Origin: Parcubacteria group bacterium GW2011_GWA2_40_143
GTDB lineage: Bacteria; Patescibacteriota; Minisyncoccia; UBA9983
Length of the DNA: 56,645 nucleotides
NCBI GenBank assembly: GCA_000996035.1
Contig: LBYH01000003.1
Span: 1 to 56,645 of the forward strand
Direction of reading: 5' to 3'
Shown piece by piece: positions 1 to 56,645 of this stretch. The notes beneath the pieces were generated by a model that was given only the letters and a program-made list of their open reading frames with translations, searched no databases and had not been told where the DNA came from. The translations under genes were made by a program, and so were the position numbers. Each line of letters opens with the position of its first letter. Positions within the stretch are counted from its first letter, which is position 1.

Positions 1-165
1 ACCTTCATCAACACCGGAGTATAAAATTACTTTTTCGCATTTCCAATCGTTTTTTAAAAACTCGTATAATTTTCTCCAATCAACCAAAAAACCAAGCAAT
101 TGTTTCGTAGTGCTTTCTGTGTTTTGAACATCAACAAGGGCTATCTTGTTTTTCTTTTCTTCCAT
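1..165 (-). CDS. NYN/LabA-like domain protein, N-terminal part (gene runs off the window start)
   Basis: Not in the ORF track because it has no stop inside the window. A minus-strand ATG at 163-165 gives MEEKKNKIALVDVQNTESTTKQLLGFLVDWRKLYEFLKNDWKCEKVILYSGVDEG. The N-terminal pattern (IAxxDxQN, then W..D...L..YL) matches the NYN remnant at 11329. Confidence 0.5.
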   Translation of the reverse strand, partial: MEEKKNKIALVDVQNTESTTKQLLGFLVDWRKLYEFLKNDWKCEKVILYSGVDEG

Positions 166-181
166 AAAAATTATTACTTCA

Positions 182-190
182 ATTATACCA
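182..190 (-). promoter_or_regulatory. extended -10 element (TGgTATAAT on the minus strand) upstream of the NYN gene
   Basis: Plus-strand attataccac is the reverse complement of gTGGTATAAT, about 17 nt upstream of the ATG at 165. No convincing -35. Confidence 0.35.
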
Positions 191-317
191 CAAAAGTTTT
201 TCTTTATCCGCCAAACGCCCCCTTTAAAATCCCCTTTTCCAGCAGTTTCAATTCTTTTTCGGATGCGGATTGGAGGGATTGGATTTTTCTGACTTTTTCT
301 GAAAGAGAATTAAATTT

Positions 318-2896
318 TTAACTTAACAAATGCTTATTAAACACTTCTTCAAATTTTTCTCGCAACGCATTATTGACCTGTCCATCGTTAAAGAAAGGCA
401 AACCAATCAAGCGGAAATCTTTATTTTCAATCTTAAATGTATCAAAATCTGTTTTGCACTTCTGCTCTATTTCTAATAAAAACTTCTGTTTCCAACCTTC
501 TTTTGATTGCTCAAAAGTATTTTGCGCGTCCAAAAATTGATCACCTTTCGGCTCAACAAAAATCTGATACATAATTTCTTGCTTTGTCTTCTTCTTGGTC
601 AGAAACAAAACGAAATCTGGATAAAATGGCTCGCCGTTTTCAAAGCTGTAAATTTTGAAAAACTGCTCATTGCGAAGCAAGGCAATGTCTTGATATTTTT
701 TCTTTAACTTTGTTATTGCCTCATCAATAAAGCGCAAAAATGATTCTTCCTCGCTCGTTCCCCAGATTTCGTTTTGTGCAAACCAATTCCGAGAAGAAAA
801 ATCAAAATCTCGCATATTTTGCGCTCGTGGACTTTCGCTGTCTAATTGCAACACCTTGTCATTTTCAAATATTTTTTGGATCAAATGAGCTTTAAATTCC
901 TTTGTTCCGTAGTATTCCTTTTTCTCTTTGCCGGCGATTTCCAACACTTTATCAATCACAAATCCGGCAATGCTCAATTTTTCAACCTGCAAAAGATTTT
1001 CTACTTGTTCACTTGTGCCTTTTACCTTGATTTTAATTCCTCCTAGATATTTCTCATTTGAAATAAAATCTTTTGCTGATTCTATATTACCGAATATCTT
1101 TTTTAACTCATCAAATCGTCCGGCTGGTATTTTCGCCAAGGCGGTACGGACAATATGCGATCCTAAATCAGCAATTTTATAATCCCGAATTTCTATTTTT
1201 GCCTTTACTCCGGCGCCGACACCAACAACAAATAAATCTTTTTCTATTGCTTCTCGTGTTGGTAGTTGAAAAATATTTATTTCTGCGTTATGGTCAAATT
1301 CTGCCTTGGCGTCCGAAAGCGCAAAAATATCCTTGCCCAAATTCTCTTTGCGAGAATTTAAGAAAATATAACCTTTCTTCCAAAAATTACTGTTTTTAAA
1401 ATCACTTTTGATCTTAATCTCTTTTTGTACTGTGCGCGACGGCATAATACCCTCACGAACCAAAACACTTTCCAATTCTTGAATATAGATCTCGCGCCTC
1501 GTCCGATAAGTTGTGCCTCTTGTACGGTTGCCGGCCCTGGCTTGTTACTGACAATTGACCGGCTGTTGTAAAGGCGGACAATATCAAAAAGATTCAAAAC
1601 ATCCCAGCCCTCGTTCAATTTTTCTGTCGCAAAAATAGCGCGAATTTCATTACTTTGATCTTCCAAAGAATTAAGTAAAATTTGCTTTTGCTCTAAATCC
1701 TTATCTTCATCAACAGTCAAACACTTTTCCGGCGCAAAATCACTTTTAATTTCTAACACTAAGTCCGCCAAAGATATTTTTTGGCTCTTAAAGAATTGAA
1801 ATGCTTTTTGCAATGTTGGGTCATTAATTGCAGTTTGTTGTTTTAAGTGTTTTTCGCCAAGTTCAGAAATAAGCTTATGAAATAATTCCTTGAAAATGCT
1901 TGAAACGACAATTTGCGGATTGTGTTCTTTTGATATTCCTTCTTTGGGGATGCTTACTCTATTGGCTTTAAACATCACCACCGGCTTTAAAGCGATTTTA
2001 TGCTTCTCGGCTACTTTACGGCGATATTGCGAAATAATCACCGCCGAAAGCGCGCGTTCCATAATCGGCGCGTTAATTTGCAAAGTTCGCACATCTTTTG
2101 AAAACCCGTCCAAACGATATTCTTTCAGATCATAGCGATAAATCGCTTTATCTTTGTATTTTTCCAAAATTTCCGGATATTCCTGTTCTAATCGAGCTGT
2201 TGCCGTAAATTCCAAAAGCACATTATCCTTTTGGCTGTTGGCGTTTAAAATCCGCATTACTGTATTTTCCCAATTTCGGCGGTCTTCTGCTTCGGTTTTG
2301 CTTATTTTGCCATTTGTTTCTGCTGACAGGTTGTGCGCTTCATCAGCAATCAAAACAATTTTCTTGTCCGCAAAATCTTCATAAGTCAAAATATTTTCGC
2401 GAGCGAAATTAAAGCGAGAATGCAAAAGCGCGGTCGTGGAAAAAATAATGTTTATATCGTCATCATTTACGCCTTCAAAATTATTCACTTCTTTGATTTT
2501 TATTTCTTGACCACCAAGTGTAATTTTATCGGCAAACAAATACTTTTTTGAATTCGAATCAAGAAAATTGGCTTTGGTCTTTTGGATAATGTTGCCAAGA
2601 CGAGTAAAGAAAATGAAATTTCGATATCCTTTTTGATAAAAATACAAAAGATTGGCGGCCATGATGAGCGTCTTGCCCGAACCGGTCGCCATATTAAACA
2701 TCAAATGAATCGGCTTTTGTTTTTGGTGGTATTCCTCAACATAATAATAAAACCGCCCCAACGCTTCTTTTTGGTATTCGCGAACCGAAAAAGCCGGATT
2801 AAGATTTTTCAGAATATCCGTTTTTTCTGTCGCCTTGTTTTTGAAAACATCAGCGCCAGCAAAATCTTTGTGATTGTTAAATTTTTCGTATAGCAT
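318..2896 (-). pseudogene. res: type III restriction enzyme Res subunit, split into two overlapping frames
   Basis: ORF 1358-2896 carries the SF2 helicase motifs (MATGSGKT, LIADEAHN, QLIGRGAR) and then runs into basic junk. ORF 318-1475, in another frame, continues plausibly and ends with a PD-(D/E)xK-like nuclease motif (YPDFVLF ... IFVEPKG). The frame switch lies close to the GRGAR codons near 1490. Confidence 0.8.
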
Positions 2897-2907
2897 ATTT
2901 AAATTAC

Positions 2908-4377
2908 CTAAAATAAACTTTCTTGCTTTCCAGAGTCATTTTTATCAATCTGTTTCGATTCAATTTTCGCATCCGTTTTTCTCCATGCGCTGTTTACCCC
3001 TTTTTTCTCAGGAATCATCTCGATCATTTTGCGATCCTTGAGTTTATAAAAAGATCTTTTTACGGCATTCTCAGATTTTATACCTGTTATATCCCTAGCT
3101 GTTTCATTATTTATTTCATCGTGATTTTCTAGATAACGCATAATTTGTTCTTCGGGCGAGGCCAGGGGTTCGTGTGGTAGGATTACTATCACTTTCGTTT
3201 TAATGTCTTTGATAATTGGCTCCTTTAACCTAACTTCTTTCATCTTTTCAAAAGCTGTATTTAATCCTTCACCAATATCATGATTGGGTCTATCCGGATA
3301 TTTATTTAGCAATCTAACAATTTTAGAATTTCTAGAAAAACGTACGTCAAGAATATTTTGCGGAGTAACAAAAGCAGGCAACGGGCCTGGACTATGAACT
3401 TCTACTCTATTATTAAAAATAAAAACCAATACATCATCTGAAATGTTAAAATCACGATGGATTAAAGCGTTTACTAAAATTTCCTTAATTGCCTCCGGAG
3501 GATATTTTGCACGCTCAAGCCCTGTTGGCCCCATAACAGGCACGGAATCAATAATTCTTTGGATTTCCTTAAGACCAGTAATAATCTGTTGATGCAACGG
3601 ACCCTCCACGGTTTTCTGTTCTTTTAGATGCGATCTTTCTGGCACTTCTTCATTAGTATCATACCAAGTAATCTTTAGAGAGCATTTCTTTGGTAAAACA
3701 GCTTGCGGATTTTCGTCATAAAGGAGAACAGCTGCGTATATTGGCTTTAATTTTTCATTAACGCCAGATATTAAATTTTGTTTTCTTAAAAAATCCTGCC
3801 TGTCAGTTTTGGGTAAATAATAATCTAAAAATTCATTTAATTCAGAGGAGTCTAATAAACGATCAATGTCATAATTCGCAATGTTTTGATTTTCATAACT
3901 TGTTGCGCCTTTTGATAATTGTAAATTTGTTATTTCCTCCCCGGCTATTAAAATACACTGGGCTCCTTTTCGGATATAAGAATTTCCACCCGCGGTATAA
4001 TGAACGTCTGGACTTTTCTCTATCGAAACCCTAAGTACCTTTCCTAATTTTTCATTTTTTTCTATTTCTAAAAACTCAAACCCAATGCCCGCAAGAGTCG
4101 GACTAATATTTCGTGTAATATCAGCGATGGTATTATTCGCTTCCTCTTGTATTTGAAAACCACCCCACCTCTCAAATTTTCCTCCTGTTAAACCAGTATC
4201 TTTTCTGTCGTGGATCCCAATTAACAATTCTCCACCATCCGCATTGGCGAATGCTATACATTTTTTTTGTACAACCTCGCCTTTGTAATCTTTTCTTGTA
4301 ACATCAAAAAAATGGTCCTCTTCCTCATTAAGAAACTTAATGGCATCTTGTTCGCTAATTTTCTTAACTTCGAACAT
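2908..4377 (-). CDS. Schlafen/AlbA_2-domain ATP-binding protein with C-terminal wHTH (COG2865-like)
   Basis: N-terminus EDHFFDVTRKDY...IAFANADGGELLIGI is AlbA_2-like. The central EAIKEILVNALIHRDFN...FNNRVEVHSPGPLP matches the HATPase_c_4 pattern. The C-terminal tail is HTH-like. Gaps to mod (4 nt) and res (11 nt) are tight. Confidence 0.7.
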   Translation of the reverse strand: MFEVKKISEQDAIKFLNEEEDHFFDVTRKDYKGEVVQKKCIAFANADGGELLIGIHDRKDTGLTGGKFERWGGFQIQEEANNTIADITRNISPTLAGIGFEFLEIEKNEKLGKVLRVSIEKSPDVHYTAGGNSYIRKGAQCILIAGEEITNLQLSKGATSYENQNIANYDIDRLLDSSELNEFLDYYLPKTDRQDFLRKQNLISGVNEKLKPIYAAVLLYDENPQAVLPKKCSLKITWYDTNEEVPERSHLKEQKTVEGPLHQQIITGLKEIQRIIDSVPVMGPTGLERAKYPPEAIKEILVNALIHRDFNISDDVLVFIFNNRVEVHSPGPLPAFVTPQNILDVRFSRNSKIVRLLNKYPDRPNHDIGEGLNTAFEKMKEVRLKEPIIKDIKTKVIVILPHEPLASPEEQIMRYLENHDEINNETARDITGIKSENAVKRSFYKLKDRKMIEMIPEKKGVNSAWRKTDAKIESKQIDKNDSGKQESLF

Positions 4378-4381
4378 GTGG

Positions 4382-6292
4382 TTATTTATAAAAATCTCGA
4401 TTTAACTCATGGTCTTCCTTACTAATCCCATACTCCTTATCCTCAATCTCGCTCAAATTGACATAAAGCTGATTTTTATCTAAACACTCAATCAAAAACT
4501 TCTTTTGGTCGGCAAGCGACAAATCTGCAAAATCTTTCGCATTTTCGTCAAAAATTTTCAAGTCAACCCTCCAACTCAAAAAAGTATTATCTTTCAAATC
4601 ATTCCAAATCGTTTGCAATTCTTTGCCGGTCTTAGCTTTTTTAATTTCTATCACTATCTTTTCATTCCACTCTGCCAGTTCCATATACACAAAATCCCCT
4701 CCGCCTTTCCAGCTCACAACTTCGGAAATACCGCCCTGTTCACCGACAATCACTTTTTTCAATCGCGCTTCCGGCAGGTCGTGAATATAATCCATTTGTT
4801 CAATACCGATATATTGTCGTCCAGTTTTATGTGCGACCGCTAAAGTTGTTCCGCTTCCAGCAAAAAAATCTAAAACCAAATCATATTTTTTACTTCCAAG
4901 TTCTAAAATTCTTTGCAAAAGCCGCTCGGGTTTCGGTGTACCAAAAATGCCACCAAAACCAAGAGCATTGATTTCTCTTTTTGAGTCTTGATTATCACCA
5001 ACTTCAGTACGAAACCATATTGTTTTAGAAACAAGTCCTTCCTGTACTTCAGAAAGAAAAGTTTTTAAACGAGGCAGGCCATTCCCGTCTTTACCGAACC
5101 ATATTCGATTATCTTTCACTAACTCCTGAAACTTCTCTTTTGTAAATCTCCAACTCCGGCTTTCAGGAGGATGAACGATTCTCCCTGACGGTGTTGTTAT
5201 CGGAAAATCAGTATTTGCAGAATATGTTTTCACGGAAGGGTTATCTGACATCCACAGACCTCTTGTATCATTGTCGGGATTTTTATATCCAGCATCTGAT
5301 GCACTTGTTCGCGACAATAAATTAGGTCGCCAAGTGTTTTTATCTTTCGCGAATAAAAGAATATGATCATGACTATCCGAAAGCCATTTTGCGTCATTTT
5401 GCGGAGAATATTTTTTCTCCCATATCACATTTGCCACAAAATTTTCTCGTCCGAAAATACCGTCGCAAAGCACTTTCAGATAATGAGATTCATCATCGTC
5501 AATGTTGATCCAAATACTTCCGTCTTTACTCAATAATTGTTTTGCTGTTTCCAGCCGATTCTTCATAAATACAAGCCACGAAGAATGATTAAAACTGTCA
5601 TTATACCCAAAACTATCATTGCCGGTGTTATATGGCGGATCAATGTAAATCAATTTTACTTTTCCAGCGAATTCTTTTTTGAGCGAGGCAAGGGCGAGCA
5701 GGTTGTTGCCTTTGATAATCAAATTGTCCTTAATTGTGCCTTTTTCATCGCGCTTGAAGCTTTCCAGTTTATGTTCCTTGACCGCCGAAGCTTTAGCGGA
5801 GGCGGTGCTTTTTTCAATGCCTATCCGTTTGAAATTGGTAAAAACTTTTGCGTCAAGCAAGCGATTGATGTCGTCCGGCGCCAATGTTTCGTTATAAAAA
5901 ATCTCATCTCGTTTCTGGTCTTCTTTGGTCATTCCGCCTTCCAAAACACAATCTTTGTAAGGCCACGCCAAAACCACTTCTTTGTTTTCACTCACATATT
6001 CATCGCCAGCAGTTAAGCCGATTTTGTTTTTGAAAGCGGTATAAGAATCTGGCAAAAATTGTTTATTGGACACAAAGCGGATAAATTTCTCTTTATCAAA
6101 AATAAGTGTTTTTTCCACTTCAAAAAAGAAGTGTTGTTTTATCGCTTTGTCTGAAAGCAAAAGTTTAATCAACGCCGGATCATTCTTACGCGCCAATTCC
6201 TGCGTCTGATTTTTCAAAATAATGCCATCTTGCGAAACAAGACGCTCGTCTTTCTTTAATAAATCTGTTAGTTGTTCAAATATGTTTTTCAC
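4382..6292 (-). CDS. mod: type III RM adenine-specific DNA methyltransferase Mod
   Basis: Catalytic motif LIYIDPPYNTG and AdoMet motif DFFAGSGTTLAVAH. Size and N-terminus are typical of Mod subunits. It lies in an operon with res. Confidence 0.85.
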   Translation of the reverse strand: MKNIFEQLTDLLKKDERLVSQDGIILKNQTQELARKNDPALIKLLLSDKAIKQHFFFEVEKTLIFDKEKFIRFVSNKQFLPDSYTAFKNKIGLTAGDEYVSENKEVVLAWPYKDCVLEGGMTKEDQKRDEIFYNETLAPDDINRLLDAKVFTNFKRIGIEKSTASAKASAVKEHKLESFKRDEKGTIKDNLIIKGNNLLALASLKKEFAGKVKLIYIDPPYNTGNDSFGYNDSFNHSSWLVFMKNRLETAKQLLSKDGSIWINIDDDESHYLKVLCDGIFGRENFVANVIWEKKYSPQNDAKWLSDSHDHILLFAKDKNTWRPNLLSRTSASDAGYKNPDNDTRGLWMSDNPSVKTYSANTDFPITTPSGRIVHPPESRSWRFTKEKFQELVKDNRIWFGKDGNGLPRLKTFLSEVQEGLVSKTIWFRTEVGDNQDSKREINALGFGGIFGTPKPERLLQRILELGSKKYDLVLDFFAGSGTTLAVAHKTGRQYIGIEQMDYIHDLPEARLKKVIVGEQGGISEVVSWKGGGDFVYMELAEWNEKIVIEIKKAKTGKELQTIWNDLKDNTFLSWRVDLKIFDENAKDFADLSLADQKKFLIECLDKNQLYVNLSEIEDKEYGISKEDHELNRDFYK

Positions 6293-6417
6293 GTTTTTAT
6301 TTTACCATTTTTTAGACAAAATCACAAGGTTTTTAGCCCCGCTTGGACATTCAATGTTCAAGTGATTTGTTTTACTTCAAACCCCTGCAATTTTCGGCCG
6401 GTTGGTAGCCGGCTTTT

Positions 6418-7416
6418 TTATTTTTTCTTTATAGATTTTGAAATTTTTTTTACTTCTTTATCAAAGTCGGAAATATATTTTTTATCCTCATTGTTGCGAT
6501 ATTTTTCAAATTCCGTTTCAGCTTTGGCTTCCGCTTTTGCCGCACTCACTTTGCCAGCATTGGTCAAAAGTTTTTTCTCACTCAACTTTAAAAACTCATC
6601 CAGCTTTTTCACCCAGTCAATCATTTTCATCGGTCTCTCGTTGGTTGCCTGCAATTCAGCAAAATCCAAGAAAAGCGAAACAATCAGATTCAACTGTTTT
6701 AATTCCTTTTCTGTTAGATAATTTTTAGCGATTTTTATATCGCTGGCGGTAATGTATTTCCCCTTAAAATTCGTCAGCCCCATCATTGGCTTTCCGCTGT
6801 CTGCTCTTTCACTGATAACTTCCGCCGCAGTGCGTCCATGCACAGCGAAGTGCATTTTATTTTGAACTGTGGCAAAAAATTCTTGAGTGATTTTGTCGTC
6901 TTTGAGATAGTCAATACTGGTAGCGTAAATATCCGTCACTTTTTGATAAAAATTTCTTTCACTTGCGCGGATATCCCTAATACGCTGTAAAAGTTCTTCG
7001 AAATATCTAGCTTTTTGCCCGCCCTGTTTTAACCTCTCATCATCTAACACAAAACCTTTGACAATATATTCTTTGAGTCTTTGAGTTGTCCAAATGCGAA
7101 ATTGAGTCGCTCGTTTTGAATTTACCCTGTAGCCCAAAGCAATGATGGAATCCAAATTGTAGTGTTTTGTATCGTACTCTTTGCCATCGGCAGCAGTTAT
7201 TCGGAAATTCCGAATAACTGCTTTTTCTTCTAATTCTTGCGTAAAAAATATATTTTTTAAATGCTCATTGATTGTCGGCACGCTAACTTCAAAAAGTTCT
7301 GCCATAAGTTTTTGAGTAAGCCACACCGTTTCATCTTGAAATTGAACATCAATTTTAGTCTGACCGTCTTCAGTCTGGTAAATGATAATTTGCGATGATT
7401 GGTCATGATTTTTCAT
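6418..7416 (-). CDS. rhuM: RhuM-family protein
   Basis: IIIYQTEDGQTKIDVQFQDETVWLTQKLMAELF...YNLDSIIALGYRVNSKRATQFRIWTTQRLKEYIVKGFVLDDERLK is the characteristic RhuM core. Confidence 0.75.
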   Translation of the reverse strand: MKNHDQSSQIIIYQTEDGQTKIDVQFQDETVWLTQKLMAELFEVSVPTINEHLKNIFFTQELEEKAVIRNFRITAADGKEYDTKHYNLDSIIALGYRVNSKRATQFRIWTTQRLKEYIVKGFVLDDERLKQGGQKARYFEELLQRIRDIRASERNFYQKVTDIYATSIDYLKDDKITQEFFATVQNKMHFAVHGRTAAEVISERADSGKPMMGLTNFKGKYITASDIKIAKNYLTEKELKQLNLIVSLFLDFAELQATNERPMKMIDWVKKLDEFLKLSEKKLLTNAGKVSAAKAEAKAETEFEKYRNNEDKKYISDFDKEVKKISKSIKKK

Positions 7417-7467
7417 CCTTCTATTTTACGCTTTTTTAAGGAAATTATCTATATTTATTCACAATTT

Positions 7468-8046
7468 TCAAATATGGCAAAAAGTTTTTCGGTGAATGGG
7501 CGAGAGGCCGTGGGCGGCTACGCACTCAAAGTGTTCTTTAGTGCCGTAGCCTTTGTGTTTGGCAAAATTATATTGAGGATATTTTTTGTGCATAACCAGC
7601 ATTACTCTGTCTCTTGAGACTTTGGCTATTATAGAAGCAGCGGATATTAGTGGCACTTTCTCATCACCTTTCTCTATGGTTTCCTGCTCGTATTTTTCCG
7701 GCGCGAAAAGCAAGCCGTCAAGAAGCACCATGTCAGGTTTGCGAGAAAATTTTTCCAAAACTTTTTCCACCCCGAAAAGTACAGCCTTTCTGATGCCAAA
7801 CTTATCAATCATCTCGTTGCTTACGAAAACATGATGCGTTTCAAACTCCGGCTGTTCGTTTAAAACTTTGAACCATTCTTCTCTTTTTTTCGCGCTTAAT
7901 TTCTTGGAATCTTTGATGCCTTCCAGAATTTTTATTTTTTCATTTTTATCTTTAAGTTTTACTCCCGCCGCGCCCACGCACACCGGCCCGGCCAAAGGCC
8001 CCCTGCCAGCTTCATCTATCCCCACCACAAAAAGCTCATTCTCCAT
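7468..8046 (-). CDS. rnhB: ribonuclease HII
   Basis: GIDEAGRGPLAGPV active-site motif, DSKKLS, and C-terminal KGYG. Confidence 0.85.
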   Translation of the reverse strand: MENELFVVGIDEAGRGPLAGPVCVGAAGVKLKDKNEKIKILEGIKDSKKLSAKKREEWFKVLNEQPEFETHHVFVSNEMIDKFGIRKAVLFGVEKVLEKFSRKPDMVLLDGLLFAPEKYEQETIEKGDEKVPLISAASIIAKVSRDRVMLVMHKKYPQYNFAKHKGYGTKEHFECVAAHGLSPIHRKTFCHI

Positions 8047-8085
8047 TATTTAATAATAGCAAAACTTATGCTAAAATTCTAAATT

Positions 8086-11000
8086 ATGTCATCTAAATTC
8101 GTCCACTTGCATGTGCATTCTCATTATTCGCTTCTAGACGGCTTGGCCAAGATAGACGATTTGATAAAAAAAGCCGTAGAGCTTAAAATGACCGCTCTTG
8201 CCTTAACTGATCACGGCAACATGCACGGCTCCATTGAGTTTTATAAAAAATGCAAAAAAGCCAATATTAAACCCATAATCGGCACGGAATGTTACATCGC
8301 CTTTGAGGGCATGCGAGACAAGAGGCCGGGCATAGACAACAAACGTTATCATTTGGTGCTTCTCGCGCGAAACGAGATTGGTTACAAAAATCTCAAACAG
8401 ATAGTAACCGCCGCCAACTTGGAAGGTTACTATTATAAGCCGCGAGTAGATAAAGCCTATCTGCGCGCCCACAGCGAAGGTCTTATTGCTCTTTCCGCCT
8501 GCATGGCCGGCGAAGTTTCCAGAAAAGTGGAAAAAAAAGATTTTGCCGAAGCGGAAAGAATTGCCAAAGAATATGAAGAGATTTTCGGCAAAGGAAATTT
8601 CTTCATAGAAATAGGTCATCATCCCACCATAGATGGTTACATGGAAATCCAAAAAGGCCTCGCGCGAGTGGCAAGAAACGCCGGCATCCCGCTTGTGGCC
8701 ACTCAAGATGTGCACTACGCGAACGTGGAAGACAGAGAAGCCCAAGATATATTGGTGGCTATCCAGACAAACGCTCAACTTGCTGACACAAACAGAATGA
8801 CCATGAAGAACGAAAACAATTCCATGAGATCCATGGAGGAGATGGTAGAACTTTTTAAAGACACGCCGGACGCCATAGAAAACACGGTAAAAATCGCCGA
8901 GTGCTGCAATTTGGAGCTGGAGCTCGGCAAATGGGTTTTCCCAAAACTTGAATTGAAAGACAACAGAAAGCCGGAAGAATATCTCCAAGAATTGGCTTAC
9001 GCCGCATATAAGGAAAAATTTTCCGCCAGAGACGCGGACGGGGAAATTAAAAAAAGAGTGGATTACGAGCTGGAAGTTATCATTGGCAAAGGTTATGCTC
9101 CATACTTTCTTATTGTTTCCGATCTCATAAACTTTGCCAGAGAAAAAGGTATTGTTACCACCACAAGAGGCTCGGCCGCCGGCTCTCTCGTCTCTTACCT
9201 TATAGGTATCACCACCGTGGATCCGATAGAATACATGCTGCCGTTTGAAAGATTCCTCAACCCGCACAGACCTTCTCCGCCTGATATTGACATGGACTTT
9301 GCCGACGACAGACGCGAAGAAGTTTTGGAATATGCCAAAGGGAAATACGGCCGAGACAAGGTGGCTCAGATAGGCACCTTTGGCACCATGATGGCGCGCG
9401 GCTCGGTGCGCGACGTAACTCGCGCCCTAGGCAAGCCATACGATTTAGGCGACAGAATAGCTAAACTTATACCCATGGGCAGCCAAGGTTTCCCCATGAC
9501 TATCGCTCAAGCGATAGAAATAGAACCGGAGCTTAAGAAAATGTACAAAGGTGAGCCTGAAGTAAAACAGATAATTGATTTGGCAAAAAAAATAGAAGGC
9601 TGCGCCAGACACATTTCCGTGCATGCCGCCGGCGTAGTGATCTCGCCCACCGAGCTTACCGATTTTGTGCCGCTCCAATTTGAACCCAAAGGAGAAAAAA
9701 TCATCACTCAATTCAACATGCATGACGTGGAAGAAGCCGGCCTGCTAAAGTTTGATTTCTTAGGTATTAAAAATCTTGCCATTTTGGGAAATTCAATAAA
9801 AATTGTAAAGAAAATTCATGGTATAGACATTGATATTCAGAATATTCCGCTTGATGACAGAAAAACTTTTGAGCTTCTTTCCAGGGGCGACACCACCGGC
9901 GTATTCCAGATGGGCGGTAGCGGCATGACAAGATACCTTAAAGAACTTGCGCCCTCAAGGATTACGGATCTTATGGCTATGATAGCCCTCTTCCGCCCCG
10001 GCCCGATGGACAACATCCCTTCATATATCAAGAGGAAACACGGACAAGAAGCTATCACCTATCTTGATCCGCGCCTTGAGAAAATACTGGAAAAAACCTA
10101 TGGCGTTGTAACCTATCAAGATGACGTACTCTTTATCGCCATAGAATTGGCCGGCTATGATTGGGGCAGCGTGGACAAGTTTAGAAAGGCTATCGGTAAA
10201 AAAATTCCCGAAGAAATGGCCAAGCAGGAAAAGATTTTTATAGAAGGATGCCAAACTCACGGCGGTATCACCAAACAAAAAGCTGAAGCTTTATGGAGTC
10301 TCTTTGATCCGTTTAAAGGATACGGTTTCAACAAAGCTCATGCCGCCTCTTACGGCATGGTGGCTTACCAAACGGCTTACATGAAGGCCAACTTCCCCGC
10401 CGAATATATGACGGCCGTGCTCACCGCCGACTCCGGCGATACTGAGAAAATTGCCGTTTCCATCGTAGAGTGCAAAAAAATGGGCATACCGGTTTTACCG
10501 CCGAACGTAAACGAAAGCTTTGAAGATTTTACCGTGATAAAAGGAGAGAAAGAAAAAAATTCGCCGGATCAGATAAGATTCGGGTTGTGCACCATCAAAA
10601 ATCTCGGCGCCGAAATATCGCGCGTGATAATAGAAGAGAGAAAAGCTAGCGGCCAGTTTAAATCTTTTGCCGATTTCCTAGACAGGATCAAGCATAAAAA
10701 TTTAAATAAAAAATCTCTTGAGGCTCTCATAAAAGCCGGCGCCATGGATGAATTTGGTGAAAGAGGTCAACTTCTCGGCAACACGGAAGACGCTCTGTTG
10801 TATAGCAAAGACACCGCCAAACTCAACCAAAACCAAGGATCGCTTTTCTCTCTTATGCAAAACGCAACAAGCGTGCCGGGCCTAAAACTTAAAGAAACGC
10901 CGCCGGCCTCTCAGCATGAAAAGCTTTTATGGGAGAAGGAACTTCTCGGTTTGTATATTTCCGGCCACCCATTGGACAGGTTTAAAGAAAAATTTGAAAA

Positions 11001-11307
11001 AATAAAAACCAAGATAGGCGAAGCCAGAAAGATGCCCAACGGTTTGCCGGTGGTAACCATAGGCATGATAGAAGAAGCGAAAAAGATTTTTACCAAAAAA
11101 GGCGACCCCATGCTCTTCATGAAGCTCTCCGATTACAGCGATAGCATAGAAAACGTAATTTTTCCAAAAATACTTGATAAATACGGCGAGATTATCCGAG
11201 AAGGCAATTGCGTTGCCGTAAAAGGCCGCGTCTCCCTCCGCAACGGCGATTCTTCCATCATTGTGGAAGAGCTTAAAGAACTGACGGTGGAGAATGCAAA
11301 TTCTTGA
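8086..11307 (+). CDS. dnaE: DNA polymerase III alpha subunit
   Basis: 1073 aa. N-terminal PHP domain (HLHVHSHYSLLDG), polymerase core (PDIDMDF, FDFLGIKNL, YGFNKAHAASY), and a C-terminal OB fold. Confidence 0.95.
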   Translation: MSSKFVHLHVHSHYSLLDGLAKIDDLIKKAVELKMTALALTDHGNMHGSIEFYKKCKKANIKPIIGTECYIAFEGMRDKRPGIDNKRYHLVLLARNEIGYKNLKQIVTAANLEGYYYKPRVDKAYLRAHSEGLIALSACMAGEVSRKVEKKDFAEAERIAKEYEEIFGKGNFFIEIGHHPTIDGYMEIQKGLARVARNAGIPLVATQDVHYANVEDREAQDILVAIQTNAQLADTNRMTMKNENNSMRSMEEMVELFKDTPDAIENTVKIAECCNLELELGKWVFPKLELKDNRKPEEYLQELAYAAYKEKFSARDADGEIKKRVDYELEVIIGKGYAPYFLIVSDLINFAREKGIVTTTRGSAAGSLVSYLIGITTVDPIEYMLPFERFLNPHRPSPPDIDMDFADDRREEVLEYAKGKYGRDKVAQIGTFGTMMARGSVRDVTRALGKPYDLGDRIAKLIPMGSQGFPMTIAQAIEIEPELKKMYKGEPEVKQIIDLAKKIEGCARHISVHAAGVVISPTELTDFVPLQFEPKGEKIITQFNMHDVEEAGLLKFDFLGIKNLAILGNSIKIVKKIHGIDIDIQNIPLDDRKTFELLSRGDTTGVFQMGGSGMTRYLKELAPSRITDLMAMIALFRPGPMDNIPSYIKRKHGQEAITYLDPRLEKILEKTYGVVTYQDDVLFIAIELAGYDWGSVDKFRKAIGKKIPEEMAKQEKIFIEGCQTHGGITKQKAEALWSLFDPFKGYGFNKAHAASYGMVAYQTAYMKANFPAEYMTAVLTADSGDTEKIAVSIVECKKMGIPVLPPNVNESFEDFTVIKGEKEKNSPDQIRFGLCTIKNLGAEISRVIIEERKASGQFKSFADFLDRIKHKNLNKKSLEALIKAGAMDEFGERGQLLGNTEDALLYSKDTAKLNQNQGSLFSLMQNATSVPGLKLKETPPASQHEKLLWEKELLGLYISGHPLDRFKEKFEKIKTKIGEARKMPNGLPVVTIGMIEEAKKIFTKKGDPMLFMKLSDYSDSIENVIFPKILDKYGEIIREGNCVAVKGRVSLRNGDSSIIVEELKELTVENANS

Positions 11308-11311
11308 AAAT
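11236..11311 (+). repeat. 76-bp repeat copy R1 (native 3' end of dnaE including the stop codon)
   Basis: ctccgcaacggcgattcttccatcattgtggaagagcttaaagaactgacggtggagaatgcaaattcttgaaaat is identical to 12702-12777. Confidence 0.95.
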
Positions 11312-11328
11312 CAGTTAAAATTTAAATT

Positions 11329-11686
11329 ATGAAGAATATAGAAAATAACATCGCCTTTATAGACGGACAGAATCTGCATCTTGGCACAATGCAAGATAAC
11401 TGGAAGATAGACCATGCCAAACTTAGAATGTACTTAAAAGATAAATACAAAATAAATGAAGCTTATTATGTTCTTGGGTATGTAAACGAAGAAGAGCAGA
11501 AACTTTATAGCAATCTTCAAAAAGCTGGTTAACTATCTTATAGAAAAAAGCAGATTTAAAAAGATACTTTTCCCAAACAAAAAATTCGCATCGTCATTAT
11601 ATAAAACACTTGGTTCAGAGTGCTACGATTATTTAATCAATATTAAAACTTATATAGAATGGCATAAAAAAGAAAAGGGCTCCTAA
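11329..11686 (+). pseudogene. NYN/LabA-like domain gene with internal deletion or frameshift
   Basis: A 67-aa ORF (NIAFIDGQNLHLG...) stops at 11532. The +1 frame continues as VNYLIEKSRFKKILFPNKKFASSLYKTLGSECYDYLINIKTYIEWHKKEKGS*, which resembles an NYN C-terminus. The catalytic middle of the domain is missing. Confidence 0.6.
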
Positions 11687-11773
11687 GGCACAAGCACCTT
11701 TCGGATCCCTTTTCGTATTGATACAATTTTATTATAAACCAATACTCATATTATTGTCAAGCCACCATATCGC

Positions 11774-11806
11774 CCATCATCGTGGAGGAGCTTAAAGAAC
11801 TGACGG
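11774..11806 (+). repeat. degenerate third copy (R') of the dnaE 3' end
   Basis: ccatcatcgtggaggagcttaaagaactgacgg differs from dnaE 11255-11287 at 2 of 33 positions. Both differences are synonymous in the dnaE frame (IIVEELKELT). Confidence 0.85.
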
Positions 11807-11818
11807 CCTAGAGAAAAT

Positions 11819-12235
11819 CTACAATATTTTGTCTATTGATCTCATAAAGTCGCCAAAATCAGTAATATCTTTTCTGGCGTATTCCAATATTTTTTTGTCT
11901 TCCATCTCCCAATATCGGTGAATTAACTTATTTCTAAATTTGGACATTTTTTTCATTTTCTGCGCCAGACCGTTGTTTAAAATTTTTTCTTCACCCAAAA
12001 GTTCAAAACATTCTCCGAAGCCGGACACGCCCTTGTTTAATTTTTTCGCGGCCACATGGACGCAAACTCCGCCCACGGCTTCTATCGCCTGCAGGAGATA
12101 ATACTTCAGAGCCGCGATGTTGCTTTTCCTGTTCCAAAACTCATTGTCGTCAGACAACGGCAGCTCTTTAGCGGAAGCCACCGCCTCGTTTATCTCCGCG
12201 AATCTCTGTTTGATTTTATCTTTATCCAGATCCAT
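11819..12235 (-). CDS. hepT: HEPN-domain (DUF86) toxin HepT
   Basis: Rx4H motif in FRNKLIHRYWEMED. About 138 aa, starting 1 nt after the upstream nucleotidyltransferase gene ends. Confidence 0.8.
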   Translation of the reverse strand: MDLDKDKIKQRFAEINEAVASAKELPLSDDNEFWNRKSNIAALKYYLLQAIEAVGGVCVHVAAKKLNKGVSGFGECFELLGEEKILNNGLAQKMKKMSKFRNKLIHRYWEMEDKKILEYARKDITDFGDFMRSIDKIL

Positions 12236-12236
12236 T

Positions 12237-12674
12237 TTAATTATTCGGCACTAATTCTTTAAGTGATAAAAGTGAAATGTATTCATTGGCGACGGCGTCC
12301 AAAGAAACGTTCTCCACCACACGCGAAAGCAAATCGTTATTCTTAGCAAACAAAACTTCTCCTGTCCTGAAAACATTGTTCAAAAAAGCGCTTGGCGCGA
12401 AGTTTAAAATCTTGACATCAATATCATCCATAGACAATCCGCATTTTTTCGCAATTTTTTCCGATAATCTTATCTCTTCGTCAAAAACTTCTTCTTTAAC
12501 GATTTTGTTGAAGTAAACGCCAACGTCAATATCTCTGAATGAAGGAGAACCTAAAAAAGAGCCGAAGATATAGGTAAAAATAATTCTTTCATCCTCGGAA
12601 AGAATTATTTTAATGCCATCCATTATTTTTTGCCTGTCGTTTTGGCTTATTGATAAATACTCTTCTTTATTCAT
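12237..12674 (-). CDS. mntA: minimal nucleotidyltransferase antitoxin MntA
   Basis: GSFLGSPSFRDIDVGVY fits the GSx10DxD motif. It is paired with the DUF86 gene. Confidence 0.8.
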   Translation of the reverse strand: MNKEEYLSISQNDRQKIMDGIKIILSEDERIIFTYIFGSFLGSPSFRDIDVGVYFNKIVKEEVFDEEIRLSEKIAKKCGLSMDDIDVKILNFAPSAFLNNVFRTGEVLFAKNNDLLSRVVENVSLDAVANEYISLLSLKELVPNN

Positions 12675-12701
12675 GTCTATAATTTACCTTATTTATAATT
12701 T

Positions 12702-12777
12702 CTCCGCAACGGCGATTCTTCCATCATTGTGGAAGAGCTTAAAGAACTGACGGTGGAGAATGCAAATTCTTGAAAAT
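12702..12777 (+). repeat. 76-bp repeat copy R2 (exact duplicate of the dnaE 3' end)
   Basis: Identical to 11236-11311. It lies 17 nt upstream of the thrS ATG. Confidence 0.95.
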
Positions 12778-12794
12778 GTGCTATTATATTAGCC

Positions 12795-14540
12795 ATGAAA
12801 TCTAAAAACAATGAGCTTGTTGAGAATATCCGCCATTCATTGGCTCATATTATGGCGGAGGCAATCACGTCTAAGCACCCGGACGTAAAATTGGGTATAG
12901 GCCCTATCATAGAAAACGGCTTTTATTATGACTTTGATTTTTCCGCCGAGGATCATTCCCCTTCCGAAGATAAGTTGCCAAAGTTGGAAAACTTTATGCG
13001 CGAGCTTATTAAACAGAATATCAAGTTTGAAAGAGAAGAAATTACCGCCGCCGAAGCGCGAAAAATTTTTGCCAATCAGTCATATAAACTGGAAATTATA
13101 AATGAGCTGGAGCAAACAGGTGAAAAAATATCAATTTACAAATCCGGAAACTTCATTGACCTTTGCGCCGGTCCGCATGTGGCAAGTACCAAAGAAATTG
13201 ATCCGAACGCTTTCAAACTCACCAAAGTCGCCGGCGCTTATTGGAGAGGAAGCGAGAAAAACAAAATGCTCACGCGTGTTTACGGCATAGCTTTTTCTAA
13301 CAAGCAAGAACTGGACGATTATCTCAAAATGATGGAAGAGGCGGAAAAAAGAGACCACAGAAAATTGGGTAAAGAATTGGATCTTTTCTCCTTTCATCAA
13401 GAAGGACCCGGCTTCCCTTTCTGGCACCCGAAAGGAACTGTTTTATACAATGAACTAAAAAATTTCATAAGAAAAGAAAATGAAAAACGCGGCTACGGAG
13501 AAGTGATGACTCCCATTATGCTCAAAAAAGATTTGTGGGTTACTTCCGGTCATTGGGATAAATTCAGAGATGACATGTATTTCAGCAAAATAGACGAGGA
13601 AGATATAGCTGTAAAGCCGATGAATTGCCCCGGCGGCATGCTTATATACAAAGACAGCATGCGTTCTTACCGAGACCTGCCGCTAAGATATTCCGAGTTT
13701 GGCCTCGTGCACAGGCACGAGCTTTCCGGTGTCTTACACGGCCTATTGCGAGTGAGAGCATTCACTCAAGATGATGCTCACTCTTACTGCACACAAGAAC
13801 AATTAAATAGCGAGATAATAAACATGGTGGATTATGCCATAGATATTTACAAAACCTTCGGCTTTAATGAATATGAAATTTTTATAGCCACCAAGCCGGA
13901 AAAACATATAGGGGAAAACGATGTGTGGGAATTGGCTACAAACGCTCTTATCCAATCACTTCAAGAGAAAAATCTTGAGTATCGCATTAAAGAAGGAGAA
14001 GGGGCTTTTTACGGACCTAAAATTGAATTTAATATTAAAGACGCTATTGGCAGAAATTGGCAAATGGGTACTATCCAGGTAGATTTATCCATGCCGGCAA
14101 GATTTGGCGCCGAATATACAGACAAGGACGGCAGTAAAAAAACGCCGGTCATGGTGCACAGAGCCATACTTGGATCTTTGGAGAGGTTTATAGGCGTACT
14201 CATAGAGCATTACACCGGCGCTTTTCCTCTTTGGCTCTCTCCCATACAGGTAAAAATAATTCCGGTTGGAGAAAAATTTAACACGTATGGTGAAAAGGTT
14301 TTAAACGTATTAAAAGAAAATGAAATAAGAGTGGAGATAGACAGCAGCAATGAATCTTTGGGTAAAAGAATCCGCGCCGCCAAAACTCAAAAAATTCCTT
14401 ACATATTGGTAGTAGGCGAAAAAGAGCAAGAGAGCGAGAGCGTGGCTGTAAACGCCAGAGACAACGAAAAACAAGAAACGCTGCTTCTCTCCGATTTTAT
14501 GCGTCTATGTTTTCCACCTCCTTGGCATGAGATTGGATGA
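12795..14540 (+). CDS. thrS: threonyl-tRNA synthetase (short N-terminus, no TGS domain)
   Basis: HSLAHIMAEAI (second additional domain), class II core (RDLPLRYSEFGLVHRHE, FTQDDAHSYC, GAFYGPKIEF), and an anticodon-binding domain. The last ~14 codons overlap the gyrB 3' end. Confidence 0.9.
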   Translation: MKSKNNELVENIRHSLAHIMAEAITSKHPDVKLGIGPIIENGFYYDFDFSAEDHSPSEDKLPKLENFMRELIKQNIKFEREEITAAEARKIFANQSYKLEIINELEQTGEKISIYKSGNFIDLCAGPHVASTKEIDPNAFKLTKVAGAYWRGSEKNKMLTRVYGIAFSNKQELDDYLKMMEEAEKRDHRKLGKELDLFSFHQEGPGFPFWHPKGTVLYNELKNFIRKENEKRGYGEVMTPIMLKKDLWVTSGHWDKFRDDMYFSKIDEEDIAVKPMNCPGGMLIYKDSMRSYRDLPLRYSEFGLVHRHELSGVLHGLLRVRAFTQDDAHSYCTQEQLNSEIINMVDYAIDIYKTFGFNEYEIFIATKPEKHIGENDVWELATNALIQSLQEKNLEYRIKEGEGAFYGPKIEFNIKDAIGRNWQMGTIQVDLSMPARFGAEYTDKDGSKKTPVMVHRAILGSLERFIGVLIEHYTGAFPLWLSPIQVKIIPVGEKFNTYGEKVLNVLKENEIRVEIDSSNESLGKRIRAAKTQKIPYILVVGEKEQESESVAVNARDNEKQETLLLSDFMRLCFPPPWHEIG

Positions 14541-16497
14541 AAAGTTTTCTGGCTTCCACGTTTGAGCCCATGAGAGTCTCAAAGACTTTGTCAGCCTCCT
14601 CGGCATCACTTACATTTACTTGCTTGAGCACTCTTCTGGCCGGATCCATGGTAGTCTCCCATAGTTCTTCCGGATTCATCTCACCGAGACCTTTGTATCT
14701 TTGCACGTTATAACCCTCCTTGCCTTTCAAGGCTTTATCTCTTTCCGTGTCACTATAGGCGTATGTTATATCTTTGCCTTTTTGCACCTTATACAAAGGC
14801 GGCTGAGCAATGTACAGATAACCGTTTTCTATAACCGGCGCGAAATGTCTGAAAAATAAAGTGAGCAAAAGCGTAGTGATGTGCGCGCCGTCCACGTCGG
14901 CATCAGTGGCTATGATTATTTTATGGTAACGCAATTTGCTTAAATCAAACTCATCGGCAATAGCGGCGCCGAGAGCTATCACTAACGCTTTAATTTCTTT
15001 GAAAGCTAGCATCTTGTCTAGCCCCGCTCTTTCCACGTTTAGAATTTTACCTTTAAGCGGCAGTATGGCCTGAGTGCGCCTGTCTCTGCCCTGCTTACTG
15101 GAACCGCCGGCGGAATCTCCCTCTACTATAAAGAGTTCCGACTCCTCGGCGCTTTTGGATTGGCAATCAGCCAATTTGCCGGGCAAAGTGAGACCTTCAA
15201 GCACCCCTTTGCGCAAAATACTTTCTTTGGCGGCTTTGGCGGCTTTTCTGGCCTTAAGAGCCAATACCACTTTGGAGATAATAATTTTAGCGTCATCGGG
15301 ATTTTCTTCCAGAAAGGTTGAGAAGGCTTCGCCAAACACGGATTCCACCATAGATCTGGCTTCGGGATTGCCAAGCTTAGCCTTCGTTTGTCCTTCAAAC
15401 TGCGGCTCGCGCAATTTTATGGATATAACGGAAGTGATGCCTTCTCTCACGTCTTCTCCGGTAAAATTCTCATCGCTTTCTTTAATAAGATTATTTTTTC
15501 TGGCGTAATCGTTTATGATTCTGGTAAGAGCAGTCTTAAAACCGGTTAGGTGCGAACCGCCTTCCGGTGTTTTGATATTATTCGCGAAACTCACTTCGCG
15601 AATATCCACGTCTTCCACGTATTGCAAGGCGCACTCCACGCTGCCGCCATCTTCCATAAGTTTCTCTGTATAAAATATATTTTTGTGAACCGGTGTTTCT
15701 CCTTCGTTTAAATAAACCACCAAAGATTTAATGCCTCCTTCAAAATAAAAAGTGTATGAAGGGACATTTAAATTAAGATCTTTCAGATACAAGACATTAC
15801 TATCGTCTATCTCGCCCTCATAATCACGAAGATCCATCACTCTCACTCTCAAACCCTTCACAAGGTAAGCCTGCTGACGGAGATGATTTAGAATCGTTTG
15901 ATAATTAAATTTTGTTTCTGAGAATATTGAACCGTCCGGCTGGAAAGTTACAACCGTGCCCTTAAATTTGCTTGGGCCGACTCGCTTAGTCTTATATTGC
16001 GGCTTGCCTATTTTGTATTCTTGTATGTGCTTGTCTTTGCCAGTGTGCACTTCCGCCTTAAGATCAGTGGACAGAGCGTTTACCACCGAAGCGCCCACAC
16101 CGTGCAAACCGCCGGCAATTTTATACGACTCGCCGCCAAACTTACCGCCGGCATGAAGCGTAGTCATAATCGTTTCAAGCGCCGATACTTTAGTTTGCTT
16201 GTGTATATCTACCGGTATGCCTCGGCCGTTGTCGGCCACTCTTATTCTCTCCCCCGGCAAGATAACCACTTCTATCTCATTGGCAAAACCACCCATGGCT
16301 TCATCGCGAGAGTTGTCAAAAATTTCCCACACCAAATGATGCAAGCCGTCTATGCCGGTAGAACCGATATACATACCCGGGCGTTTACGCACCGGATCAA
16401 GGCCTTCCAAAATATAAATATCATCGGCCGTGTAATTAGGCTTTTTGTCTTTTTTGACCTCTTTTTCGGTTTTTTTTGTGTCGTCTTTTTGAGCCAT
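14497..16497 (-). CDS. gyrB: DNA gyrase subunit B
   Basis: GLHHLVWEIFDNSRDE, the GHKL ATPase, Toprim (LFIVEGDSAGGS, DADVDGAHI), and the YKGLGEMNPEELWETTM tail. Confidence 0.95.
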   Translation of the reverse strand: MAQKDDTKKTEKEVKKDKKPNYTADDIYILEGLDPVRKRPGMYIGSTGIDGLHHLVWEIFDNSRDEAMGGFANEIEVVILPGERIRVADNGRGIPVDIHKQTKVSALETIMTTLHAGGKFGGESYKIAGGLHGVGASVVNALSTDLKAEVHTGKDKHIQEYKIGKPQYKTKRVGPSKFKGTVVTFQPDGSIFSETKFNYQTILNHLRQQAYLVKGLRVRVMDLRDYEGEIDDSNVLYLKDLNLNVPSYTFYFEGGIKSLVVYLNEGETPVHKNIFYTEKLMEDGGSVECALQYVEDVDIREVSFANNIKTPEGGSHLTGFKTALTRIINDYARKNNLIKESDENFTGEDVREGITSVISIKLREPQFEGQTKAKLGNPEARSMVESVFGEAFSTFLEENPDDAKIIISKVVLALKARKAAKAAKESILRKGVLEGLTLPGKLADCQSKSAEESELFIVEGDSAGGSSKQGRDRRTQAILPLKGKILNVERAGLDKMLAFKEIKALVIALGAAIADEFDLSKLRYHKIIIATDADVDGAHITTLLLTLFFRHFAPVIENGYLYIAQPPLYKVQKGKDITYAYSDTERDKALKGKEGYNVQRYKGLGEMNPEELWETTMDPARRVLKQVNVSDAEEADKVFETLMGSNVEARKLFIQSHAKEVENIDA

Positions 16498-16551
16498 ATA
16501 CTGCGTTTATTTTACCACAATAATCTTGAATTACAAAATAAGATGATAACT

Positions 16552-17832
16552 TTACCGCCTTATTTCCCAGTCTGAGTTTGTGTCTTCCATGGCTTTAAAA
16601 ATTTTATCTCTTATCTCGTTTACTTCCTCGTCTGTGAGAGTTTTATCCGGCGACTGAAACATCAAACGAAAAGCTAAACTCTTCCTGCCTTCTTTCTCAA
16701 AAATATCAAACAAGTCCGTGTCCACAAGCAGCTCGCCGGCGGTATTTTCTATAACATCAAGCACCTGCTCCACCTTGGTGTCCGCCGGCACGAAAATCGC
16801 GATATCTCTGGCAATTATCGGGTATCTGGAAATCGGTTTATATTCCAAATTCTCGTTTGCCAATCTGACCATCTCATCAAAATTAAATTCAAAAGTATTA
16901 TGATCTATATGACCTATTACTTTGCCGTCAGCATGGACTTCGGCAACTTTGCTGTCATGATCTTCATAGTAGTAATCATTTATACCAATACCTATCAAGA
17001 CGGCGTCCGCCACCCCCTTCATCTCATAGAAGTCGGCCTTATTGCTCAAAGCGGCAAAGTGCCATATCTCGCCTTCCGCCGGAAAAACTTTTCCTATTTC
17101 AAATATCTTTATTTCTTTAAAATTTTTGCTGTTTTCCGCATTATTCTTCTCAAGACCAAGCGTTAAAAGCTTTCGCATAAACTCTTTGCCTTTGGCAATC
17201 GGATTCTTAAGTTCAAAATCGCCGTGAGAAGCGAAAGAATAATTATAGACATCATCATAACCAAGTCCTTTTATTATATTTCTCACTATGCCGGCGAAAA
17301 AATAGTTATCGTTCCGTTTCGGCGGCGCGAGCACGCCTTCCGGCATTTTTTCTTCTATTTTTTCGTAACCGTAAATTCTGGCTATTTCTTCCACCACGTC
17401 TTCCTTCAGTTCTATATCCGGCCTAAAATGAGGCGCCATTACGTTATAAGTATTTTCCTTCTTCTCCGCCTTAAAACCAAGTTTGGTTAAAATATCAATC
17501 ACTTCTTCCTCAGCGATATCTATCCCTAATTTTTTTTCCACTTCATCCGTTTGCAAATATATTCGCTTGCCTTTGTTGATATCCACTTCTTCCACCATAC
17601 CGGATTTAATATCCAATTTCAAAATAGCGGAAATATCTCTTATCGCGCCATGATAATCAATATAATCGTATTTTCTGCTCGGCAACATAGCAATATCAAA
17701 AACGAAATCACCGTCTTTTTCCACGACGCTTTCCAACTCAAGCGAGCGCATAGTAAGAAGCTCTGCCAAATCATTCGGTTCCGGCAGTTTAGTTTCAAAA
17801 AAAGATTGTAACCACGAATATTTTAATTCCAT
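16552..17832 (-). CDS. pheT: phenylalanyl-tRNA synthetase beta subunit, shortened form
   Basis: N-terminus MELKYSWLQSFF, a B5-like segment, a catalytic-like core, and a C-terminal FDX-ACB-like end (RYPIIARDIAIFVP...KSLAFRLMFQSPDKTLTDEEVN). At 426 aa it has no room for the B3/B4 editing module. Confidence 0.8.
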   Translation of the reverse strand: MELKYSWLQSFFETKLPEPNDLAELLTMRSLELESVVEKDGDFVFDIAMLPSRKYDYIDYHGAIRDISAILKLDIKSGMVEEVDINKGKRIYLQTDEVEKKLGIDIAEEEVIDILTKLGFKAEKKENTYNVMAPHFRPDIELKEDVVEEIARIYGYEKIEEKMPEGVLAPPKRNDNYFFAGIVRNIIKGLGYDDVYNYSFASHGDFELKNPIAKGKEFMRKLLTLGLEKNNAENSKNFKEIKIFEIGKVFPAEGEIWHFAALSNKADFYEMKGVADAVLIGIGINDYYYEDHDSKVAEVHADGKVIGHIDHNTFEFNFDEMVRLANENLEYKPISRYPIIARDIAIFVPADTKVEQVLDVIENTAGELLVDTDLFDIFEKEGRKSLAFRLMFQSPDKTLTDEEVNEIRDKIFKAMEDTNSDWEIRR

Positions 17833-17853
17833 AAATTTAGCGCAAATAATGTT

Positions 17854-18621
17854 TTAAAACTGTTTAATAAATCTTAAATCTCCGGAATAAAACAGTCTCA
17901 CATCATCTATCTTGTGTTTTACCATAACGAGCCTGTCCAATCCCATGCCGAAGGCGAAGCCTTGATATTTATTAGAATCAAGCTTTGCCATCTCAAGCAC
18001 CTTAGGATGCACCATGCCGGCGCCGGCCACTTCCAGCCATTTGCCGCCAAATTTAACATCCACCTCCACTGCCGGTTCAACAAAAGGAAAATAGCTTGGC
18101 CTAAAACGCACTTCCAAATCAGAATCACTAAAGAATTCTTTAAAATACGCTTTCATAACGGCTTTAAGATTGGCCATGTTTGCTTTCTCGTTTATCATTA
18201 AGCCGTCCAGCTGGTAAAATTGCGTTTCGTGCGTAGCGTCTGTGGCTTCGTTTCTAAAAACCCTGCCCATGGAAATAATTTTAATGGGTGGCTGGTTGCT
18301 TTCCAGATATCTTATATCTACCGAAGTAACGTGAGTTCGAAGCAAAAGCTTCTGCCCTATTTCTGCGCCATGACCGGAAGGTTCTTTCACCCAAAAAGTA
18401 TCCCACATACTTCTGGCCGGATGATGAGAAGGGATGTTTAGAGCGTCAAAGTTGTAATATTCCGACTCTATTTCCGGCCCGTCGGCTATCTCAAAGCCCA
18501 TAGACTCAAAAATCCATCCGGTCTTCTCCATGGCTTGCGTAAGCGGATGCAAATGCCCCACCGCCGGTCTTTTGCCCGGAGCCGTTACGTCTATAAATTT
18601 TTTGACCTTATTTTTATCCAT
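17854..18621 (-). CDS. pheS: phenylalanyl-tRNA synthetase alpha subunit (no N-terminal coiled coil)
   Basis: HPLTQ, FDALNIPSHHPARSMWDTFW, LLRTHVTSV, and FAFGMGLDRL class II motifs. Confidence 0.9.
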   Translation of the reverse strand: MDKNKVKKFIDVTAPGKRPAVGHLHPLTQAMEKTGWIFESMGFEIADGPEIESEYYNFDALNIPSHHPARSMWDTFWVKEPSGHGAEIGQKLLLRTHVTSVDIRYLESNQPPIKIISMGRVFRNEATDATHETQFYQLDGLMINEKANMANLKAVMKAYFKEFFSDSDLEVRFRPSYFPFVEPAVEVDVKFGGKWLEVAGAGMVHPKVLEMAKLDSNKYQGFAFGMGLDRLVMVKHKIDDVRLFYSGDLRFIKQF

Positions 18622-18649
18622 TATTTAAATAATAGCAGATTTTTGGCAT

Positions 18650-18689
18650 AAAAAAAGCCCCACAAGTTTCCTCTAATGAACTTGTGGGG
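18650..18689 (-). terminator. intrinsic terminator after the 114-aa gene
   Basis: Minus-strand CCCCACAAGTT / AACTTGTGGGG stem followed by GCUUUUUUU. Confidence 0.7.
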
Positions 18690-18731
18690 TAATAAATTAT
18701 ATAAAGAAAAAGAAAAAACAAAGAAAAAATG

Positions 18732-19076
18732 CTAACTTACTGCTTTTAAAACGTTGACGATCATGCACTTGTGCGCGCAATCTTTACAACTAAGTTCTTC
18801 CCTCGCCTTTCTCCGAAAGGTTGAGAGAAATGCGACTTTTAAAAACTTATCGTGAGCCAATATATCACAAATTTTGCCTTTGCCTTCGCACATAACTACC
18901 AAGCGGCCTCTTGAACCGCTTTTCAAGTAAAAACCTTCAAGGTTTTTACTTTCCCTCGTGTTTTCTTCGCAGAATATGTCTTCTGCGTATCTCTCTCCCA
19001 TTAGAGAGAGATTGAAATACGCGTTCTTCACCCCGCTACATACCAAGTTTCCGCCCAACGGAATTGCCTTACTCAT
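18732..19076 (-). CDS. hypothetical Cys-rich small protein
   Basis: 114-aa ORF with its own terminator. Cysteines at CSGV, FCEE, MCEGKGKICD and CKDCAHKC. No family recognised. Confidence 0.45.
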   Translation of the reverse strand: MSKAIPLGGNLVCSGVKNAYFNLSLMGERYAEDIFCEENTRESKNLEGFYLKSGSRGRLVVMCEGKGKICDILAHDKFLKVAFLSTFRRKAREELSCKDCAHKCMIVNVLKAVS

Positions 19077-19225
19077 GCTTCCCCCTTTTTTTAAATATAT
19101 AAAATAAAATAAAATTTTAAATTTTATAAATCGCTTCCTCCTTTCTCCTTCTTCCTCTTTACTTATTACTCATATTATTAAAGTACGAGACATTTTTATA
19201 ATAGCAAAATATCAAAAATTGTCCA

Positions 19226-19260
19226 GAAAAATAAAGACTTGGCAATGAAACCGCCAAGTC
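19226..19260 (-). terminator. intrinsic terminator after thyX
   Basis: GACTTGGC / GCCAAGTC stem directly after the stop, followed on the minus strand by UUUAUUUUU. Confidence 0.7.
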
Positions 19261-19262
19261 AA

Positions 19263-20636
19263 TTAAATCTTTCTTTTTGGGAAATAATTGTCGGAATTTC
19301 TTAATTTTTGAGACCTGTCTCTGCCACAGTATCTGTCGCCTTCAGTGCATTTGCCATTCCTGTAGCATGGCGGCTCAAATATGTTAAGAAGCGGATGTTT
19401 TTTCCCAAACTTTTCTTCTATCGCCAATCTTTGCAATTTCCCAAGATGATATATCTCTTCTTGAGCGCACCAACACAAGCGCTTGCCCTGCTCGTGGGCT
19501 ATGGCGTTAAAAGAACCTGCTTTCTCATAAGTTGCCATCGCGCCATACGGAGCGAGTATCATAACAAGAGTCTCCGGCGCAAATCTGCCGATTTTCTTCC
19601 ACTCATTCAGGTAACTTATAGCTTCTTGCTCAAGCCCAAGCTCTCTTAAAATCGGCGGTAAGTAAAAGTCGCCGGTAAATTGAGGAGCGCTTCGCCGTAT
19701 CGTCCTGTGCCTTTGATCCTGCCCCATTGCGGCTAGCGATATTTTTATTTTGGTCGCAATCTCTCCGATTGAATTATTCATCATCTCCGGCGTAAAATGC
19801 AATCTGTCCACTGGATGCGTAATATCATCGCTTGGTTCAACGAATTTATCCGCGTTATAAATATTAAGCAGTTCAAGCTCCGGTTCATGCTTAACTCCTC
19901 TTATGGAAATATCATTCAAACTTGCCGCCCAGTCTGTTTTTCTCCTCCTTTCCAGATTAAACATAAAAACCGTTTCCGGATACTTGTCTGTAAAAAGCCG
20001 TACCATCTCTTCGGTAACATATCTCATGGGCGGTGTCCACGCGGATTCATACATCGCGATTAAAGCGGTTTTATTTAATGTTAGATTAAAGGCAGTAGGG
20101 AAAATAACCGGAATAAACATTCTCATTTGCTCTTGCGCGTATTTGGGAATATTTTTCTTTATTATTTCGCTGGCAAAAGGCCGCTCTTCCGACACAAATT
20201 TTTCCGCGACTTCTTCCGCCTTTTTTATATTGCCGTGATAGATACCAACGCCCCGCTTTACGTAATTCATCACTTTTTCCAAAATCTCGCCATCAACTTC
20301 CGGCCAAAATTGCTTTATATATTTTTCTATTTTCGCGTACGCGTCTTCCGGTTCAAGAAACATTTTGGCGGCATAACGTCCGCTGCGTTGATCGGAATTA
20401 TAGAAAGGATGCGCGAGATGCATGCCGAAAGTGATATCACCCACGGCAATACCCTCCACGGCAAAAGTTACGGAATGATGCTGAAGCGTGGTGTGATGAC
20501 TCGGCTTAAACAATCTCTTCTCCACATCCAAGCGTTTGCCGAATTCCGGTATGACGGATTGATAGCATACCCCCGCCGCGTGACTGGCAAGATCAAGAGG
20601 ATCAACATCGGTTTTGGCTATAATTTTTATATCCAT
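19263..20636 (-). CDS. thyX: FAD-dependent thymidylate synthase ThyX-like, double-length (tandem ThyX folds)
   Basis: The N-terminal half has HHTTLQHHSVTF and MHLAHPFYNSDQRSGRY, which aligns to RHRxxSxxxxSxRY with RHR replaced. The C-terminal half has QDQRHRTIRRS. At 457 aa it is about twice the size of a normal ThyX. Confidence 0.65.
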   Translation of the reverse strand: MDIKIIAKTDVDPLDLASHAAGVCYQSVIPEFGKRLDVEKRLFKPSHHTTLQHHSVTFAVEGIAVGDITFGMHLAHPFYNSDQRSGRYAAKMFLEPEDAYAKIEKYIKQFWPEVDGEILEKVMNYVKRGVGIYHGNIKKAEEVAEKFVSEERPFASEIIKKNIPKYAQEQMRMFIPVIFPTAFNLTLNKTALIAMYESAWTPPMRYVTEEMVRLFTDKYPETVFMFNLERRRKTDWAASLNDISIRGVKHEPELELLNIYNADKFVEPSDDITHPVDRLHFTPEMMNNSIGEIATKIKISLAAMGQDQRHRTIRRSAPQFTGDFYLPPILRELGLEQEAISYLNEWKKIGRFAPETLVMILAPYGAMATYEKAGSFNAIAHEQGKRLCWCAQEEIYHLGKLQRLAIEEKFGKKHPLLNIFEPPCYRNGKCTEGDRYCGRDRSQKLRNSDNYFPKRKI

Positions 20637-20644
20637 TTTTCCCC

Positions 20645-21346
20645 TTACTTTCTTTGTACGAATTTTAATTTTTCTAAAATAATTTTACTGATTTCTTCAG
20701 GCTTTAATGGCGCGCTTCTTTTCGCGCAGTTAATTTTTATCCAATTATTGCTTTTCTTCACGATCTCTATGGCGTTTTTCTTGGCATCCTCAAGATGTCG
20801 GCTGTCGCTCTCATGTATGTCTTTTTTACCGTTAAGATATTTTTTCCTGTCTTGAGCCGACTTATTGCCAAGCAACCTCAAGCTTACATCAAGTGGCATA
20901 TCAAGGTAGATTATAGTATCCGGCTTTGGCAATTTAAACACGCCATACTCCAGCTCATCAAGCCATTTTAAGAATTCTTTTCTTTTCTTACCGTCCTTTA
21001 TTTTTCCACCTTGATGAATTTGATTTGAACTTACGTATCTATCCGATATCACGATGCTTCCTTCTTTCAACCATTTCTCTATTTTTTCTTTTGTTTCAAA
21101 CCTGTCTCCCGCGTAAAGAATTGAGGCCAAATACGGACTCACTTCAGAAGCGCCGCCAAACTCGCCGGACAAATATCTACCAACCATTTTGCCGAAAAAG
21201 TTTTTTTCATACTGAGGAAAGTCAATGGTTTTTACATTGCGCCCTTGCTTCCTTAGCTCCATTTCAAGCAGACCTGTCTGGGTCTTTTTGCCGCTCCCAT
21301 CCGTTCCGTCTATTACGATGAATTTCCCTTTTTTATTAATTTCCAT
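20645..21346 (-). CDS. tmk: thymidylate kinase
   Basis: P-loop FIVIDGTDGSGKKTQ, DRY motif (ISDRYVSSN), and a lid region. Confidence 0.85.
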   Translation of the reverse strand: MEINKKGKFIVIDGTDGSGKKTQTGLLEMELRKQGRNVKTIDFPQYEKNFFGKMVGRYLSGEFGGASEVSPYLASILYAGDRFETKEKIEKWLKEGSIVISDRYVSSNQIHQGGKIKDGKKRKEFLKWLDELEYGVFKLPKPDTIIYLDMPLDVSLRLLGNKSAQDRKKYLNGKKDIHESDSRHLEDAKKNAIEIVKKSNNWIKINCAKRSAPLKPEEISKIILEKLKFVQRK

Positions 21347-22583
21347 AAATCGGAAATTTTTTGCAAAGCGCCGTCACTTCTTTTTTAATATTTTTCAAAA
21401 CTTTTTCGTTTGAACGATTTTCCACCACTTCGTTTATCCACTTGGCGATTATCTTTATTTCTTTCTCCTTCATCCCTCTTGTGGTGATGGCCGGCGGCCC
21501 CAAGCGAATACCGCTCGGATCGGCGGCGCCACGAGGATCATCTGGAATCATGTTTTTATTTATAGTAATGCCGGCTTTATCCAAAACTGTTTCCGCTTCC
21601 TTGCCGGTTACACCCTTGCTTGAAAACACATCCACAAGCACAATATGATTTTCCGTTTTGCCGAAGATTATTTTAAAACCAAATTTTTCCAGCTCTTTGG
21701 CCAAAGCTTGAGTGTTTTTTACAACTTGCTTAGCATAAGTTTTAAAGGCCGGTTTTAAAGCCTCGCCGAAGGCAACTGCTTTGGCGGCGATATTGTTCAT
21801 GTGCGGGCCGCCCTGCAAACCCGGGAAAACGGCTTTGTCTACGCCGGCGGCAAATTCTTTTTTGCATAAAATCATACCGCCTCTCGGACCACGCAAAGTT
21901 TTGTGCGTGGTGGTGGTTACAATGTCAAAATACGGCACCGGATTAGGTATAGCTTTTCCGGCCACAAGACCGGCGATATGCGCCATGTCCATCATAGATA
22001 CGGCGCCGACTTTTTTGGCGATTTCGCTGATTCTTTTATAATCCAACTGCCTTGAATAAGCGGAGAAGCCGGCGAGAACCATTCTCGGTTTTTCTTTTAT
22101 AGCCAATTTTTCCAATTTGTCGTAATCTATGCTGCCGTCTTTCTCTGTCTTATACGGAATAAATTTATAAATTTTTGAAGCGAAAACAGCCGGATGTCCG
22201 TGAGTGAGATGACCGCCATGGCTCAGATCCATACCCAAGACTTTATCGCCGGGCTTAAGCACCGAAACAAAAGCGGCCAGATTGGCCGGCGCGCCGGAGA
22301 TAGGCTGCACGTTTACATGTTCGGCGCCAAAAAGTTTTTTAGCTCTTTCTATGGCAAGATTTTCCACCGCGTCGGTAAATTCCTGACCGGCGTAATATCT
22401 TCTGCCCGGATACCCTTCGGAATACTTATTGGTTAAAACGGTCCCGAGAGCTTCAAGCACCGCTTCCGACACATAATTCTCGGAAGCCACCATCTCAATA
22501 CCCTCTTCTTGCCTTTTAAGCTCGCCAACGGCAGCTTTGTAAATTTGACTGTCTTGTTTCTTGAGTTTGTTTAAGTTATTCAT
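21336..22583 (-). CDS. glyA: serine hydroxymethyltransferase
   Basis: EMVASENYVS, GYPGRRYYAG, and TTTTHKTLRGPRGG (PLP lysine). Confidence 0.95.
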   Translation of the reverse strand: MNNLNKLKKQDSQIYKAAVGELKRQEEGIEMVASENYVSEAVLEALGTVLTNKYSEGYPGRRYYAGQEFTDAVENLAIERAKKLFGAEHVNVQPISGAPANLAAFVSVLKPGDKVLGMDLSHGGHLTHGHPAVFASKIYKFIPYKTEKDGSIDYDKLEKLAIKEKPRMVLAGFSAYSRQLDYKRISEIAKKVGAVSMMDMAHIAGLVAGKAIPNPVPYFDIVTTTTHKTLRGPRGGMILCKKEFAAGVDKAVFPGLQGGPHMNNIAAKAVAFGEALKPAFKTYAKQVVKNTQALAKELEKFGFKIIFGKTENHIVLVDVFSSKGVTGKEAETVLDKAGITINKNMIPDDPRGAADPSGIRLGPPAITTRGMKEKEIKIIAKWINEVVENRSNEKVLKNIKKEVTALCKKFPIYGN

Positions 22584-22606
22584 TGTTTTATTTTAACACA
22601 TTTTAA

Positions 22607-25105
22607 CTACTTCCCATGACACTTCTTGTATTTCTTCCCTGATCCGCACGGGCAAGGATCGTTGCGACCGGCCATCGGCGGCTTGGAATTAGTTGCTTGT
22701 CTGTTGCCGGCAGAAGCGCTTTCTCCTTGCGGTTTCCCCAATACAGCACCGGATGGATGCATCTCTATGGTTTGCTGCGGTCTCGGCGCTTGCGTCTCGC
22801 CGGCTCTTAAGACCATTTCCGCGATAGTATTGTCTATGGAAATTTCCAGCCCCCTAAACAATTTCAACCCCTCATTCTTATATTCCACCAAAGGATCTCT
22901 CTGTCCGTAAGCTCTAAGACGCACTGATGATCGCATATAATCCATGGCCTCAAGATGCTCAATCCAAAGCATGTCTATTGCTTGAAGCATAAGGAGTTTT
23001 TCAGTATTAAAGAACGCCTCATCACCCATCTTGTTTCTCTTCTCCTCCAATTCTTTTTCTTTATCAGGTAAAATATCTTTTAGCTCGCTCATGACAAAAT
23101 CATTATTCGCGAATAAAATTTTTCTCCTTCTGTCATAGATAATTCTTCTTTGATGATTGAGCACATCGTCATACTCAAGCAAATGCTTTCTGGCGTCAAA
23201 GTTAAACCCTTCTATTTTAGATTGCGCCGATTCTATGGCCCTGCTTAAAAATCTGTTTTCTATCGGATGATCTTCCGGTATGCCAAGCCTGCCCATCATA
23301 TTCTTCATCCTGTCCGAGCCGAAGATTCTCATCACGTCATCTTCAAGCGAAATGAAGAATTGCGTTGCTCCCGGATCACCTTGCCTGCCGGAACGGCCTC
23401 TTAACTGATTGTCTATCCTTCTGGCCTCGTGCCTCTCCGTGCCGATTACGAAAAGCCCTCCAAGCTTTCTTACATCTTCCGCCTCCGCTTCCGAGGAAGG
23501 GTTGCCGCCTAACTTAATGTCCACGCCTCTGCCAGCCATGTTGGTGGCGATAGTTACTCCGCCCTTCTTACCTGATTGAGCGATAATCTCTCCTTCCTGT
23601 TCGTGCTGTTTGGCGTTTAGCACCTTATGCTCCACGCCATCCAGCTTAAGCAAAGAGGAAAGATATTCGTTTTTTTCTATGGAGACAGTGCCCACCAAAA
23701 TCGGCTGGCCGGTTTTATTTACTTCTTTTATTTTTTCGGCAATGGCTTTAAACTTTCCCTTTTCCGTTTGAAAAACAACATCCTGCCTGTCTTCTCTCGC
23801 TATCGGCTTATTGGTAGGCATGTTTACCACCTCAAGATTGTATACCTTGCTAAATTCCTCGGCGGAAGTAAGAGCCGTACCGGTCATGCCGGATAGCTTC
23901 TTGTACATTCTAAAATAATTTTGGAAGGTAACGCTGGCCAAAGTGCGAGACTCTTTCTGTATGCTTACTCCTTCTTTGGCTTCCACAGCTTGATGAAGAC
24001 CTTCAGACCAACGTCTGCCAGGCATAAGTCTGCCTGTAAACTCGTCCACGATAATCACTTGATCATCTTTTACCACATATTCTTTGTCTTTGCGAAAAAG
24101 AGCTTTGGCTCTTATGGCAGTCTCAAGATGATGCACATATTTTATGCCTTTTTCCGTATATATATTGCTCACGCCAAGAATTTTTTCCACTTTATCTATA
24201 CCTTGATCGGTTAGAGAAATGGCTCTCATTTTTTCATCCACCATAAAATCTTTGTCTTTCTCCAACTTCTCCGCTATTTTGCTGAATGTGCCATAAAAAT
24301 CACTTGTTTCCGATCCGGGAGCGGAAATGATAAGCGGAGTTCTGGCCTCGTCTATTAAGATGGAATCTATCTCATCCACAATGGCGTAATGGTATTCTCT
24401 CTGAGCGATGTTGCCGATATCATAAGCGATATTATCTCTTAGATAATCAAAGCCGAATTCATTGTTTGTGCCGTAAGTAATATCGGCGGCATAGGCCTCT
24501 TTTCTTGAGCACGGCTTTAAAAACTCGTGCACCACGTGAAATGAACCAGTAGCATCTCGCAACTCATCAAGCGTATCAACGTCGGACTCAGGCGCGCTTG
24601 AACGATGAGCCGGATCATACAAATAACTTGAATCGTGATTGATGCAGCCAACGGTTAAGCCAAGCGCGTTGTATATTTGCCCCATCCACACGGCATCTCT
24701 TCTGGAAAGATAATCGTTTACCGTTACCACGTGCACACCCTTACCTTCAAGCGCGTTTAAATAGGCGGGCAAAGTAGCCACAAGTGTCTTCCCTTCTCCC
24801 GTTCTCATCTCGGCAATCTTGCCTTGATGCAAAACAATGCCTCCCATAAGCTGCACGTCAAAGTGCCTCTGGCCAAGCGTCCTCTTGGAAGCTTCTCTTA
24901 CTAAAGCAAAAGCCTCCGGCAAAATATCATCAAGACTTTTTCCTGAAGCAATCGCCGTTTTAAGTTCCTGTGTTTTGGCTTTAAGCTCTTCTTGCGAGAG
25001 TTTGGAAAATGGTTCTTCAAGCTCATTTACAGAAATAACAATCGGCTCCAGTTTTTTAAGAAACCGCTTGTTTGGATCTCCGATAATTTTTGATACGAAA
25101 GACAT
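22607..25105 (-). CDS. secA: preprotein translocase ATPase SecA
   Basis: MRTGEGKTLVATLP, DEIDSILIDEARTPLIIS, TNMAGRGVDIKLGG, and the C-terminal zinc finger CPCGSGKKYKKCHG. Confidence 0.95.
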   Translation of the reverse strand: MSFVSKIIGDPNKRFLKKLEPIVISVNELEEPFSKLSQEELKAKTQELKTAIASGKSLDDILPEAFALVREASKRTLGQRHFDVQLMGGIVLHQGKIAEMRTGEGKTLVATLPAYLNALEGKGVHVVTVNDYLSRRDAVWMGQIYNALGLTVGCINHDSSYLYDPAHRSSAPESDVDTLDELRDATGSFHVVHEFLKPCSRKEAYAADITYGTNNEFGFDYLRDNIAYDIGNIAQREYHYAIVDEIDSILIDEARTPLIISAPGSETSDFYGTFSKIAEKLEKDKDFMVDEKMRAISLTDQGIDKVEKILGVSNIYTEKGIKYVHHLETAIRAKALFRKDKEYVVKDDQVIIVDEFTGRLMPGRRWSEGLHQAVEAKEGVSIQKESRTLASVTFQNYFRMYKKLSGMTGTALTSAEEFSKVYNLEVVNMPTNKPIAREDRQDVVFQTEKGKFKAIAEKIKEVNKTGQPILVGTVSIEKNEYLSSLLKLDGVEHKVLNAKQHEQEGEIIAQSGKKGGVTIATNMAGRGVDIKLGGNPSSEAEAEDVRKLGGLFVIGTERHEARRIDNQLRGRSGRQGDPGATQFFISLEDDVMRIFGSDRMKNMMGRLGIPEDHPIENRFLSRAIESAQSKIEGFNFDARKHLLEYDDVLNHQRRIIYDRRRKILFANNDFVMSELKDILPDKEKELEEKRNKMGDEAFFNTEKLLMLQAIDMLWIEHLEAMDYMRSSVRLRAYGQRDPLVEYKNEGLKLFRGLEISIDNTIAEMVLRAGETQAPRPQQTIEMHPSGAVLGKPQGESASAGNRQATNSKPPMAGRNDPCPCGSGKKYKKCHGK

Positions 25106-25134
25106 GAATGCTGATGAAATTTAGAAATTAGAAA

Positions 25135-25302
25135 TTAGCCCTTAATCTTCGGCACTCTAAAACCAAGAAAGGACATGGCGGCAGTGCCAAGTATGGCTAT
25201 GCTTAAAACAAAGGTCACATCTATTTGATCGCTTTTAAGCACGAGATAAGTGGATCCAAACCAGACTGTTGCCACCGCGATGGCCACCCAAGGATATTTC
25301 AT
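25135..25302 (-). CDS. 55-aa two-TM mini membrane protein (paralog of 26892-27050)
   Basis: Below the ORF-track cutoff. MKYPWVAIAVATVWFGSTYLVLKSDQIDVTFVLSIAILGTAAMSFLGFRVPKIKG. It starts 11 nt after the ubiB-like stop. Confidence 0.55.
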   Translation of the reverse strand: MKYPWVAIAVATVWFGSTYLVLKSDQIDVTFVLSIAILGTAAMSFLGFRVPKIKG

Positions 25303-25313
25303 AAAAAATTAAA

Positions 25314-26879
25314 TTATTTTGATGATTTTAACAACGACCTTATTTCTTCATTTGTTTCCGCGTAATCGGACACGATTTCCATAATTCTTTCTTTAGCCAC
25401 GGAACGACGTTCTTTTTGAATCTCAACAAGCTCCAGAAATTCCTCCCAATCGCCATCCTCAACCGACATGATTTCCTTTTTAGCTGAATTTAATTCATTT
25501 TCCCTGTCTTTGATTACAGCCTCTATTTCACCAAGGGAATATTCATTAATGAATGCTCTAATTGCTCCCATCATATCAAAATCACTGGAGATATGCAAAG
25601 TTACCATTTCGGCAGTTGCCAACACCCTAAAAAACAGCACTATTTCAGAATCAAACACTATTCCGTACTTCTCCGCCTCCCAAAGTAAACGAAAAAACAC
25701 GGAAGACGAGCTACGTCTTGCCACAGAGAGTTCTTTATTGCTGGCAGCTTCAATCCATGGTTTTAAAATGGCTTCCGCTTTCACGCTGAAATCTTTTATA
25801 ATCACTTTTTTAATTTTCTCAAAAAGTTTTTTGGCGGATCCTCTCTTGTCTCTCGCTGAAATTATAAAAAGCTCTATTTCTTCTTGATATGAACTTTCGC
25901 CAAAATCTATCATGCTGGCAGTTGCTTCTTCCATATTGTTTACAGAAATCGCGCGTAGAAATTTCAGTAAATTAAGTCTATTGGCGCCAGCCTCGCCCAC
26001 AATGCCAAAACCCATGAAAGCTACTTTGTTTTCCGTCAAAACCATGATGTTTGAAGGATGCGCGTCAGCATGGAAAAATCCATCCACAAAGTACTGTCTC
26101 ATCATCTCAAACATAATGTTGCCGGCCAAAATATCGCGGGACACGCCCATCCGCTCCAATACTTCTTCAGACACCTCGTTGTTTATAAGCTTGCTGGCAA
26201 GGATACCGCCTTCCATAAAATCTTCCACCAAAACCTTTTTGGTGGTTAAATTTAGATATTGTTTGGGTATTATCGCGTTATAGCCGCCTTCGCTGTATTT
26301 GTAAAAAGCGTCGCCATTTCTGGCTTCATTTCTAAAATCCAGTTCGTGGCGCGTCCATCTTATAAAATCATGCGCCACTTCCACCGCTGAGATGAAAGTG
26401 GCAGACTTAAAAAAATCAAAAATTTGCGCCAGAAAAATTATTATCAAAAAATCCGATTCAAAAATTTCTTCCGCGTTAGGCCTTTGAATCTTTACCGCCA
26501 CGGACGCGCCATCCTTAAGCTTGGCCTTGTAAACATGGGCAATAGAAGCGGAACCAATCGGATCGTCACTAAAATCCAAAAAGAATTTCCCGACGGGATT
26601 ACTCATTTCTCTCGTAAAGACTTCTTGCATTTTGGCAAAAGGAGTTTGAGGCGTGTTGTCCATGAGCTTGATGAGCTCAGCCGTGTATCGCGGCGACAAA
26701 AAATCGCTTCTTAAAGACAATATTCGTCCAAACCGAAGGATGCCTCCTCCCGCCCTCTCAAAAAACAACCTGAGTTTTTCAGGCTTGGATGTTTTAAAAC
26801 TCAAAGATAAATCCAATATTATAAAAAATATTTGAGCGAGTCTTCCGACAAACTTGGCTGTTTTCCTGTAGCCACGCAT
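25314..26879 (-). CDS. ABC1/UbiB-family atypical kinase
   Basis: IGSASIAHVYKAKLKDGASVAVKIQRP, DFMEG, and FHADAHPSNIMV, followed by a C-terminal extension. Confidence 0.8.
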   Translation of the reverse strand: MRGYRKTAKFVGRLAQIFFIILDLSLSFKTSKPEKLRLFFERAGGGILRFGRILSLRSDFLSPRYTAELIKLMDNTPQTPFAKMQEVFTREMSNPVGKFFLDFSDDPIGSASIAHVYKAKLKDGASVAVKIQRPNAEEIFESDFLIIIFLAQIFDFFKSATFISAVEVAHDFIRWTRHELDFRNEARNGDAFYKYSEGGYNAIIPKQYLNLTTKKVLVEDFMEGGILASKLINNEVSEEVLERMGVSRDILAGNIMFEMMRQYFVDGFFHADAHPSNIMVLTENKVAFMGFGIVGEAGANRLNLLKFLRAISVNNMEEATASMIDFGESSYQEEIELFIISARDKRGSAKKLFEKIKKVIIKDFSVKAEAILKPWIEAASNKELSVARRSSSSVFFRLLWEAEKYGIVFDSEIVLFFRVLATAEMVTLHISSDFDMMGAIRAFINEYSLGEIEAVIKDRENELNSAKKEIMSVEDGDWEEFLELVEIQKERRSVAKERIMEIVSDYAETNEEIRSLLKSSK

Positions 26880-26891
26880 ATTATCTAAAAA

Positions 26892-27050
26892 TTATCTGGG
26901 TGAACGAAAACCAATGTAAGAGAGAAAAACAGTTGTAATCATTATAAAAAGATAAAAATTGTCAGGATTTGGTATGCGTTCCGATAAAATAAGCACTATT
27001 GCCGAACTCCATATGGCTACGATAGCCAAGCTAACCCAAGCATATCTCAT
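26892..27050 (-). CDS. 52-aa two-TM mini membrane protein (paralog of 25135-25302)
   Basis: Below the ORF-track cutoff. MRYAWVSLAIVAIWSSAIVLILSERIPNPDNFYLFIMITTVFLSYIGFRSPR. It shares M[RK]Y.WV..A...W......L.S and S[YF][IL]GFR.P with the other copy. Confidence 0.55.
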   Translation of the reverse strand: MRYAWVSLAIVAIWSSAIVLILSERIPNPDNFYLFIMITTVFLSYIGFRSPR

Positions 27051-27196
27051 TTAGTAATTCAAAGTTAAATTAATAAATAATTTATTTTCCGTCCGGAGAA
27101 GGCCGGTGAGGCTATACTCCAACACAATGTCCTATGTGAGCGCGCCACCGGCCATCACCAGACAGAAACTAAGCTTTAATTATAGCAGATAAAATT

Positions 27197-27258
27197 CAAA
27201 AAAAGAAAGTCCGGAATATTTCTAACGCTTTCTAGCGCAAAGCCATAGTCCGGACTTT
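27197..27258 (-). terminator. hairpin terminator after the 149-aa gene (possibly bidirectional)
   Basis: AAAGTCCGGA (27206-27215) pairs with TCCGGACTTT (27249-27258). The minus strand continues CUUUUUUUG and the plus strand continues UUUUU. Confidence 0.6.
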
Positions 27259-27265
27259 TTAAAAA

Positions 27266-27715
27266 CTAATACACAAAATGTACCTCCTTGCCCGTTCGCA
27301 CGGCTCCATATAAATCTTTAATTCTCCACCACGTTATGGCCAAATGAAAATCAATTTTGTACTCTGCCACCACATACGGCTCCCTCGGCATCTTAAAATT
27401 TTCATCTGATGAACACAAATCTGATTCGTCCGAGCATAACTCGCTTACTATGTATTTGATGGTTATCATCACTATCTTTCCATTCTCCATGAGCGAGTAG
27501 CAAGAGAAAATCTCCAGTCTGTTTTGCCTCACATACTTTTCAAAATCAAGCGAGACAGGAATGCGGTTTTTCGCCAAAAATAACTTTGCTTCCGCGCCGT
27601 ACATAATTTCAAAACTGCTTCTCTCTTTCACCGCTTCGTTAAAATCAAGTTTAGTTCCGCCAGCCGATTTTGCCGAAAGGCAACACAAAAAAACAATCAT
27701 CAATCGCCATTTCAT
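27266..27715 (-). CDS. hypothetical secreted protein
   Basis: Signal-peptide-like N-terminus MKWRLMIVFLCCLSAKSAGG. No family recognised. Confidence 0.5.
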   Translation of the reverse strand: MKWRLMIVFLCCLSAKSAGGTKLDFNEAVKERSSFEIMYGAEAKLFLAKNRIPVSLDFEKYVRQNRLEIFSCYSLMENGKIVMITIKYIVSELCSDESDLCSSDENFKMPREPYVVAEYKIDFHLAITWWRIKDLYGAVRTGKEVHFVY

Positions 27716-27794
27716 TTTTCACCCCTTTCTTCTATAAAGTTTTCAAAGAAACAAAGAGCAAATAAAGATACAAGCTGATTATATTAAGGACTTT

Positions 27795-28280
27795 TTAAAC
27801 GATTAAGTCAATGAGTTTATACACAGCCACCCCGAAGGCCACGGAAACGTTGAGAGATTCTTTGCGTCCGCTCATTGGAATATGTAAAATTTCGTTCGCT
27901 CTTTTTAAAACGGTTTCCGGCAAGCCGTCAATTTCATTCCCCAAGACAAGAGCAATCTTTTTACCTTTTCGCGGTTTATATTTTCTATAATCAACGGCAT
28001 CTTCAGCCTGCTCAAGCGCCAATATCTCAAAACCTTCTTTTCTAAGCTTATCCAAAACCTGCCAAGTGTTTTTGCCTTTTTCCCAAGCTATATAATTTTC
28101 CGCGCCGAGAGACACTTTTTCTATATTGCCATGCGGCGGCGACGGCGTAATGCCGCACAAAAATATTTTAGACACCCCTGCGCCATCAGCCGTTCTAAAA
28201 ATTGAACCGACATTGTGCCGGCTTCGTATATTATGGCAAACCGCGACCAATTCTGTTTTTTGATTGTTTTGGTTATTCAC
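27795..28280 (-). CDS. SpoU/TrmH-family RNA 2'-O-methyltransferase
   Basis: RSRHNVGSIFRTADGAGV, LVLGNEIDGL, and IPMSGRKESLNVSVAFGVAVY (SPOUT knot motifs). Confidence 0.8.
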   Translation of the reverse strand: MNNQNNQKTELVAVCHNIRSRHNVGSIFRTADGAGVSKIFLCGITPSPPHGNIEKVSLGAENYIAWEKGKNTWQVLDKLRKEGFEILALEQAEDAVDYRKYKPRKGKKIALVLGNEIDGLPETVLKRANEILHIPMSGRKESLNVSVAFGVAVYKLIDLIV

Positions 28281-28289
28281 AAAGCGAGA

Positions 28290-29060
28290 TTACCGCATTA
28301 TCTTGCCAAGCGCAAGAGTAAAGCCAAACATAATGGCGCTTAAAATTGCAACCACCGGACCGGCCGAAATGCCGATAACGCCGGCTAACGCGACTCCTCC
28401 GCCGGCGCCTGCCACTCCGAGCAAAGCCGCTAAGAAAGAATATTGCTTCATGCTGCCGCTGATATTCTTTGCCGCGGCGGCCGGTAAAATAATAAGCGCG
28501 CTTGTAAGCAAAGAACCGGCAATCTTAACGCCGAAAGCTATCACGACAGCCACAATAAGCAAGTAGATAAGATTATTTTTATTTATTTTCACGCCTTCGG
28601 CCAAAGCCATATCTTCAGATATGTAGGCAAGCATCATTTTCGGGTAAATGCTTCTGGCAACCAGAAAGACAATAATGCTTATCAAAATAACCATCGCCAT
28701 GTCGGCATAATTCACGCTGGCAATATCTCCAAAAAGCGCTTCAAGAAGTTCGTGGTCCGGCACGACAATGAACCCTATCGCCAAGCTTATTACAAACACG
28801 ACTCCCGTGAGCAACTCCGAGGAGAGGCTTGTTTTCATCCCGAGCAGCCAAATAATAAGCACGCCGATAATCAAAGAGGCCAAAGCGCCCAAAGATATGT
28901 TCAAACCTAAAAGCAAAGCGAATCCGATGCCAGGCAAAGCCACGTGGCTTAGCACATCTCCGGCAAGAGACATTTTCTTGGTCGCCATAAGAGAGCCAAG
29001 ATAGCCGGCCGCGCCTCCTATAAAAAGCGCCGATATCAAACTGACAAAATTAATGCTCAT
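28290..29060 (-). CDS. metal (Zn/Mn-type) ABC transporter permease, ABC-3 family
   Basis: Multi-TM protein with GDVLSHVALPGIGFALLLG, typical of ZnuB/MntB-type permeases. It overlaps the upstream ATPase gene. Confidence 0.75.
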   Translation of the reverse strand: MSINFVSLISALFIGGAAGYLGSLMATKKMSLAGDVLSHVALPGIGFALLLGLNISLGALASLIIGVLIIWLLGMKTSLSSELLTGVVFVISLAIGFIVVPDHELLEALFGDIASVNYADMAMVILISIIVFLVARSIYPKMMLAYISEDMALAEGVKINKNNLIYLLIVAVVIAFGVKIAGSLLTSALIILPAAAAKNISGSMKQYSFLAALLGVAGAGGGVALAGVIGISAGPVVAILSAIMFGFTLALGKIMR

Positions 29061-29823
29061 GTTTATATAAACTTACATCCTCTCCATACATTTTTCTCAA
29101 GCTTTCCGAACCGACAATATCATTCGGCGTTCCGTAGCAAATCAATTTTTTATTCAAACACAACACGTTGTCGGCAAATTTGTACACCACGCTAAGATCG
29201 TGAGTTACCAATATGATGGAAAGTTTTTTCTCTTTATCTATATTGGCGATAAGATTATATATAGTTTCTTCTCCTCCCACGTCTATGCCGGCGGTAGGCT
29301 CATCCATAAGTATCACGTCCGGCTTGCCGGCCAAGCTCCATGCCACAAGCAACCTTTGGAATTGACCTGATGATATTTTGCTTATCTGTTTTTTGATAAA
29401 TCTTTCGTCTTTTATGCCTACCATATTTAAAAGGTTTATCGCCTCTTCTTTTTTAATTTTCTTTATCTTAAAAAATTCTTCCACGCTTAGGGGGAAATTT
29501 TTTTCCGGAGAAATTTTCTGCGGCACATAGCCTATCTTTACATCATCTTTCCATTTTATATAGCCGCTTGTCGCCACATCGCCGCCGCCAAAAGAAAGCA
29601 CTCCCAGTAAAGCTTTAAGCAACATTGATTTTCCGGCGCCATTCGGCCCCAAGATCACAAGATTGTCCGCGCCTTCAAGAGAGAAACTAATGTTATCTAA
29701 AATTTTTTCACCGCCGCAGGAAATACTCAAATTTCTGACTTCCAAAATTTTAGAATCAACGCGCGCCGGCTCAAGAAGTTTCTGACTCTCCAGCAAATTA
29801 TTTTCTAAAATTTCCATATTCAA
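29050..29823 (-). CDS. metal ABC transporter ATP-binding protein
   Basis: Walker A GPNGAGKS, signature SSGQFQRL, and Walker B ILMDEP. Confidence 0.8.
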   Translation of the reverse strand: MNMEILENNLLESQKLLEPARVDSKILEVRNLSISCGGEKILDNISFSLEGADNLVILGPNGAGKSMLLKALLGVLSFGGGDVATSGYIKWKDDVKIGYVPQKISPEKNFPLSVEEFFKIKKIKKEEAINLLNMVGIKDERFIKKQISKISSGQFQRLLVAWSLAGKPDVILMDEPTAGIDVGGEETIYNLIANIDKEKKLSIILVTHDLSVVYKFADNVLCLNKKLICYGTPNDIVGSESLRKMYGEDVSLYKHEH

Positions 29824-30039
29824 ATAATAATATTAAATTTTCCATTAAGCAAATAAAAAAGTTATCCACAGTTTTTTTATTTTCATTAAAAAAATGATGA
29901 CAATGATTTTTTATTTTGTTAAAATTTTAGTAGTAAGAAGTTTTTTTAAAAAATATTTTTTTGAAAAAACTTTTGCGACTTATCAATTGGGTCGAATTGA
30001 TTTTAGTTTTTAATAATTTTAAAAAATATTTTTAAAAAC

Positions 30040-30174
30040 ATGGCAACCAAAAAAAGAAAGGTAGCTAAGAAGGCAGTGAAAAAAACTGTGAAGAAAGCTG
30101 TGAAGAAAGTGGCCGCTAAGAAGACTACTAAAAAGAAAACCACTAAGAAAAAGGCTGTGAAGAAAAGAAAGTAA
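30040..30174 (+). CDS. 44-aa lysine-rich histone H1-like / nucleoid-associated microprotein
   Basis: Not in the ORF track. MATKKRKVAKKAVKKTVKKAVKKVAAKKTTKKKTTKKKAVKKRK*, followed by a clean intrinsic terminator. The listed antisense ORF 30003-30311 is an artefact. Confidence 0.6.
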   Translation: MATKKRKVAKKAVKKTVKKAVKKVAAKKTTKKKTTKKKAVKKRK

Positions 30175-30186
30175 TTCTCAGCTTTA

Positions 30187-30228
30187 GAAAATCCCGTCCT
30201 GCTCTTAAGCAAGCGGGATTTTCTTTTT
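30187..30228 (+). terminator. intrinsic terminator
   Basis: AAAATCCCG...CGGGATTTT stem followed by CTTTTT. Confidence 0.75.
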
Positions 30229-30255
30229 GCCGTAAATATGCAAGAATAGTGTAGC

Positions 30256-30326
30256 CGGGCTGTAGTATACCGGTAGTACGCGCCCATGGGGTGGGTGTAG
30301 ACCGGGTTCAATTCCCGGCAGCCCGA
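30256..30326 (+). tRNA. tRNA-Pro (GGG)
   Basis: A manual cloverleaf folds: acceptor CGGGCTG/CAGCCCG, D arm GTAT-ACCGGTA-GTAC, anticodon arm CGCCC-ATGGGGT-GGGTG, T arm CCGGG-TTCAATT-CCCGG. C1-G72 and A73 are typical of bacterial tRNA-Pro. No encoded CCA. Confidence 0.85.
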
Positions 30327-30328
30327 AC

Positions 30329-30357
30329 TTGACTTTTTTATATTTAAGAGGTATAAT
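30329..30357 (+). promoter_or_regulatory. sigma70-type promoter (TTGACT, 17 nt spacer, TATAAT)
   Basis: Near-consensus hexamers with 17-nt spacing, about 50 nt upstream of the lipoprotein gene, which has a strong AGGAGG RBS. Confidence 0.7.
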
Positions 30358-30406
30358 CAAATAAATTTACATTAAAAATTTTATATTTTTTTAGGAGGGT
30401 TAAAAA

Positions 30407-30868
30407 ATGAAGAAATTGGTTTTGGTTTTTTCGTTAGTTGTTTTTTTCACCGGCTGTGCTTCCTCGCAGGCGCGCCAGCAACAAACTTATGTTGCTCCGC
30501 CTTTAGTTGTCCAGTGCAGTCAATGCTGGACGAGGTTCACACCGCCGACCGATAACACTGGCACCCCTTGGACGCAATGTCCAAAATGTGGCGCTAATGT
30601 TTTAGTGCCGGCAGAAAATATGAGAAATTCCTCATCCTCGCAAAGTTACAAAAGCGGTGGAGAGGAAGAGGTTCCCTTCCCACACCATTTGTTCAACCGC
30701 CCACGCGGTTACAGTGAGACTGAGTCCACCCGCGTGCGGCGTGGATATACAAATGAAAGTTGGGGGAAAAATTGGTATTCCTCCAACTACGGTTGGGTGA
30801 ATTACAGTCAAAGGAAAACTTACCGCGTGCGAACATACAACACGCGGAAACATTATCATTGGCCTTAA
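30407..30868 (+). CDS. lipoprotein with zinc-ribbon-like CxxC...CxxC motif
   Basis: Lipobox FFTGC. CSQCWTRF...CPKCGANV. The tail is rich in W, Y, R and N. Confidence 0.6.
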   Translation: MKKLVLVFSLVVFFTGCASSQARQQQTYVAPPLVVQCSQCWTRFTPPTDNTGTPWTQCPKCGANVLVPAENMRNSSSSQSYKSGGEEEVPFPHHLFNRPRGYSETESTRVRRGYTNESWGKNWYSSNYGWVNYSQRKTYRVRTYNTRKHYHWP

Positions 30869-30896
30869 CAATAAGGCCAATGCCCCTAAAAAACAA

Positions 30897-30930
30897 AGCG
30901 TCGGTTTTTCTTAAAACCGACGCTTCTTTA
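30897..30930 (+). terminator. intrinsic terminator after the lipoprotein gene
   Basis: AGCGTCGGTTTT / AAAACCGACGCT stem followed by TCTTTATTT. Confidence 0.65.
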
Positions 30931-30959
30931 TTTGCACCAAGGTTAAACCTTGGTGCAAA
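30931..30959. repeat. orphan palindrome TTTGCACCAAGGTTaaACCTTGGTGCAAA
   Basis: 13-bp perfect arms. It shares the CAAGGTTnAACCTTG core architecture with the palindrome family at 38958, 39661 and 41411. Confidence 0.8.
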
Positions 30960-31894
30960 CTCCTTTCTCTCGCCCGTCTGTGCGCCGAACGAGCGAAGCG
31001 GTGCGCTTCGTCTCGCGTTCTGAGTAAAATATTTTTTGAAGCTTGCGCCAGCCTCTTTAATTTTAAATAATCTATATTCTTTTTTATTTTCCTCGCCATT
31101 CTCAAACACCACCATGGAGCCGTAAGTTTCTCTGCCGGCAAAGTGGGAAATGTCATATCCCTCTATTCTGGAAGAATCGCCAAGAGGAATTTCTTCTTCT
31201 CTGATGATAAGAGCCGCGTCTTTTAAATATCTTAGAGCCTTGGCTTTCTTCGGACTCTCTTTGGCAAGTTTATTCAAAAGACGTTTCTTTTTTCCACTCA
31301 AAAAAAGAACAAGATTGCTCACTATTTTTTTATAATCCTTTTTGGAAATCTCTCCGGAGCAGACTCCCGGACAAAGACCGATTTGGCGATGAAAGCACGG
31401 TTTCAAATTCGGCTTAGGTCCTCCGTCCAAACTGTAAGGAAAAATTTTTCTTATAATTCCAAAACATCGCCGGCAATTTTTGAGCTACCATACGGCCCGA
31501 AAATTTTAAAACCGGATGACGGAAATTTTTTCAGCTCTCTCGCGCGCGCCACTATAGGCGCCGGATAATCGCCTTTGTCTAAAACTATATAAGAAAAGGA
31601 GCGATTGTCTTTATCTTTTACATTATATTTCGGCCAATGCTTTTTAATTAAATTCGCCTCAAGCACCACCGAGTCTATTACCGTTTCCGTTTCAATATGT
31701 TTTAAACGAGAAGCTTGATTTATCATCTCTCGCTTGCTCTCCGAAGTATCGGCTCTGAAGTAACTCGCCACTCTGCTTCTTAAAGACGTGGCTCTGCCCA
31801 CGTATAAAATCACTCCTTTCTTATCAAGGAACATATAAACGCCCGACGCGTTAGGAAGTTTTTTAATAATAACCTGATTTAATATTATTGACAT
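30960..31894 (-). pseudogene. uvrC: excinuclease UvrC remnant (frameshifted, internally deleted, 3'-truncated)
   Basis: GIY-YIG domain in ORF 31451-31894 (GVYMFLDKKGVILYVGRA). A Cys-rich segment and the RIEGYDISHFAGRETYGSMVVF...YRLFKIK segment follow in another frame (to about 31040). RDEAHRFA..HRRAR appears in a third frame (ORF 30911-31156). The (HhH)2 end is absent. Confidence 0.8.
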
Positions 31895-31907
31895 TCGATG
31901 TCGATAG
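31888..31907 (+). repeat. hairpin family A copy (TTGACATTCGATGTCGATAG)
   Basis: GACAT-tcg-ATGTC stem-loop, 10 nt downstream of the RAYT-1 stop. Confidence 0.8.
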
Positions 31908-31916
31908 ATAAGGAAA

Positions 31917-32600
31917 CTATTCCAAAACTATTTTTCCCATATCATTTATATCCATATCTTTAACCCATTGTTTTATACTGTTCATATATTCCTTTTCCCC
32001 TCCAAAAAAGTCTAACAAAAAATTTCTTTGAGTTACTGATGGAAAATTATTTTTGCCGATATAATCAAGATGACTGCTCCAGCGATAAGAATTTATGAAA
32101 TCAACAACTTTTTTAAAATCTTTTATCTTTCTTTCTCGCCACTCCGGAGCGACAAAATCCAAAGGATTAAGGTGGATATAATAAGGCAAGTGTATAAAAT
32201 GCGCTTCGTCTTTAATAAGAATTTTTTTATGGCGACCTTCAAACAAAGCGCCGGACCGGTCATATTTTATGTTGAAATATTTTGAATAACCCATATTTAT
32301 TTTCTTCATAAATTTTGGAATACCACCATTAACTTTGGAGCTAACTAAAAGATGATAGTGATTGTCCATTAAACAAAAAGCATGTATGACAACGAGCAAT
32401 TTCCTCTTTTTTTTCTTATATTGACGTCGAACGTCGATAGTATTTGGTTTTTCAAAGAAATAAACATTATTAACAACATTGTCTTGATCATTGAATTCAA
32501 ACAAATTATGGACAAAACGAAATCTGTCCTTGTCATTAGTAAAAATTTTTCTTTTATCAACACCTCGATTTACTATATGATAAATCTCCATGCTTACCAT
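31917..32600 (-). CDS. HUH-Y1 transposase-like protein (RAYT / IS200-like, COG1943-type), copy 1
   Basis: YHIVNRGVDKRKIF N-terminus, HUH motif MDNHYHLLV, and Tyr motif YYIHLNPLDF. Confidence 0.75.
   Translation of the reverse strand: MVSMEIYHIVNRGVDKRKIFTNDKDRFRFVHNLFEFNDQDNVVNNVYFFEKPNTIDVRRQYKKKKRKLLVVIHAFCLMDNHYHLLVSSKVNGGIPKFMKKINMGYSKYFNIKYDRSGALFEGRHKKILIKDEAHFIHLPYYIHLNPLDFVAPEWRERKIKDFKKVVDFINSYRWSSHLDYIGKNNFPSVTQRNFLLDFFGGEKEYMNSIKQWVKDMDINDMGKIVLE
32421..32440 (+). repeat. hairpin family A copy inside the RAYT-1 coding sequence (TTGACGTCGAACGTCGATAG)
   Basis: GACGT-cga-ACGTC stem-loop, translated in frame as NTIDVRRQY. Confidence 0.7.
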
Positions 32601-32610
32601 TCTACATCTA

Positions 32611-32654
32611 TTGACGTTCGATGTCGATAGGATTACCGATGTCGATAGGATTAC
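32611..32654 (+). repeat. hairpin family A copy plus an exact 18-bp tandem duplication
   Basis: TTGACGTTCGATGTCGATAG is followed by a perfect tandem CGATGTCGATAGGATTAC x2 (32619-32636 and 32637-32654), 11 nt upstream of the RAYT-1 start. Confidence 0.85.
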
Positions 32655-34381
32655 AAATATTTTTTCAAATATTTGCCTGTCGGGGATTTTGGATTCTTGG
32701 CCACGTCTTCCGGCGCGCCTACCGCCACCACTCTGCCGCCACCCTCGCCCCCTTCCGGACCGAGATCTATTATATAGTCGGCGCTTTTTATAACATGCAT
32801 GTTGTGCTCTATAAGTAAAACGGAATTGCCTTTTTCCACAAGTTTATTAAGGACTTTAAGCAAAAGCTCAATATCATAATAGTGCAAACCGACGGTAGGT
32901 TCATCCATAATATACAAAGTTTTTTTGCCGAGCGGGCATGTAAGTTCTCTGGCCAGCTTTATTCTCTGAGCTTCGCCGCCGGAGAGGGTGGTGGCGCTCT
33001 GACCTATCTCCAGATAACCAAGACCGACTTCTTCCAAAACTTTCAACCTGTCGGTAATAAGATACAAGCCGTCAAAAAATTTTCCAGCTTCGCTTATTTC
33101 CATCTTGAGCACGTCGCTTATGTTCTTGCCTTTATGTTTTACATCAAGAGTTTCTTATTAAATCTTTTGCCACGGCATACCTCGCATTCCACCGTTACTG
33201 GCGCGAGAAAATGCATTTCTATGAGATTAAAGCCGGCGCCCTCGCAAGCCTCGCATCTGCCGCCTCCACGATTGGAAGGCACGTTAAAAGAGAATCTGGA
33301 AGCGCTATATCCCCTTTCTCTGGCATCAGGCAAAGACGCGTAGAAGTCTCTTATATAATTGAAGTGCCGGTATAAGTAGCCGGATTGGATCGCGGACTTC
33401 TGCCTATGGGAGACTGATCCACCATTACAAGCTTGTCTATGTACTCATTGCCGAAGAGTTTGCTGAGATGTTCAAGAGGAGCGTTTATGCGCGACTTTAT
33501 ACGCTGAAGATTCTTGTATAACACATCATGCAAAAGCGTTGACTTGCCACTGCCGGACACGCCGGAAATGCAAACAAGCTTTCTTAAAGGTATTTCCACA
33601 TCCACGTTTTTAAGATTGTTCGCTCGCGCGCCGATAAGTTTTATCTTTTCGGTCGTCTTCGTTCTCCTGCTTGGCACCTCTATTTTTCTCTTGCCTTTAA
33701 GATAATCCAAAGTAAGAGAAGTGATTCGGCCGCTTGGATTTACCAACTTGTTCGTTTCGCCAGTGGCCACCACTTCGCCGCCGTTTTTGCCGGCAAACGG
33801 TCCGAGATCTACCAAAAAGTCTGAAGCAAAAATAGTTTCTTCATCATGCTCAACCACTATCACCGTATTGCTCTGGTCGCGCAAAGATTTTAGCGTGCCA
33901 ATGAGCCGCTCGGTATCCCGTTCATGCAAGCCGATTGTGGGTTCATCAAGCACATAGAGCGTGCCGGAAAGTTTGGTGCCTATTTGCGAAGCCAAACGTA
34001 TCCTCTGAGCCTCGCCGCCGGAAAGAGTTTCCGCTTCTCTTTCCATCGTCAGATAATCAAGTCCGAAACTTCTTGAATGCTTTTCCCGTTAATTTTTACG
34101 GACAGACCTTCCGGCTTGAGTCTTTTGCCATCGCAATCAGGACATACTTCGTTTAAAAACAAATCAGTTTTACCTAAGCCTTTACAAGTGGGGCGAGCGT
34201 ACGGCGAAAGCGACTCTATGTATCTGCGTTGCCCCTCAGCGAAGATGGTATCAAAAGCCAACGATGATTTGCCCGATCCGGATACTCCGGTAAAAACCAC
34301 CAATTTGTTTTTGGGAATTTCCAGACTTATATTTTTGAGATTATGCACTCTCGCGCCTTTTATAATAATTTTATCCAACAC
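32651..34381 (-). pseudogene. uvrA: excinuclease UvrA remnant (at least 3 frame breaks plus a large internal deletion)
   Basis: Four consecutive ORF fragments. 34049-34381 has the first Walker A ([15 protein letters not shown]), then jumps to CPDCDGKRL. 33351-34046 has LSGGEAQRIRLA and the second Walker A. 33139-33333 has the zinc finger [20 protein letters not shown]. 32651-33112 has LSGGEAQRIKLA...GPEGGEGGG. Together they total about 560 aa, against about 940 aa for an intact UvrA. Confidence 0.85.
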
Positions 34382-34449
34382 ACGCCAATCTTATACCTGT
34401 TTTTGTCCCACATCAACCCCTTGTACAGTTAACCATATTGGCAAGCATA

Positions 34450-35466
34450 TTAAGTCAATTGCTCTTTAGATAAAATTTTATTATAAGCCAAACCGGCAAG
34501 GGCGGAAGCGAGCACGATGACGGCATATATTCCTTGAAACAAAAGATTGTTCACGTTCCAGAAACTTTCTTTAAAAACCTCAATAATCAAAATAAAAATC
34601 CATGAACTCATCAGGGCGGCACCGATCGCGAAAGAAATTTTCCCATAGAAACCGTAACCGACTTTTACCTTTACTCCGGCTGTCTCTCCTTCAAGAGACT
34701 TACTCACCATTTTCGGGGAGATTATCAGATTTAAAATCGCGCCAGCTATGATAATGAATAATACCGCCGCAAACTTTGCGAGAAACACTGGCGAGCTACT
34801 TATATCCCCCGCTTCCGGCGCGTACGCGCCGATACCGCTCAAAATAATCACGGCCAAAGCAAACCACATTATTTGCGACAGAGTCTTCATTACATCCGCC
34901 TCAAACTTTGAGATTTGGCAATCTTTGAGAAATTTTAAGAATAAAATATTGGCTATGGCGGCTCCGCCTATACCAAGCGACAAGCCTAAGAAATGAAAGC
35001 TTACAAAAGCTTCGTAATTTTCTTCCATAAGAGAAAGGAAGCCCGCATCTGAGGAAAAGAGGGACAGAAAAAATATAAAGAAACTTATAGTAGCCGAGCC
35101 GAGGCACCAAGTGCACCATTGTTTCAAGCTGAAAGCTTGGATAAATGTAAGATACGCCGAGAATAAAAGCGCGGCAGCCCCTATCGCGACCAACGCGAAC
35201 ATCAGAGAGAGATGAGCTAGCTCCGGCAACAACAGAAATGAGGTGTACGCGACAACAACCAAGCTGTAATAAAAAAGGCCGATAATCTCCAAGGGGATAC
35301 CAAAGAACTTTGAAAAGTCGCTATGCACCACAGAATCGCAATCAGCTCCAATTGGACATGCTAAAACTTTTTTGGCTCTTTTTTTCTTAAAGATATAAGA
35401 AGAGATGCCAAGGCCGCCGAGACCCAAGACTATCAATATTATTTTTAACATAACGATAATTTCCAT
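34450..35466 (-). CDS. VKOR-family (vitamin K epoxide reductase-like) membrane protein with extra C-terminal TM domain
   Basis: Loop cysteines [16 protein letters not shown], and active-site CTWC in a TM helix. The start is placed at MEIIVML because the longer ORF would overlap tRNA-Thr. The start could also be MLKII at 35451. Confidence 0.65.
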
Positions 35467-35540
35467 GGAGCCAGCGGTGAGATTTGAACTCACGACCTAT
35501 GGTTTACGATACCATTGCTCTACCACTGAGCTACGCTGGC
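35466..35540 (-). tRNA. tRNA-Thr (CGU), CCA encoded
   Basis: The reverse complement folds as GCCAGCG-TA-GCTC-AGTGGTA-GAGC-A-ATGGT-ATCGTAA-ACCAT-AGGTC-GTGAG-TTCAAAT-CTCAC-CGCTGGC-T-CCA. Confidence 0.9.
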
Positions 35541-35548
35541 TTATATTA

Positions 35549-35620
35549 AGCCGATGGTGAGAATTGAACTCACGACCTACTCCTTACCATGGAGTTGCTC
35601 TACCCCTGAGCTACATCGGC
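35549..35620 (-). tRNA. tRNA-Thr (GGU)
   Basis: The reverse complement folds as GCCGATG-TA-GCTC-AGGGGTA-GAGC-A-ACTCC-ATGGTAA-GGAGT-AGGTC-GTGAG-TTCAATT-CTCAC-CATCGGC-T. Confidence 0.9.
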
Positions 35621-35660
35621 GCTAATCACAAAAATGGTTACTTCTATAATCTTATAGAAT

Positions 35661-35689
35661 TTGCTTTATTTTGCAATATTTACTAATAT
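35661..35689 (+). promoter_or_regulatory. candidate promoter of the plus-strand tRNA cluster (TTGCTT, 17 nt spacer, TAATAT)
   Basis: The hexamers have 17-nt spacing, about 38 nt upstream of the tRNA-fMet 5' end. Confidence 0.4.
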
Positions 35690-35726
35690 AGAGATTGTTG
35701 GTTTCATTAGGAACTTAACATTATAT

Positions 35727-35797
35727 CGCGGGGTGGAGAAGCAGTATCTCGAGAGGCTCATAACCTCTAGACCCGGGTGCGATTCCCGGCCCCGCAA
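35727..35797 (+). tRNA. initiator-type tRNA-fMet (CAU) with atypical T-loop
   Basis: CGCGGGG...CCCCGCA-A gives the C1xA72 mismatch typical of bacterial initiators. The anticodon loop is CTCATAA. The T arm is CCGGG-TGCGATT-CCCGG, with G where the near-invariant U55 is expected. Confidence 0.8.
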
Positions 35798-35813
35798 CAA
35801 GCAAACTGCTTTG

Positions 35814-35885
35814 TTTATTGCCTGATTCTGCGAAGCAGAAATCGCCGATGTTGAGCGAAGCGAAATATCGGCAATAGGCAATAAA
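35814..35885 (+). other. structured tRNA-operon spacer (three-way junction with two GCGAAGC mini-hairpins)
   Basis: The outer stem pairs TTTATTGCC with GGCAATAAA. Hairpin 1 is GATTCTGC-GAA-GCAGAAATC. Hairpin 2 pairs GCCGAT with ATCGGC and encloses GAGCGAAGCGA. Confidence 0.4.
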
Positions 35886-35893
35886 GCAAAAAT

Positions 35894-35967
35894 GCCGGCG
35901 TAGCTCAGTTGGTTAGAGCGTGGGACTCATAAGCCCAAGGTCGGAGGTTCAATTCCTCCCGCCGGCA
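35894..35967 (+). tRNA. tRNA with CAU anticodon (elongator Met or lysidine-type Ile2, unresolved)
   Basis: GCCGGCG-TA-GCTC-AGTTGGTTA-GAGC-G-TGGGA-CTCATAA-GCCCA-AGGTC-GGAGG-TTCAATT-CCTCC-CGCCGGC-A. Confidence 0.85.
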
Positions 35968-35998
35968 TTGGATGTTAAAATAGAGGTTAAAACAAAAT

Positions 35999-36072
35999 GC
36001 GATCGTAGCTCAATTGGTTAGAGCACCCGCCTGTCACGCGGGAGGTTGCCGGTTCAAGTCCGGTCGGTCGCG
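35999..36072 (+). tRNA. tRNA-Asp (GUC)
   Basis: GCGATCG-TA-GCTC-AATTGGTTA-GAGC-A-CCCGC-CTGTCAC-GCGGG-AGGTT-GCCGG-TTCAAGT-CCGGT-CGGTCGC-G. Confidence 0.9.
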
Positions 36073-36085
36073 CAGAAGATAGACA

Positions 36086-36652
36086 TTATATGTACTTCAG
36101 TTCCTCAAGTCCGGCTTTATACTTTTCTATCGTCGCTTTGGCATCCTCTTTGGAAAGCGTCATTTCTGGCGCGCCGTGAGCGATTCTGTTTCTCACTTTA
36201 TGCGCGTCCCAAACATTTTGCAGATTATCAAAGTCGCTCGGCTCTATAGCTTTTAGCCTGTCTCCCAAACCGTCGCCCCTGTAGCCTATTTTTCTGAAAA
36301 TGCTGTCTAAGAGCGCGTCAGCTTCAAGAATGGCCATTTTCCAATCAACCGAATTATCTGAATTTATTTTGTTTTTAATACTTTCCCATCTGGTCGCGCG
36401 CTCTCTCGGCTCGCCCTCTTCTTTAAGAAAATCTATGAGCGTGTAAACTCCCCTCTTCTCTCTGAGCAGAATTACTTTTCTGGCTATTACGAAAATTGCA
36501 ATGATTAAGATAGTGGAAAATATAATGGAAAATATTATCAGCGCGTCAATATGTTGAAAAAGAAAAATAAAAAATTCAAGCAATTTTTTAAGCAGTTTGA
36601 AAAATTGATTAAAAAGGTATTCTATATTAAGCCATTTTACATCAGGTAACAT
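36086..36652 (-). CDS. membrane-anchored hypothetical protein with C-terminal Rx4H (HEPN-like) motif
   Basis: One TM helix (ALIIFSIIFSTILIIAIFVIA), then a soluble helical domain ending in WDAHKVRNRIAHGAP. Confidence 0.5.
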   Translation of the reverse strand: MLPDVKWLNIEYLFNQFFKLLKKLLEFFIFLFQHIDALIIFSIIFSTILIIAIFVIARKVILLREKRGVYTLIDFLKEEGEPRERATRWESIKNKINSDNSVDWKMAILEADALLDSIFRKIGYRGDGLGDRLKAIEPSDFDNLQNVWDAHKVRNRIAHGAPEMTLSKEDAKATIEKYKAGLEELKYI

Positions 36653-36655
36653 AAA

Positions 36656-38077
36656 TTATTTCTCAAGTTCTTTGCCTATTTTAAATAATATATCTTCTCT
36701 AAACCACGGCGCGGTAAACTGAACACCTATCGGCAAGCCGCCCTCTCCCGCGCCAAAAGGCACCGAGATGGCCGGCAAACCCGCCACTTTGGAAGGCGCG
36801 GTAAATAGGTCTTCAAGATACATGGCAAGCGGATTATCCGACTTCTCTCCTATCTTAAAAGCGGTATTGGCCGTGGCGGGAGAAATAATCGCGTCCACGC
36901 TTTCAAAGGCTTTCTTGAAATCTTGTTTTATAATCTCTCTAGCCTTCTGCGCTTTAAGGTAATAATTATCATAATAACCGGCCGACAGCACGTAAGTGCC
37001 AAGCATAATTCTTCTCTTAACTTCCGCGCCAAAGCCTTTGCCTCTGGTCTTCATGTAATCATCAGTAAGATTTGAGCCTTCGGCATAAAGCCCATATCTG
37101 ACGCCGTCAAATCTGGCAAGATTGGAAGAGACTTCCGCCGGCACCAGCACATAATAGCACGGCACGGAGTAATCTATATTCGGTATCTCAATATCCGTAA
37201 TTTCATGGCCTAGATTTTTTAATTTTTCCGCTGCCGCTTCAACCGTCTTGTTTATTTCATCGCTCACGCCGGTTTTGTTATATTTTAAAATTCCGATTTT
37301 TAATTTTTCCGGCAAAGTGTTTTCTTTCTTTCCCTTTCCTTCGCCCAAGACCGAAGTGGAATCCATTTTGTCGGCACCCTTTATCACGTTAAAAATTATT
37401 TCCGCGTCTTCCACGCTTTTGGCAATAGGTCCTATTTGGTCAAAAGACGAAGCCATGGCAATAAGCCCGTATCTTGATACGGATCCGTAAGTGGGACTTA
37501 CGCCCACCGCTCCGCAAAAGGCGGCCGGCTGTCTTATGGAGCCGCCAGTGTCGGAGCCAAGAGACGCGAGGCACATATCAGCTGCCACAGAAGCCGCGCT
37601 GCCGCCAGACGATCCGCCGGAAACCCTGCTGAGATCGTGAGGATTTTTGGTAACGCCAAAGGCGGAATTCTCCGTGGAAGCACCCATGGCAAATTCGTCC
37701 ATGTTTACTCTGCCGATTATCACCGCGCCGGCATCTTTGAGCTTTTCTATAACGGTAGCATTATAAACGGCTTTGTAATTCTCAAGCATTTTAGAGCCGG
37801 CTGAACATATTTTGCCGCTTATCAAAATATTATCTTTAATGGAAAATGGGATACCGAAAAGCGGCTTATTTTCCATTTCGCCGATTTTTCCGTCCAGCTC
37901 TTTGGCCTGATCAATGACATCTTCAAAAATTTCAAGATAGGCGTTTATGTCGCCGTTTTTATCTTTAATATTTTTGAGATATTCATTCACCAAACCGCTA
38001 ACGGTTAATTCCCCATTGGCAATCATCTCCCGCGCTTGCTTGATTGAGTTTGGCAACATTGATTTAATTTCTGACAT
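36656..38077 (-). CDS. gatA: Asp/Glu-tRNA amidotransferase subunit A
   Basis: Amidase signature GGSSGGSAASVAA, GSDTGGSIRQPA, and 473 aa. Confidence 0.9.
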   Translation of the reverse strand: MSEIKSMLPNSIKQAREMIANGELTVSGLVNEYLKNIKDKNGDINAYLEIFEDVIDQAKELDGKIGEMENKPLFGIPFSIKDNILISGKICSAGSKMLENYKAVYNATVIEKLKDAGAVIIGRVNMDEFAMGASTENSAFGVTKNPHDLSRVSGGSSGGSAASVAADMCLASLGSDTGGSIRQPAAFCGAVGVSPTYGSVSRYGLIAMASSFDQIGPIAKSVEDAEIIFNVIKGADKMDSTSVLGEGKGKKENTLPEKLKIGILKYNKTGVSDEINKTVEAAAEKLKNLGHEITDIEIPNIDYSVPCYYVLVPAEVSSNLARFDGVRYGLYAEGSNLTDDYMKTRGKGFGAEVKRRIMLGTYVLSAGYYDNYYLKAQKAREIIKQDFKKAFESVDAIISPATANTAFKIGEKSDNPLAMYLEDLFTAPSKVAGLPAISVPFGAGEGGLPIGVQFTAPWFREDILFKIGKELEK

Positions 38078-38095
38078 TTTTTAAGTTTGAAAGCT

Positions 38096-38392
38096 TTATT
38101 GAAATACATGCTTTACTTTTATATAACCGTTTTCCGAAGACGGAGCTTCTTCCAAAACTCTTTTTGTATGCAAGGAAGTTTGATGAGGATCAATATCATT
38201 TCTCAAATTGTTTGTGTTTAGAGCGCTTTTATCCACGGCAAATTCTCCAATACCGGAAGAATCAATCTCGCTAAGTTTATCCATGTAACCCAAAATAGCT
38301 TCAAATTCTTTTTGAAACTTATCTTTCTCGTTTTCTTCAATATCTATTCTGGCAAGCTTCGCCACTTTGTTTACGTCTATTTTGTTTGACAT
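38096..38392 (-). CDS. gatC: Asp/Glu-tRNA amidotransferase subunit C
   Basis: 98 aa with VAKLARIDIEENEKDKFQKEFEAILGYMDKLSEID, directly upstream of gatA. Confidence 0.8.
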   Translation of the reverse strand: MSNKIDVNKVAKLARIDIEENEKDKFQKEFEAILGYMDKLSEIDSSGIGEFAVDKSALNTNNLRNDIDPHQTSLHTKRVLEEAPSSENGYIKVKHVFQ

Positions 38393-38433
38393 TTTGACAT
38401 TACTTCTCCCTTTTTAATCTCCATATTCCACCA

Positions 38434-38898
38434 TTAATTACCCAGCGCCTCTCTGACTATTTTGCTTACCAGAGCACCATCGGCCCGGCCTTTCGTCTGA
38501 GAAGTGAGAGCGGACATTACTTTCCCTAAATCGGAAGAAGAAGATGCTCCGACTTCGGCAATAACTTTTTGCGCCAGAGATTTTATTTCTTCTTCGCTCA
38601 TTTGCGCCGGAAGATACTCTTTGAGAACATTAAGCTCCGCTTGTTCGCTTTGCGCCAAATCTTCTCTGCCGCCGGCTTTGTATTGTTCTATGGAGTCCTT
38701 TCTCTTTTTGGCTTCCTTGGAGAGAATATCCATCACCTCGGCATCAGTAAGCGGCGTGTCTACTCCGCCGGCTTTGGCTCTCTTTTCTATTTCAGCGTTG
38801 CCTATGGCCGCATTTACCATCTTAAGCACCGATAATTTTACCCGCTCTTTAGCTTTAAAAGCCTCCTTAAAATCCGTTTTTATTTTTTCTTTTAACAT
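38434..38898 (-). CDS. GatB/YqeY-domain protein
   Basis: MLKEKIKTDFKEAFKAKERVKLSVLKMV...LNVLKEYLP...GKVMSAL is typical of the YqeY family. Confidence 0.8.
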   Translation of the reverse strand: MLKEKIKTDFKEAFKAKERVKLSVLKMVNAAIGNAEIEKRAKAGGVDTPLTDAEVMDILSKEAKKRKDSIEQYKAGGREDLAQSEQAELNVLKEYLPAQMSEEEIKSLAQKVIAEVGASSSSDLGKVMSALTSQTKGRADGALVSKIVREALGN

Positions 38899-38957
38899 AT
38901 TTTTATATTACCACAAGAAGTTTGAATTACGAAATATTTAGCAGACGCGAAAATTTT

Positions 38958-38990
38958 CCCCAATGTCAAGGTTCAACCTTGACATTGGGG
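38958..38990. repeat. palindrome family B copy (CCCCAATGTCAAGGTTcAACCTTGACATTGGGG)
   Basis: 16-bp perfect arms with central C at 38974, 24 nt upstream of the RAYT-2 ATG. Confidence 0.9.
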
Positions 38991-39013
38991 ACTGTTAAAA
39001 ATAAAATAGAATC

Positions 39014-42303
<3,290 letters not shown>

Positions 42304-42306
42304 ATT

Positions 42307-42825
42307 TTATCTACTTGAATCAATTTTCCTCTGAGACACGGATGTCTGCAAATTGAGACTTGATTTTAATTTCTGCTTGGAATCGGTAACACCACCAACA
42401 TAAATGGTTACAAACGGCTGACCGTCGCTTGGACCAGCTCTTCTCACGGTAAAAATAAGACTACTGACATTTACATCTTGGGATGTTATCCGAGAGTTGT
42501 CTCTCATTATGTATTTTTGCTGGTTATCTTCTTTCAGCTCATATGTAACTGATTTATCGTCCACATCAGTAAAACTAAAAACCGAACAAGGCGAAGGAGA
42601 ACAGATATAACCACGACCTTCTCTTATATCTCTTGTCATCATTTCTATCGTAAAAGACATGTTATCGCTCACGTTTCTGAGCGACTCGCTTTTTTTCTGA
42701 ATGTCGGAGATATTTAAAAACGCCCCCATGGAAATCGTCATTACGACGGCGAAAAGACCCAGAGCGACAATAAGCTCTATTAGAGTGAAGCCGGCGTTTG
42801 GATTTTGTTTATTTCTTATCTCCAT
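42307..42825 (-). CDS. type IV pilus minor pilin (PilW/GspJ-like)
   Basis: Class III signal NAGFTLIELIVALGLFAVVM. Confidence 0.65.
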   Translation of the reverse strand: MEIRNKQNPNAGFTLIELIVALGLFAVVMTISMGAFLNISDIQKKSESLRNVSDNMSFTIEMMTRDIREGRGYICSPSPCSVFSFTDVDDKSVTYELKEDNQQKYIMRDNSRITSQDVNVSSLIFTVRRAGPSDGQPFVTIYVGGVTDSKQKLKSSLNLQTSVSQRKIDSSR

Positions 42826-43406
42826 TTATATATATTATTTTGCAATTTTATTTCCCGTGGCCCATATTTGCCTGTCCAAGAAACTTTCACTTCTATCACC
42901 GCTTCATACTCATCGTCGCCATTAAGATTTTTTGATATTTTAACGATCCTTTTAAAACCGGAGTCATTGCCATCTACGTATTGATAACCATTATCATCGC
43001 TACGATTCAGATTAGGACATTCTGAAACACACTCCGTCACGGTATCGTTTGCAGCATCTATGTAACAACTTTTTCCATCGAGACATTCATCAACAAGCCC
43101 GTAAAGCCAGTCCACCGGTTCCGTGGCATCTATATTTTTAAGCAAGTTTGAATCCCTCACGTTTCTCGCGTATTCAAACGGCTCTTGCGCCAACTCAAAG
43201 GCCACCAGCTGATCCTGCGCCACGGAAGCGGCTGAAATATTTTTTATGGCAAAAGTCATCGGCCCGGCTATGGCAGTAGTTAAAATTGCCACCGCTACGA
43301 GCGTTTCCACCAGCGTAAACCCCCGCTTCGCTCCAGCGAAGCTCACACCAACTTTTGATAAAGTAGGTGTGGGGGTGAAGCCTTTTTTGTATTGTTTTCT
43401 AAACAT
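42816..43406 (-). CDS. type IV pilus minor pilin (PilV/GspI-like)
   Basis: KRGFTLVETLVAVAILTTAIAG. Confidence 0.65.
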   Translation of the reverse strand: MFRKQYKKGFTPTPTLSKVGVSFAGAKRGFTLVETLVAVAILTTAIAGPMTFAIKNISAASVAQDQLVAFELAQEPFEYARNVRDSNLLKNIDATEPVDWLYGLVDECLDGKSCYIDAANDTVTECVSECPNLNRSDDNGYQYVDGNDSGFKRIVKISKNLNGDDEYEAVIEVKVSWTGKYGPREIKLQNNIYKWR

Positions 43407-43407
43407 A

Positions 43408-43989
43408 TTATTCTATGGAAATTTGACCATTCAAATAAATTTTTATATCTTTAGAAATTTTATCATTGGGAGCCGCGATGGTAACGATGGCATAATCGTT
43501 ACTGCCACTCCCTGAACTATCTGTAATACTAGCCATCGGATTGCTTCTAGGATATACGATGTTTATCTCTCCAGTATCATTACATCCTGATGAACATAAT
43601 TGCAACCTAGATATGGTATCGCCAGTGGTTATCATAAAAGTATTGATTTCTTCTCCCTCATCATAAAGGTTATTTCTCACTCCCTCTTCTCCTTTGTCGG
43701 CAAAAAGCGTAAAAGTATTTCCTGTTTTAAAATTTATTCCGTAGGCGGGAAACTTTCCGTCAAGTTCTTTGATTGAAAGAGCGTTCACCTGAGCCTCGCG
43801 CACCGCCAAAGCGATATCATTACTCGTCCTTCTTATAGCCATTCGTTGATTGAATTCCGGATAGCTGGCAAAGACCATCATGTTTATTACGGTCAAGATG
43901 GACACAGAAACCATAAGCTCAATCAAACTGAAGCCATTCGCCTTTCGGCTAAAAATAAAATTCAAAAAATCAAACCTAAAAAATTTCAT
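43408..43989 (-). CDS. type IV pilus minor pilin (GspH/FimT-like)
   Basis: ANGFSLIELMVSVSILTV. The start is moved to MKFFRF (43989) so that it no longer overlaps pilD. Confidence 0.6.
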   Translation of the reverse strand: MKFFRFDFLNFIFSRKANGFSLIELMVSVSILTVINMMVFASYPEFNQRMAIRRTSNDIALAVREAQVNALSIKELDGKFPAYGINFKTGNTFTLFADKGEEGVRNNLYDEGEEINTFMITTGDTISRLQLCSSGCNDTGEINIVYPRSNPMASITDSSGSGSNDYAIVTIAAPNDKISKDIKIYLNGQISIE

Positions 43990-44012
43990 TGCTTTTATTA
44001 TATCATTTTTTA

Positions 44013-44810
44013 TCAGAACAAAAAGCTGATCATCTTTTCTCCCCAAAACAAAGAAATAATCGTCCCTAAAACCATAAAAGGCCCGAAAGCGATACTGCTT
44101 TTCAAGCCATATTTATTTTTACTTAGATATAACAGCAAAATACCAACAATCGCTCCAATCCAAAAAGCCAAAGTGATGGCGGCGATGCCGTTAGTTATTC
44201 CAAGAAGCCAGCCGATGCCGAGAGCCAGCTTGGCATCGCCAAAGCCCATCCATCGCCCGCCGGAAAAAAACCAAAGGGAAGCAAAAAAAATGAATAATAT
44301 AAGACCGGCCGATAAACCGCTAAAATTAAAATTTTCAATTATCAATTTCCAATTTTCAAAATTGAATAAAGACAAGAAACTAAGGCCGATAAACGGATAC
44401 ACAAAAATATCGGGAATTATCTGATGACGATAATCATAGACGGCGATAAGAATCAGAAAGGCCGCAACAGCCAAAAGATAAAAGATTTTTGCAAAATTGA
44501 AAATTGAAAATTCATTGAAAACTGGCAATTGAAAATTGAAAATCAAAAGAAAGACCAACCCTGTTAATATTTCCACCGCGGGATATTGCAACGATATTTT
44601 ACTTTTGCATTCGCGGCAACGGCCTTTTTGAATCAAGAAACTGAAGATTGGAACGAGTTCTATCCACTTAAGCTTCTTGCCGCAGGAAAAACATTTAGAG
44701 CCGCCGGAAACAACAGATTCGCCGGTGCCAAGCCGAAGAGTCACCACGTTAAGAAAACTGCCAATAATGGCGCCGAAACAAAAAACAATAAATAACTCTG
44801 GATATAACAT
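44013..44810 (-). CDS. pilD: prepilin peptidase (A24 family)
   Basis: N-terminal Zn-binding CFSCGKKL...CRECKSKIS, the DYRHQIIPD catalytic Asp region, and GFGDAKL. Confidence 0.85.
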   Translation of the reverse strand: MLYPELFIVFCFGAIIGSFLNVVTLRLGTGESVVSGGSKCFSCGKKLKWIELVPIFSFLIQKGRCRECKSKISLQYPAVEILTGLVFLLIFNFQLPVFNEFSIFNFAKIFYLLAVAAFLILIAVYDYRHQIIPDIFVYPFIGLSFLSLFNFENWKLIIENFNFSGLSAGLILFIFFASLWFFSGGRWMGFGDAKLALGIGWLLGITNGIAAITLAFWIGAIVGILLLYLSKNKYGLKSSIAFGPFMVLGTIISLFWGEKMISFLF

Positions 44811-44827
44811 ATTTTTTTATTATAGAA

Positions 44828-44863
44828 GTGCATCGACGGCATCGACGTCGGACTTCGACGCAC
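44828..44863 (+). repeat. hairpin family C copy (with partial internal duplication)
   Basis: GTGCATCGACG-GCATCGACGTCGGACTTCGACGCAC. Confidence 0.8.
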
Positions 44864-44892
44864 ACGCACATTATAAATCAAACTTTTCCACA

Positions 44893-44920
44893 AGTGCATC
44901 GACGTCGGACTTCGACGCAG
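44893..44920 (+). repeat. hairpin family C copy (AGTGCATCGACGTCGGACTTCGACGCAG)
   Basis: 8-bp arms TGCaTCGA / TCGACGCA with loop CGTCGGACT, followed by GTATAAT and the RAYT-3 ATG 16 nt later. Confidence 0.85.
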
Positions 44921-44935
44921 GTATAATGAAACTAT

Positions 44936-45685
44936 ATGAATAGAAAAATCCCTTTTGTCGTTGGTGAATATTATCATACGTACAATAAAACAGTTTTTGG
45001 CATCAACGAATTTAGTGACAGAGATAATGCTTATAAACTAGCCCAAACTTTCTTGCTAGCAAATTCTACAACATCTAGTCAAGCGTTTGATTATCTTAGA
45101 AATGATAGGCATCCTATGCTCAAAAATGCAATTGAAATAAAAAATTCTGGAGAAAAACTGACAGACATCTTGTGTTATGTGATAATGCCAAATCATTACC
45201 ATTTATTATTAAGAGAAATAAAAGAGGGAGGAATAACTGATTTTCTAAGAAGAAGCAGCACATCTATAGCAAAATATATCAATACCAAAAAAGAAAGGCG
45301 CGGCCCATTATTTGAAGGTAATTTTAAATCAAAGCACATAGATTCAAATACTTATCTACTCCACTTGTCATTATACATACACCTTAATCCTTTAGATTTT
45401 ATCACTAACAAAAACTGGCGAGAAAATAAAATGGAAGATTGGGGAAACATCTTTAAAAAACTTACTGATTATCGCTGGTCAAGCTTAAGAAGCTATTTAA
45501 ATGACAATGACACCGCGTCGACGTCGGACTTCGACGCAATAATTTCCGGGGAAAAAATTATAAAGAATCAGTTTAATGATCTTGGCAACGATAATGATTA
45601 TGGTAATTATGGTAATTTTCTTAAGGAATGGGCGACTGGCTTAGGTGAAACAAATAACGATAATATTGAAAAATTCGCATTTTGA
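44936..45685 (+). CDS. HUH-Y1 transposase-like protein (RAYT / IS200-like, COG1943-type), copy 3
   Basis: EYYHTYNK, HUH motif MPNHYHLLL, and Tyr motif LYIHLNPLDF. It contains an in-frame family C hairpin (TASTSDFDA). Confidence 0.7.
   Translation: MNRKIPFVVGEYYHTYNKTVFGINEFSDRDNAYKLAQTFLLANSTTSSQAFDYLRNDRHPMLKNAIEIKNSGEKLTDILCYVIMPNHYHLLLREIKEGGITDFLRRSSTSIAKYINTKKERRGPLFEGNFKSKHIDSNTYLLHLSLYIHLNPLDFITNKNWRENKMEDWGNIFKKLTDYRWSSLRSYLNDNDTASTSDFDAIISGEKIIKNQFNDLGNDNDYGNYGNFLKEWATGLGETNNDNIEKFAF
45514..45538 (+). repeat. hairpin family C copy inside the RAYT-3 coding sequence
   Basis: CGCGTCGACGTCGGACTTCGACGCA is translated as TASTSDFDA, at a position where copies 1 and 2 have no corresponding residues. 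Confidence 0.85.
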
Positions 45686-45694
45686 TTGATTGAA

Positions 45695-45723
45695 AGTGCG
45701 TCGACGTCGGACTTCGACGCAGG
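45695..45723 (+). repeat. hairpin family C copy downstream of RAYT-3
   Basis: AGTGCGTCGACGTCGGACTTCGACGCAGG. With its flanks it forms a ~32-bp direct repeat, with one mismatch, of 44892-44923. Confidence 0.85.
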
Positions 45724-45727
45724 TAGT

Positions 45728-45781
45728 GCAAAGAAACACAAAACACCCCGCTTTGGGCTGGGTGTTTTGTCGCTTCTTTGC
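45728..45781. terminator. long imperfect hairpin between convergent RAYT-3 and pilA
   Basis: GCAAAGAAACACAAAACACCCC pairs with GGGTGTTTTGTCGCTTCTTTGC. No clear U tract on either strand. Confidence 0.45.
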
Positions 45782-45794
45782 GTTTCCGGCGAGA

Positions 45795-46265
45795 TTACGG
45801 TTTTACGTCGTAGATTGCATCAGTCGTAACGCTGGTGAAATCAGCAGCGCTACCGGCTCCATTCGGACATCCTGTACCGGCTGTACCGGCCACGGCATCA
45901 ACATCTGTCTGCAACGCTGCGTGGTTTGCATCCTCCAAAGTAGCCCCTAAGTGATAGCTGGTGCATCCGGCATTTAAGGCGGCGTATTGATACGCTCCTC
46001 CTCCAACAGGATCGGTAGGAATAACCGAGATATAGCCTGGTGTTACAAGATTGGCAGCAGTAAGCGCGGACGGATACCCTCTCTTGGCATCAAAATAAAG
46101 CTCCAAAGCTATCTGTAATTGCTTAATGTCTGAAACCCTTCTGGCGTCTCGTGATTTTGTTCTGGCGCTGTTGAGCGAAGCCAAAACAACTGAAGACAAA
46201 ATACCGATAATGGCGATAACAACAAGCAACTCAATCAAGGTAAAACCTCTTTTCTTATTTTGCAT
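45795..46265 (-). CDS. pilA: type IV major pilin
   Basis: KRGFTLIELLVVIAIIGILSSVVLASLNSAR is the class III signal plus the conserved N-terminal helix. Confidence 0.85.
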   Translation of the reverse strand: MQNKKRGFTLIELLVVIAIIGILSSVVLASLNSARTKSRDARRVSDIKQLQIALELYFDAKRGYPSALTAANLVTPGYISVIPTDPVGGGAYQYAALNAGCTSYHLGATLEDANHAALQTDVDAVAGTAGTGCPNGAGSAADFTSVTTDAIYDVKP

Positions 46266-46389
46266 TTTTTTTAAAACTAAAATTTATTAATTTTTTAAAC
46301 ATCGACCGTTTTTAATGTCTTATAGCTATATAATACTACAGATATTATTTTAAGCAAAAAACACTGTGGATAACCCCCGCATCTTTATT

Positions 46390-47598
46390 TTAAATACCGG
46401 CCGTAATATTATATATCGGCCCGAGGATTGAAACGAGCAACAAGCCGACAGAACCGCCAAGCACCACGATCATTACCGGTTCTATAAGACCGACGAGAGT
46501 TTCCACCACATTATCCACTTCTCTTTTGTAGAATTTACCTAGAGTTTTGAGCATAAAAGCCAGCTTTCCCGTTTTTTCACCCGTGCGAATCATCTGCACC
46601 ACAAGGAGAGAAATTTCGTCATATTTATCCAAAGCATCAGAGATGGGGCTTCCGCCCTTCACTTTCTCCGCCGCGTCAAAAAGAATTTTTTCATAAATTT
46701 TATTCCCCACCACGTCAGCGGAAATCTCAAGTGCCTTAACGGCCGATACGCCGCTAGACAAAAGCGTTTCCATGTTATCCGTAATTCTGGCGAGGTAAAA
46801 CTTTTTGTACAAATCACCTATAAAAGGAACGCCGAGCTGGAAGCTTGAAAAACTTATCCTGCCGGATTCCGTTTTAATATATCGCCACAGAAAGACAAAG
46901 CCTACCGCTAAAGCGATTAGGAAAAACACGCCGAAATCTTTAAACACGTTACTCACGCCTATTACGATTTTAGTGTAAAACGGAATATCTTGCCCCACTT
47001 CGGTAAGAATAGCCGTAAGCTTGGGAATCACAAAGGTAAGCATCAAGAACATTACGGCAAAGAAAGCGCCTACCACGAATATAGGATAAACCAAAGCGTT
47101 TTTAGCTTTGCTGACAAGCTCGTATGATCTCTCAAGGTGATCGGCCAAAGATTCAAAAATCTCTTCCAACTTGCCGGATTCTTCGCCGGATCTGACCATA
47201 TTTACGTAAAATTTGGAAAAGACATCCGGATGTTTGCTCATGGCGACGGAAAACGTATTGCCGCCTCTTATGTCTTCCACCACTTCAGAAAGACTTGTCT
47301 TCAATTTGGCATTTTTGGTCTGAGAAGAAAGAAGCTGAAACGATTCAAGAATGGAAACTTTCGCCTCAAAGAGCGTGGCCAATTGACGAGAAAGGATGAC
47401 GATATCCTTGGTTCTTACCCTATTAAAGAAAGAAAACCACGAACTGGTAAAAGCCGTTTTCCCTTCGGCCGGTTTTATGGACGTGATGATTAGACCTCTG
47501 TTTTGGAGAGAGTTTATGGCGATACCCATATTGGCCGCTTCTATGGAGCCGGATTGGGACTCGCCCTGCATCGTGGAAGCTATGTAATTATATAACAT
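46390..47598 (-). CDS. pilC: type IV pilus platform protein (GspF family)
   Basis: Two GspF repeats (FSRQLATLFEAKVSILESF and LARITDNMETLLSSGVSAVKAL) and 3 TM segments. Confidence 0.9.
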   Translation of the reverse strand: MLYNYIASTMQGESQSGSIEAANMGIAINSLQNRGLIITSIKPAEGKTAFTSSWFSFFNRVRTKDIVILSRQLATLFEAKVSILESFQLLSSQTKNAKLKTSLSEVVEDIRGGNTFSVAMSKHPDVFSKFYVNMVRSGEESGKLEEIFESLADHLERSYELVSKAKNALVYPIFVVGAFFAVMFLMLTFVIPKLTAILTEVGQDIPFYTKIVIGVSNVFKDFGVFFLIALAVGFVFLWRYIKTESGRISFSSFQLGVPFIGDLYKKFYLARITDNMETLLSSGVSAVKALEISADVVGNKIYEKILFDAAEKVKGGSPISDALDKYDEISLLVVQMIRTGEKTGKLAFMLKTLGKFYKREVDNVVETLVGLIEPVMIVVLGGSVGLLLVSILGPIYNITAGI

Positions 47599-47604
47599 AT
47601 TATT

Positions 47605-48669
47605 TTATATAAGCGCCTCAAGACCCATGGGATTAAGGGATTGATTAAGGGCGTCTTTCATATTTATTTCTCCGGCGCGCACAAGCTCCGCCAAAGACCT
47701 GTTTAAACTTATCATCCCTTGCTCGTAGCCGGTTTCTATCACCATATCAAGTTCGTGAGTCCGTCCTTCTCTTATAAGTGTTCTCACTGCCGAATTATTT
47801 AGCATCAGTTCGTAAGCGGGTATCCGGCCGCCGGAGACTCTGGACACAAGACGCTGCGAGAATACGCCGAGCAGCACGCTGGCAAGCTGGGCTCTTATCT
47901 GATTTTGCTGATTAGGAGGGAAAGAATCTATGATACGATCTATGGTTTGAGCGGCATTGTTTGTATGGAGAGTGGAAAAAATCAAATGACCGGTCTCGGC
48001 AGCCGTAACGGCGGTGGAGATTGTTTCAACGTCTCGCATCTCGCCTATGAGCGCCACGTTTATATCTTGCCTGAACATAGAACGCATAGCTGAACCGAAG
48101 CTCATGGTGTCGTATCTTACTTCTCTCTGATCCACGATGGATTTGTCTTGGGTGAAAATATATTCAACAGGATCTTCTACGGTAATGATATGCTTGGATT
48201 TTGTTCTGTTTATATGATCTATCATTGAGGCCAAGGTTGTGGACTTGCCGTGACCGATAGGCCCCACTACCAAAAAGAAACCTTGTTTTCTGTCAGCAAA
48301 CTCAGTAAGTATTTCCGGCAAATTAAGCTCTTTAAGAGTCTTTATACTGGTGGGAATGTTTCTTAAGGCCGCACCGAGAAATCCTTTTTGATAAAAGGCG
48401 TTTACCCTGAATCTTGTTTTGTCTTCATGAGCGTAAGACAAGTCTATTTCTTTATTTTCTTTTAGACTTTTTTCTTCATCATCATTTAAAAATGTTTTTA
48501 TCAAGCCTTCCGTATCAGACGGAGTGAGAACCGGCTCGTTTACGAGCGGGATGAGTTCACCGGATATTCTTATTGTGGGATGTCTGCCCACGGTAAGATG
48601 AAGGTCTGAAGCGCCTTCTTTGATAGTCGTCAAAATCAACTCTTTTAATTTTTTGGAATAATCGGTCAT
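47605..48669 (-). CDS. pilT: twitching motility (retraction) ATPase
   Basis: ASDLHL, Walker A GPIGHGKSTT, EDPVEY, and GHLIFSTLHTN. 354 aa. Confidence 0.9.
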   Translation of the reverse strand: MTDYSKKLKELILTTIKEGASDLHLTVGRHPTIRISGELIPLVNEPVLTPSDTEGLIKTFLNDDEEKSLKENKEIDLSYAHEDKTRFRVNAFYQKGFLGAALRNIPTSIKTLKELNLPEILTEFADRKQGFFLVVGPIGHGKSTTLASMIDHINRTKSKHIITVEDPVEYIFTQDKSIVDQREVRYDTMSFGSAMRSMFRQDINVALIGEMRDVETISTAVTAAETGHLIFSTLHTNNAAQTIDRIIDSFPPNQQNQIRAQLASVLLGVFSQRLVSRVSGGRIPAYELMLNNSAVRTLIREGRTHELDMVIETGYEQGMISLNRSLAELVRAGEINMKDALNQSLNPMGLEALI

Positions 48670-48679
48670 TTGTTTTAAA

Positions 48680-49060
48680 TTATTTTTTCAAAATGTCCTT
48701 AATTTTATTAACCACTTCGGAAGGAGTAAAATATGCCTTTATAATATAATCCAACGCGCCAAGAGACATGCCTTTATTGATATCCTCTTTCTGTCCGAGA
48801 TTGGTGAGGAAGATTATTTTACTATCTTTGGCAAGATTTTCTTTCTTGATTTCCGCCATCAATTCAAAACCGTCCATGCCCGGCATTACTATATCAAGCA
48901 GAATTATGTCCGGGCTGGCGCCATTTTTAATCTTATCCAAAGCCTCTTTGGCGCCAACGGCTATATCCACGTCAAACTTTTCTTCTTTAAACTTTGTGGC
49001 ATACATGTCCAGCAAAAGACGATCGTCGTCTATTATTAAAATTTTATATTTTTTATCCAT
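48680..49060 (-). CDS. single-domain response regulator (REC only)
   Basis: KILIIDDD, the phospho-acceptor context ILLDIVMPGMDGFE, and LTNLG...KA. The start is placed at MDKKYK. Confidence 0.8.
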   Translation of the reverse strand: MDKKYKILIIDDDRLLLDMYATKFKEEKFDVDIAVGAKEALDKIKNGASPDIILLDIVMPGMDGFELMAEIKKENLAKDSKIIFLTNLGQKEDINKGMSLGALDYIIKAYFTPSEVVNKIKDILKK

Positions 49061-49100
49061 TACTTTTATTTTAACATATCGGCAGCTTTTTAAACACCCC

Positions 49101-50828
49101 CTAAAGTTTAAGGTATTCTTCAAGGCTTATAAGTCCGTTAAACATCTTTATCATACCATCCTCTTTCATCGTAAACATGCCTTGCTTTCTGGCTTCTTTC
49201 ATTATATCTTGTTCTGTCGGTCTCTCCAAGATAGCCGTCTCAAGACCGGAAGTTTTGTATAAAATTTCAAACACGCCGAATCTTCCTCTTATGCCTCTCG
49301 GACAAACCGGGGATATTACGCTCTCGTATATATTATCCGGAATTTTTATTTTATTTTTCACTTCTTCCGGGGTGTCTTCAAGATGTCTCATGAGAATATT
49401 TTTTATGGCGGGACTGATCGGCACTTCCTTTCTGGAGTCTTGACATAAGCCTTTTACAAGACGCTGACCTATCACCATCACCAGTGTCGGCGCTATAAGA
49501 AAATGGTCAACGCCCATGTCTATGAGTCTGGATACGGCGCCGGCGGCGCTGTTGGTGTGCAAAGTGGCAAATACCAAATGGCCGGTTAAGGCGGCATGGA
49601 TGGCCAAAGCAGCCGTTTCTTTATCTCTTATCTCACCCACCATAATCATGTCCGGATCCTGCCTCAAAATAGATCTCAAGCCGTTGGCGAAATCGTATCC
49701 TATTTCCGGTCTTACCTGAGATTGATTTACACCTTCTATTATATACTCCACAGGATCTTCAAGACTTACCACGTTGTTTTCTTCTTTATCAAGCTCCTTA
49801 AGCATAGCGTAAAGGCTTGTGGTTTTACCGCTACCAGTTGGTCCTGTAATAAGAATAAGTCCGTATGGTTTATCTATCGCCTTATTCACGATATCAAGCT
49901 GCTCGGCGGAGAAACCAAGCTCGCTGAGACTTTTTACGCCCTTTTCTTTATCAAGTATACGAATCATCACCTTTTCTCCGAAAACGGAAGGAAAAGTGGA
50001 CACCCTGAAATCTATTTCTCTGTTTTCTATTCTGGCGTTAAATCTGCCGTCTTGAGGTTTGCGTTTCTCGTCTATCTTCATGTTGCAAAGAATTTTGATT
50101 CTGGAAACAATAGCCTCGTGGACATTGATAGGGAGCAAAATACTTGTATACAAAGTGCCGTCCACCCTAAAACGCACTTTCACTTTCTTTGGTGTCGCTT
50201 CTATGTGAATATCAGAAGCGCGGCCGGCTATGGCGTGCCTCAAGATGACGGCCACTATTTTGGTGACTGGAGCGTCTTCCACAATAGTCGGCATTTTGTT
50301 GCTGGATTCTTTCTTGATATCCATGTCATCTTCTATCGTCTCAACAAGAGCCGTCTCAAGGTCGCCGAGAGCTTTGGACACTTCTCCGCCGATGCCTTTA
50401 TAGTCTACAAGCAAAGATTCAAAATCCGCTTCGCTTATTAGAAACAGCTTGATGGCCACGTTCATTCTTGAAGTTATGAATTGCATAGCTTCTCTGGCTT
50501 CAATATTATCCGGATCTATAATACCCATCTCAAGCACGCCATCACTCATTCCGACAGGAATGAAGCGATAATGCACCACCGCTTCTTCCGGCACTTTCCT
50601 TAATACATCAAACGGCACTTGGCCTTTTGAAATTTTCTTGATTGGAATATTCAGACTTTCCGATTTAGCCTGCAATATGGTCTCTTCCGAAATACCTTCC
50701 GAAATAAGCAATTTTTCCAGCGACACATTCTCTTTTCTTGCTCTGTTAAAAAGCTTGGAGAGCTCTCCTTCTTCTATAACCCCATTTTTAACTAAAACTT
50801 CTAAAAAAAGCATAATAAAAATTAGCAA
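49101..50828 (-). CDS. pilB: type IV pilus assembly ATPase (GspE family)
   Basis: N-terminal GSPII_E_N-like region, ASDIHIE, Walker A GPTGSGKTTS, EDPVEY, GHLVFATLHTN, and a partial tetracysteine region. The true start may be the internal MLFLEV. Confidence 0.9.
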   Translation of the reverse strand: MLIFIMLFLEVLVKNGVIEEGELSKLFNRARKENVSLEKLLISEGISEETILQAKSESLNIPIKKISKGQVPFDVLRKVPEEAVVHYRFIPVGMSDGVLEMGIIDPDNIEAREAMQFITSRMNVAIKLFLISEADFESLLVDYKGIGGEVSKALGDLETALVETIEDDMDIKKESSNKMPTIVEDAPVTKIVAVILRHAIAGRASDIHIEATPKKVKVRFRVDGTLYTSILLPINVHEAIVSRIKILCNMKIDEKRKPQDGRFNARIENREIDFRVSTFPSVFGEKVMIRILDKEKGVKSLSELGFSAEQLDIVNKAIDKPYGLILITGPTGSGKTTSLYAMLKELDKEENNVVSLEDPVEYIIEGVNQSQVRPEIGYDFANGLRSILRQDPDMIMVGEIRDKETAALAIHAALTGHLVFATLHTNSAAGAVSRLIDMGVDHFLIAPTLVMVIGQRLVKGLCQDSRKEVPISPAIKNILMRHLEDTPEEVKNKIKIPDNIYESVISPVCPRGIRGRFGVFEILYKTSGLETAILERPTEQDIMKEARKQGMFTMKEDGMIKMFNGLISLEEYLKL

Positions 50829-50864
50829 CCTGCCGCAAACGAATATTCCCTATCCACTGAAGTC

Positions 50865-51191
50865 CTATTTTGAAGAAAAAGGATTAGATTTACCGGCTTC
50901 CGAAGTCGGCAAACTTACGGAAAAGTCAATCAAGCTATTAAAAGCCTCTCCATCAAAAAGAACAACATTCTCAAAACTGACTCCTCGCAAAAGATTCAAC
51001 ATCCTCACAATGTCGACATTTTCTCCAGTAAGCAAAGCTTTTTGATCAGACAATGCTCCTGAAGGAGACGGCAAAACAGCAACGGATGAATTGCTTCCGG
51101 GAGAAGACGAACTTACAAACATAAGGACAAAAATCAGAGCGACAGCCGCCAAAATACCGATGAATATTATTTTTTTCTTGCTATTTTTCAT
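50865..51191 (-). CDS. hypothetical membrane-anchored protein in the pilus operon
   Basis: One TM helix (IIFIGILAAVALIFVLMFV) plus a ~70-aa extracytoplasmic segment. Placed between pilO-like and pilB. Confidence 0.45.
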   Translation of the reverse strand: MKNSKKKIIFIGILAAVALIFVLMFVSSSSPGSNSSVAVLPSPSGALSDQKALLTGENVDIVRMLNLLRGVSFENVVLFDGEAFNSLIDFSVSLPTSEAGKSNPFSSK

Positions 51192-51205
51192 TTATTTTTG
51201 AGATA

Positions 51206-51769
51206 TTATTGCGAAGACTTTTTCCAATAAGCTGCCGCTTCTATGTTGAAATTATAAACATCAGAGTCGGAAACGCTGAAATTTACTTTTTTAATATCCA
51301 TGAGTCGCAGACTCTGCTCAACGTCTTTAACGAAAGAATAAAAAGCGCCATACGTTCCGGAAACGCTTATCGTGAGCGGCAAAGTGGAAAACATATCCGA
51401 ATTGACACCGGCGGCCACGGCGGCAACTTTATCCTCAGAAGATTTTTCTTGATTTTTGATATCAATACTTTTTAAAACCATTCCCTTCCTTCTGAGCATG
51501 TTATCAATTTGCAAAATTATCTTAACGGATTCAGGCTGCGCAGGAAGCATGATATTGAGGCGATCTATATCTATCTGTGAAATTTGATTGTATTGAGCCA
51601 AAAGATTATCTCTCGCCGATTTTACTTGTCTTGAGACAACTAAAGCATTGTCCAACACGGCAGACTCTTCGGTCTTAATCTTTATCTCACCATACATGCC
51701 CTTGGTCTCGCCAAAAAATATGAAAGTGCCGGCGGCTATGAAAAATATTGATATTATTATTCTAAACAT
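51206..51769 (-). CDS. pilO: PilO-like pilus assembly protein
   Basis: N-terminal TM, a coiled segment, then a ferredoxin-like end LPLTISVSGTYGAFYSFVKDVEQSLRLMDI. Confidence 0.6.
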   Translation of the reverse strand: MFRIIISIFFIAAGTFIFFGETKGMYGEIKIKTEESAVLDNALVVSRQVKSARDNLLAQYNQISQIDIDRLNIMLPAQPESVKIILQIDNMLRRKGMVLKSIDIKNQEKSSEDKVAAVAAGVNSDMFSTLPLTISVSGTYGAFYSFVKDVEQSLRLMDIKKVNFSVSDSDVYNFNIEAAAYWKKSSQ

Positions 51770-51781
51770 TTTATTTATAAA

Positions 51782-52441
51782 TTAAAATTCTTCTTCGTCA
51801 AAATCAAATTTATCATCATCCGCAAAATCATTATTAAACTCATTACTCGCGTTTGATGAACCGGCGTATTCTGACAAACCAAAACCATAAAGCATTAAAG
51901 ATGGATTAAGAGTTATCGTTACTTCAAAATTAACTTGACCGGATTCGTTTAATTTAAGACCGGAAAAAAGCACTTCCTCTGCGGCCCCGCTGCGCTCAAA
52001 AACATCAGCCTGCACGGCAAGCTCAGTGTAATCCCTTGCCGTGCCGGTCATATTGATAACGTGTTTGCCGGAATCTGAAACATTGTAAAGAAAATTTTTA
52101 AAAGTAACATTTTTGAGAGTAGCGGCCTGCAAAAAATCCAGCGCGCCGGAAAAAGCTTTATGCCTGCCCATAAGCATCTCTGCCGCCTTTACTTTGCCGG
52201 AGAATCCTATAATCTCGGAAATGAGCGATGATTCATAAGCTTCTTTGTCTTTTCTCAAAGTTTCTTTCTTGCTTTCTATTTGGCTTTCCGTAAATTTGCC
52301 ATACAAGAAAACACCGCCCCATAAGAAGGCGGATAAAATAAAAATCAAAAAAGAAATCACCGCAAAGAAACCAGCTCCCTTGCTCCGATAGGTTACCTCG
52401 CTCATTTTTCTCTTAGGTATAAAAGATAGTTTGTCTTCCAT
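51782..52441 (-). CDS. pilN: PilN-like pilus assembly protein
   Basis: Bitopic protein (TM FFAVISFLIFILSAFLWGGVFLY) directly after pilM. Acidic tail. Confidence 0.5.
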   Translation of the reverse strand: MEDKLSFIPKRKMSEVTYRSKGAGFFAVISFLIFILSAFLWGGVFLYGKFTESQIESKKETLRKDKEAYESSLISEIIGFSGKVKAAEMLMGRHKAFSGALDFLQAATLKNVTFKNFLYNVSDSGKHVINMTGTARDYTELAVQADVFERSGAAEEVLFSGLKLNESGQVNFEVTITLNPSLMLYGFGLSEYAGSSNASNEFNNDFADDDKFDFDEEEF

Positions 52442-52566
52442 AAAAATTCACGCTTAATGTACTTGTCTTTATTTTAATATTTTTTTTAACCAATGGGAAG
52501 CTTTTGGAAAGGAAGCCTGTTGATAAGTCCGCGCCGCTCGCTGCAAGCGGACAGCAAACAAGGCTT

Positions 52567-53673
52567 CTACAATTCGCCGAGAGCAAGACCAGATGCCACG
52601 GAAAAGCTCAAACCGATCTCTTTTAAAACAGTTGAGAGAAAGACGGGATGCTCAGTTTTACTGAACGGATCGGCCAACTCAACTTCTATCGTAAACTCTT
52701 TTACGCCAAAAGGCACTATGCCTTTAAGCAACCCGCCACCGCCGGTGAAAACAATTTTACTGACGCTTCTTTTGTATTTACTTTGAAAGTTTTTCAGCGA
52801 AGCATTCGCCTCGTGGAATATATAACTCAATATCGGTTGCATTACTTCCATAATCTCTTTATGTTCCGGCAAATCGGAAAGACCCACTTCCCTCTTAATC
52901 TCTTCCGCTCTGGCCAAATCTATGCCCATGGATTGGGAAAGCGCTCTGGTAAGATCGTGCGAGCCTTTGTTTATAAAATGAGATTCTCTCATTACGCCAT
53001 AATCCAAAATTGCCATCTTGGTGGAAGAAGCACCGAAATCAATAACAGCAATCGTGGAACTGCCCCTGCCTATGGCCGCTCGGATCATGCCAAACGGCTC
53101 CATTTCGTAAGCCGCCGCCACAAGGCCTGACTTGGCGATTATATCCTTGTACGTATTTATAACATCATTATGTATGGCCACCAGTATCACTTCCATTGTT
53201 TTGTTATTTTCTTCTTTTTCTTTTTCCGTCTTTGGCATCACCCACCAATCCAAACTCACTTCAGAAATAGGTACCGGCACGTGTCTCCTGGCTTCTATGG
53301 TAATTACATTTTCCAAATCGCCCTCCGCCGAAACAGGAAGCTGGATAACTTTTACAAAGCTTGAGTTAAGAGGGATAGCCACTCTAGCCACAGTAGCTTT
53401 GGCGCCAGCTTCTTTAAGAACATCTCTAATGGCTTCGGCTGTCTTTTCAGCATTAAGCTTTACCGGCTGACCAATTTCCATCCCGCCGTAAGGACCTGTG
53501 GCCACCTCGCCGTAAGTTTCCAAGATAGCCCTTTCCTTCTCTTTCCTAAGCTGGACTATCTTTATGGAAGAACTGCCTATGTCCACGCCTAAAACACTTT
53601 GCTCACTTTTAAGCAAATTCTTAAAGCTGTTTTTTCTAAATCTGCCAAGAAACTCTTTCAATTCAAAAGCCAT
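52567..53673 (-). CDS. pilM: type IV pilus assembly ATPase-fold protein PilM
   Basis: Actin-like fold motifs VLGVDIGSSSIKIVQL, AVIDFGASSTKMAI, and IVFTGGGGLLKG. Confidence 0.85.
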   Translation of the reverse strand: MAFELKEFLGRFRKNSFKNLLKSEQSVLGVDIGSSSIKIVQLRKEKERAILETYGEVATGPYGGMEIGQPVKLNAEKTAEAIRDVLKEAGAKATVARVAIPLNSSFVKVIQLPVSAEGDLENVITIEARRHVPVPISEVSLDWWVMPKTEKEKEENNKTMEVILVAIHNDVINTYKDIIAKSGLVAAAYEMEPFGMIRAAIGRGSSTIAVIDFGASSTKMAILDYGVMRESHFINKGSHDLTRALSQSMGIDLARAEEIKREVGLSDLPEHKEIMEVMQPILSYIFHEANASLKNFQSKYKRSVSKIVFTGGGGLLKGIVPFGVKEFTIEVELADPFSKTEHPVFLSTVLKEIGLSFSVASGLALGEL

Positions 53674-53708
53674 AATGTAATATTATATCATAAAGATTAA
53701 GCCTTGCC

Positions 53709-54365
53709 ATGTTAAAGGATTACAAAATTTTTAAAGATTTTTTTAGAGCCTTATTGGAATTTATTTTTCCACAAAAATGCGCAGGCTGTGGCATAGAAAA
53801 AGTAGCTCTCTGTCTCGCTTGTTTAAAAAGCATTGAAATGCCGGACGTGGCGGAAGCCAATGGTATTTACGCCGCGTCAAACTATCGCGACAGAACGGTA
53901 AAAAACGCCATCCGCCTTCTGAAGTATAAAAAAGGACGCTGTCTAGTCAAGCCTCTGGCGGAACTCATAAAAGAAAGATGCTTGCCCAAAATAATGGAAA
54001 CATATCCCGATCTTAACGCGGAAAACTTTATTACCATTCCCATTCCCCTCTCAGCCGGCAAATTAAGAGAAAGGGGCTTCAATCAAGCGGCCGAGATGGC
54101 CAAACTTCTGCCACTGCCGACAAATAACAAAATACTTTTTAAAATAAAAGAAACGCCTTCTCAAGTATCGGTAAAAGACAGAAACAAAAGATTGAAAAAC
54201 ATAGAAGGCAGTTTTATGGTAAAAAATGTTGATGCTCTAAAAGGCAAAAACATAATCATCATAGACGATGTGCTTACCACCGGCGCCACCATAAAAGAAG
54301 CTAAAAAAGCGCTAAAAGCCGCCAGCGCCAGAAAAGTGCTGGCCATAGTGCTGGCAAGAGGATAG
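53709..54365 (+). CDS. comF: ComF-family phosphoribosyltransferase-like competence protein
   Basis: N-terminal CxxC...CxxC (CAGCG...CLAC), the RGFNQAAEMA motif, and the PRTase loop IIIIDDVLTTGAT. Confidence 0.75.
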   Translation: MLKDYKIFKDFFRALLEFIFPQKCAGCGIEKVALCLACLKSIEMPDVAEANGIYAASNYRDRTVKNAIRLLKYKKGRCLVKPLAELIKERCLPKIMETYPDLNAENFITIPIPLSAGKLRERGFNQAAEMAKLLPLPTNNKILFKIKETPSQVSVKDRNKRLKNIEGSFMVKNVDALKGKNIIIIDDVLTTGATIKEAKKALKAASARKVLAIVLARG

Positions 54366-54397
54366 CTATGAGAAATTTCGCTGCCATATTAAAGATT

Positions 54398-54671
54398 TTA
54401 TTTTGCGTTAATAGTTTTCTGCGCAAGCGCGGTAAAAAAGAAACTTGCAGAGAATAATGTCGCCATGGCCGCCACTACCGGACCCATTTGTTCACGATAA
54501 TCTCCGGGGATAATCCCGCCGACAAAAGCCACTACCAGAAAGACCACGGATACGCCTACCCCATTTCCAGTTATGTCCCCAGATCACTTCATATAACCAT
54601 AAGAGACCGAAAAATATTCGGCCGAAAGCTATCCACGATCCCGTAAATAGTTTTTCACTGGAATTATTCAT
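54398..54671 (-). pseudogene. small membrane protein gene with an apparent 1-nt frameshift
   Basis: Frame 1 reads MNNSSEKLFTGSWIAFGRIFFGLLWLYEVIWGHNWKWG and then basic junk up to a stop at 54492. A second frame reads GVGVSVVFLVVAFVGGIIPGDYREQMGPVVAAMATLFSASFFFTALAQKTINAK*. The span is 274 nt, not a multiple of 3. Confidence 0.4.
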
Positions 54672-54699
54672 ATATTATTGTATTCATTATTTTTTTAGT

Positions 54700-55605
54700 T
54701 TACACGCCACAGCCACCTCCGCCCTGAAGATCGGCTGGTTCTATTTCCTGCAATACACGTTGATAACCACTTGCGCTTGAATACTCATTACCCAGAGCAA
54801 GTTGAGGATCAATCTTGTCCCACGCGGTTCCTTTTCGTTCAAAGTATGCGGCCAGTGTCATGTATGTTTCCGGAAACCAGTATGAATTTACCTGAAGGGC
54901 AGTCTTCCACATCTCTTGCTCGGAAACCCCCTGCGATGCCATAAGCTGAAGAAGTCCCAACATAGCCATACCGTGGTTACAATCCGGGAAATGGGTGGAA
55001 TTGCCACAGCACGGACGATAGATGCCACGAGACACTTTATCCACCATTGCTTGCTGTTCCGGCGTGAGATTGAAAAATTTGTGTTTACTGTAATGATCCA
55101 TGGCATCTCCTTTGGCAAGCGTCCAGCCTCCGGTAGAAGCGAATCTGCCCGCGCCTCCGTAGGCAAGATTCATCATCTCGCCGTTTTCAAGGATGTCATT
55201 TTTGCTGGCAAGCCCCAATGCCCAAAACAAATTAAGAAGATATCCGGAGTTTTCTTTTGTGATTTTGAGCTTGCCGTCGCTTTGTCCAAAGAGAAGCTTT
55301 TCGTATTCATCGGTAAAAGTGCCTCTTTGCTCGTAAATCGCTTTAAATTTATCCGCGTCAATCGCCCCAACATTCACTAATTTTGAGCCAAGGTCTCCCC
55401 AATTGACCGGTAAAATAATGCCATCCGAAGGCAAAACTTTTTCCTCTAAACTTGTATGTTCTTTTTCTGTTGCGACTTTAATATCAGATTGATCCTGATT
55501 AACTGTTTTCTGTCCTGTTGCGTAAACCCACACACCGAAGAGAATCACAACAGAAACGAAGATTCTCTTCACAAGCACCCGATCTTTTTTTGGTTGATTT
55601 TGCAT
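54700..55605 (-). CDS. hypothetical membrane-anchored/secreted Cys-motif protein
   Basis: N-terminal TM (IFVSVVILFGVWVYA), the motif RPCCGNSTHFPDCNHGMAMLG, and a C-terminal GGGGCGV. No family name recalled. Confidence 0.55.
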   Translation of the reverse strand: MQNQPKKDRVLVKRIFVSVVILFGVWVYATGQKTVNQDQSDIKVATEKEHTSLEEKVLPSDGIILPVNWGDLGSKLVNVGAIDADKFKAIYEQRGTFTDEYEKLLFGQSDGKLKITKENSGYLLNLFWALGLASKNDILENGEMMNLAYGGAGRFASTGGWTLAKGDAMDHYSKHKFFNLTPEQQAMVDKVSRGIYRPCCGNSTHFPDCNHGMAMLGLLQLMASQGVSEQEMWKTALQVNSYWFPETYMTLAAYFERKGTAWDKIDPQLALGNEYSSASGYQRVLQEIEPADLQGGGGCGV

Positions 55606-55765
55606 GTCGTTTTTTATAATAAAAGCTTAACACTTTCCCCATTTATCGTCCAGAATCAGAGCTTTGATTCGCTGGCGGGCTTGGGTAGGTTGGACTTGGA
55701 GCGGCTGTTGTTAAGTGAAGCTAGCAAGCTGTTTTAGGCCTGTGTATAACTTCTTTACATTGCTA

Positions 55766-55794
55766 TTGACAAGAAATCCTGCATCGCTTACAAT
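55766..55794 (+). promoter_or_regulatory. sigma70-type promoter (TTGACA, 17 nt spacer, TACAAT)
   Basis: Consensus -35, 17-nt spacer, and a good -10, about 38 nt upstream of the ATG at 55832. Confidence 0.7.
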
Positions 55795-55831
55795 AGGAGT
55801 GTAAGTATTATTAAACAAAATAATAACCTTT

Positions 55832-55988
55832 ATGTCTGAAGATAAAAACGACGCAATATTCTCTATAACTTCTGACGAAGTAAAAAAAACTAAAAACCCC
55901 GCTCATTATCACAATTGTGGCAGTCGGAGCTGACTTAATCTCTTATTATTTCTTCGGCATGCATTTGTGGGAAATATTTTCAAAATAA
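55832..55988 (+). pseudogene. small single-TM ORF interrupted at an A8 homopolymer
   Basis: As written it is 33 aa (MSEDKNDAIFSITSDEVKKTKNPAHYHNCGSRS*). Removing one A from the A8 run (55882-55889) gives a 51-aa protein ending KKLKTPLIITIVAVGADLISYYFFGMHLWEIFSK*. Its stop is then 2 nt before the next ATG. Confidence 0.4.
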
Positions 55989-55990
55989 TT

Positions 55991-56645
55991 ATGCTTGCTA
56001 AATTTATTCAAGAACAACGCAAAAAGCGCAATCTGACGCAAGAATTTTTAGCGTCCGCGCTTAAAATTTCCCGCCCGACCTATATGCAAATTGAGCAGGG
56101 CGAGCGAGATTTAACTATTGCAAGAAGCCGAAGATGAAATCCGCATCAGTGTCCCGCAAGAGAAAGCCGACAAGTTCCGGCAGGTCCTGCTTTATATTTT
56201 GAAGAAAGTGGGTGGCAAGCCGAATGTCGGCATGACGGTGCTGTATAAATTACTTTACTTTATTGATTTTGATTACTACGAAAAGTACGAGGATCAACTG
56301 ATGGGTTTGGTGTATCTCAAAAATCATCGAGGGCCAACGCCGCTTTTGTTTGAAAGTCTTATCGGCAATATGGTAAAAAACGGCGAAGTGGAAATCATCA
56401 AAAGCAAGTTTTATCAGTACCCCCAGACGAAATACTTGGTGAATCCAGAAGTTGAGCCGGATTTAAGCATTCTGAACGGAAAAGAGCAGGAACATATTGA
56501 TTGGGAATTACAACGGCTTTCCGACATGACGGCGAGTCAGCTTTCCGATTTATCACATAAAGATGTGCCGTGGGTAAGCGCAGAGAACAGCAAACCGCTT
56601 GATTACGAGTCGGTTTTCTACCGCACGCCCGAAACATCAGTACGC
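55991..56645 (+). pseudogene. XRE-HTH plus Panacea (DUF4065/SocA-like) antitoxin-type gene, frame-broken, running off the window end
   Basis: HTH MLAKFIQEQRKKRNLTQEFLASALKISRPTYMQIEQGERDLTI stops at 56135-56137. From about 56115 the +1 frame reads EDEIRISVPQEKADKFRQVLLYILKKVGGKPNVGMTVLYKLLYFIDFDYYEKYEDQLMGLVYLKNHRGPTP, which is the DUF4065 pattern, with no stop before the window end. Confidence 0.6.

Follow-up and report, generated by a model that had tools for sequence, protein, structure and literature searches.

The Y1/HUH enzymes of class 2 (RAYT, or TnpAREP) are defined by the tyrosine motif Y-x-x-x-N-P (Quentin 2018; PMC6006769). In vitro, TnpAREP cleaves and transfers its cognate REPs, including REPs that are perfect palindromes (PMC8266576). 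A sequence-only reading of the DNA described here took REPtrons, which associate a RAYT gene with its REPs, to be mainly proteobacterial; however, multiple RAYTs in one genome, each paired with a separate REP family, have already been described, as have in-frame REPs, and neither is confined to proteobacteria (PMC6006769, PMC3733652). The TnpAY1 proteins of subclass 2.1, which correspond to Bertels Group 1 and to the "TIRYT-TIRtron" (Di Nocera 2013; Quentin 2018), are reported to have no REP-like hairpins, and to combine long terminal inverted repeats with a C-terminal HTH (DnaA_C-like; Bac_DnaA_C/HTH_23/28-like) (PMC6006769).

Three Y1/HUH Genes and Their Repeat Families

The window, a stretch of 56,645 nucleotides from Parcubacteria group bacterium GW2011_GWA2_40_143, carries three intact and diverged Y1/HUH genes (33–42% pairwise identity), which share the motifs YH.., NH[YF]H, and YIHLNP; the open reading frames and their common motifs were all recovered as first described (table 1). 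Proteins 1, 2, and 3 match the Pfam profile Y1_Tnp (PF01797) with E-values of 5.9e-9, 5.8e-12, and 1.3e-3, the first two with scores (36.5 and 46.2 bits) above the cut-off of 23 and protein 3 alone below it (19.3 bits); PF01797 is present in most homologs of protein 3. With the NCBIfam profile REP_Tyr_transpos (NF047646), all three scored below the RAYT cut-off of 80 (38.5, 52.1, and 39.6 bits), and no second Pfam domain was found in any of them at E ≤ 0.01. Alignments at 53–83% identity show no variation in the HUH histidines or in YIHLNP, and the best 30 PDB fold matches of a predicted model (pLDDT 61.5) are all TnpA proteins of IS608, ISDra2, or IS200, or the RAYT 4ER8. These profile, motif, and model comparisons support the assignment of the three proteins to the Y1/HUH enzymes of RAYT-like class, with a predicted IS608/ISDra2/RAYT fold.

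Table 1. Coordinates in the window of the three Y1/HUH genes, their repeat copies, and the promoter-like sites
Feature	Position	Strand	Details
Family A copy TTGACATTCGATGTCGATAG	31888..31907	+	Weak hairpin; 9 nt past gene 1 stop
Y1/HUH gene 1, subfamily 1	31917..32600	-	HUH NHYH 32352-32363; Tyr motif YIHLNP 32163-32180
Family A variant TTGACGTCGAACGTCGATAG	32421..32440	+	Internal to gene 1
Promoter-like site, gene 1	32627..32599	-	-35 TCGACA from family A copy
Family A copy, 5' flank of gene 1	32611..32630	+	Gives -35 hexamer TCGACA
Tandem duplication CGATGTCGATAGGATTAC	32619..32654	+	2 x 18 nt, from the family A 3' part
Family B palindrome, upstream of gene 2	38957..38991	.	Listed also from 38961; 17-bp stem, 1-nt loop
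Promoter-like site, gene 2	38979-39007		-35 TTGACA from B right arm; best match of region, 11/12
Y1/HUH gene 2, subfamily 2	39014..39682	+	HUH NHFH 39254-39265; YIHLNP 39437-39454
Family B palindrome, gene 2 3' end	39661..39687	.	C-terminus and stop of gene 2 and of convergent ligA
Family B solo copy in ligA	41411..41437	.	In frame, directly ahead of catalytic KxDG motif
Family C copy, distal upstream	44838..44862	+	1 mismatch
Family C copy, proximal upstream	44895..44919	+	Gives -35 TCGACG
Promoter-like site, gene 3	44899-44927		-35 TCGACG, -10 TATAAT
Y1/HUH gene 3, subfamily 3	44936..45685	+	HUH NHYH 45191-45202; YIHLNP 45374-45391
Family C copy within gene 3	45514..45538	+	In frame, …TASTSDFDA…
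Family C copy	45697..45721	+	12 nt past gene 3 stop

As initially proposed, each gene is bracketed by a repeat family of its own, far above chance: the number of copies expected is 0.01 for the two flanking copies of family A and 0 for the three copies of family B and the four of family C. No family is adjacent to a noncognate gene in the window, also as claimed, and no further copy was found in the rest of the window or in ~16 kb of added flanks (~73 kb surveyed); within this span, every hairpin copy lies at most ~1.8 kb from its gene. The description of the families as palindromic holds for B (13–17-bp stem, 1-nt loop) and C (12-bp stem with one C.T mismatch, 1-nt loop), which are near-perfect palindromes, but A folds only into a thermodynamically weak hairpin, with a core of 5 bp, an energy of -2.5 kcal/mol, and a z of -1.3.

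Several copies lie within coding sequence. Gene 1, whose true start is probably the ATG at 32591, contains a family A variant with the same outer 7 + 7 nt as the flanking copies and a center altered in a compensatory way; it occupies linker codons (~54–60), which in most genes of subfamily 1 contain a copy of the gene's own hairpin. The downstream family B palindrome encodes the last six codons and the stop of gene 2, so that gene 2 and ligA end in LNVKVEP and TNVKVQP, respectively, and the solo copy gives LigA 4–9 residues more than its orthologs have at this place and 8 more than Escherichia coli LigA. Compared with 23 homologs, nearly all of which lack it, the internal copy of gene 3 is an insertion. 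The reported in-frame invasion of coding sequence was confirmed for ligA and gene 3, and it extends to many housekeeping genes elsewhere.

Covariation of Hairpin and Protein, and Promoter Overlap

We surveyed 175 genes of the family in species-representative genomes, nearly all of them from Patescibacteria. A repeat scoring at least 16 was common to the 5' and 3' flanks of 152 genes (87%), versus 11 of 400 control ORFs (2.8%), with median starts 53 nt ahead of the start codon and 3 nt past the stop. Paralogs from the same genome (53 pairs, median identity 42%) have different hairpins. Hairpins matched with a score of at least 16 in 40–50% of the pairs with at least 70% protein identity and in none below 50%, and the correlation between hairpin and protein similarity was reached by none of 200 permutations. 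This covariation, observed across 151 genes, backs the idea that proteins and hairpins form specificity-matched pairs. It is not strict, because an identical family B core is shared by proteins merely 50–76% identical and because one locus (L036), whose protein is 35% identical, is likewise flanked by B copies. The 23-nt core of family B recurs unchanged in 31 assemblies (53 loci), and 45 of these loci have no Y1 gene; in CPR genomes other than the source, two to six exact copies occur on separate contigs. We did not find such a single core, kept across so many assemblies, in the literature searched. The three modules were also said to be mutually orthogonal and active, at least recently, which can only be inferred, and there was no hairpin polymorphism at the locus among the seven assemblies compared.

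In 49 of 75 subfamily-1 genes, a copy of the gene's own hairpin lies inside a fixed linker N-terminal of HuH, in all three reading frames and without lengthening of the linker, which stays at ~28–30 aa while the hairpin covaries with those in the flanks. A third covarying hairpin of this kind, within a coding linker in two-thirds of a subfamily, was not found in the literature searched. Solo copies of the own hairpin were present within 10 kb of 29 of 126 genes, and elsewhere a solo copy of family C is located in tsaD, on a different contig.

The upstream hairpin supplies the -35 box of all three genes of the window, and the -10 box is separated from the ATG by 7 nt in gene 2 and 9 nt in gene 3. 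Across the family, hairpin and promoter overlap in 53 of the 73 genes having a promoter-like match, all promoter assignments being consensus matches only; promoter-like sites in the region as a whole are not enriched (29 found vs. 33 expected). We found no report, in the literature searched, of an upstream hairpin as the source of a gene's -35 promoter box.

Comparison with Described Systems

We compared these units with the REPtrons of E. coli (yafM), Pseudomonas, and Stenotrophomonas (subclasses 2.2, 2.4, 2.5, 2.7, and 2.8 of Quentin 2018). Both consist of a Y1/HUH enzyme with the Y...NP motif, whose gene is bracketed by a private palindromic repeat; in both, a genome can contain several diverged genes of low identity that each have a separate repeat family, inheritance is mostly vertical, and repeats can occur in genes and supply stop codons. 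The REPtron organization initially suggested is broadly right as regards a Y1 gene with its own flanking palindrome, but these are no canonical REPs: the GT[AG]G guide is absent, and in the surveyed part of the source genome the copies are few and local. The guide was found at the foot of 6 of 284 hairpins (2.1%, vs. a background of 2.7%), no conserved base flanks the hairpins, and flank position weight matrices are flat. Moreover, the palindromes of CPR units are perfect, with loops of 1 or 3 nt, and apparently number only a few in a ~1 Mb genome, compared with tens to hundreds in REPtrons, and one palindrome core is common to many species; the CPR proteins are longer (222–249 aa), display F[ES] where REPtron proteins have the WQ/WE motif, and fall below the NCBIfam RAYT cut-off.

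Subclass 2.1 proteins resemble those of CPR by NH[YF]H, Y[IV]HLNP, the "SS" tail motif, a median length of ~238 aa, and a low copy number (PMC6006769 Table 1). In contrast, CPR proteins lack the Pfam domain of this subclass and their flanks are self-complementary hairpins; inverted repeats of the GGGGTCAG type (GGGGWSAS) were found only in the distant non-CPR loci L299, L301, and L303. A cognate repeat in frame inside the enzyme's own gene also exists in subclass 2.4 (Cyanobacteria/Bacteroidetes), whereas the CPR internal copy precedes HuH, within a linker whose length is constant, and covaries with the flanks. IS200/IS605 elements (IS608, ISDra2) share the fold, a subterminal hairpin at either side of the gene, and the single-strand-DNA chemistry, but their own features (multiple near-identical copies, Y...Q, a length of ~150 aa, often tnpB, and imperfect hairpins with guide/cleavage tetranucleotides) were not seen here. 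The neighbors of the Y1 genes in the window are housekeeping genes. Finally, Rickettsia palindromic elements likewise combine a reduced genome with palindromic repeats inserted in frame into its housekeeping genes; they are, however, 100–150 bp long, CGTC-tagged, and devoid of transposase, whereas CPR hairpins measure 23–35 nt and are each paired with a Y1 gene. The arrangement described here recurs across hundreds of related genomes and represents a CPR-wide variant of known RAYT/REP systems, for which we found no description in the literature searched.

Nature of the Modules

With moderate confidence, we favor a scenario in which the three genes and their hairpins are coresident REPtron-like modules, part of an extensive radiation, throughout the Patescibacteria, of Y1/HUH single-strand-DNA nuclease-ligases of class 2 (RAYT-like). 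The layout of a module is a palindrome, ~17 nt, a -10 box, a near-leaderless ATG, the Y1 gene, and the same palindrome at the stop codon. In favor of this scenario are the protein motifs and fold, the hairpin common to both flanks and its covariation with the protein, hairpin copies remote from Y1 genes (some in frame in essential genes, others providing a stop codon), the preservation of the palindrome at the RecJ site described below, the promoter overlap, the retained position of gene 3, and the in vitro activity of TnpAREP. Against it stand the missing guide, the few and local copies in the surveyed part of the source genome, the lack of polymorphism among the seven assemblies, the weak hairpin of family A, the imperfect covariation, promoter assignments by consensus match, and the occupation of the pilD slot of gene 3 by two distinct protein clades with similar hairpin tips.

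Alternatively, the enzymes may be fully domesticated host proteins, and the palindromes functional cis-sites kept identical by selection, not transposition. They would serve as operator/promoter, as auxiliary site inside the gene, as stop/terminator in both directions, and, where scattered, in some single-strand-DNA transaction of replication or repair. We consider this unlikely, although it has several observations on its side: the very large and intact family, with several paralogs per extremely reduced genome; the overlap between hairpin and -35 box; the cognate copy at a fixed place in the subfamily-1 linker; the identity of the B core between assemblies; and an orthologous RecJ site at which the palindrome is 23/23 identical across species, versus 70% identity in its flanks. 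On the other hand, solo in-frame copies are found in unrelated essential genes (aminoacyl-tRNA synthetases, RecJ, UvrC, TsaD), with ArgRS and LeuRS each having two sites at nonhomologous positions, and such scattered sites look like insertion followed by tolerance rather than designed sites. Hairpin number and position vary among genomes, and no RAYT has a known function.

Rather improbable, in our opinion, is the possibility that the hairpin-gene-hairpin unit (~730–880 bp) is an autonomous IS200-like insertion sequence, of which solo palindromes would be minimal nonautonomous derivatives. Hairpins at both ends with a -35 box inside the left end are the typical layout of such elements, the closest fold is that of IS608/ISDra2 TnpA, and syntenic relatives have other genes instead of gene 2 in their yqeY-ligA slot. 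However, there are no near-identical copies within genomes, where identity reaches 79% at most over the 53 paralog pairs, compared with ~99% for IS200 (PMC6006769 Table 1); all three proteins have the class-2 tyrosine motif Y...NP and not Y...Q; and neither a tnpB partner nor copies on viral contigs were found. The closest database relative of protein 2 is only 64% identical, which argues against recent spread. Chromosomal position has also been kept: gene 3 lies between pilD and a pilin gene, in antisense orientation, and this slot is filled likewise in 11 other species, in which protein 3 diverged about as much as LigA (53–57% vs. 54–66%).

This conservation of the slot points to an inherited position rather than to a function in DNA uptake, and the suggested link with the pilus and comF is not general but a matter of conserved synteny, for gene 3 only. 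That the palindromes are uptake signal sequences for the adjacent competence-type pilus and ComF machinery is very improbable: type IV pilus genes are indeed clustered in the window, which also has a ComF-like gene, and family B is conserved across species, but exact copies number only two to six in a genome, a single genome contains three distinct sequences, the pairing is tight with Y1 genes and not with pilus genes, and no pilus gene lies within 10 kb of 147 of the 160 Y1 loci.

Under the REPtron-like scenario, a dimeric enzyme would recognize its cognate palindrome once this has folded into a hairpin in single-stranded DNA, which might be the lagging-strand template or a transcription bubble. 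Putative cutting and rejoining at the foot of the hairpin would seed and homogenize copies at low frequency and mostly near the enzyme's own gene, through action in cis. Since the -35 box and the upstream hairpin overlap, an enzyme bound there probably also represses transcription of its own gene. The genes would be low-copy residents of these genomes, mostly vertically inherited, rather than jumping insertion sequences.

Class membership and palindromes of the three Y1 genes

The three diverged Y1/HUH genes proposed by the sequence-only reading are present as open reading frames with the YH.., NH[YF]H and YIHLNP motifs, and their products are 33–42% identical in pairwise comparisons. Against the Pfam Y1_Tnp profile, proteins 1 and 2 scored over the threshold and protein 3 slightly under it (19.3 vs. 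23 bits), and each of the three reached 38–52 bits with the NCBIfam RAYT equivalog, under its cut-off of 80. Database searches returned 6652 matches for protein 1 (best 83% identical), 7754 for protein 2 (best 64%) and 338 for protein 3 (best about 64–67%); the named members of all three subfamilies are Patescibacteria, and the relatives are labelled, if at all, as "transposase." A PDB sequence search with protein 2 alone gave no match, and sequence profiles gave a weak match to ISDra2 TnpA around the HUH motif (E~0.005-0.013) without reaching the RAYT structure 4ER8, so that a fold search was needed. With a structure model of moderate quality made from 23 subfamily-1 sequences (pLDDT 61.5), the top 30 PDB hits were IS608, ISDra2 or IS200 TnpA, or E. 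coli RAYT 4ER8. These data establish proteins 1–3 as Y1/HUH enzymes.

Within this class, we grouped the three genes with class-2 RAYT-like proteins rather than with IS200 elements, because they have no near-identical copies in any genome, carry a Y…NP motif, lack a tnpB partner and have no close database relatives. The suggested likeness to a REPtron (a RAYT gene with its REPs) stands as far as the RAYT-like class and the cognate flanking palindromes are concerned, but the NCBIfam scores are subthreshold and the hallmark of canonical REPs, a 5′ GT[AG]G guide, is absent from these hairpins (2.1% vs. 2.7% background). The proteins resemble subclass 2.1, or "TIRYT," in their NH[YF]H and Y[IV]HLNP motifs, SS tail and length of about 238 aa (PMC6006769, PMC3733652). 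According to its description, this subclass has no REPs but combines long inverted repeats with an HTH domain at the C-terminus (PMC6006769, PMC3733652), whereas the proteins from the Candidate Phyla Radiation (CPR) show neither the domain nor the inverted repeats. In the literature searched, there was no description of RAYT-like modules in CPR. The modules of the window are thus a variant of the RAYT/REP kind and not a canonical member.

Each gene was also said to have a private palindrome family, every copy of which lies beside its own gene only, and this was borne out; shuffled sequences predict about zero copies. In families B and C the palindrome is near-perfect and its loop measures 1 nt; folded as single-stranded DNA, B reaches −12 to −18 kcal/mol (z≈−6) and C −8 to −9.5 kcal/mol (z≈−2 to −2.6), while A is a weak hairpin (−2.5 kcal/mol, z=−1.3). 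An Rfam search found only tRNAs. Chance and local duplication, two other ways of accounting for the repeats, were both rejected.

Genes and palindromic repeats of families A, B and C in the window
Feature	Position (nt)	Strand	Remark
Gene 1	31917-32600	-	subfamily 1
Gene 2	39014-39682	+	subfamily 2
Gene 3	44936-45685	+	subfamily 3
Family A copies	31888, 32611		bracket gene 1
Internal variant of A	32421–32440		within gene 1
Tandem duplication	32619–32654		18-nt piece of A
Family B copies	38961, 39661, 41411		bracket gene 2; solo copy in ligA
Family C copies	44838, 44895, 45514, 45697		bracket gene 3; copy at 45514 inside it

Other palindromes were seen along the contig. Three unlike strong hairpins (stems of 11, 13 and 14 bp) stand in a row at 30857-30959, within a uvrC 3′ remnant; the third, TTTGCACCAAGGTTAAACCTTGGTGCAAA, has the tip AAGGTTNAACCTT in common with family B, and the ~73 kb under survey contain no Y1 gene cognate to it. 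Further orphans of this style, with stems of 13-15 bp and loops of 1 nt, occur at 7192-7222 (in frame within a RhuM-family ORF), 15579-15604 (inside gyrB) and 18925-18951 and, beyond the window, near -4473 and +64114. These palindromes may be relics, or copies that go with Y1 genes in other parts of the genome. Contigs of other assemblies end exactly at palindromes, namely at window position 38962 in family B (start of locus L007) and at 40995 in a composite repeat of ligA (end of L006), and both repeats appear to disturb assembly.

The source population, a Parcubacteria-type member of the Patescibacteria, has been assembled many times (e.g., GCA_000994355.2, GCA_003488385.1 and a 93.6-kb ENA scaffold), always with at least 99.9% identity. 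No strain polymorphism was found across seven assemblies, and a 244-aa variant (P0121) is merely truncated at its C-terminus. Directly flanking gene 1, uvrC is split into two ORFs (30693-31894) and uvrA into four pieces (32651-34381; ~577 aa in total); as the breaks are identical in seven independent assemblies, these are real pseudogenes. The 3′ end of dnaE (8086-11307) is duplicated as a 76-bp direct repeat (11236-11311 and 12702-12777) enclosing a 1.4-kb insert with a HepT-like/MNT (Polbeta) toxin–antitoxin pair (11819-12235, 12237-12674) plus a small NYN-like ORF, an arrangement suggestive of an island that inserted at this end of dnaE. Positions 1-6292, also seen in locus L309, encode a type III restriction-modification-like methylase, an AlbA_2/HATPase_c_4 protein and a ResIII helicase-like gene, a defense-type cluster adjoining a RhuM-family gene.

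Bracketing and covariation across the Y1 family

From species-representative genomes we gathered 160 loci, each around a relative, added the family-B loci, and called 184 Y1 genes in this set. Hairpin bracketing is the rule across this family: leaving out genes at contig edges, the 5′ and 3′ flanks had a common repeat scoring at least 16 in 152 of 175 genes (87%), compared with 11 of 400 size-matched control ORFs (2.8%). Median distances are 53 nt from the start of the upstream repeat to the start codon and 3 nt from the stop to the start of the downstream repeat. The hairpins form perfect palindromes whose stem has a median length of 11 bp and whose loop measures 1 nt (67%) or 3 nt (21%); their stem sequences vary by gene, with a few recurring tip types (GAAGTC-S-GACTTC, GAGGTT-S-AACCTC, AAGGTT-N-AACCTT and CTTGCGAAG).

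Genomes often contain 3–5 Y1 genes. Paralogs within a genome (53 pairs) are at most 79% identical (median 42%), and even the 79% pair has unlike hairpins. Over 151 genes, hairpins matched with a score of at least 16 in 40–50% of the pairs whose proteins are at least 70% identical, in 4–6% of those at 50–70% and in 0% below 50%, and the correlation between hairpin and protein similarity was reached by none of 200 permutations. Protein and hairpin therefore covary, which supports the view of the pairs as "specificity-matched." The covariation is not strict, because family-B proteins with only 50–76% identity have an identical 23-nt B core and L036, a protein of only 35% identity, is likewise found between B copies.

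In the gene 2 slot, between yqeY and ligA, syntenic relatives have unrelated small genes, which argues that whole units have been gained and lost over long times.

Solo copies, in-frame copies and copies at putative promoters

The exact B 23-mer was found at 53 loci in 31 assemblies (Taylor-, Zambryski-, Nomura- and Lloydbacteria and others), with up to 6 copies on separate contigs in some genomes, and 45 of the 53 loci have no Y1 gene. Family C was found elsewhere once, in frame in tsaD on a 7.2-kb metagenome contig without a Y1 gene; its core had 84 matches in species genomes, all single chance ones in high-GC organisms and none in CPR. The other private hairpins have solo copies within 10 kb for 29 of 126 genes. 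In the about 73 kb surveyed of the source organism there was no further copy of A, B or C and no further Y1 gene. Dispersal is thus real but low-copy, and local in the source organism over that region. Viral contigs contained no B or A copies and so give no sign of a phage vector.

Invasion of coding sequence in frame, as the earlier reading had it, is seen in ligA and gene 3 of the window and in many housekeeping genes elsewhere. Long ORFs run straight through 16 of the 60 distinct B copies, 14 times in one frame (MSR[L/F]NLD), and 7 more copies encode a C-terminus and stop (VKVxP*). Their hosts are AlaRS, ValRS, ArgRS and LeuRS (two sites each in the latter two), RecJ, RNase R, UvrC, TatD and an RsmI-type methylase. 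For the other families, 7 of 38 solo copies are read through and 5 are C-terminal. The LigA of the window has extra residues exactly at its B copy, shortly before the KxDG motif (8 more than E. coli LigA), and ends in …TNVKVQP* where 8 orthologs end in about …IK*; one palindrome forms the 3′ end of both gene 2 and ligA. In protein 3, the stretch TASTSDFDA is an insertion relative to homologs. A second in-frame insertion in ligA (40974-41051) is a 78-nt composite palindrome, in which an outer inverted repeat of 15 nt encloses an inner hairpin of 9 bp; the 23-26 residues that it encodes are lacking in the 8 orthologs and in E. coli LigA.

Four further features were not found in the literature searched: promoter overlap, an internal cognate copy, maintenance and palindrome extension. 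By consensus matching, genes 1–3 each have a σ70-like site whose −35 hexamer lies in the upstream hairpin, followed after 17 nt by a −10 box and 7–9 nt further on by the ATG; that of gene 2 (11/12) has the highest score within 15.5 kb. Across the family, 73 genes gave a promoter-like match of at least 9/12; their −10 box ends at a median of 7 nt before the ATG, and in 53 of them the hairpin overlaps the −35 box, these being consensus matches and not mapped promoters. A third, internal copy of the gene's own hairpin is present in 49 of 75 subfamily-1 genes. It lies between nt 127 and 191 in most cases, is found in all three reading frames and as a rule has 0–1 mismatch; over all genes, cognate matches occur in 44%, compared with 0.8% for non-cognate hairpins. 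In the subfamily-1 structure model this site maps to loop 43–62, which has low confidence. Simple insertion was rejected as an explanation, as the linker is not longer in genes having the internal copy (30 vs. 28 residues, p=0.34). Maintenance across species is observed in RecJ of two species (L021, L024; genomes of 55–57% GC), where B lies at the same codon and is identical at 23 of 23 positions, compared with 70% identity in the flanks (P≈0.003). Finally, 20 of 60 solo B copies (L008-L060) have flanks that lengthen the palindrome by at least 2 nt (3.75 expected; P=3e-10), with extensions that are unlike even within one genome; insertion into pre-existing short palindromes and templated palindrome growth are both possible causes.

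Pilus neighborhood, proposed mechanism and meaning

The window does contain a type IV pilus cluster and also a ComF-like gene, a proximity that the earlier reading thought might not be coincidental, but at 147 of the 160 Y1 loci no pilus gene lies within 10 kb. In its association with the pilus genes, gene 3 shows conserved synteny: 11 other species have a Y1 gene in this antisense position, between pilD and a pilin gene (L146, L147, L165, L173, L188, L192, L214, L216, L221, L265 and L283), in all cases with a GA[AC]GTC[CG]GAC[TG]TC hairpin tip. In L146, L165 and L173, protein 3 has diverged (53–57%) about as much as LigA (54–66%), which fits vertical descent. The pilD-adjacent genes do not form one clade but two, since the remaining loci belong to a different one (31–37% identical) with the same tip type. 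A reading of the palindromes as uptake signals was rejected.

By analogy with TnpAREP, which in vitro processes bulged and perfect-palindrome REPs alike (PMC8266576), the enzyme would recognize its hairpin in single-stranded DNA, then cleave and ligate at the hairpin foot. Copying may be biased in cis towards the enzyme's own gene, and the promoter-embedded hairpin could mediate autorepression; together, promoter-embedded and internal hairpins suggest autoregulation. A more far-reaching proposal, which we consider rather unlikely, is that Patescibacteria hold an ancient, vertically maintained radiation of Y1-HUH/palindrome pairs beyond selfish DNA, in which the palindrome is at once promoter element, embedded coding-linker site and gene 3′ end, and active maintenance keeps the copies in essential genes the same from one species to the next. 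If true, this would be a host-integrated system for single-strand-DNA processing or regulation, with programmable hairpin specificity and several orthogonal versions per ~1 Mb genome.

RAYT/REP systems are among the few long-lived, vertically inherited bacterial "replicators," and to our knowledge their function is still not known. The present data extend them to the Candidate Phyla Radiation, and indicate that many CPR genes labelled "transposase" are unlikely to be mobile IS elements. The hundreds of natural protein/hairpin pairs, whose covariation is readable, could help to decode how HUH enzymes read hairpin sequence, and could aid the engineering of orthogonal single-strand-DNA tagging enzymes. 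Even in genomes of ~1 Mb, ligase, tRNA synthetase and repair genes can accommodate inserted palindromes.

Follow-up and report, generated by a model that had tools for sequence, protein, structure and literature searches.

A REPtron-like module with its own hairpins, one of them in frame, in the pilA–pilD gap of a Patescibacteria genome

Introduction

What RAYTs, which are called domesticated transposases, do in the cell is still unclear, since they have hundreds of REP targets. The REPtron and the TnpA_REP of E. coli were reportedly the subject of a study by Ton-Hoang in 2012.

A REPtron is a RAYT/TnpA_REP gene flanked by its cognate REPs, as exemplified by E. coli yafM/TnpA_REP, whose structure is 4ER8 (PMC2817692, PMC6006769). 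This layout, and the presence of in-frame REPs inside tnpAREP genes, were already described by Quentin et al. in 2018 (PMC6006769), and REPtrons and intragenic REPs have also been described in other work (PMC3733652). Within the literature on RAYTs or IS200 in Patescibacteria/CPR, we found nothing describing the family of the gene studied here, RAYT-3. This gene lies in a 900-nt REPtron-type module (44826-45725) between pilA and pilD in a Patescibacteria genome from groundwater. The window is the whole stretch of DNA that was analysed, 56.6 kb long.

Results

The module and its neighbours

Domain and repeat searches placed PilD on the left of the module, and the pilin with its terminator on the right, as an earlier note on this DNA had described (Table 1). 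The module begins only 2 nt (44824-44825) away from the pilD -10 box. On the right, the insertion site is bounded by the terminator-like hairpin, which has homologous terminators at the empty sites of relatives. Copy D begins 9 nt past the stop codon of RAYT-3. The spacer between the two upstream copies resembles a degenerate second copy of the left end, with its hairpin, -10 box and AAACT, 57 nt from U2.

Table 1. Features of the module and of the adjacent pilus genes
Feature	Position	Strand	Remarks
PilD, prepilin peptidase (A24_N_bact and Peptidase_A24)	44013..44810	-	Left neighbour; domain matches
pilD -10 box TATAAT	44818..44823	-	7 nt before pilD ATG; compared with empty sites L091, L092 and L095
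U1, outer upstream hairpin copy with 9-nt left-arm duplication	44826..44863	+	Abuts the pilD -10 box; family C match at 44838-44862
Spacer with TATAAA...AAACT	44864..44891	+	U1 (duplication removed) aligned with U2
U2, inner upstream hairpin copy	44892..44923	+	Left member of the 32-nt direct repeat AAGTGCRTCGACGTCGGACTTCGACGCAGGTA; family C match at 44895-44919
Putative sigma-70-like promoter	44899..44927	+	10/12 consensus match; junction kept in orthologues
RAYT-3 gene, 249 aa, Y1 HUH nuclease, TnpA_REP class	44936..45685	+	Motifs, profile, fold
Internal hairpin copy, in frame, residues 193-201 TASTSDFDA	45514..45538	+	Pattern search, alignment, model, folding
D, downstream hairpin copy	45694..45725	+	Right member of the 32-nt direct repeat; best-folding copy; family C match at 45697-45721
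Pilin-gene terminator-like hairpin	45738..45770	-	14-nt arms, 93% complementary; T-rich tail on the minus strand
Type IV pilin (N_methyl motif)	45795..46265	-	Right neighbour

Sequence and folding of the hairpin copies

We searched the whole window with the pattern TGCRTCGACGTCGGACTTCGACGCA, allowing up to three mismatches, and found four family C copies around RAYT-3, all on the + strand, and none elsewhere in the 56.6 kb. The same search found none in 100 shuffles, so these same-strand copies are real. They had previously been counted as five units, a doubled copy being taken as two, but the doubled copy is a single unit with an exact 9-nt tandem duplication: U1 contains GCATCGACG twice and is read as AAGTGCATCGACG, then GCATCGACG, then TCGG. 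The direct repeat of about 32 bp proposed to bracket the gene was recovered as two stretches of 32 nt with 97% identity (U2 and D), and GTATAAT does directly follow U2, its TATAAT occupying 44922-44927.

The palindromes stand out as G+C-rich within A+T-rich DNA. Their description as an 8-bp stem with a 9-nt loop stands as a conservative reading, but DNA folding gives a longer, mismatched stem with a 3-nt loop. With DNA parameters, D and the internal copy form a stem of 8 or 7 bp, one C.T mismatch, two more pairs and a CGG loop, with folding energies of -9.5 kcal/mol (z -2.6) for D and -8.4 kcal/mol (z -2.1) for the internal copy. An extra A.C mismatch is present in both upstream copies (GCATCGA), and their folding is weak, with z of about -1.2 to -1.4. 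The 5' flanks of the hairpins read AAG before TGC or ACC before GCG, and the GT[AG]G guide tetranucleotide is absent from their 5' foot; GTAG occurs only 3' of copy D. No T-run follows the hairpins, which rules out the role of a classic intrinsic terminator.

A putative promoter at the hairpin junction

The left hairpin arm includes a putative -35 element, TCGACG, which is separated by a 17-nt spacer from the -10 box TATAAT. The latter ends only 8 nt before the ATG of RAYT-3, whose mRNA is therefore likely to be leaderless. The repeat contributes no more than the first two bases of the -10 box, and, judging from the sequence, it is plausible that the repeat supplies the promoter of RAYT-3. Most loci of the clade have this junction of hairpin and TATAAT, and in the majority of them it lies 6-9 nt ahead of the ATG. 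This recurrent order suggests a hairpin-embedded promoter and a leaderless mRNA.

The RAYT-3 protein

Homologues of RAYT-3 are 230-250 aa long. Its HUH motif H87-Y88-H89 (MPNHYHLL) and its catalytic Y147, within YIHLNP (Y-x-x-x-N-P) in helix 138-150 of the model, are invariant among 36 aligned homologues; the tail motif is YRWSS. The best and sole family match is NCBIfam REP_Tyr_transpos (39.6 bits, E 4.3e-10), below the equivalog cut-off of 80 bits. The Pfam family Y1_Tnp (PF01797) scores 19.3 bits, below the gathering threshold of 23; its scores for the in-window paralogues are 46.2 and 36.5, and most homologues have a precomputed PF01797 match. We detected no DnaA_C-like or HTH Pfam domain in the tail. 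A sequence profile search of the PDB gave only marginal matches (ISDra2 TnpA, E about 0.01), and a fold search was thus needed. The top Foldseek match of the AF2 model (pLDDT 84) was 4ER8, the E. coli TnpA_REP bound to REP (E 2.6e-6, TM 0.67 on the target), ranking above ISDra2, IS608, IS200 and Sulfolobus TnpA.

The window encodes three RAYT paralogues, the other two being 35-37% identical to RAYT-3 by tblastn and 31-33% in a MAFFT alignment, each with a different hairpin. A sister strain has a 99%-identical RAYT-3 protein (P0001).

The in-frame hairpin copy

The internal copy is indeed translated, as T193-ASTSDFD-A201. The claim that the two paralogues have no equivalent residues at TASTSDFDA failed, as both have residues aligned there. 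An alignment of the paralogues alone, lacking the claimed gap, could not serve as a test of the 9-residue insert, and an orthologue alignment was needed. Among 35 orthologues compared, the linker usually has 7 residues, against 13 in RAYT-3, so the hairpin-coded segment is extra sequence relative to the orthologues. It lies in a loop of the C-terminal tail that is modelled with low confidence (pLDDT <50 at residues 192-195). The family C hairpin has a stop codon in none of the six frames, and an open frame therefore required only that the inserted length be divisible by three. An origin in which the gene was struck by its own element yet remained open is reasonable, but this is not a private accident: the closest orthologues share the in-frame copy, each with a co-varied hairpin of its own that is read at the corresponding place (SSTSDVDE and SSTPDFDE). 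The in-frame copy would originally have been a hairpin insertion into a tolerant surface loop.

An in-frame hairpin peptide also explains a variable loop in at least one housekeeping gene of this genome, LigA.

Hairpins across Patescibacteria loci

The RAYT and hairpin module turns out to be widespread in Patescibacteria. We surveyed about 80 metagenome loci of this group with a RAYT, and 69 had a hairpin of at least 8 bp within 100 nt upstream of the gene. Among these 69, the hairpin was repeated at the stop in 40 and inside the ORF in 28. In-frame copies, present in about 40% of the surveyed loci, occupy one of two hot spots (+142 to +202 or +567 to +605), one ahead of the HUH motif, around codon 57, and the other beyond the tyrosine in the C-terminal tail, around codon 193.

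Within one locus the hairpin copies share 90% identity, against 47.5% between loci. Most stem positions keep Watson-Crick pairing in 96-100% of cases, several of them with three to four pair types. The apex GA-N-GT-Y-S-R-AC-N-TC is conserved across the protein family, whereas the stem is lineage-specific. The orthologue of L001 (64% identity) has the same layout beside pilD, and its outer stem has changed on both arms, from TG..CA to CT..AG, in 3/3 copies; L088, L006 and L094 share this pattern. Such covariation alone does not prove function, because template switching can keep perfect palindromes without selection. A strict direct or inverted orientation was rejected as a rule of the family, since copies differ in their central base (CGG or CCG), as do even L001 and L002, whose encoded proteins are the same.

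Beyond the window, the 61-nt downstream hairpin region was compared with the contigs of four source-sample assemblies and matched only the contig of the locus, one per run; this evidence on dispersal is limited, given the uncertain sensitivity of contig mapping for matches of ~25 nt. The GTDB representative genomes, a set without the source genome, contained only two chance matches to family C, in Mycolicibacterium and Vulcanimicrobiota, both G+C-rich. Across the surveyed loci, each RAYT has its own palindrome built on a shared apex, and these hairpins appear to be private to the locus, unlike the genome-wide spread in classical RAYT systems.

The pilA–pilD gap in relatives

We compared the gap between pilin and pilD in eight sampled PilD relatives (62-89% identity). 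It is empty in 4/8, with 70-171 nt that include the terminator, the -10 box and the ATG, which supports the earlier view that the module was inserted into an otherwise contiguous pilus locus. Removal of 44826-45725 leaves an 84-nt gap, like these empty sites. The gap carries a RAYT on the opposite strand in 2/8 relatives and an MntA/HepT pair in 2/8, including the closest one (89% PilD identity). No excision joint skipping the module was found in the contigs of four partly matching runs over 43800-46800; the same comparison showed only low-complexity noise inside pilD, and contigs are blind to rare variants.

In L001, L006, L007, L008, L088 and L094 the site holds orthologous modules (59-64% protein identity) in an unchanged orientation, so the insertion is old, not recent. 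On a rough NJ tree, RAYTs adjacent to pilD fall in at least four places, and that of L074 is in the opposite orientation. Vertical inheritance with losses is not fully separated from repeated insertion at a hot spot. The module has probably been inherited vertically at the pilA–pilD site within one Parcubacteria subclade, and the relatives show the gap that it occupies, roughly 85 nt from the pilin terminator to the pilD -10 box, to be a polymorphic insertion spot.

Discussion

Our results suggest that this is probably a REPtron-type module, in which a nuclease of the RAYT/TnpA_REP class is accompanied by its own cognate hairpins, two upstream, one in frame and one past the stop. It is a real, and largely ordinary, variant of the known REPtron layout. 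It shares with REPtrons a Y1 HUH nuclease with Y-x-x-x-NP, 4ER8 as top structural match, and a gene bracketed by a lineage-specific palindromic hairpin. Several diverged paralogues per genome, each with its own hairpin family, are also typical of REPtrons, and their low identity is unlike that of IS copies. Yet the module lacks the GT[AG]G foot, its four copies lie on one strand instead of forming inverted REPIN pairs, and family C hairpins are not dispersed, at the limited sensitivity with which 56 kb and the source assemblies could be searched. The 4ER8 protein has 165 residues, whereas RAYT-3 is about 85 aa longer and falls below the NCBIfam equivalog cut-off. The scores under both profile cut-offs and the weak folding of the two upstream copies weigh against the REPtron reading.

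Two described subclasses come close in other respects. In subclass 2.4 TnpA_Y1, a cognate hairpin has also entered the gene of its nuclease with the frame kept, at a variable region on the periphery (PMC6006769). That subclass is found in Cyanobacteria and Bacteroidetes and has NH[IFV]H, YIxNNP and GTAG 'double foot' REPs (PMC6006769); its insertions fall between HUH and Y, whereas here they fall before HUH or after Y, in proteins with subclass 2.1 motifs (PMC6006769). Subclass 2.1, or TIRYT/Bertels Group 1, has NH[YF]H, Y[IV]HLNP and a tail SS, matched here by PNHYH, YIHLNP and YRWSS (PMC6006769, PMC3733652, PMC5581495), as well as a similar length (about 238 aa) and few flanking repeats. It has been described either as lacking REP-like hairpins or as having long terminal inverted repeats with GGGGWSAS. 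The latter are absent from this module, in which each flank is a short self-complementary hairpin in direct orientation.

The anatomy of the module might also be read as that of an autonomous IS200-type insertion sequence, with left-end and right-end hairpins on one strand, that recently transposed into the pilA–pilD gap. Elements of IS200 (IS200/IS605) are likewise units of 0.7-0.9 kb with one Y1 gene and subterminal same-strand hairpins near both ends, and they lack inverted terminal repeats and target duplications; other loci of the RAYT-3 family show a mixed orientation of the central base. Same-strand hairpins bracketing a Y1 transposase gene without target duplication are formally IS200 anatomy, and the empty sites in relatives and the three paralogous modules within 56 kb would fit this reading. 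We nevertheless consider this highly improbable. The orthologues (59-64%) at the same site and in the same orientation imply an ancient arrival. The paralogues in the window are too diverged (35-37%, tblastn) and differ in their hairpins, and neither the window nor the source-sample contigs hold a second family C copy or module. IS200 TnpA has about 150 aa and Y-x-x-x-Q, and occurs in several near-identical copies, whereas here we find single, diverged, syntenic genes and, in RAYT-3, 249 aa with the class 2 Y-x-x-x-NP (PMC6006769). The lack of an excision joint in the contigs points the same way, although this is a weak test. Even less credible, and strongly disfavoured, is a reading of the palindromes as generic DNA of a regulatory or structural kind (terminators, insulators or cruciforms), incidental to the protein. 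The downstream copy does lie just past the stop, like a terminator stem, and the G+C richness of the palindromes in A+T-rich DNA would also speak for this. But no T-run follows them, dozens of unrelated loci each repeat a sequence of their own before, within and after the gene, and the apex motif is conserved across the whole protein family.

A different question is whether the internal hairpin is a tolerated passenger or a selected working part that lets the nuclease act on its own gene, by autoregulation or by programmed removal of the 183 nt (61 codons) that separate the internal copy from the downstream one. Internal copies are restricted to two places across clades that are 30-40% identical, and they show 0-4 mismatches from the flanking copies while hairpins differ between loci. 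L006 and L094 share a non-pairing apical change, GACGT to GACAC, in 3/3 copies, and genes of this type read the internal and the terminal copy in one frame, which yields an identical peptide. The overlap of the upstream copy with the -35 and spacer region would also fit such a role. Still, we find a selected role unlikely, since many orthologues without an internal copy have intact genes (L007, L009, L011, L014 and others), and both sites are predicted loops that simply tolerate insertions. The insertion point in the linker varies among orthologues, the spacing between internal and downstream copies is 160 nt in L001, not a multiple of three, and the contigs contain no rearranged forms. The analogous insertions of subclass 2.4 were read as peripheral and neutral by Quentin et al. 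(PMC6006769). The broader proposal that the whole hairpin set is a conserved self-directed circuit of a Patescibacteria-wide RAYT family, whose nuclease acts mainly on its own gene, is also rather unlikely. Such a circuit would work by autoregulation at the promoter hairpin or by programmed single-strand editing between copies, not by spreading repeats.

For the REPtron-type module, we infer RAYT-3 binding and cleavage, promoter activity and a leaderless start. The RAYT-3 nuclease would bind and cut family C hairpins in single-stranded form, in the way E. coli TnpA_REP acts on REPs, and the copies within a locus may be kept alike by nuclease-mediated or template-switch copying. The U2 hairpin and the adjoining TATAAT would form the promoter of RAYT-3, and occupation of the hairpin could feed back on expression.

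These observations have consequences for the pilus locus and for the RAYT family. The pilA–pilD gap is a recurrent landing site, for a RAYT or for MntA/HepT, just upstream of the pilD -10 box, and insertions there could affect pilus gene expression. For the annotation of CPR genomes, our observations indicate that these 'transposase' genes are mostly syntenic and not active ISs, and that peptides encoded by in-frame hairpins, TSDFD for one, account for variable loops in RAYT genes. The self-directed circuit, if true, would be a minimal RAYT system, showing RAYT action without a genomic REP population. The RAYT family of Patescibacteria is a stripped-down version in which a single gene goes with three or four private hairpins and no genomic repeat population is visible, and this layout eases tests of specificity, of co-evolution between protein and hairpin, and of possible self-regulation.

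The RAYT-3 module in the pilus locus

Our comparison of pilus loci shows that, relative to the common state, the RAYT-3 module, 900 nt between the pilin terminator and the -10 box of pilD, is an insertion, because relatives have empty sites and the gap without the module measures 84 nt. Among eight PilD relatives, the pilin-pilD gap is empty in four (70-171 nt; L090, L091, L092, L095) and holds other cargo in four, either an opposite-strand RAYT (L088, L094) or an MntA/HepT pair (L086/87, the closest relative at 89%, and L093). The insertion proposed in the earlier note is thus borne out. In empty sites the pilin stop is followed by about 25 nt, the terminator, TGTGGTATTATAAA, and ATG; in the window it is followed by the terminator, the 900-nt module, CTATAAT, and ATG. 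Since the TATAAT of pilD, 7 nt before its ATG, lies only 2 nt from the left module edge, the module has replaced everything upstream of that box. A response regulator and a PilB-like ATPase are also among the surrounding genes.

Features of the window discussed in the text
Feature	Position	Strand	Remark
HepT	11819-12235	minus	region 11819-12674
MntA-like nucleotidyltransferase	12237-12674	minus	toxin-antitoxin pair with HepT
uvrC-like gene	30693-31894	minus	downstream of RAYT-2
RAYT-2	31917-32600	minus	35% identical to RAYT-3 (tblastn); region 31886-32660
RAYT-1	39014-39682		37% identical to RAYT-3 (tblastn)
RAYT-1 palindromes	38960-38992, 39660-39690		bracketing copies
RAYT-1 palindrome, third copy	41410-41438		in ligase gene
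NAD-dependent DNA ligase	39666-41765		convergent with RAYT-1
Pseudopilins	41782-44046	minus
PilD prepilin peptidase	44013-44810	minus
pilD low-complexity stretch	44330-44545		contig joints 44348-44503
pilD TATAAT	44818-44823	minus
RAYT-3 module	44826-45725
Family C copies	44838, 44895, 45514, 45697	plus
Candidate RAYT-3 promoter	44899-44927
RAYT-3	44936-45685	plus	249-aa ORF
Pilin	45795-46265	minus
PilC	46390-47598
PilT-like ATPase	47605-48669

The insertion is not recent, because RAYT-3-clade genes (59-64% identity) occupy the identical place and orientation in L001, L006, L007, L008, L088, and L094, a set in which PilD is 53-68% identical. The gap of other lineages also holds more distant RAYTs (31-39%), and one of these RAYTs, in L074, is reversed in orientation and groups with RAYT-1 in a rough NJ tree; the gap is probably also a recurrent landing site. 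The window itself encodes a MntA/HepT pair of the kind that replaces the RAYT in the gap of L086/L087 and L093. The pilin terminator of relatives, AAATCCCCGACGGCCGTCGGGGATTT (L091 2943-2970, L092, L095, L088 2163-2190, L006/L094 downstream), has a CCGAC...GTCGG core in common with the RAYT hairpins of L010, L014, L015, L040, and L071, and other G+C-rich palindromes occur in the same gap in L086 and L090; terminator hairpins may be linked to the choice of this site. Low-complexity AATTGAAAATTGAAAATT repeats within pilD encode FNFQL/FNFEN-type stretches, and 128-144 nt of this region are skipped in contigs of related populations, suggesting that the peptidase contains a variable insert.

Hairpins private to each locus

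A scan of the 56.6-kb window found family C, the hairpin of the RAYT-3 locus, at four positions and nowhere else, with zero matches in shuffled sequence. The copies bracketing the gene do extend into a direct repeat of 32 nt with a single mismatch, as the earlier note had described, but the "doubled" copy that it counted as two units (44826-44863) is a single unit in which 9 nt, GCATCGACG, are exactly duplicated in tandem. The stretch after this first upstream copy (TATAAA...AAACT) resembles that after the second (TATAAT.GAAACT), and the entire left end therefore seems to be duplicated, 57 nt apart. Under DNA parameters, one C.T mismatch breaks the stem of the downstream and internal copies, which have a CGG loop (-9.5 kcal/mol, z -2.6, and -8.4 kcal/mol, z -2.1, respectively); the upstream copies have an additional A.C mismatch and fold weakly. 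Single-copy energies being unremarkable, the case for the hairpin rests on recurrence and comparison.

We found more than 330 RAYT homologues. In L001 the RAYT (64% identity) lies divergently beside pilD, followed by pilins, pilC, and pilT, and its hairpin CCCTCATCGACGTCGGACGTCGATGAGGG occurs at -50, where it runs into GGTATAAT, at +567, translated in frame as PSSTSDVDE, and at +13 after the stop. Relative to family C, the two outermost stem pairs are altered on both arms in every copy. A metagenome-contig scan provided 80 further loci. In 69 loci the 100 nt upstream of the start contain a hairpin of 8 bp or more; 40 of these loci repeat it at the stop and a further 28 inside the ORF. Internal position A spans +142 to +202 (about codon 57, before HUH), and position B +567 to +605 (C-terminal tail). 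Extra solo copies, more than 110 nt and up to a few kb from the gene, occur in eight loci and indicate low-level local spread of the hairpin in some relatives. Solo copies were recorded in L010 (-1013, -236), L034/L036 (-588, -559), L082 (-2864, -2662, -2133), L078 (-3693), L020 (+669), and L022 (+840).

For 48 loci with a single-center palindrome upstream, hairpin identity over 27 nt is 90% within a locus and 47.5% between upstream copies of different loci. Watson-Crick pairing in these 48 upstream copies reaches 96-100% at distances 2-6 and 8-10 from the center and 83% at 7, with 3-4 pair types at several stem positions. The apex GA-N-GT-Y-[G/C]-R-AC-N-TC is kept in all clades, and family C conforms to it (GACGTCGGACTTC). 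The central base (CGG or CCG) varies among copies in many loci, and differs between L001 and L002 although the encoded protein is the same, which suggests palindrome flipping or template switching.

A different palindrome brackets each in-window paralogue. That of RAYT-1 is near-perfect (28-33 nt, CCAATGTCAAGGTT[C/G]AACCTTGACATTGG), and its downstream copy provides the final codons and stop of the gene. The stop of the ligase gene overlaps the same copy, within which the two ORFs overlap by 17 nt. The third copy, 1.7 kb from RAYT-1, is translated in frame in the LigA adenylation domain, which Pfam splits into two stretches, and is thus an intragenic copy in a housekeeping gene. RAYT-2 is flanked by the 3' end of a uvrA-like gene and the GIY-YIG start of a uvrC-like one. 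The RAYT-2 hairpin, CTATCGACATCGAAYGTCAATA, lies both upstream and downstream, and a variant is read in frame at roughly codons 55-64 (NTIDVRRQYK), coinciding with a 5-residue insert in the paralogue alignment. The upstream left arm carries an exact 18-nt tandem duplication (GTAATCCTATCGACATCG twice), of the same kind as in RAYT-3. The uvrC-like gene shows up as separate ORFs, 147 aa with GIY-YIG and then 245 aa, in place of one ~600-aa protein, and may be frameshifted or split.

The in-frame copy

The earlier note rightly placed a hairpin in frame inside RAYT-3, but its reading as an idiosyncratic recent hit was wrong, and the peptide TASTSDFDA, said to have no counterpart in the in-window paralogues, meets no gap in their alignment. 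The linker from WSSL..[FY]L to IISG is 7 residues long in most orthologues but 13 in RAYT-3; the nearest relatives of RAYT-3 have 10-16, and their peptides at this place (SSTSDVDE, SSMSDVDE or SSTPDFDE) are encoded by the local hairpin, always in the same frame. The pilD-adjacent gene of L007 (59% identity) has no internal copy, and clean inserts of 8 or 9 codons occur in the homologous proteins P0092 (position A) and P0007 (position B). Because the internal copy matches the flanking ones at 24/25 positions despite about 40% divergence of the genes, it is maintained as DNA rather than as protein sequence. A non-pairing apical change common to all three copies of L006 and L094 (GACGT to GACAC) points to copying between hairpin sites. 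Such homogenization is incomplete, since the window and L007 share one A/G contrast, GCATCGA in upstream copies and GCGTCGA downstream. In the structural model, residues 192-195 have pLDDT < 50, and position A is likewise a loop, between helices; none of the six frames of the hairpin contains a stop codon. In-frame REPs within tnpAREP genes were reported for subclass 2.4 and read as peripheral (PMC6006769), and intragenic REPs are generally known (PMC3733652).

A candidate promoter

A promoter scan identified TCGACG-17 nt-TATAAT (10/12), with the -35 within the left hairpin arm and 8 nt between the end of the -10 and the ATG. Of 14 loci surveyed in the RAYT-3 clade, 10 have TATAAT (at most one mismatch) beginning within a few bases of where the hairpin ends; the distance from this box to the ATG is 6-9 nt in eight of them and 13 and 15 nt in the remaining two. 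Such conservation of spacing favors a promoter embedded in the hairpin and a transcript without a leader. The repeat could plausibly supply the promoter, as proposed in the earlier note, with an overlap between repeat and box limited to GGTA of the repeat.

Class and mobility

RAYT-3 contains an HUH motif, PNHYH, as well as YIHLNP, and neither varies among 36 homologues. Its sole NCBIfam match, REP_Tyr_transpos, scores 39.6 bits against a cut-off of 80, and Pfam Y1_Tnp 19.3 against 23. An AlphaFold model built on the homologue alignment (pLDDT 84) best matches 4ER8, the complex of E. coli TnpA_REP with a REP hairpin (E 2.6e-6), followed by ISDra2, IS608, and IS200 TnpA. RAYT-3 shares its motif set (NH[YF]H, Y[IV]HLNP, tail SS, about 240 aa) with subclass 2.1 as defined by Quentin et al. 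2018, equivalent to Bertels Group 1 (PMC6006769, PMC5581495).

On the question of mobility, the window contains no second RAYT-3 module; in four source-sample assemblies (depth 7-22x) the hairpin region is matched by one contig per run, the locus itself with its four copies; and contigs contain no excision joints, a weak test. RAYT loci are single, diverged, syntenic genes with private hairpins, a pattern that is RAYT-like, not IS-like. Unlike classical RAYT systems, the module lacks both a dispersed REP population and a GTAG foot. By analogy with TnpA_REP, RAYT-3 would bind and cleave its hairpins, the hairpin region would act as a promoter, and the copies would be homogenized.

The window has 40.9% G+C, the closest PilD relative (89% identity) is annotated Candidatus Terrybacteria, and most runs containing the region are groundwater metagenomes. 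Every RAYT homologue with a source name is labeled Patescibacteria, and our literature search found no published description of this branch. Overall, the module is of the REPtron type and belongs to a large, apparently undescribed Patescibacteria branch of class 2 TnpA_Y1; its hairpins are private, it has two hot spots for insertion, and its putative promoter is embedded in a hairpin.
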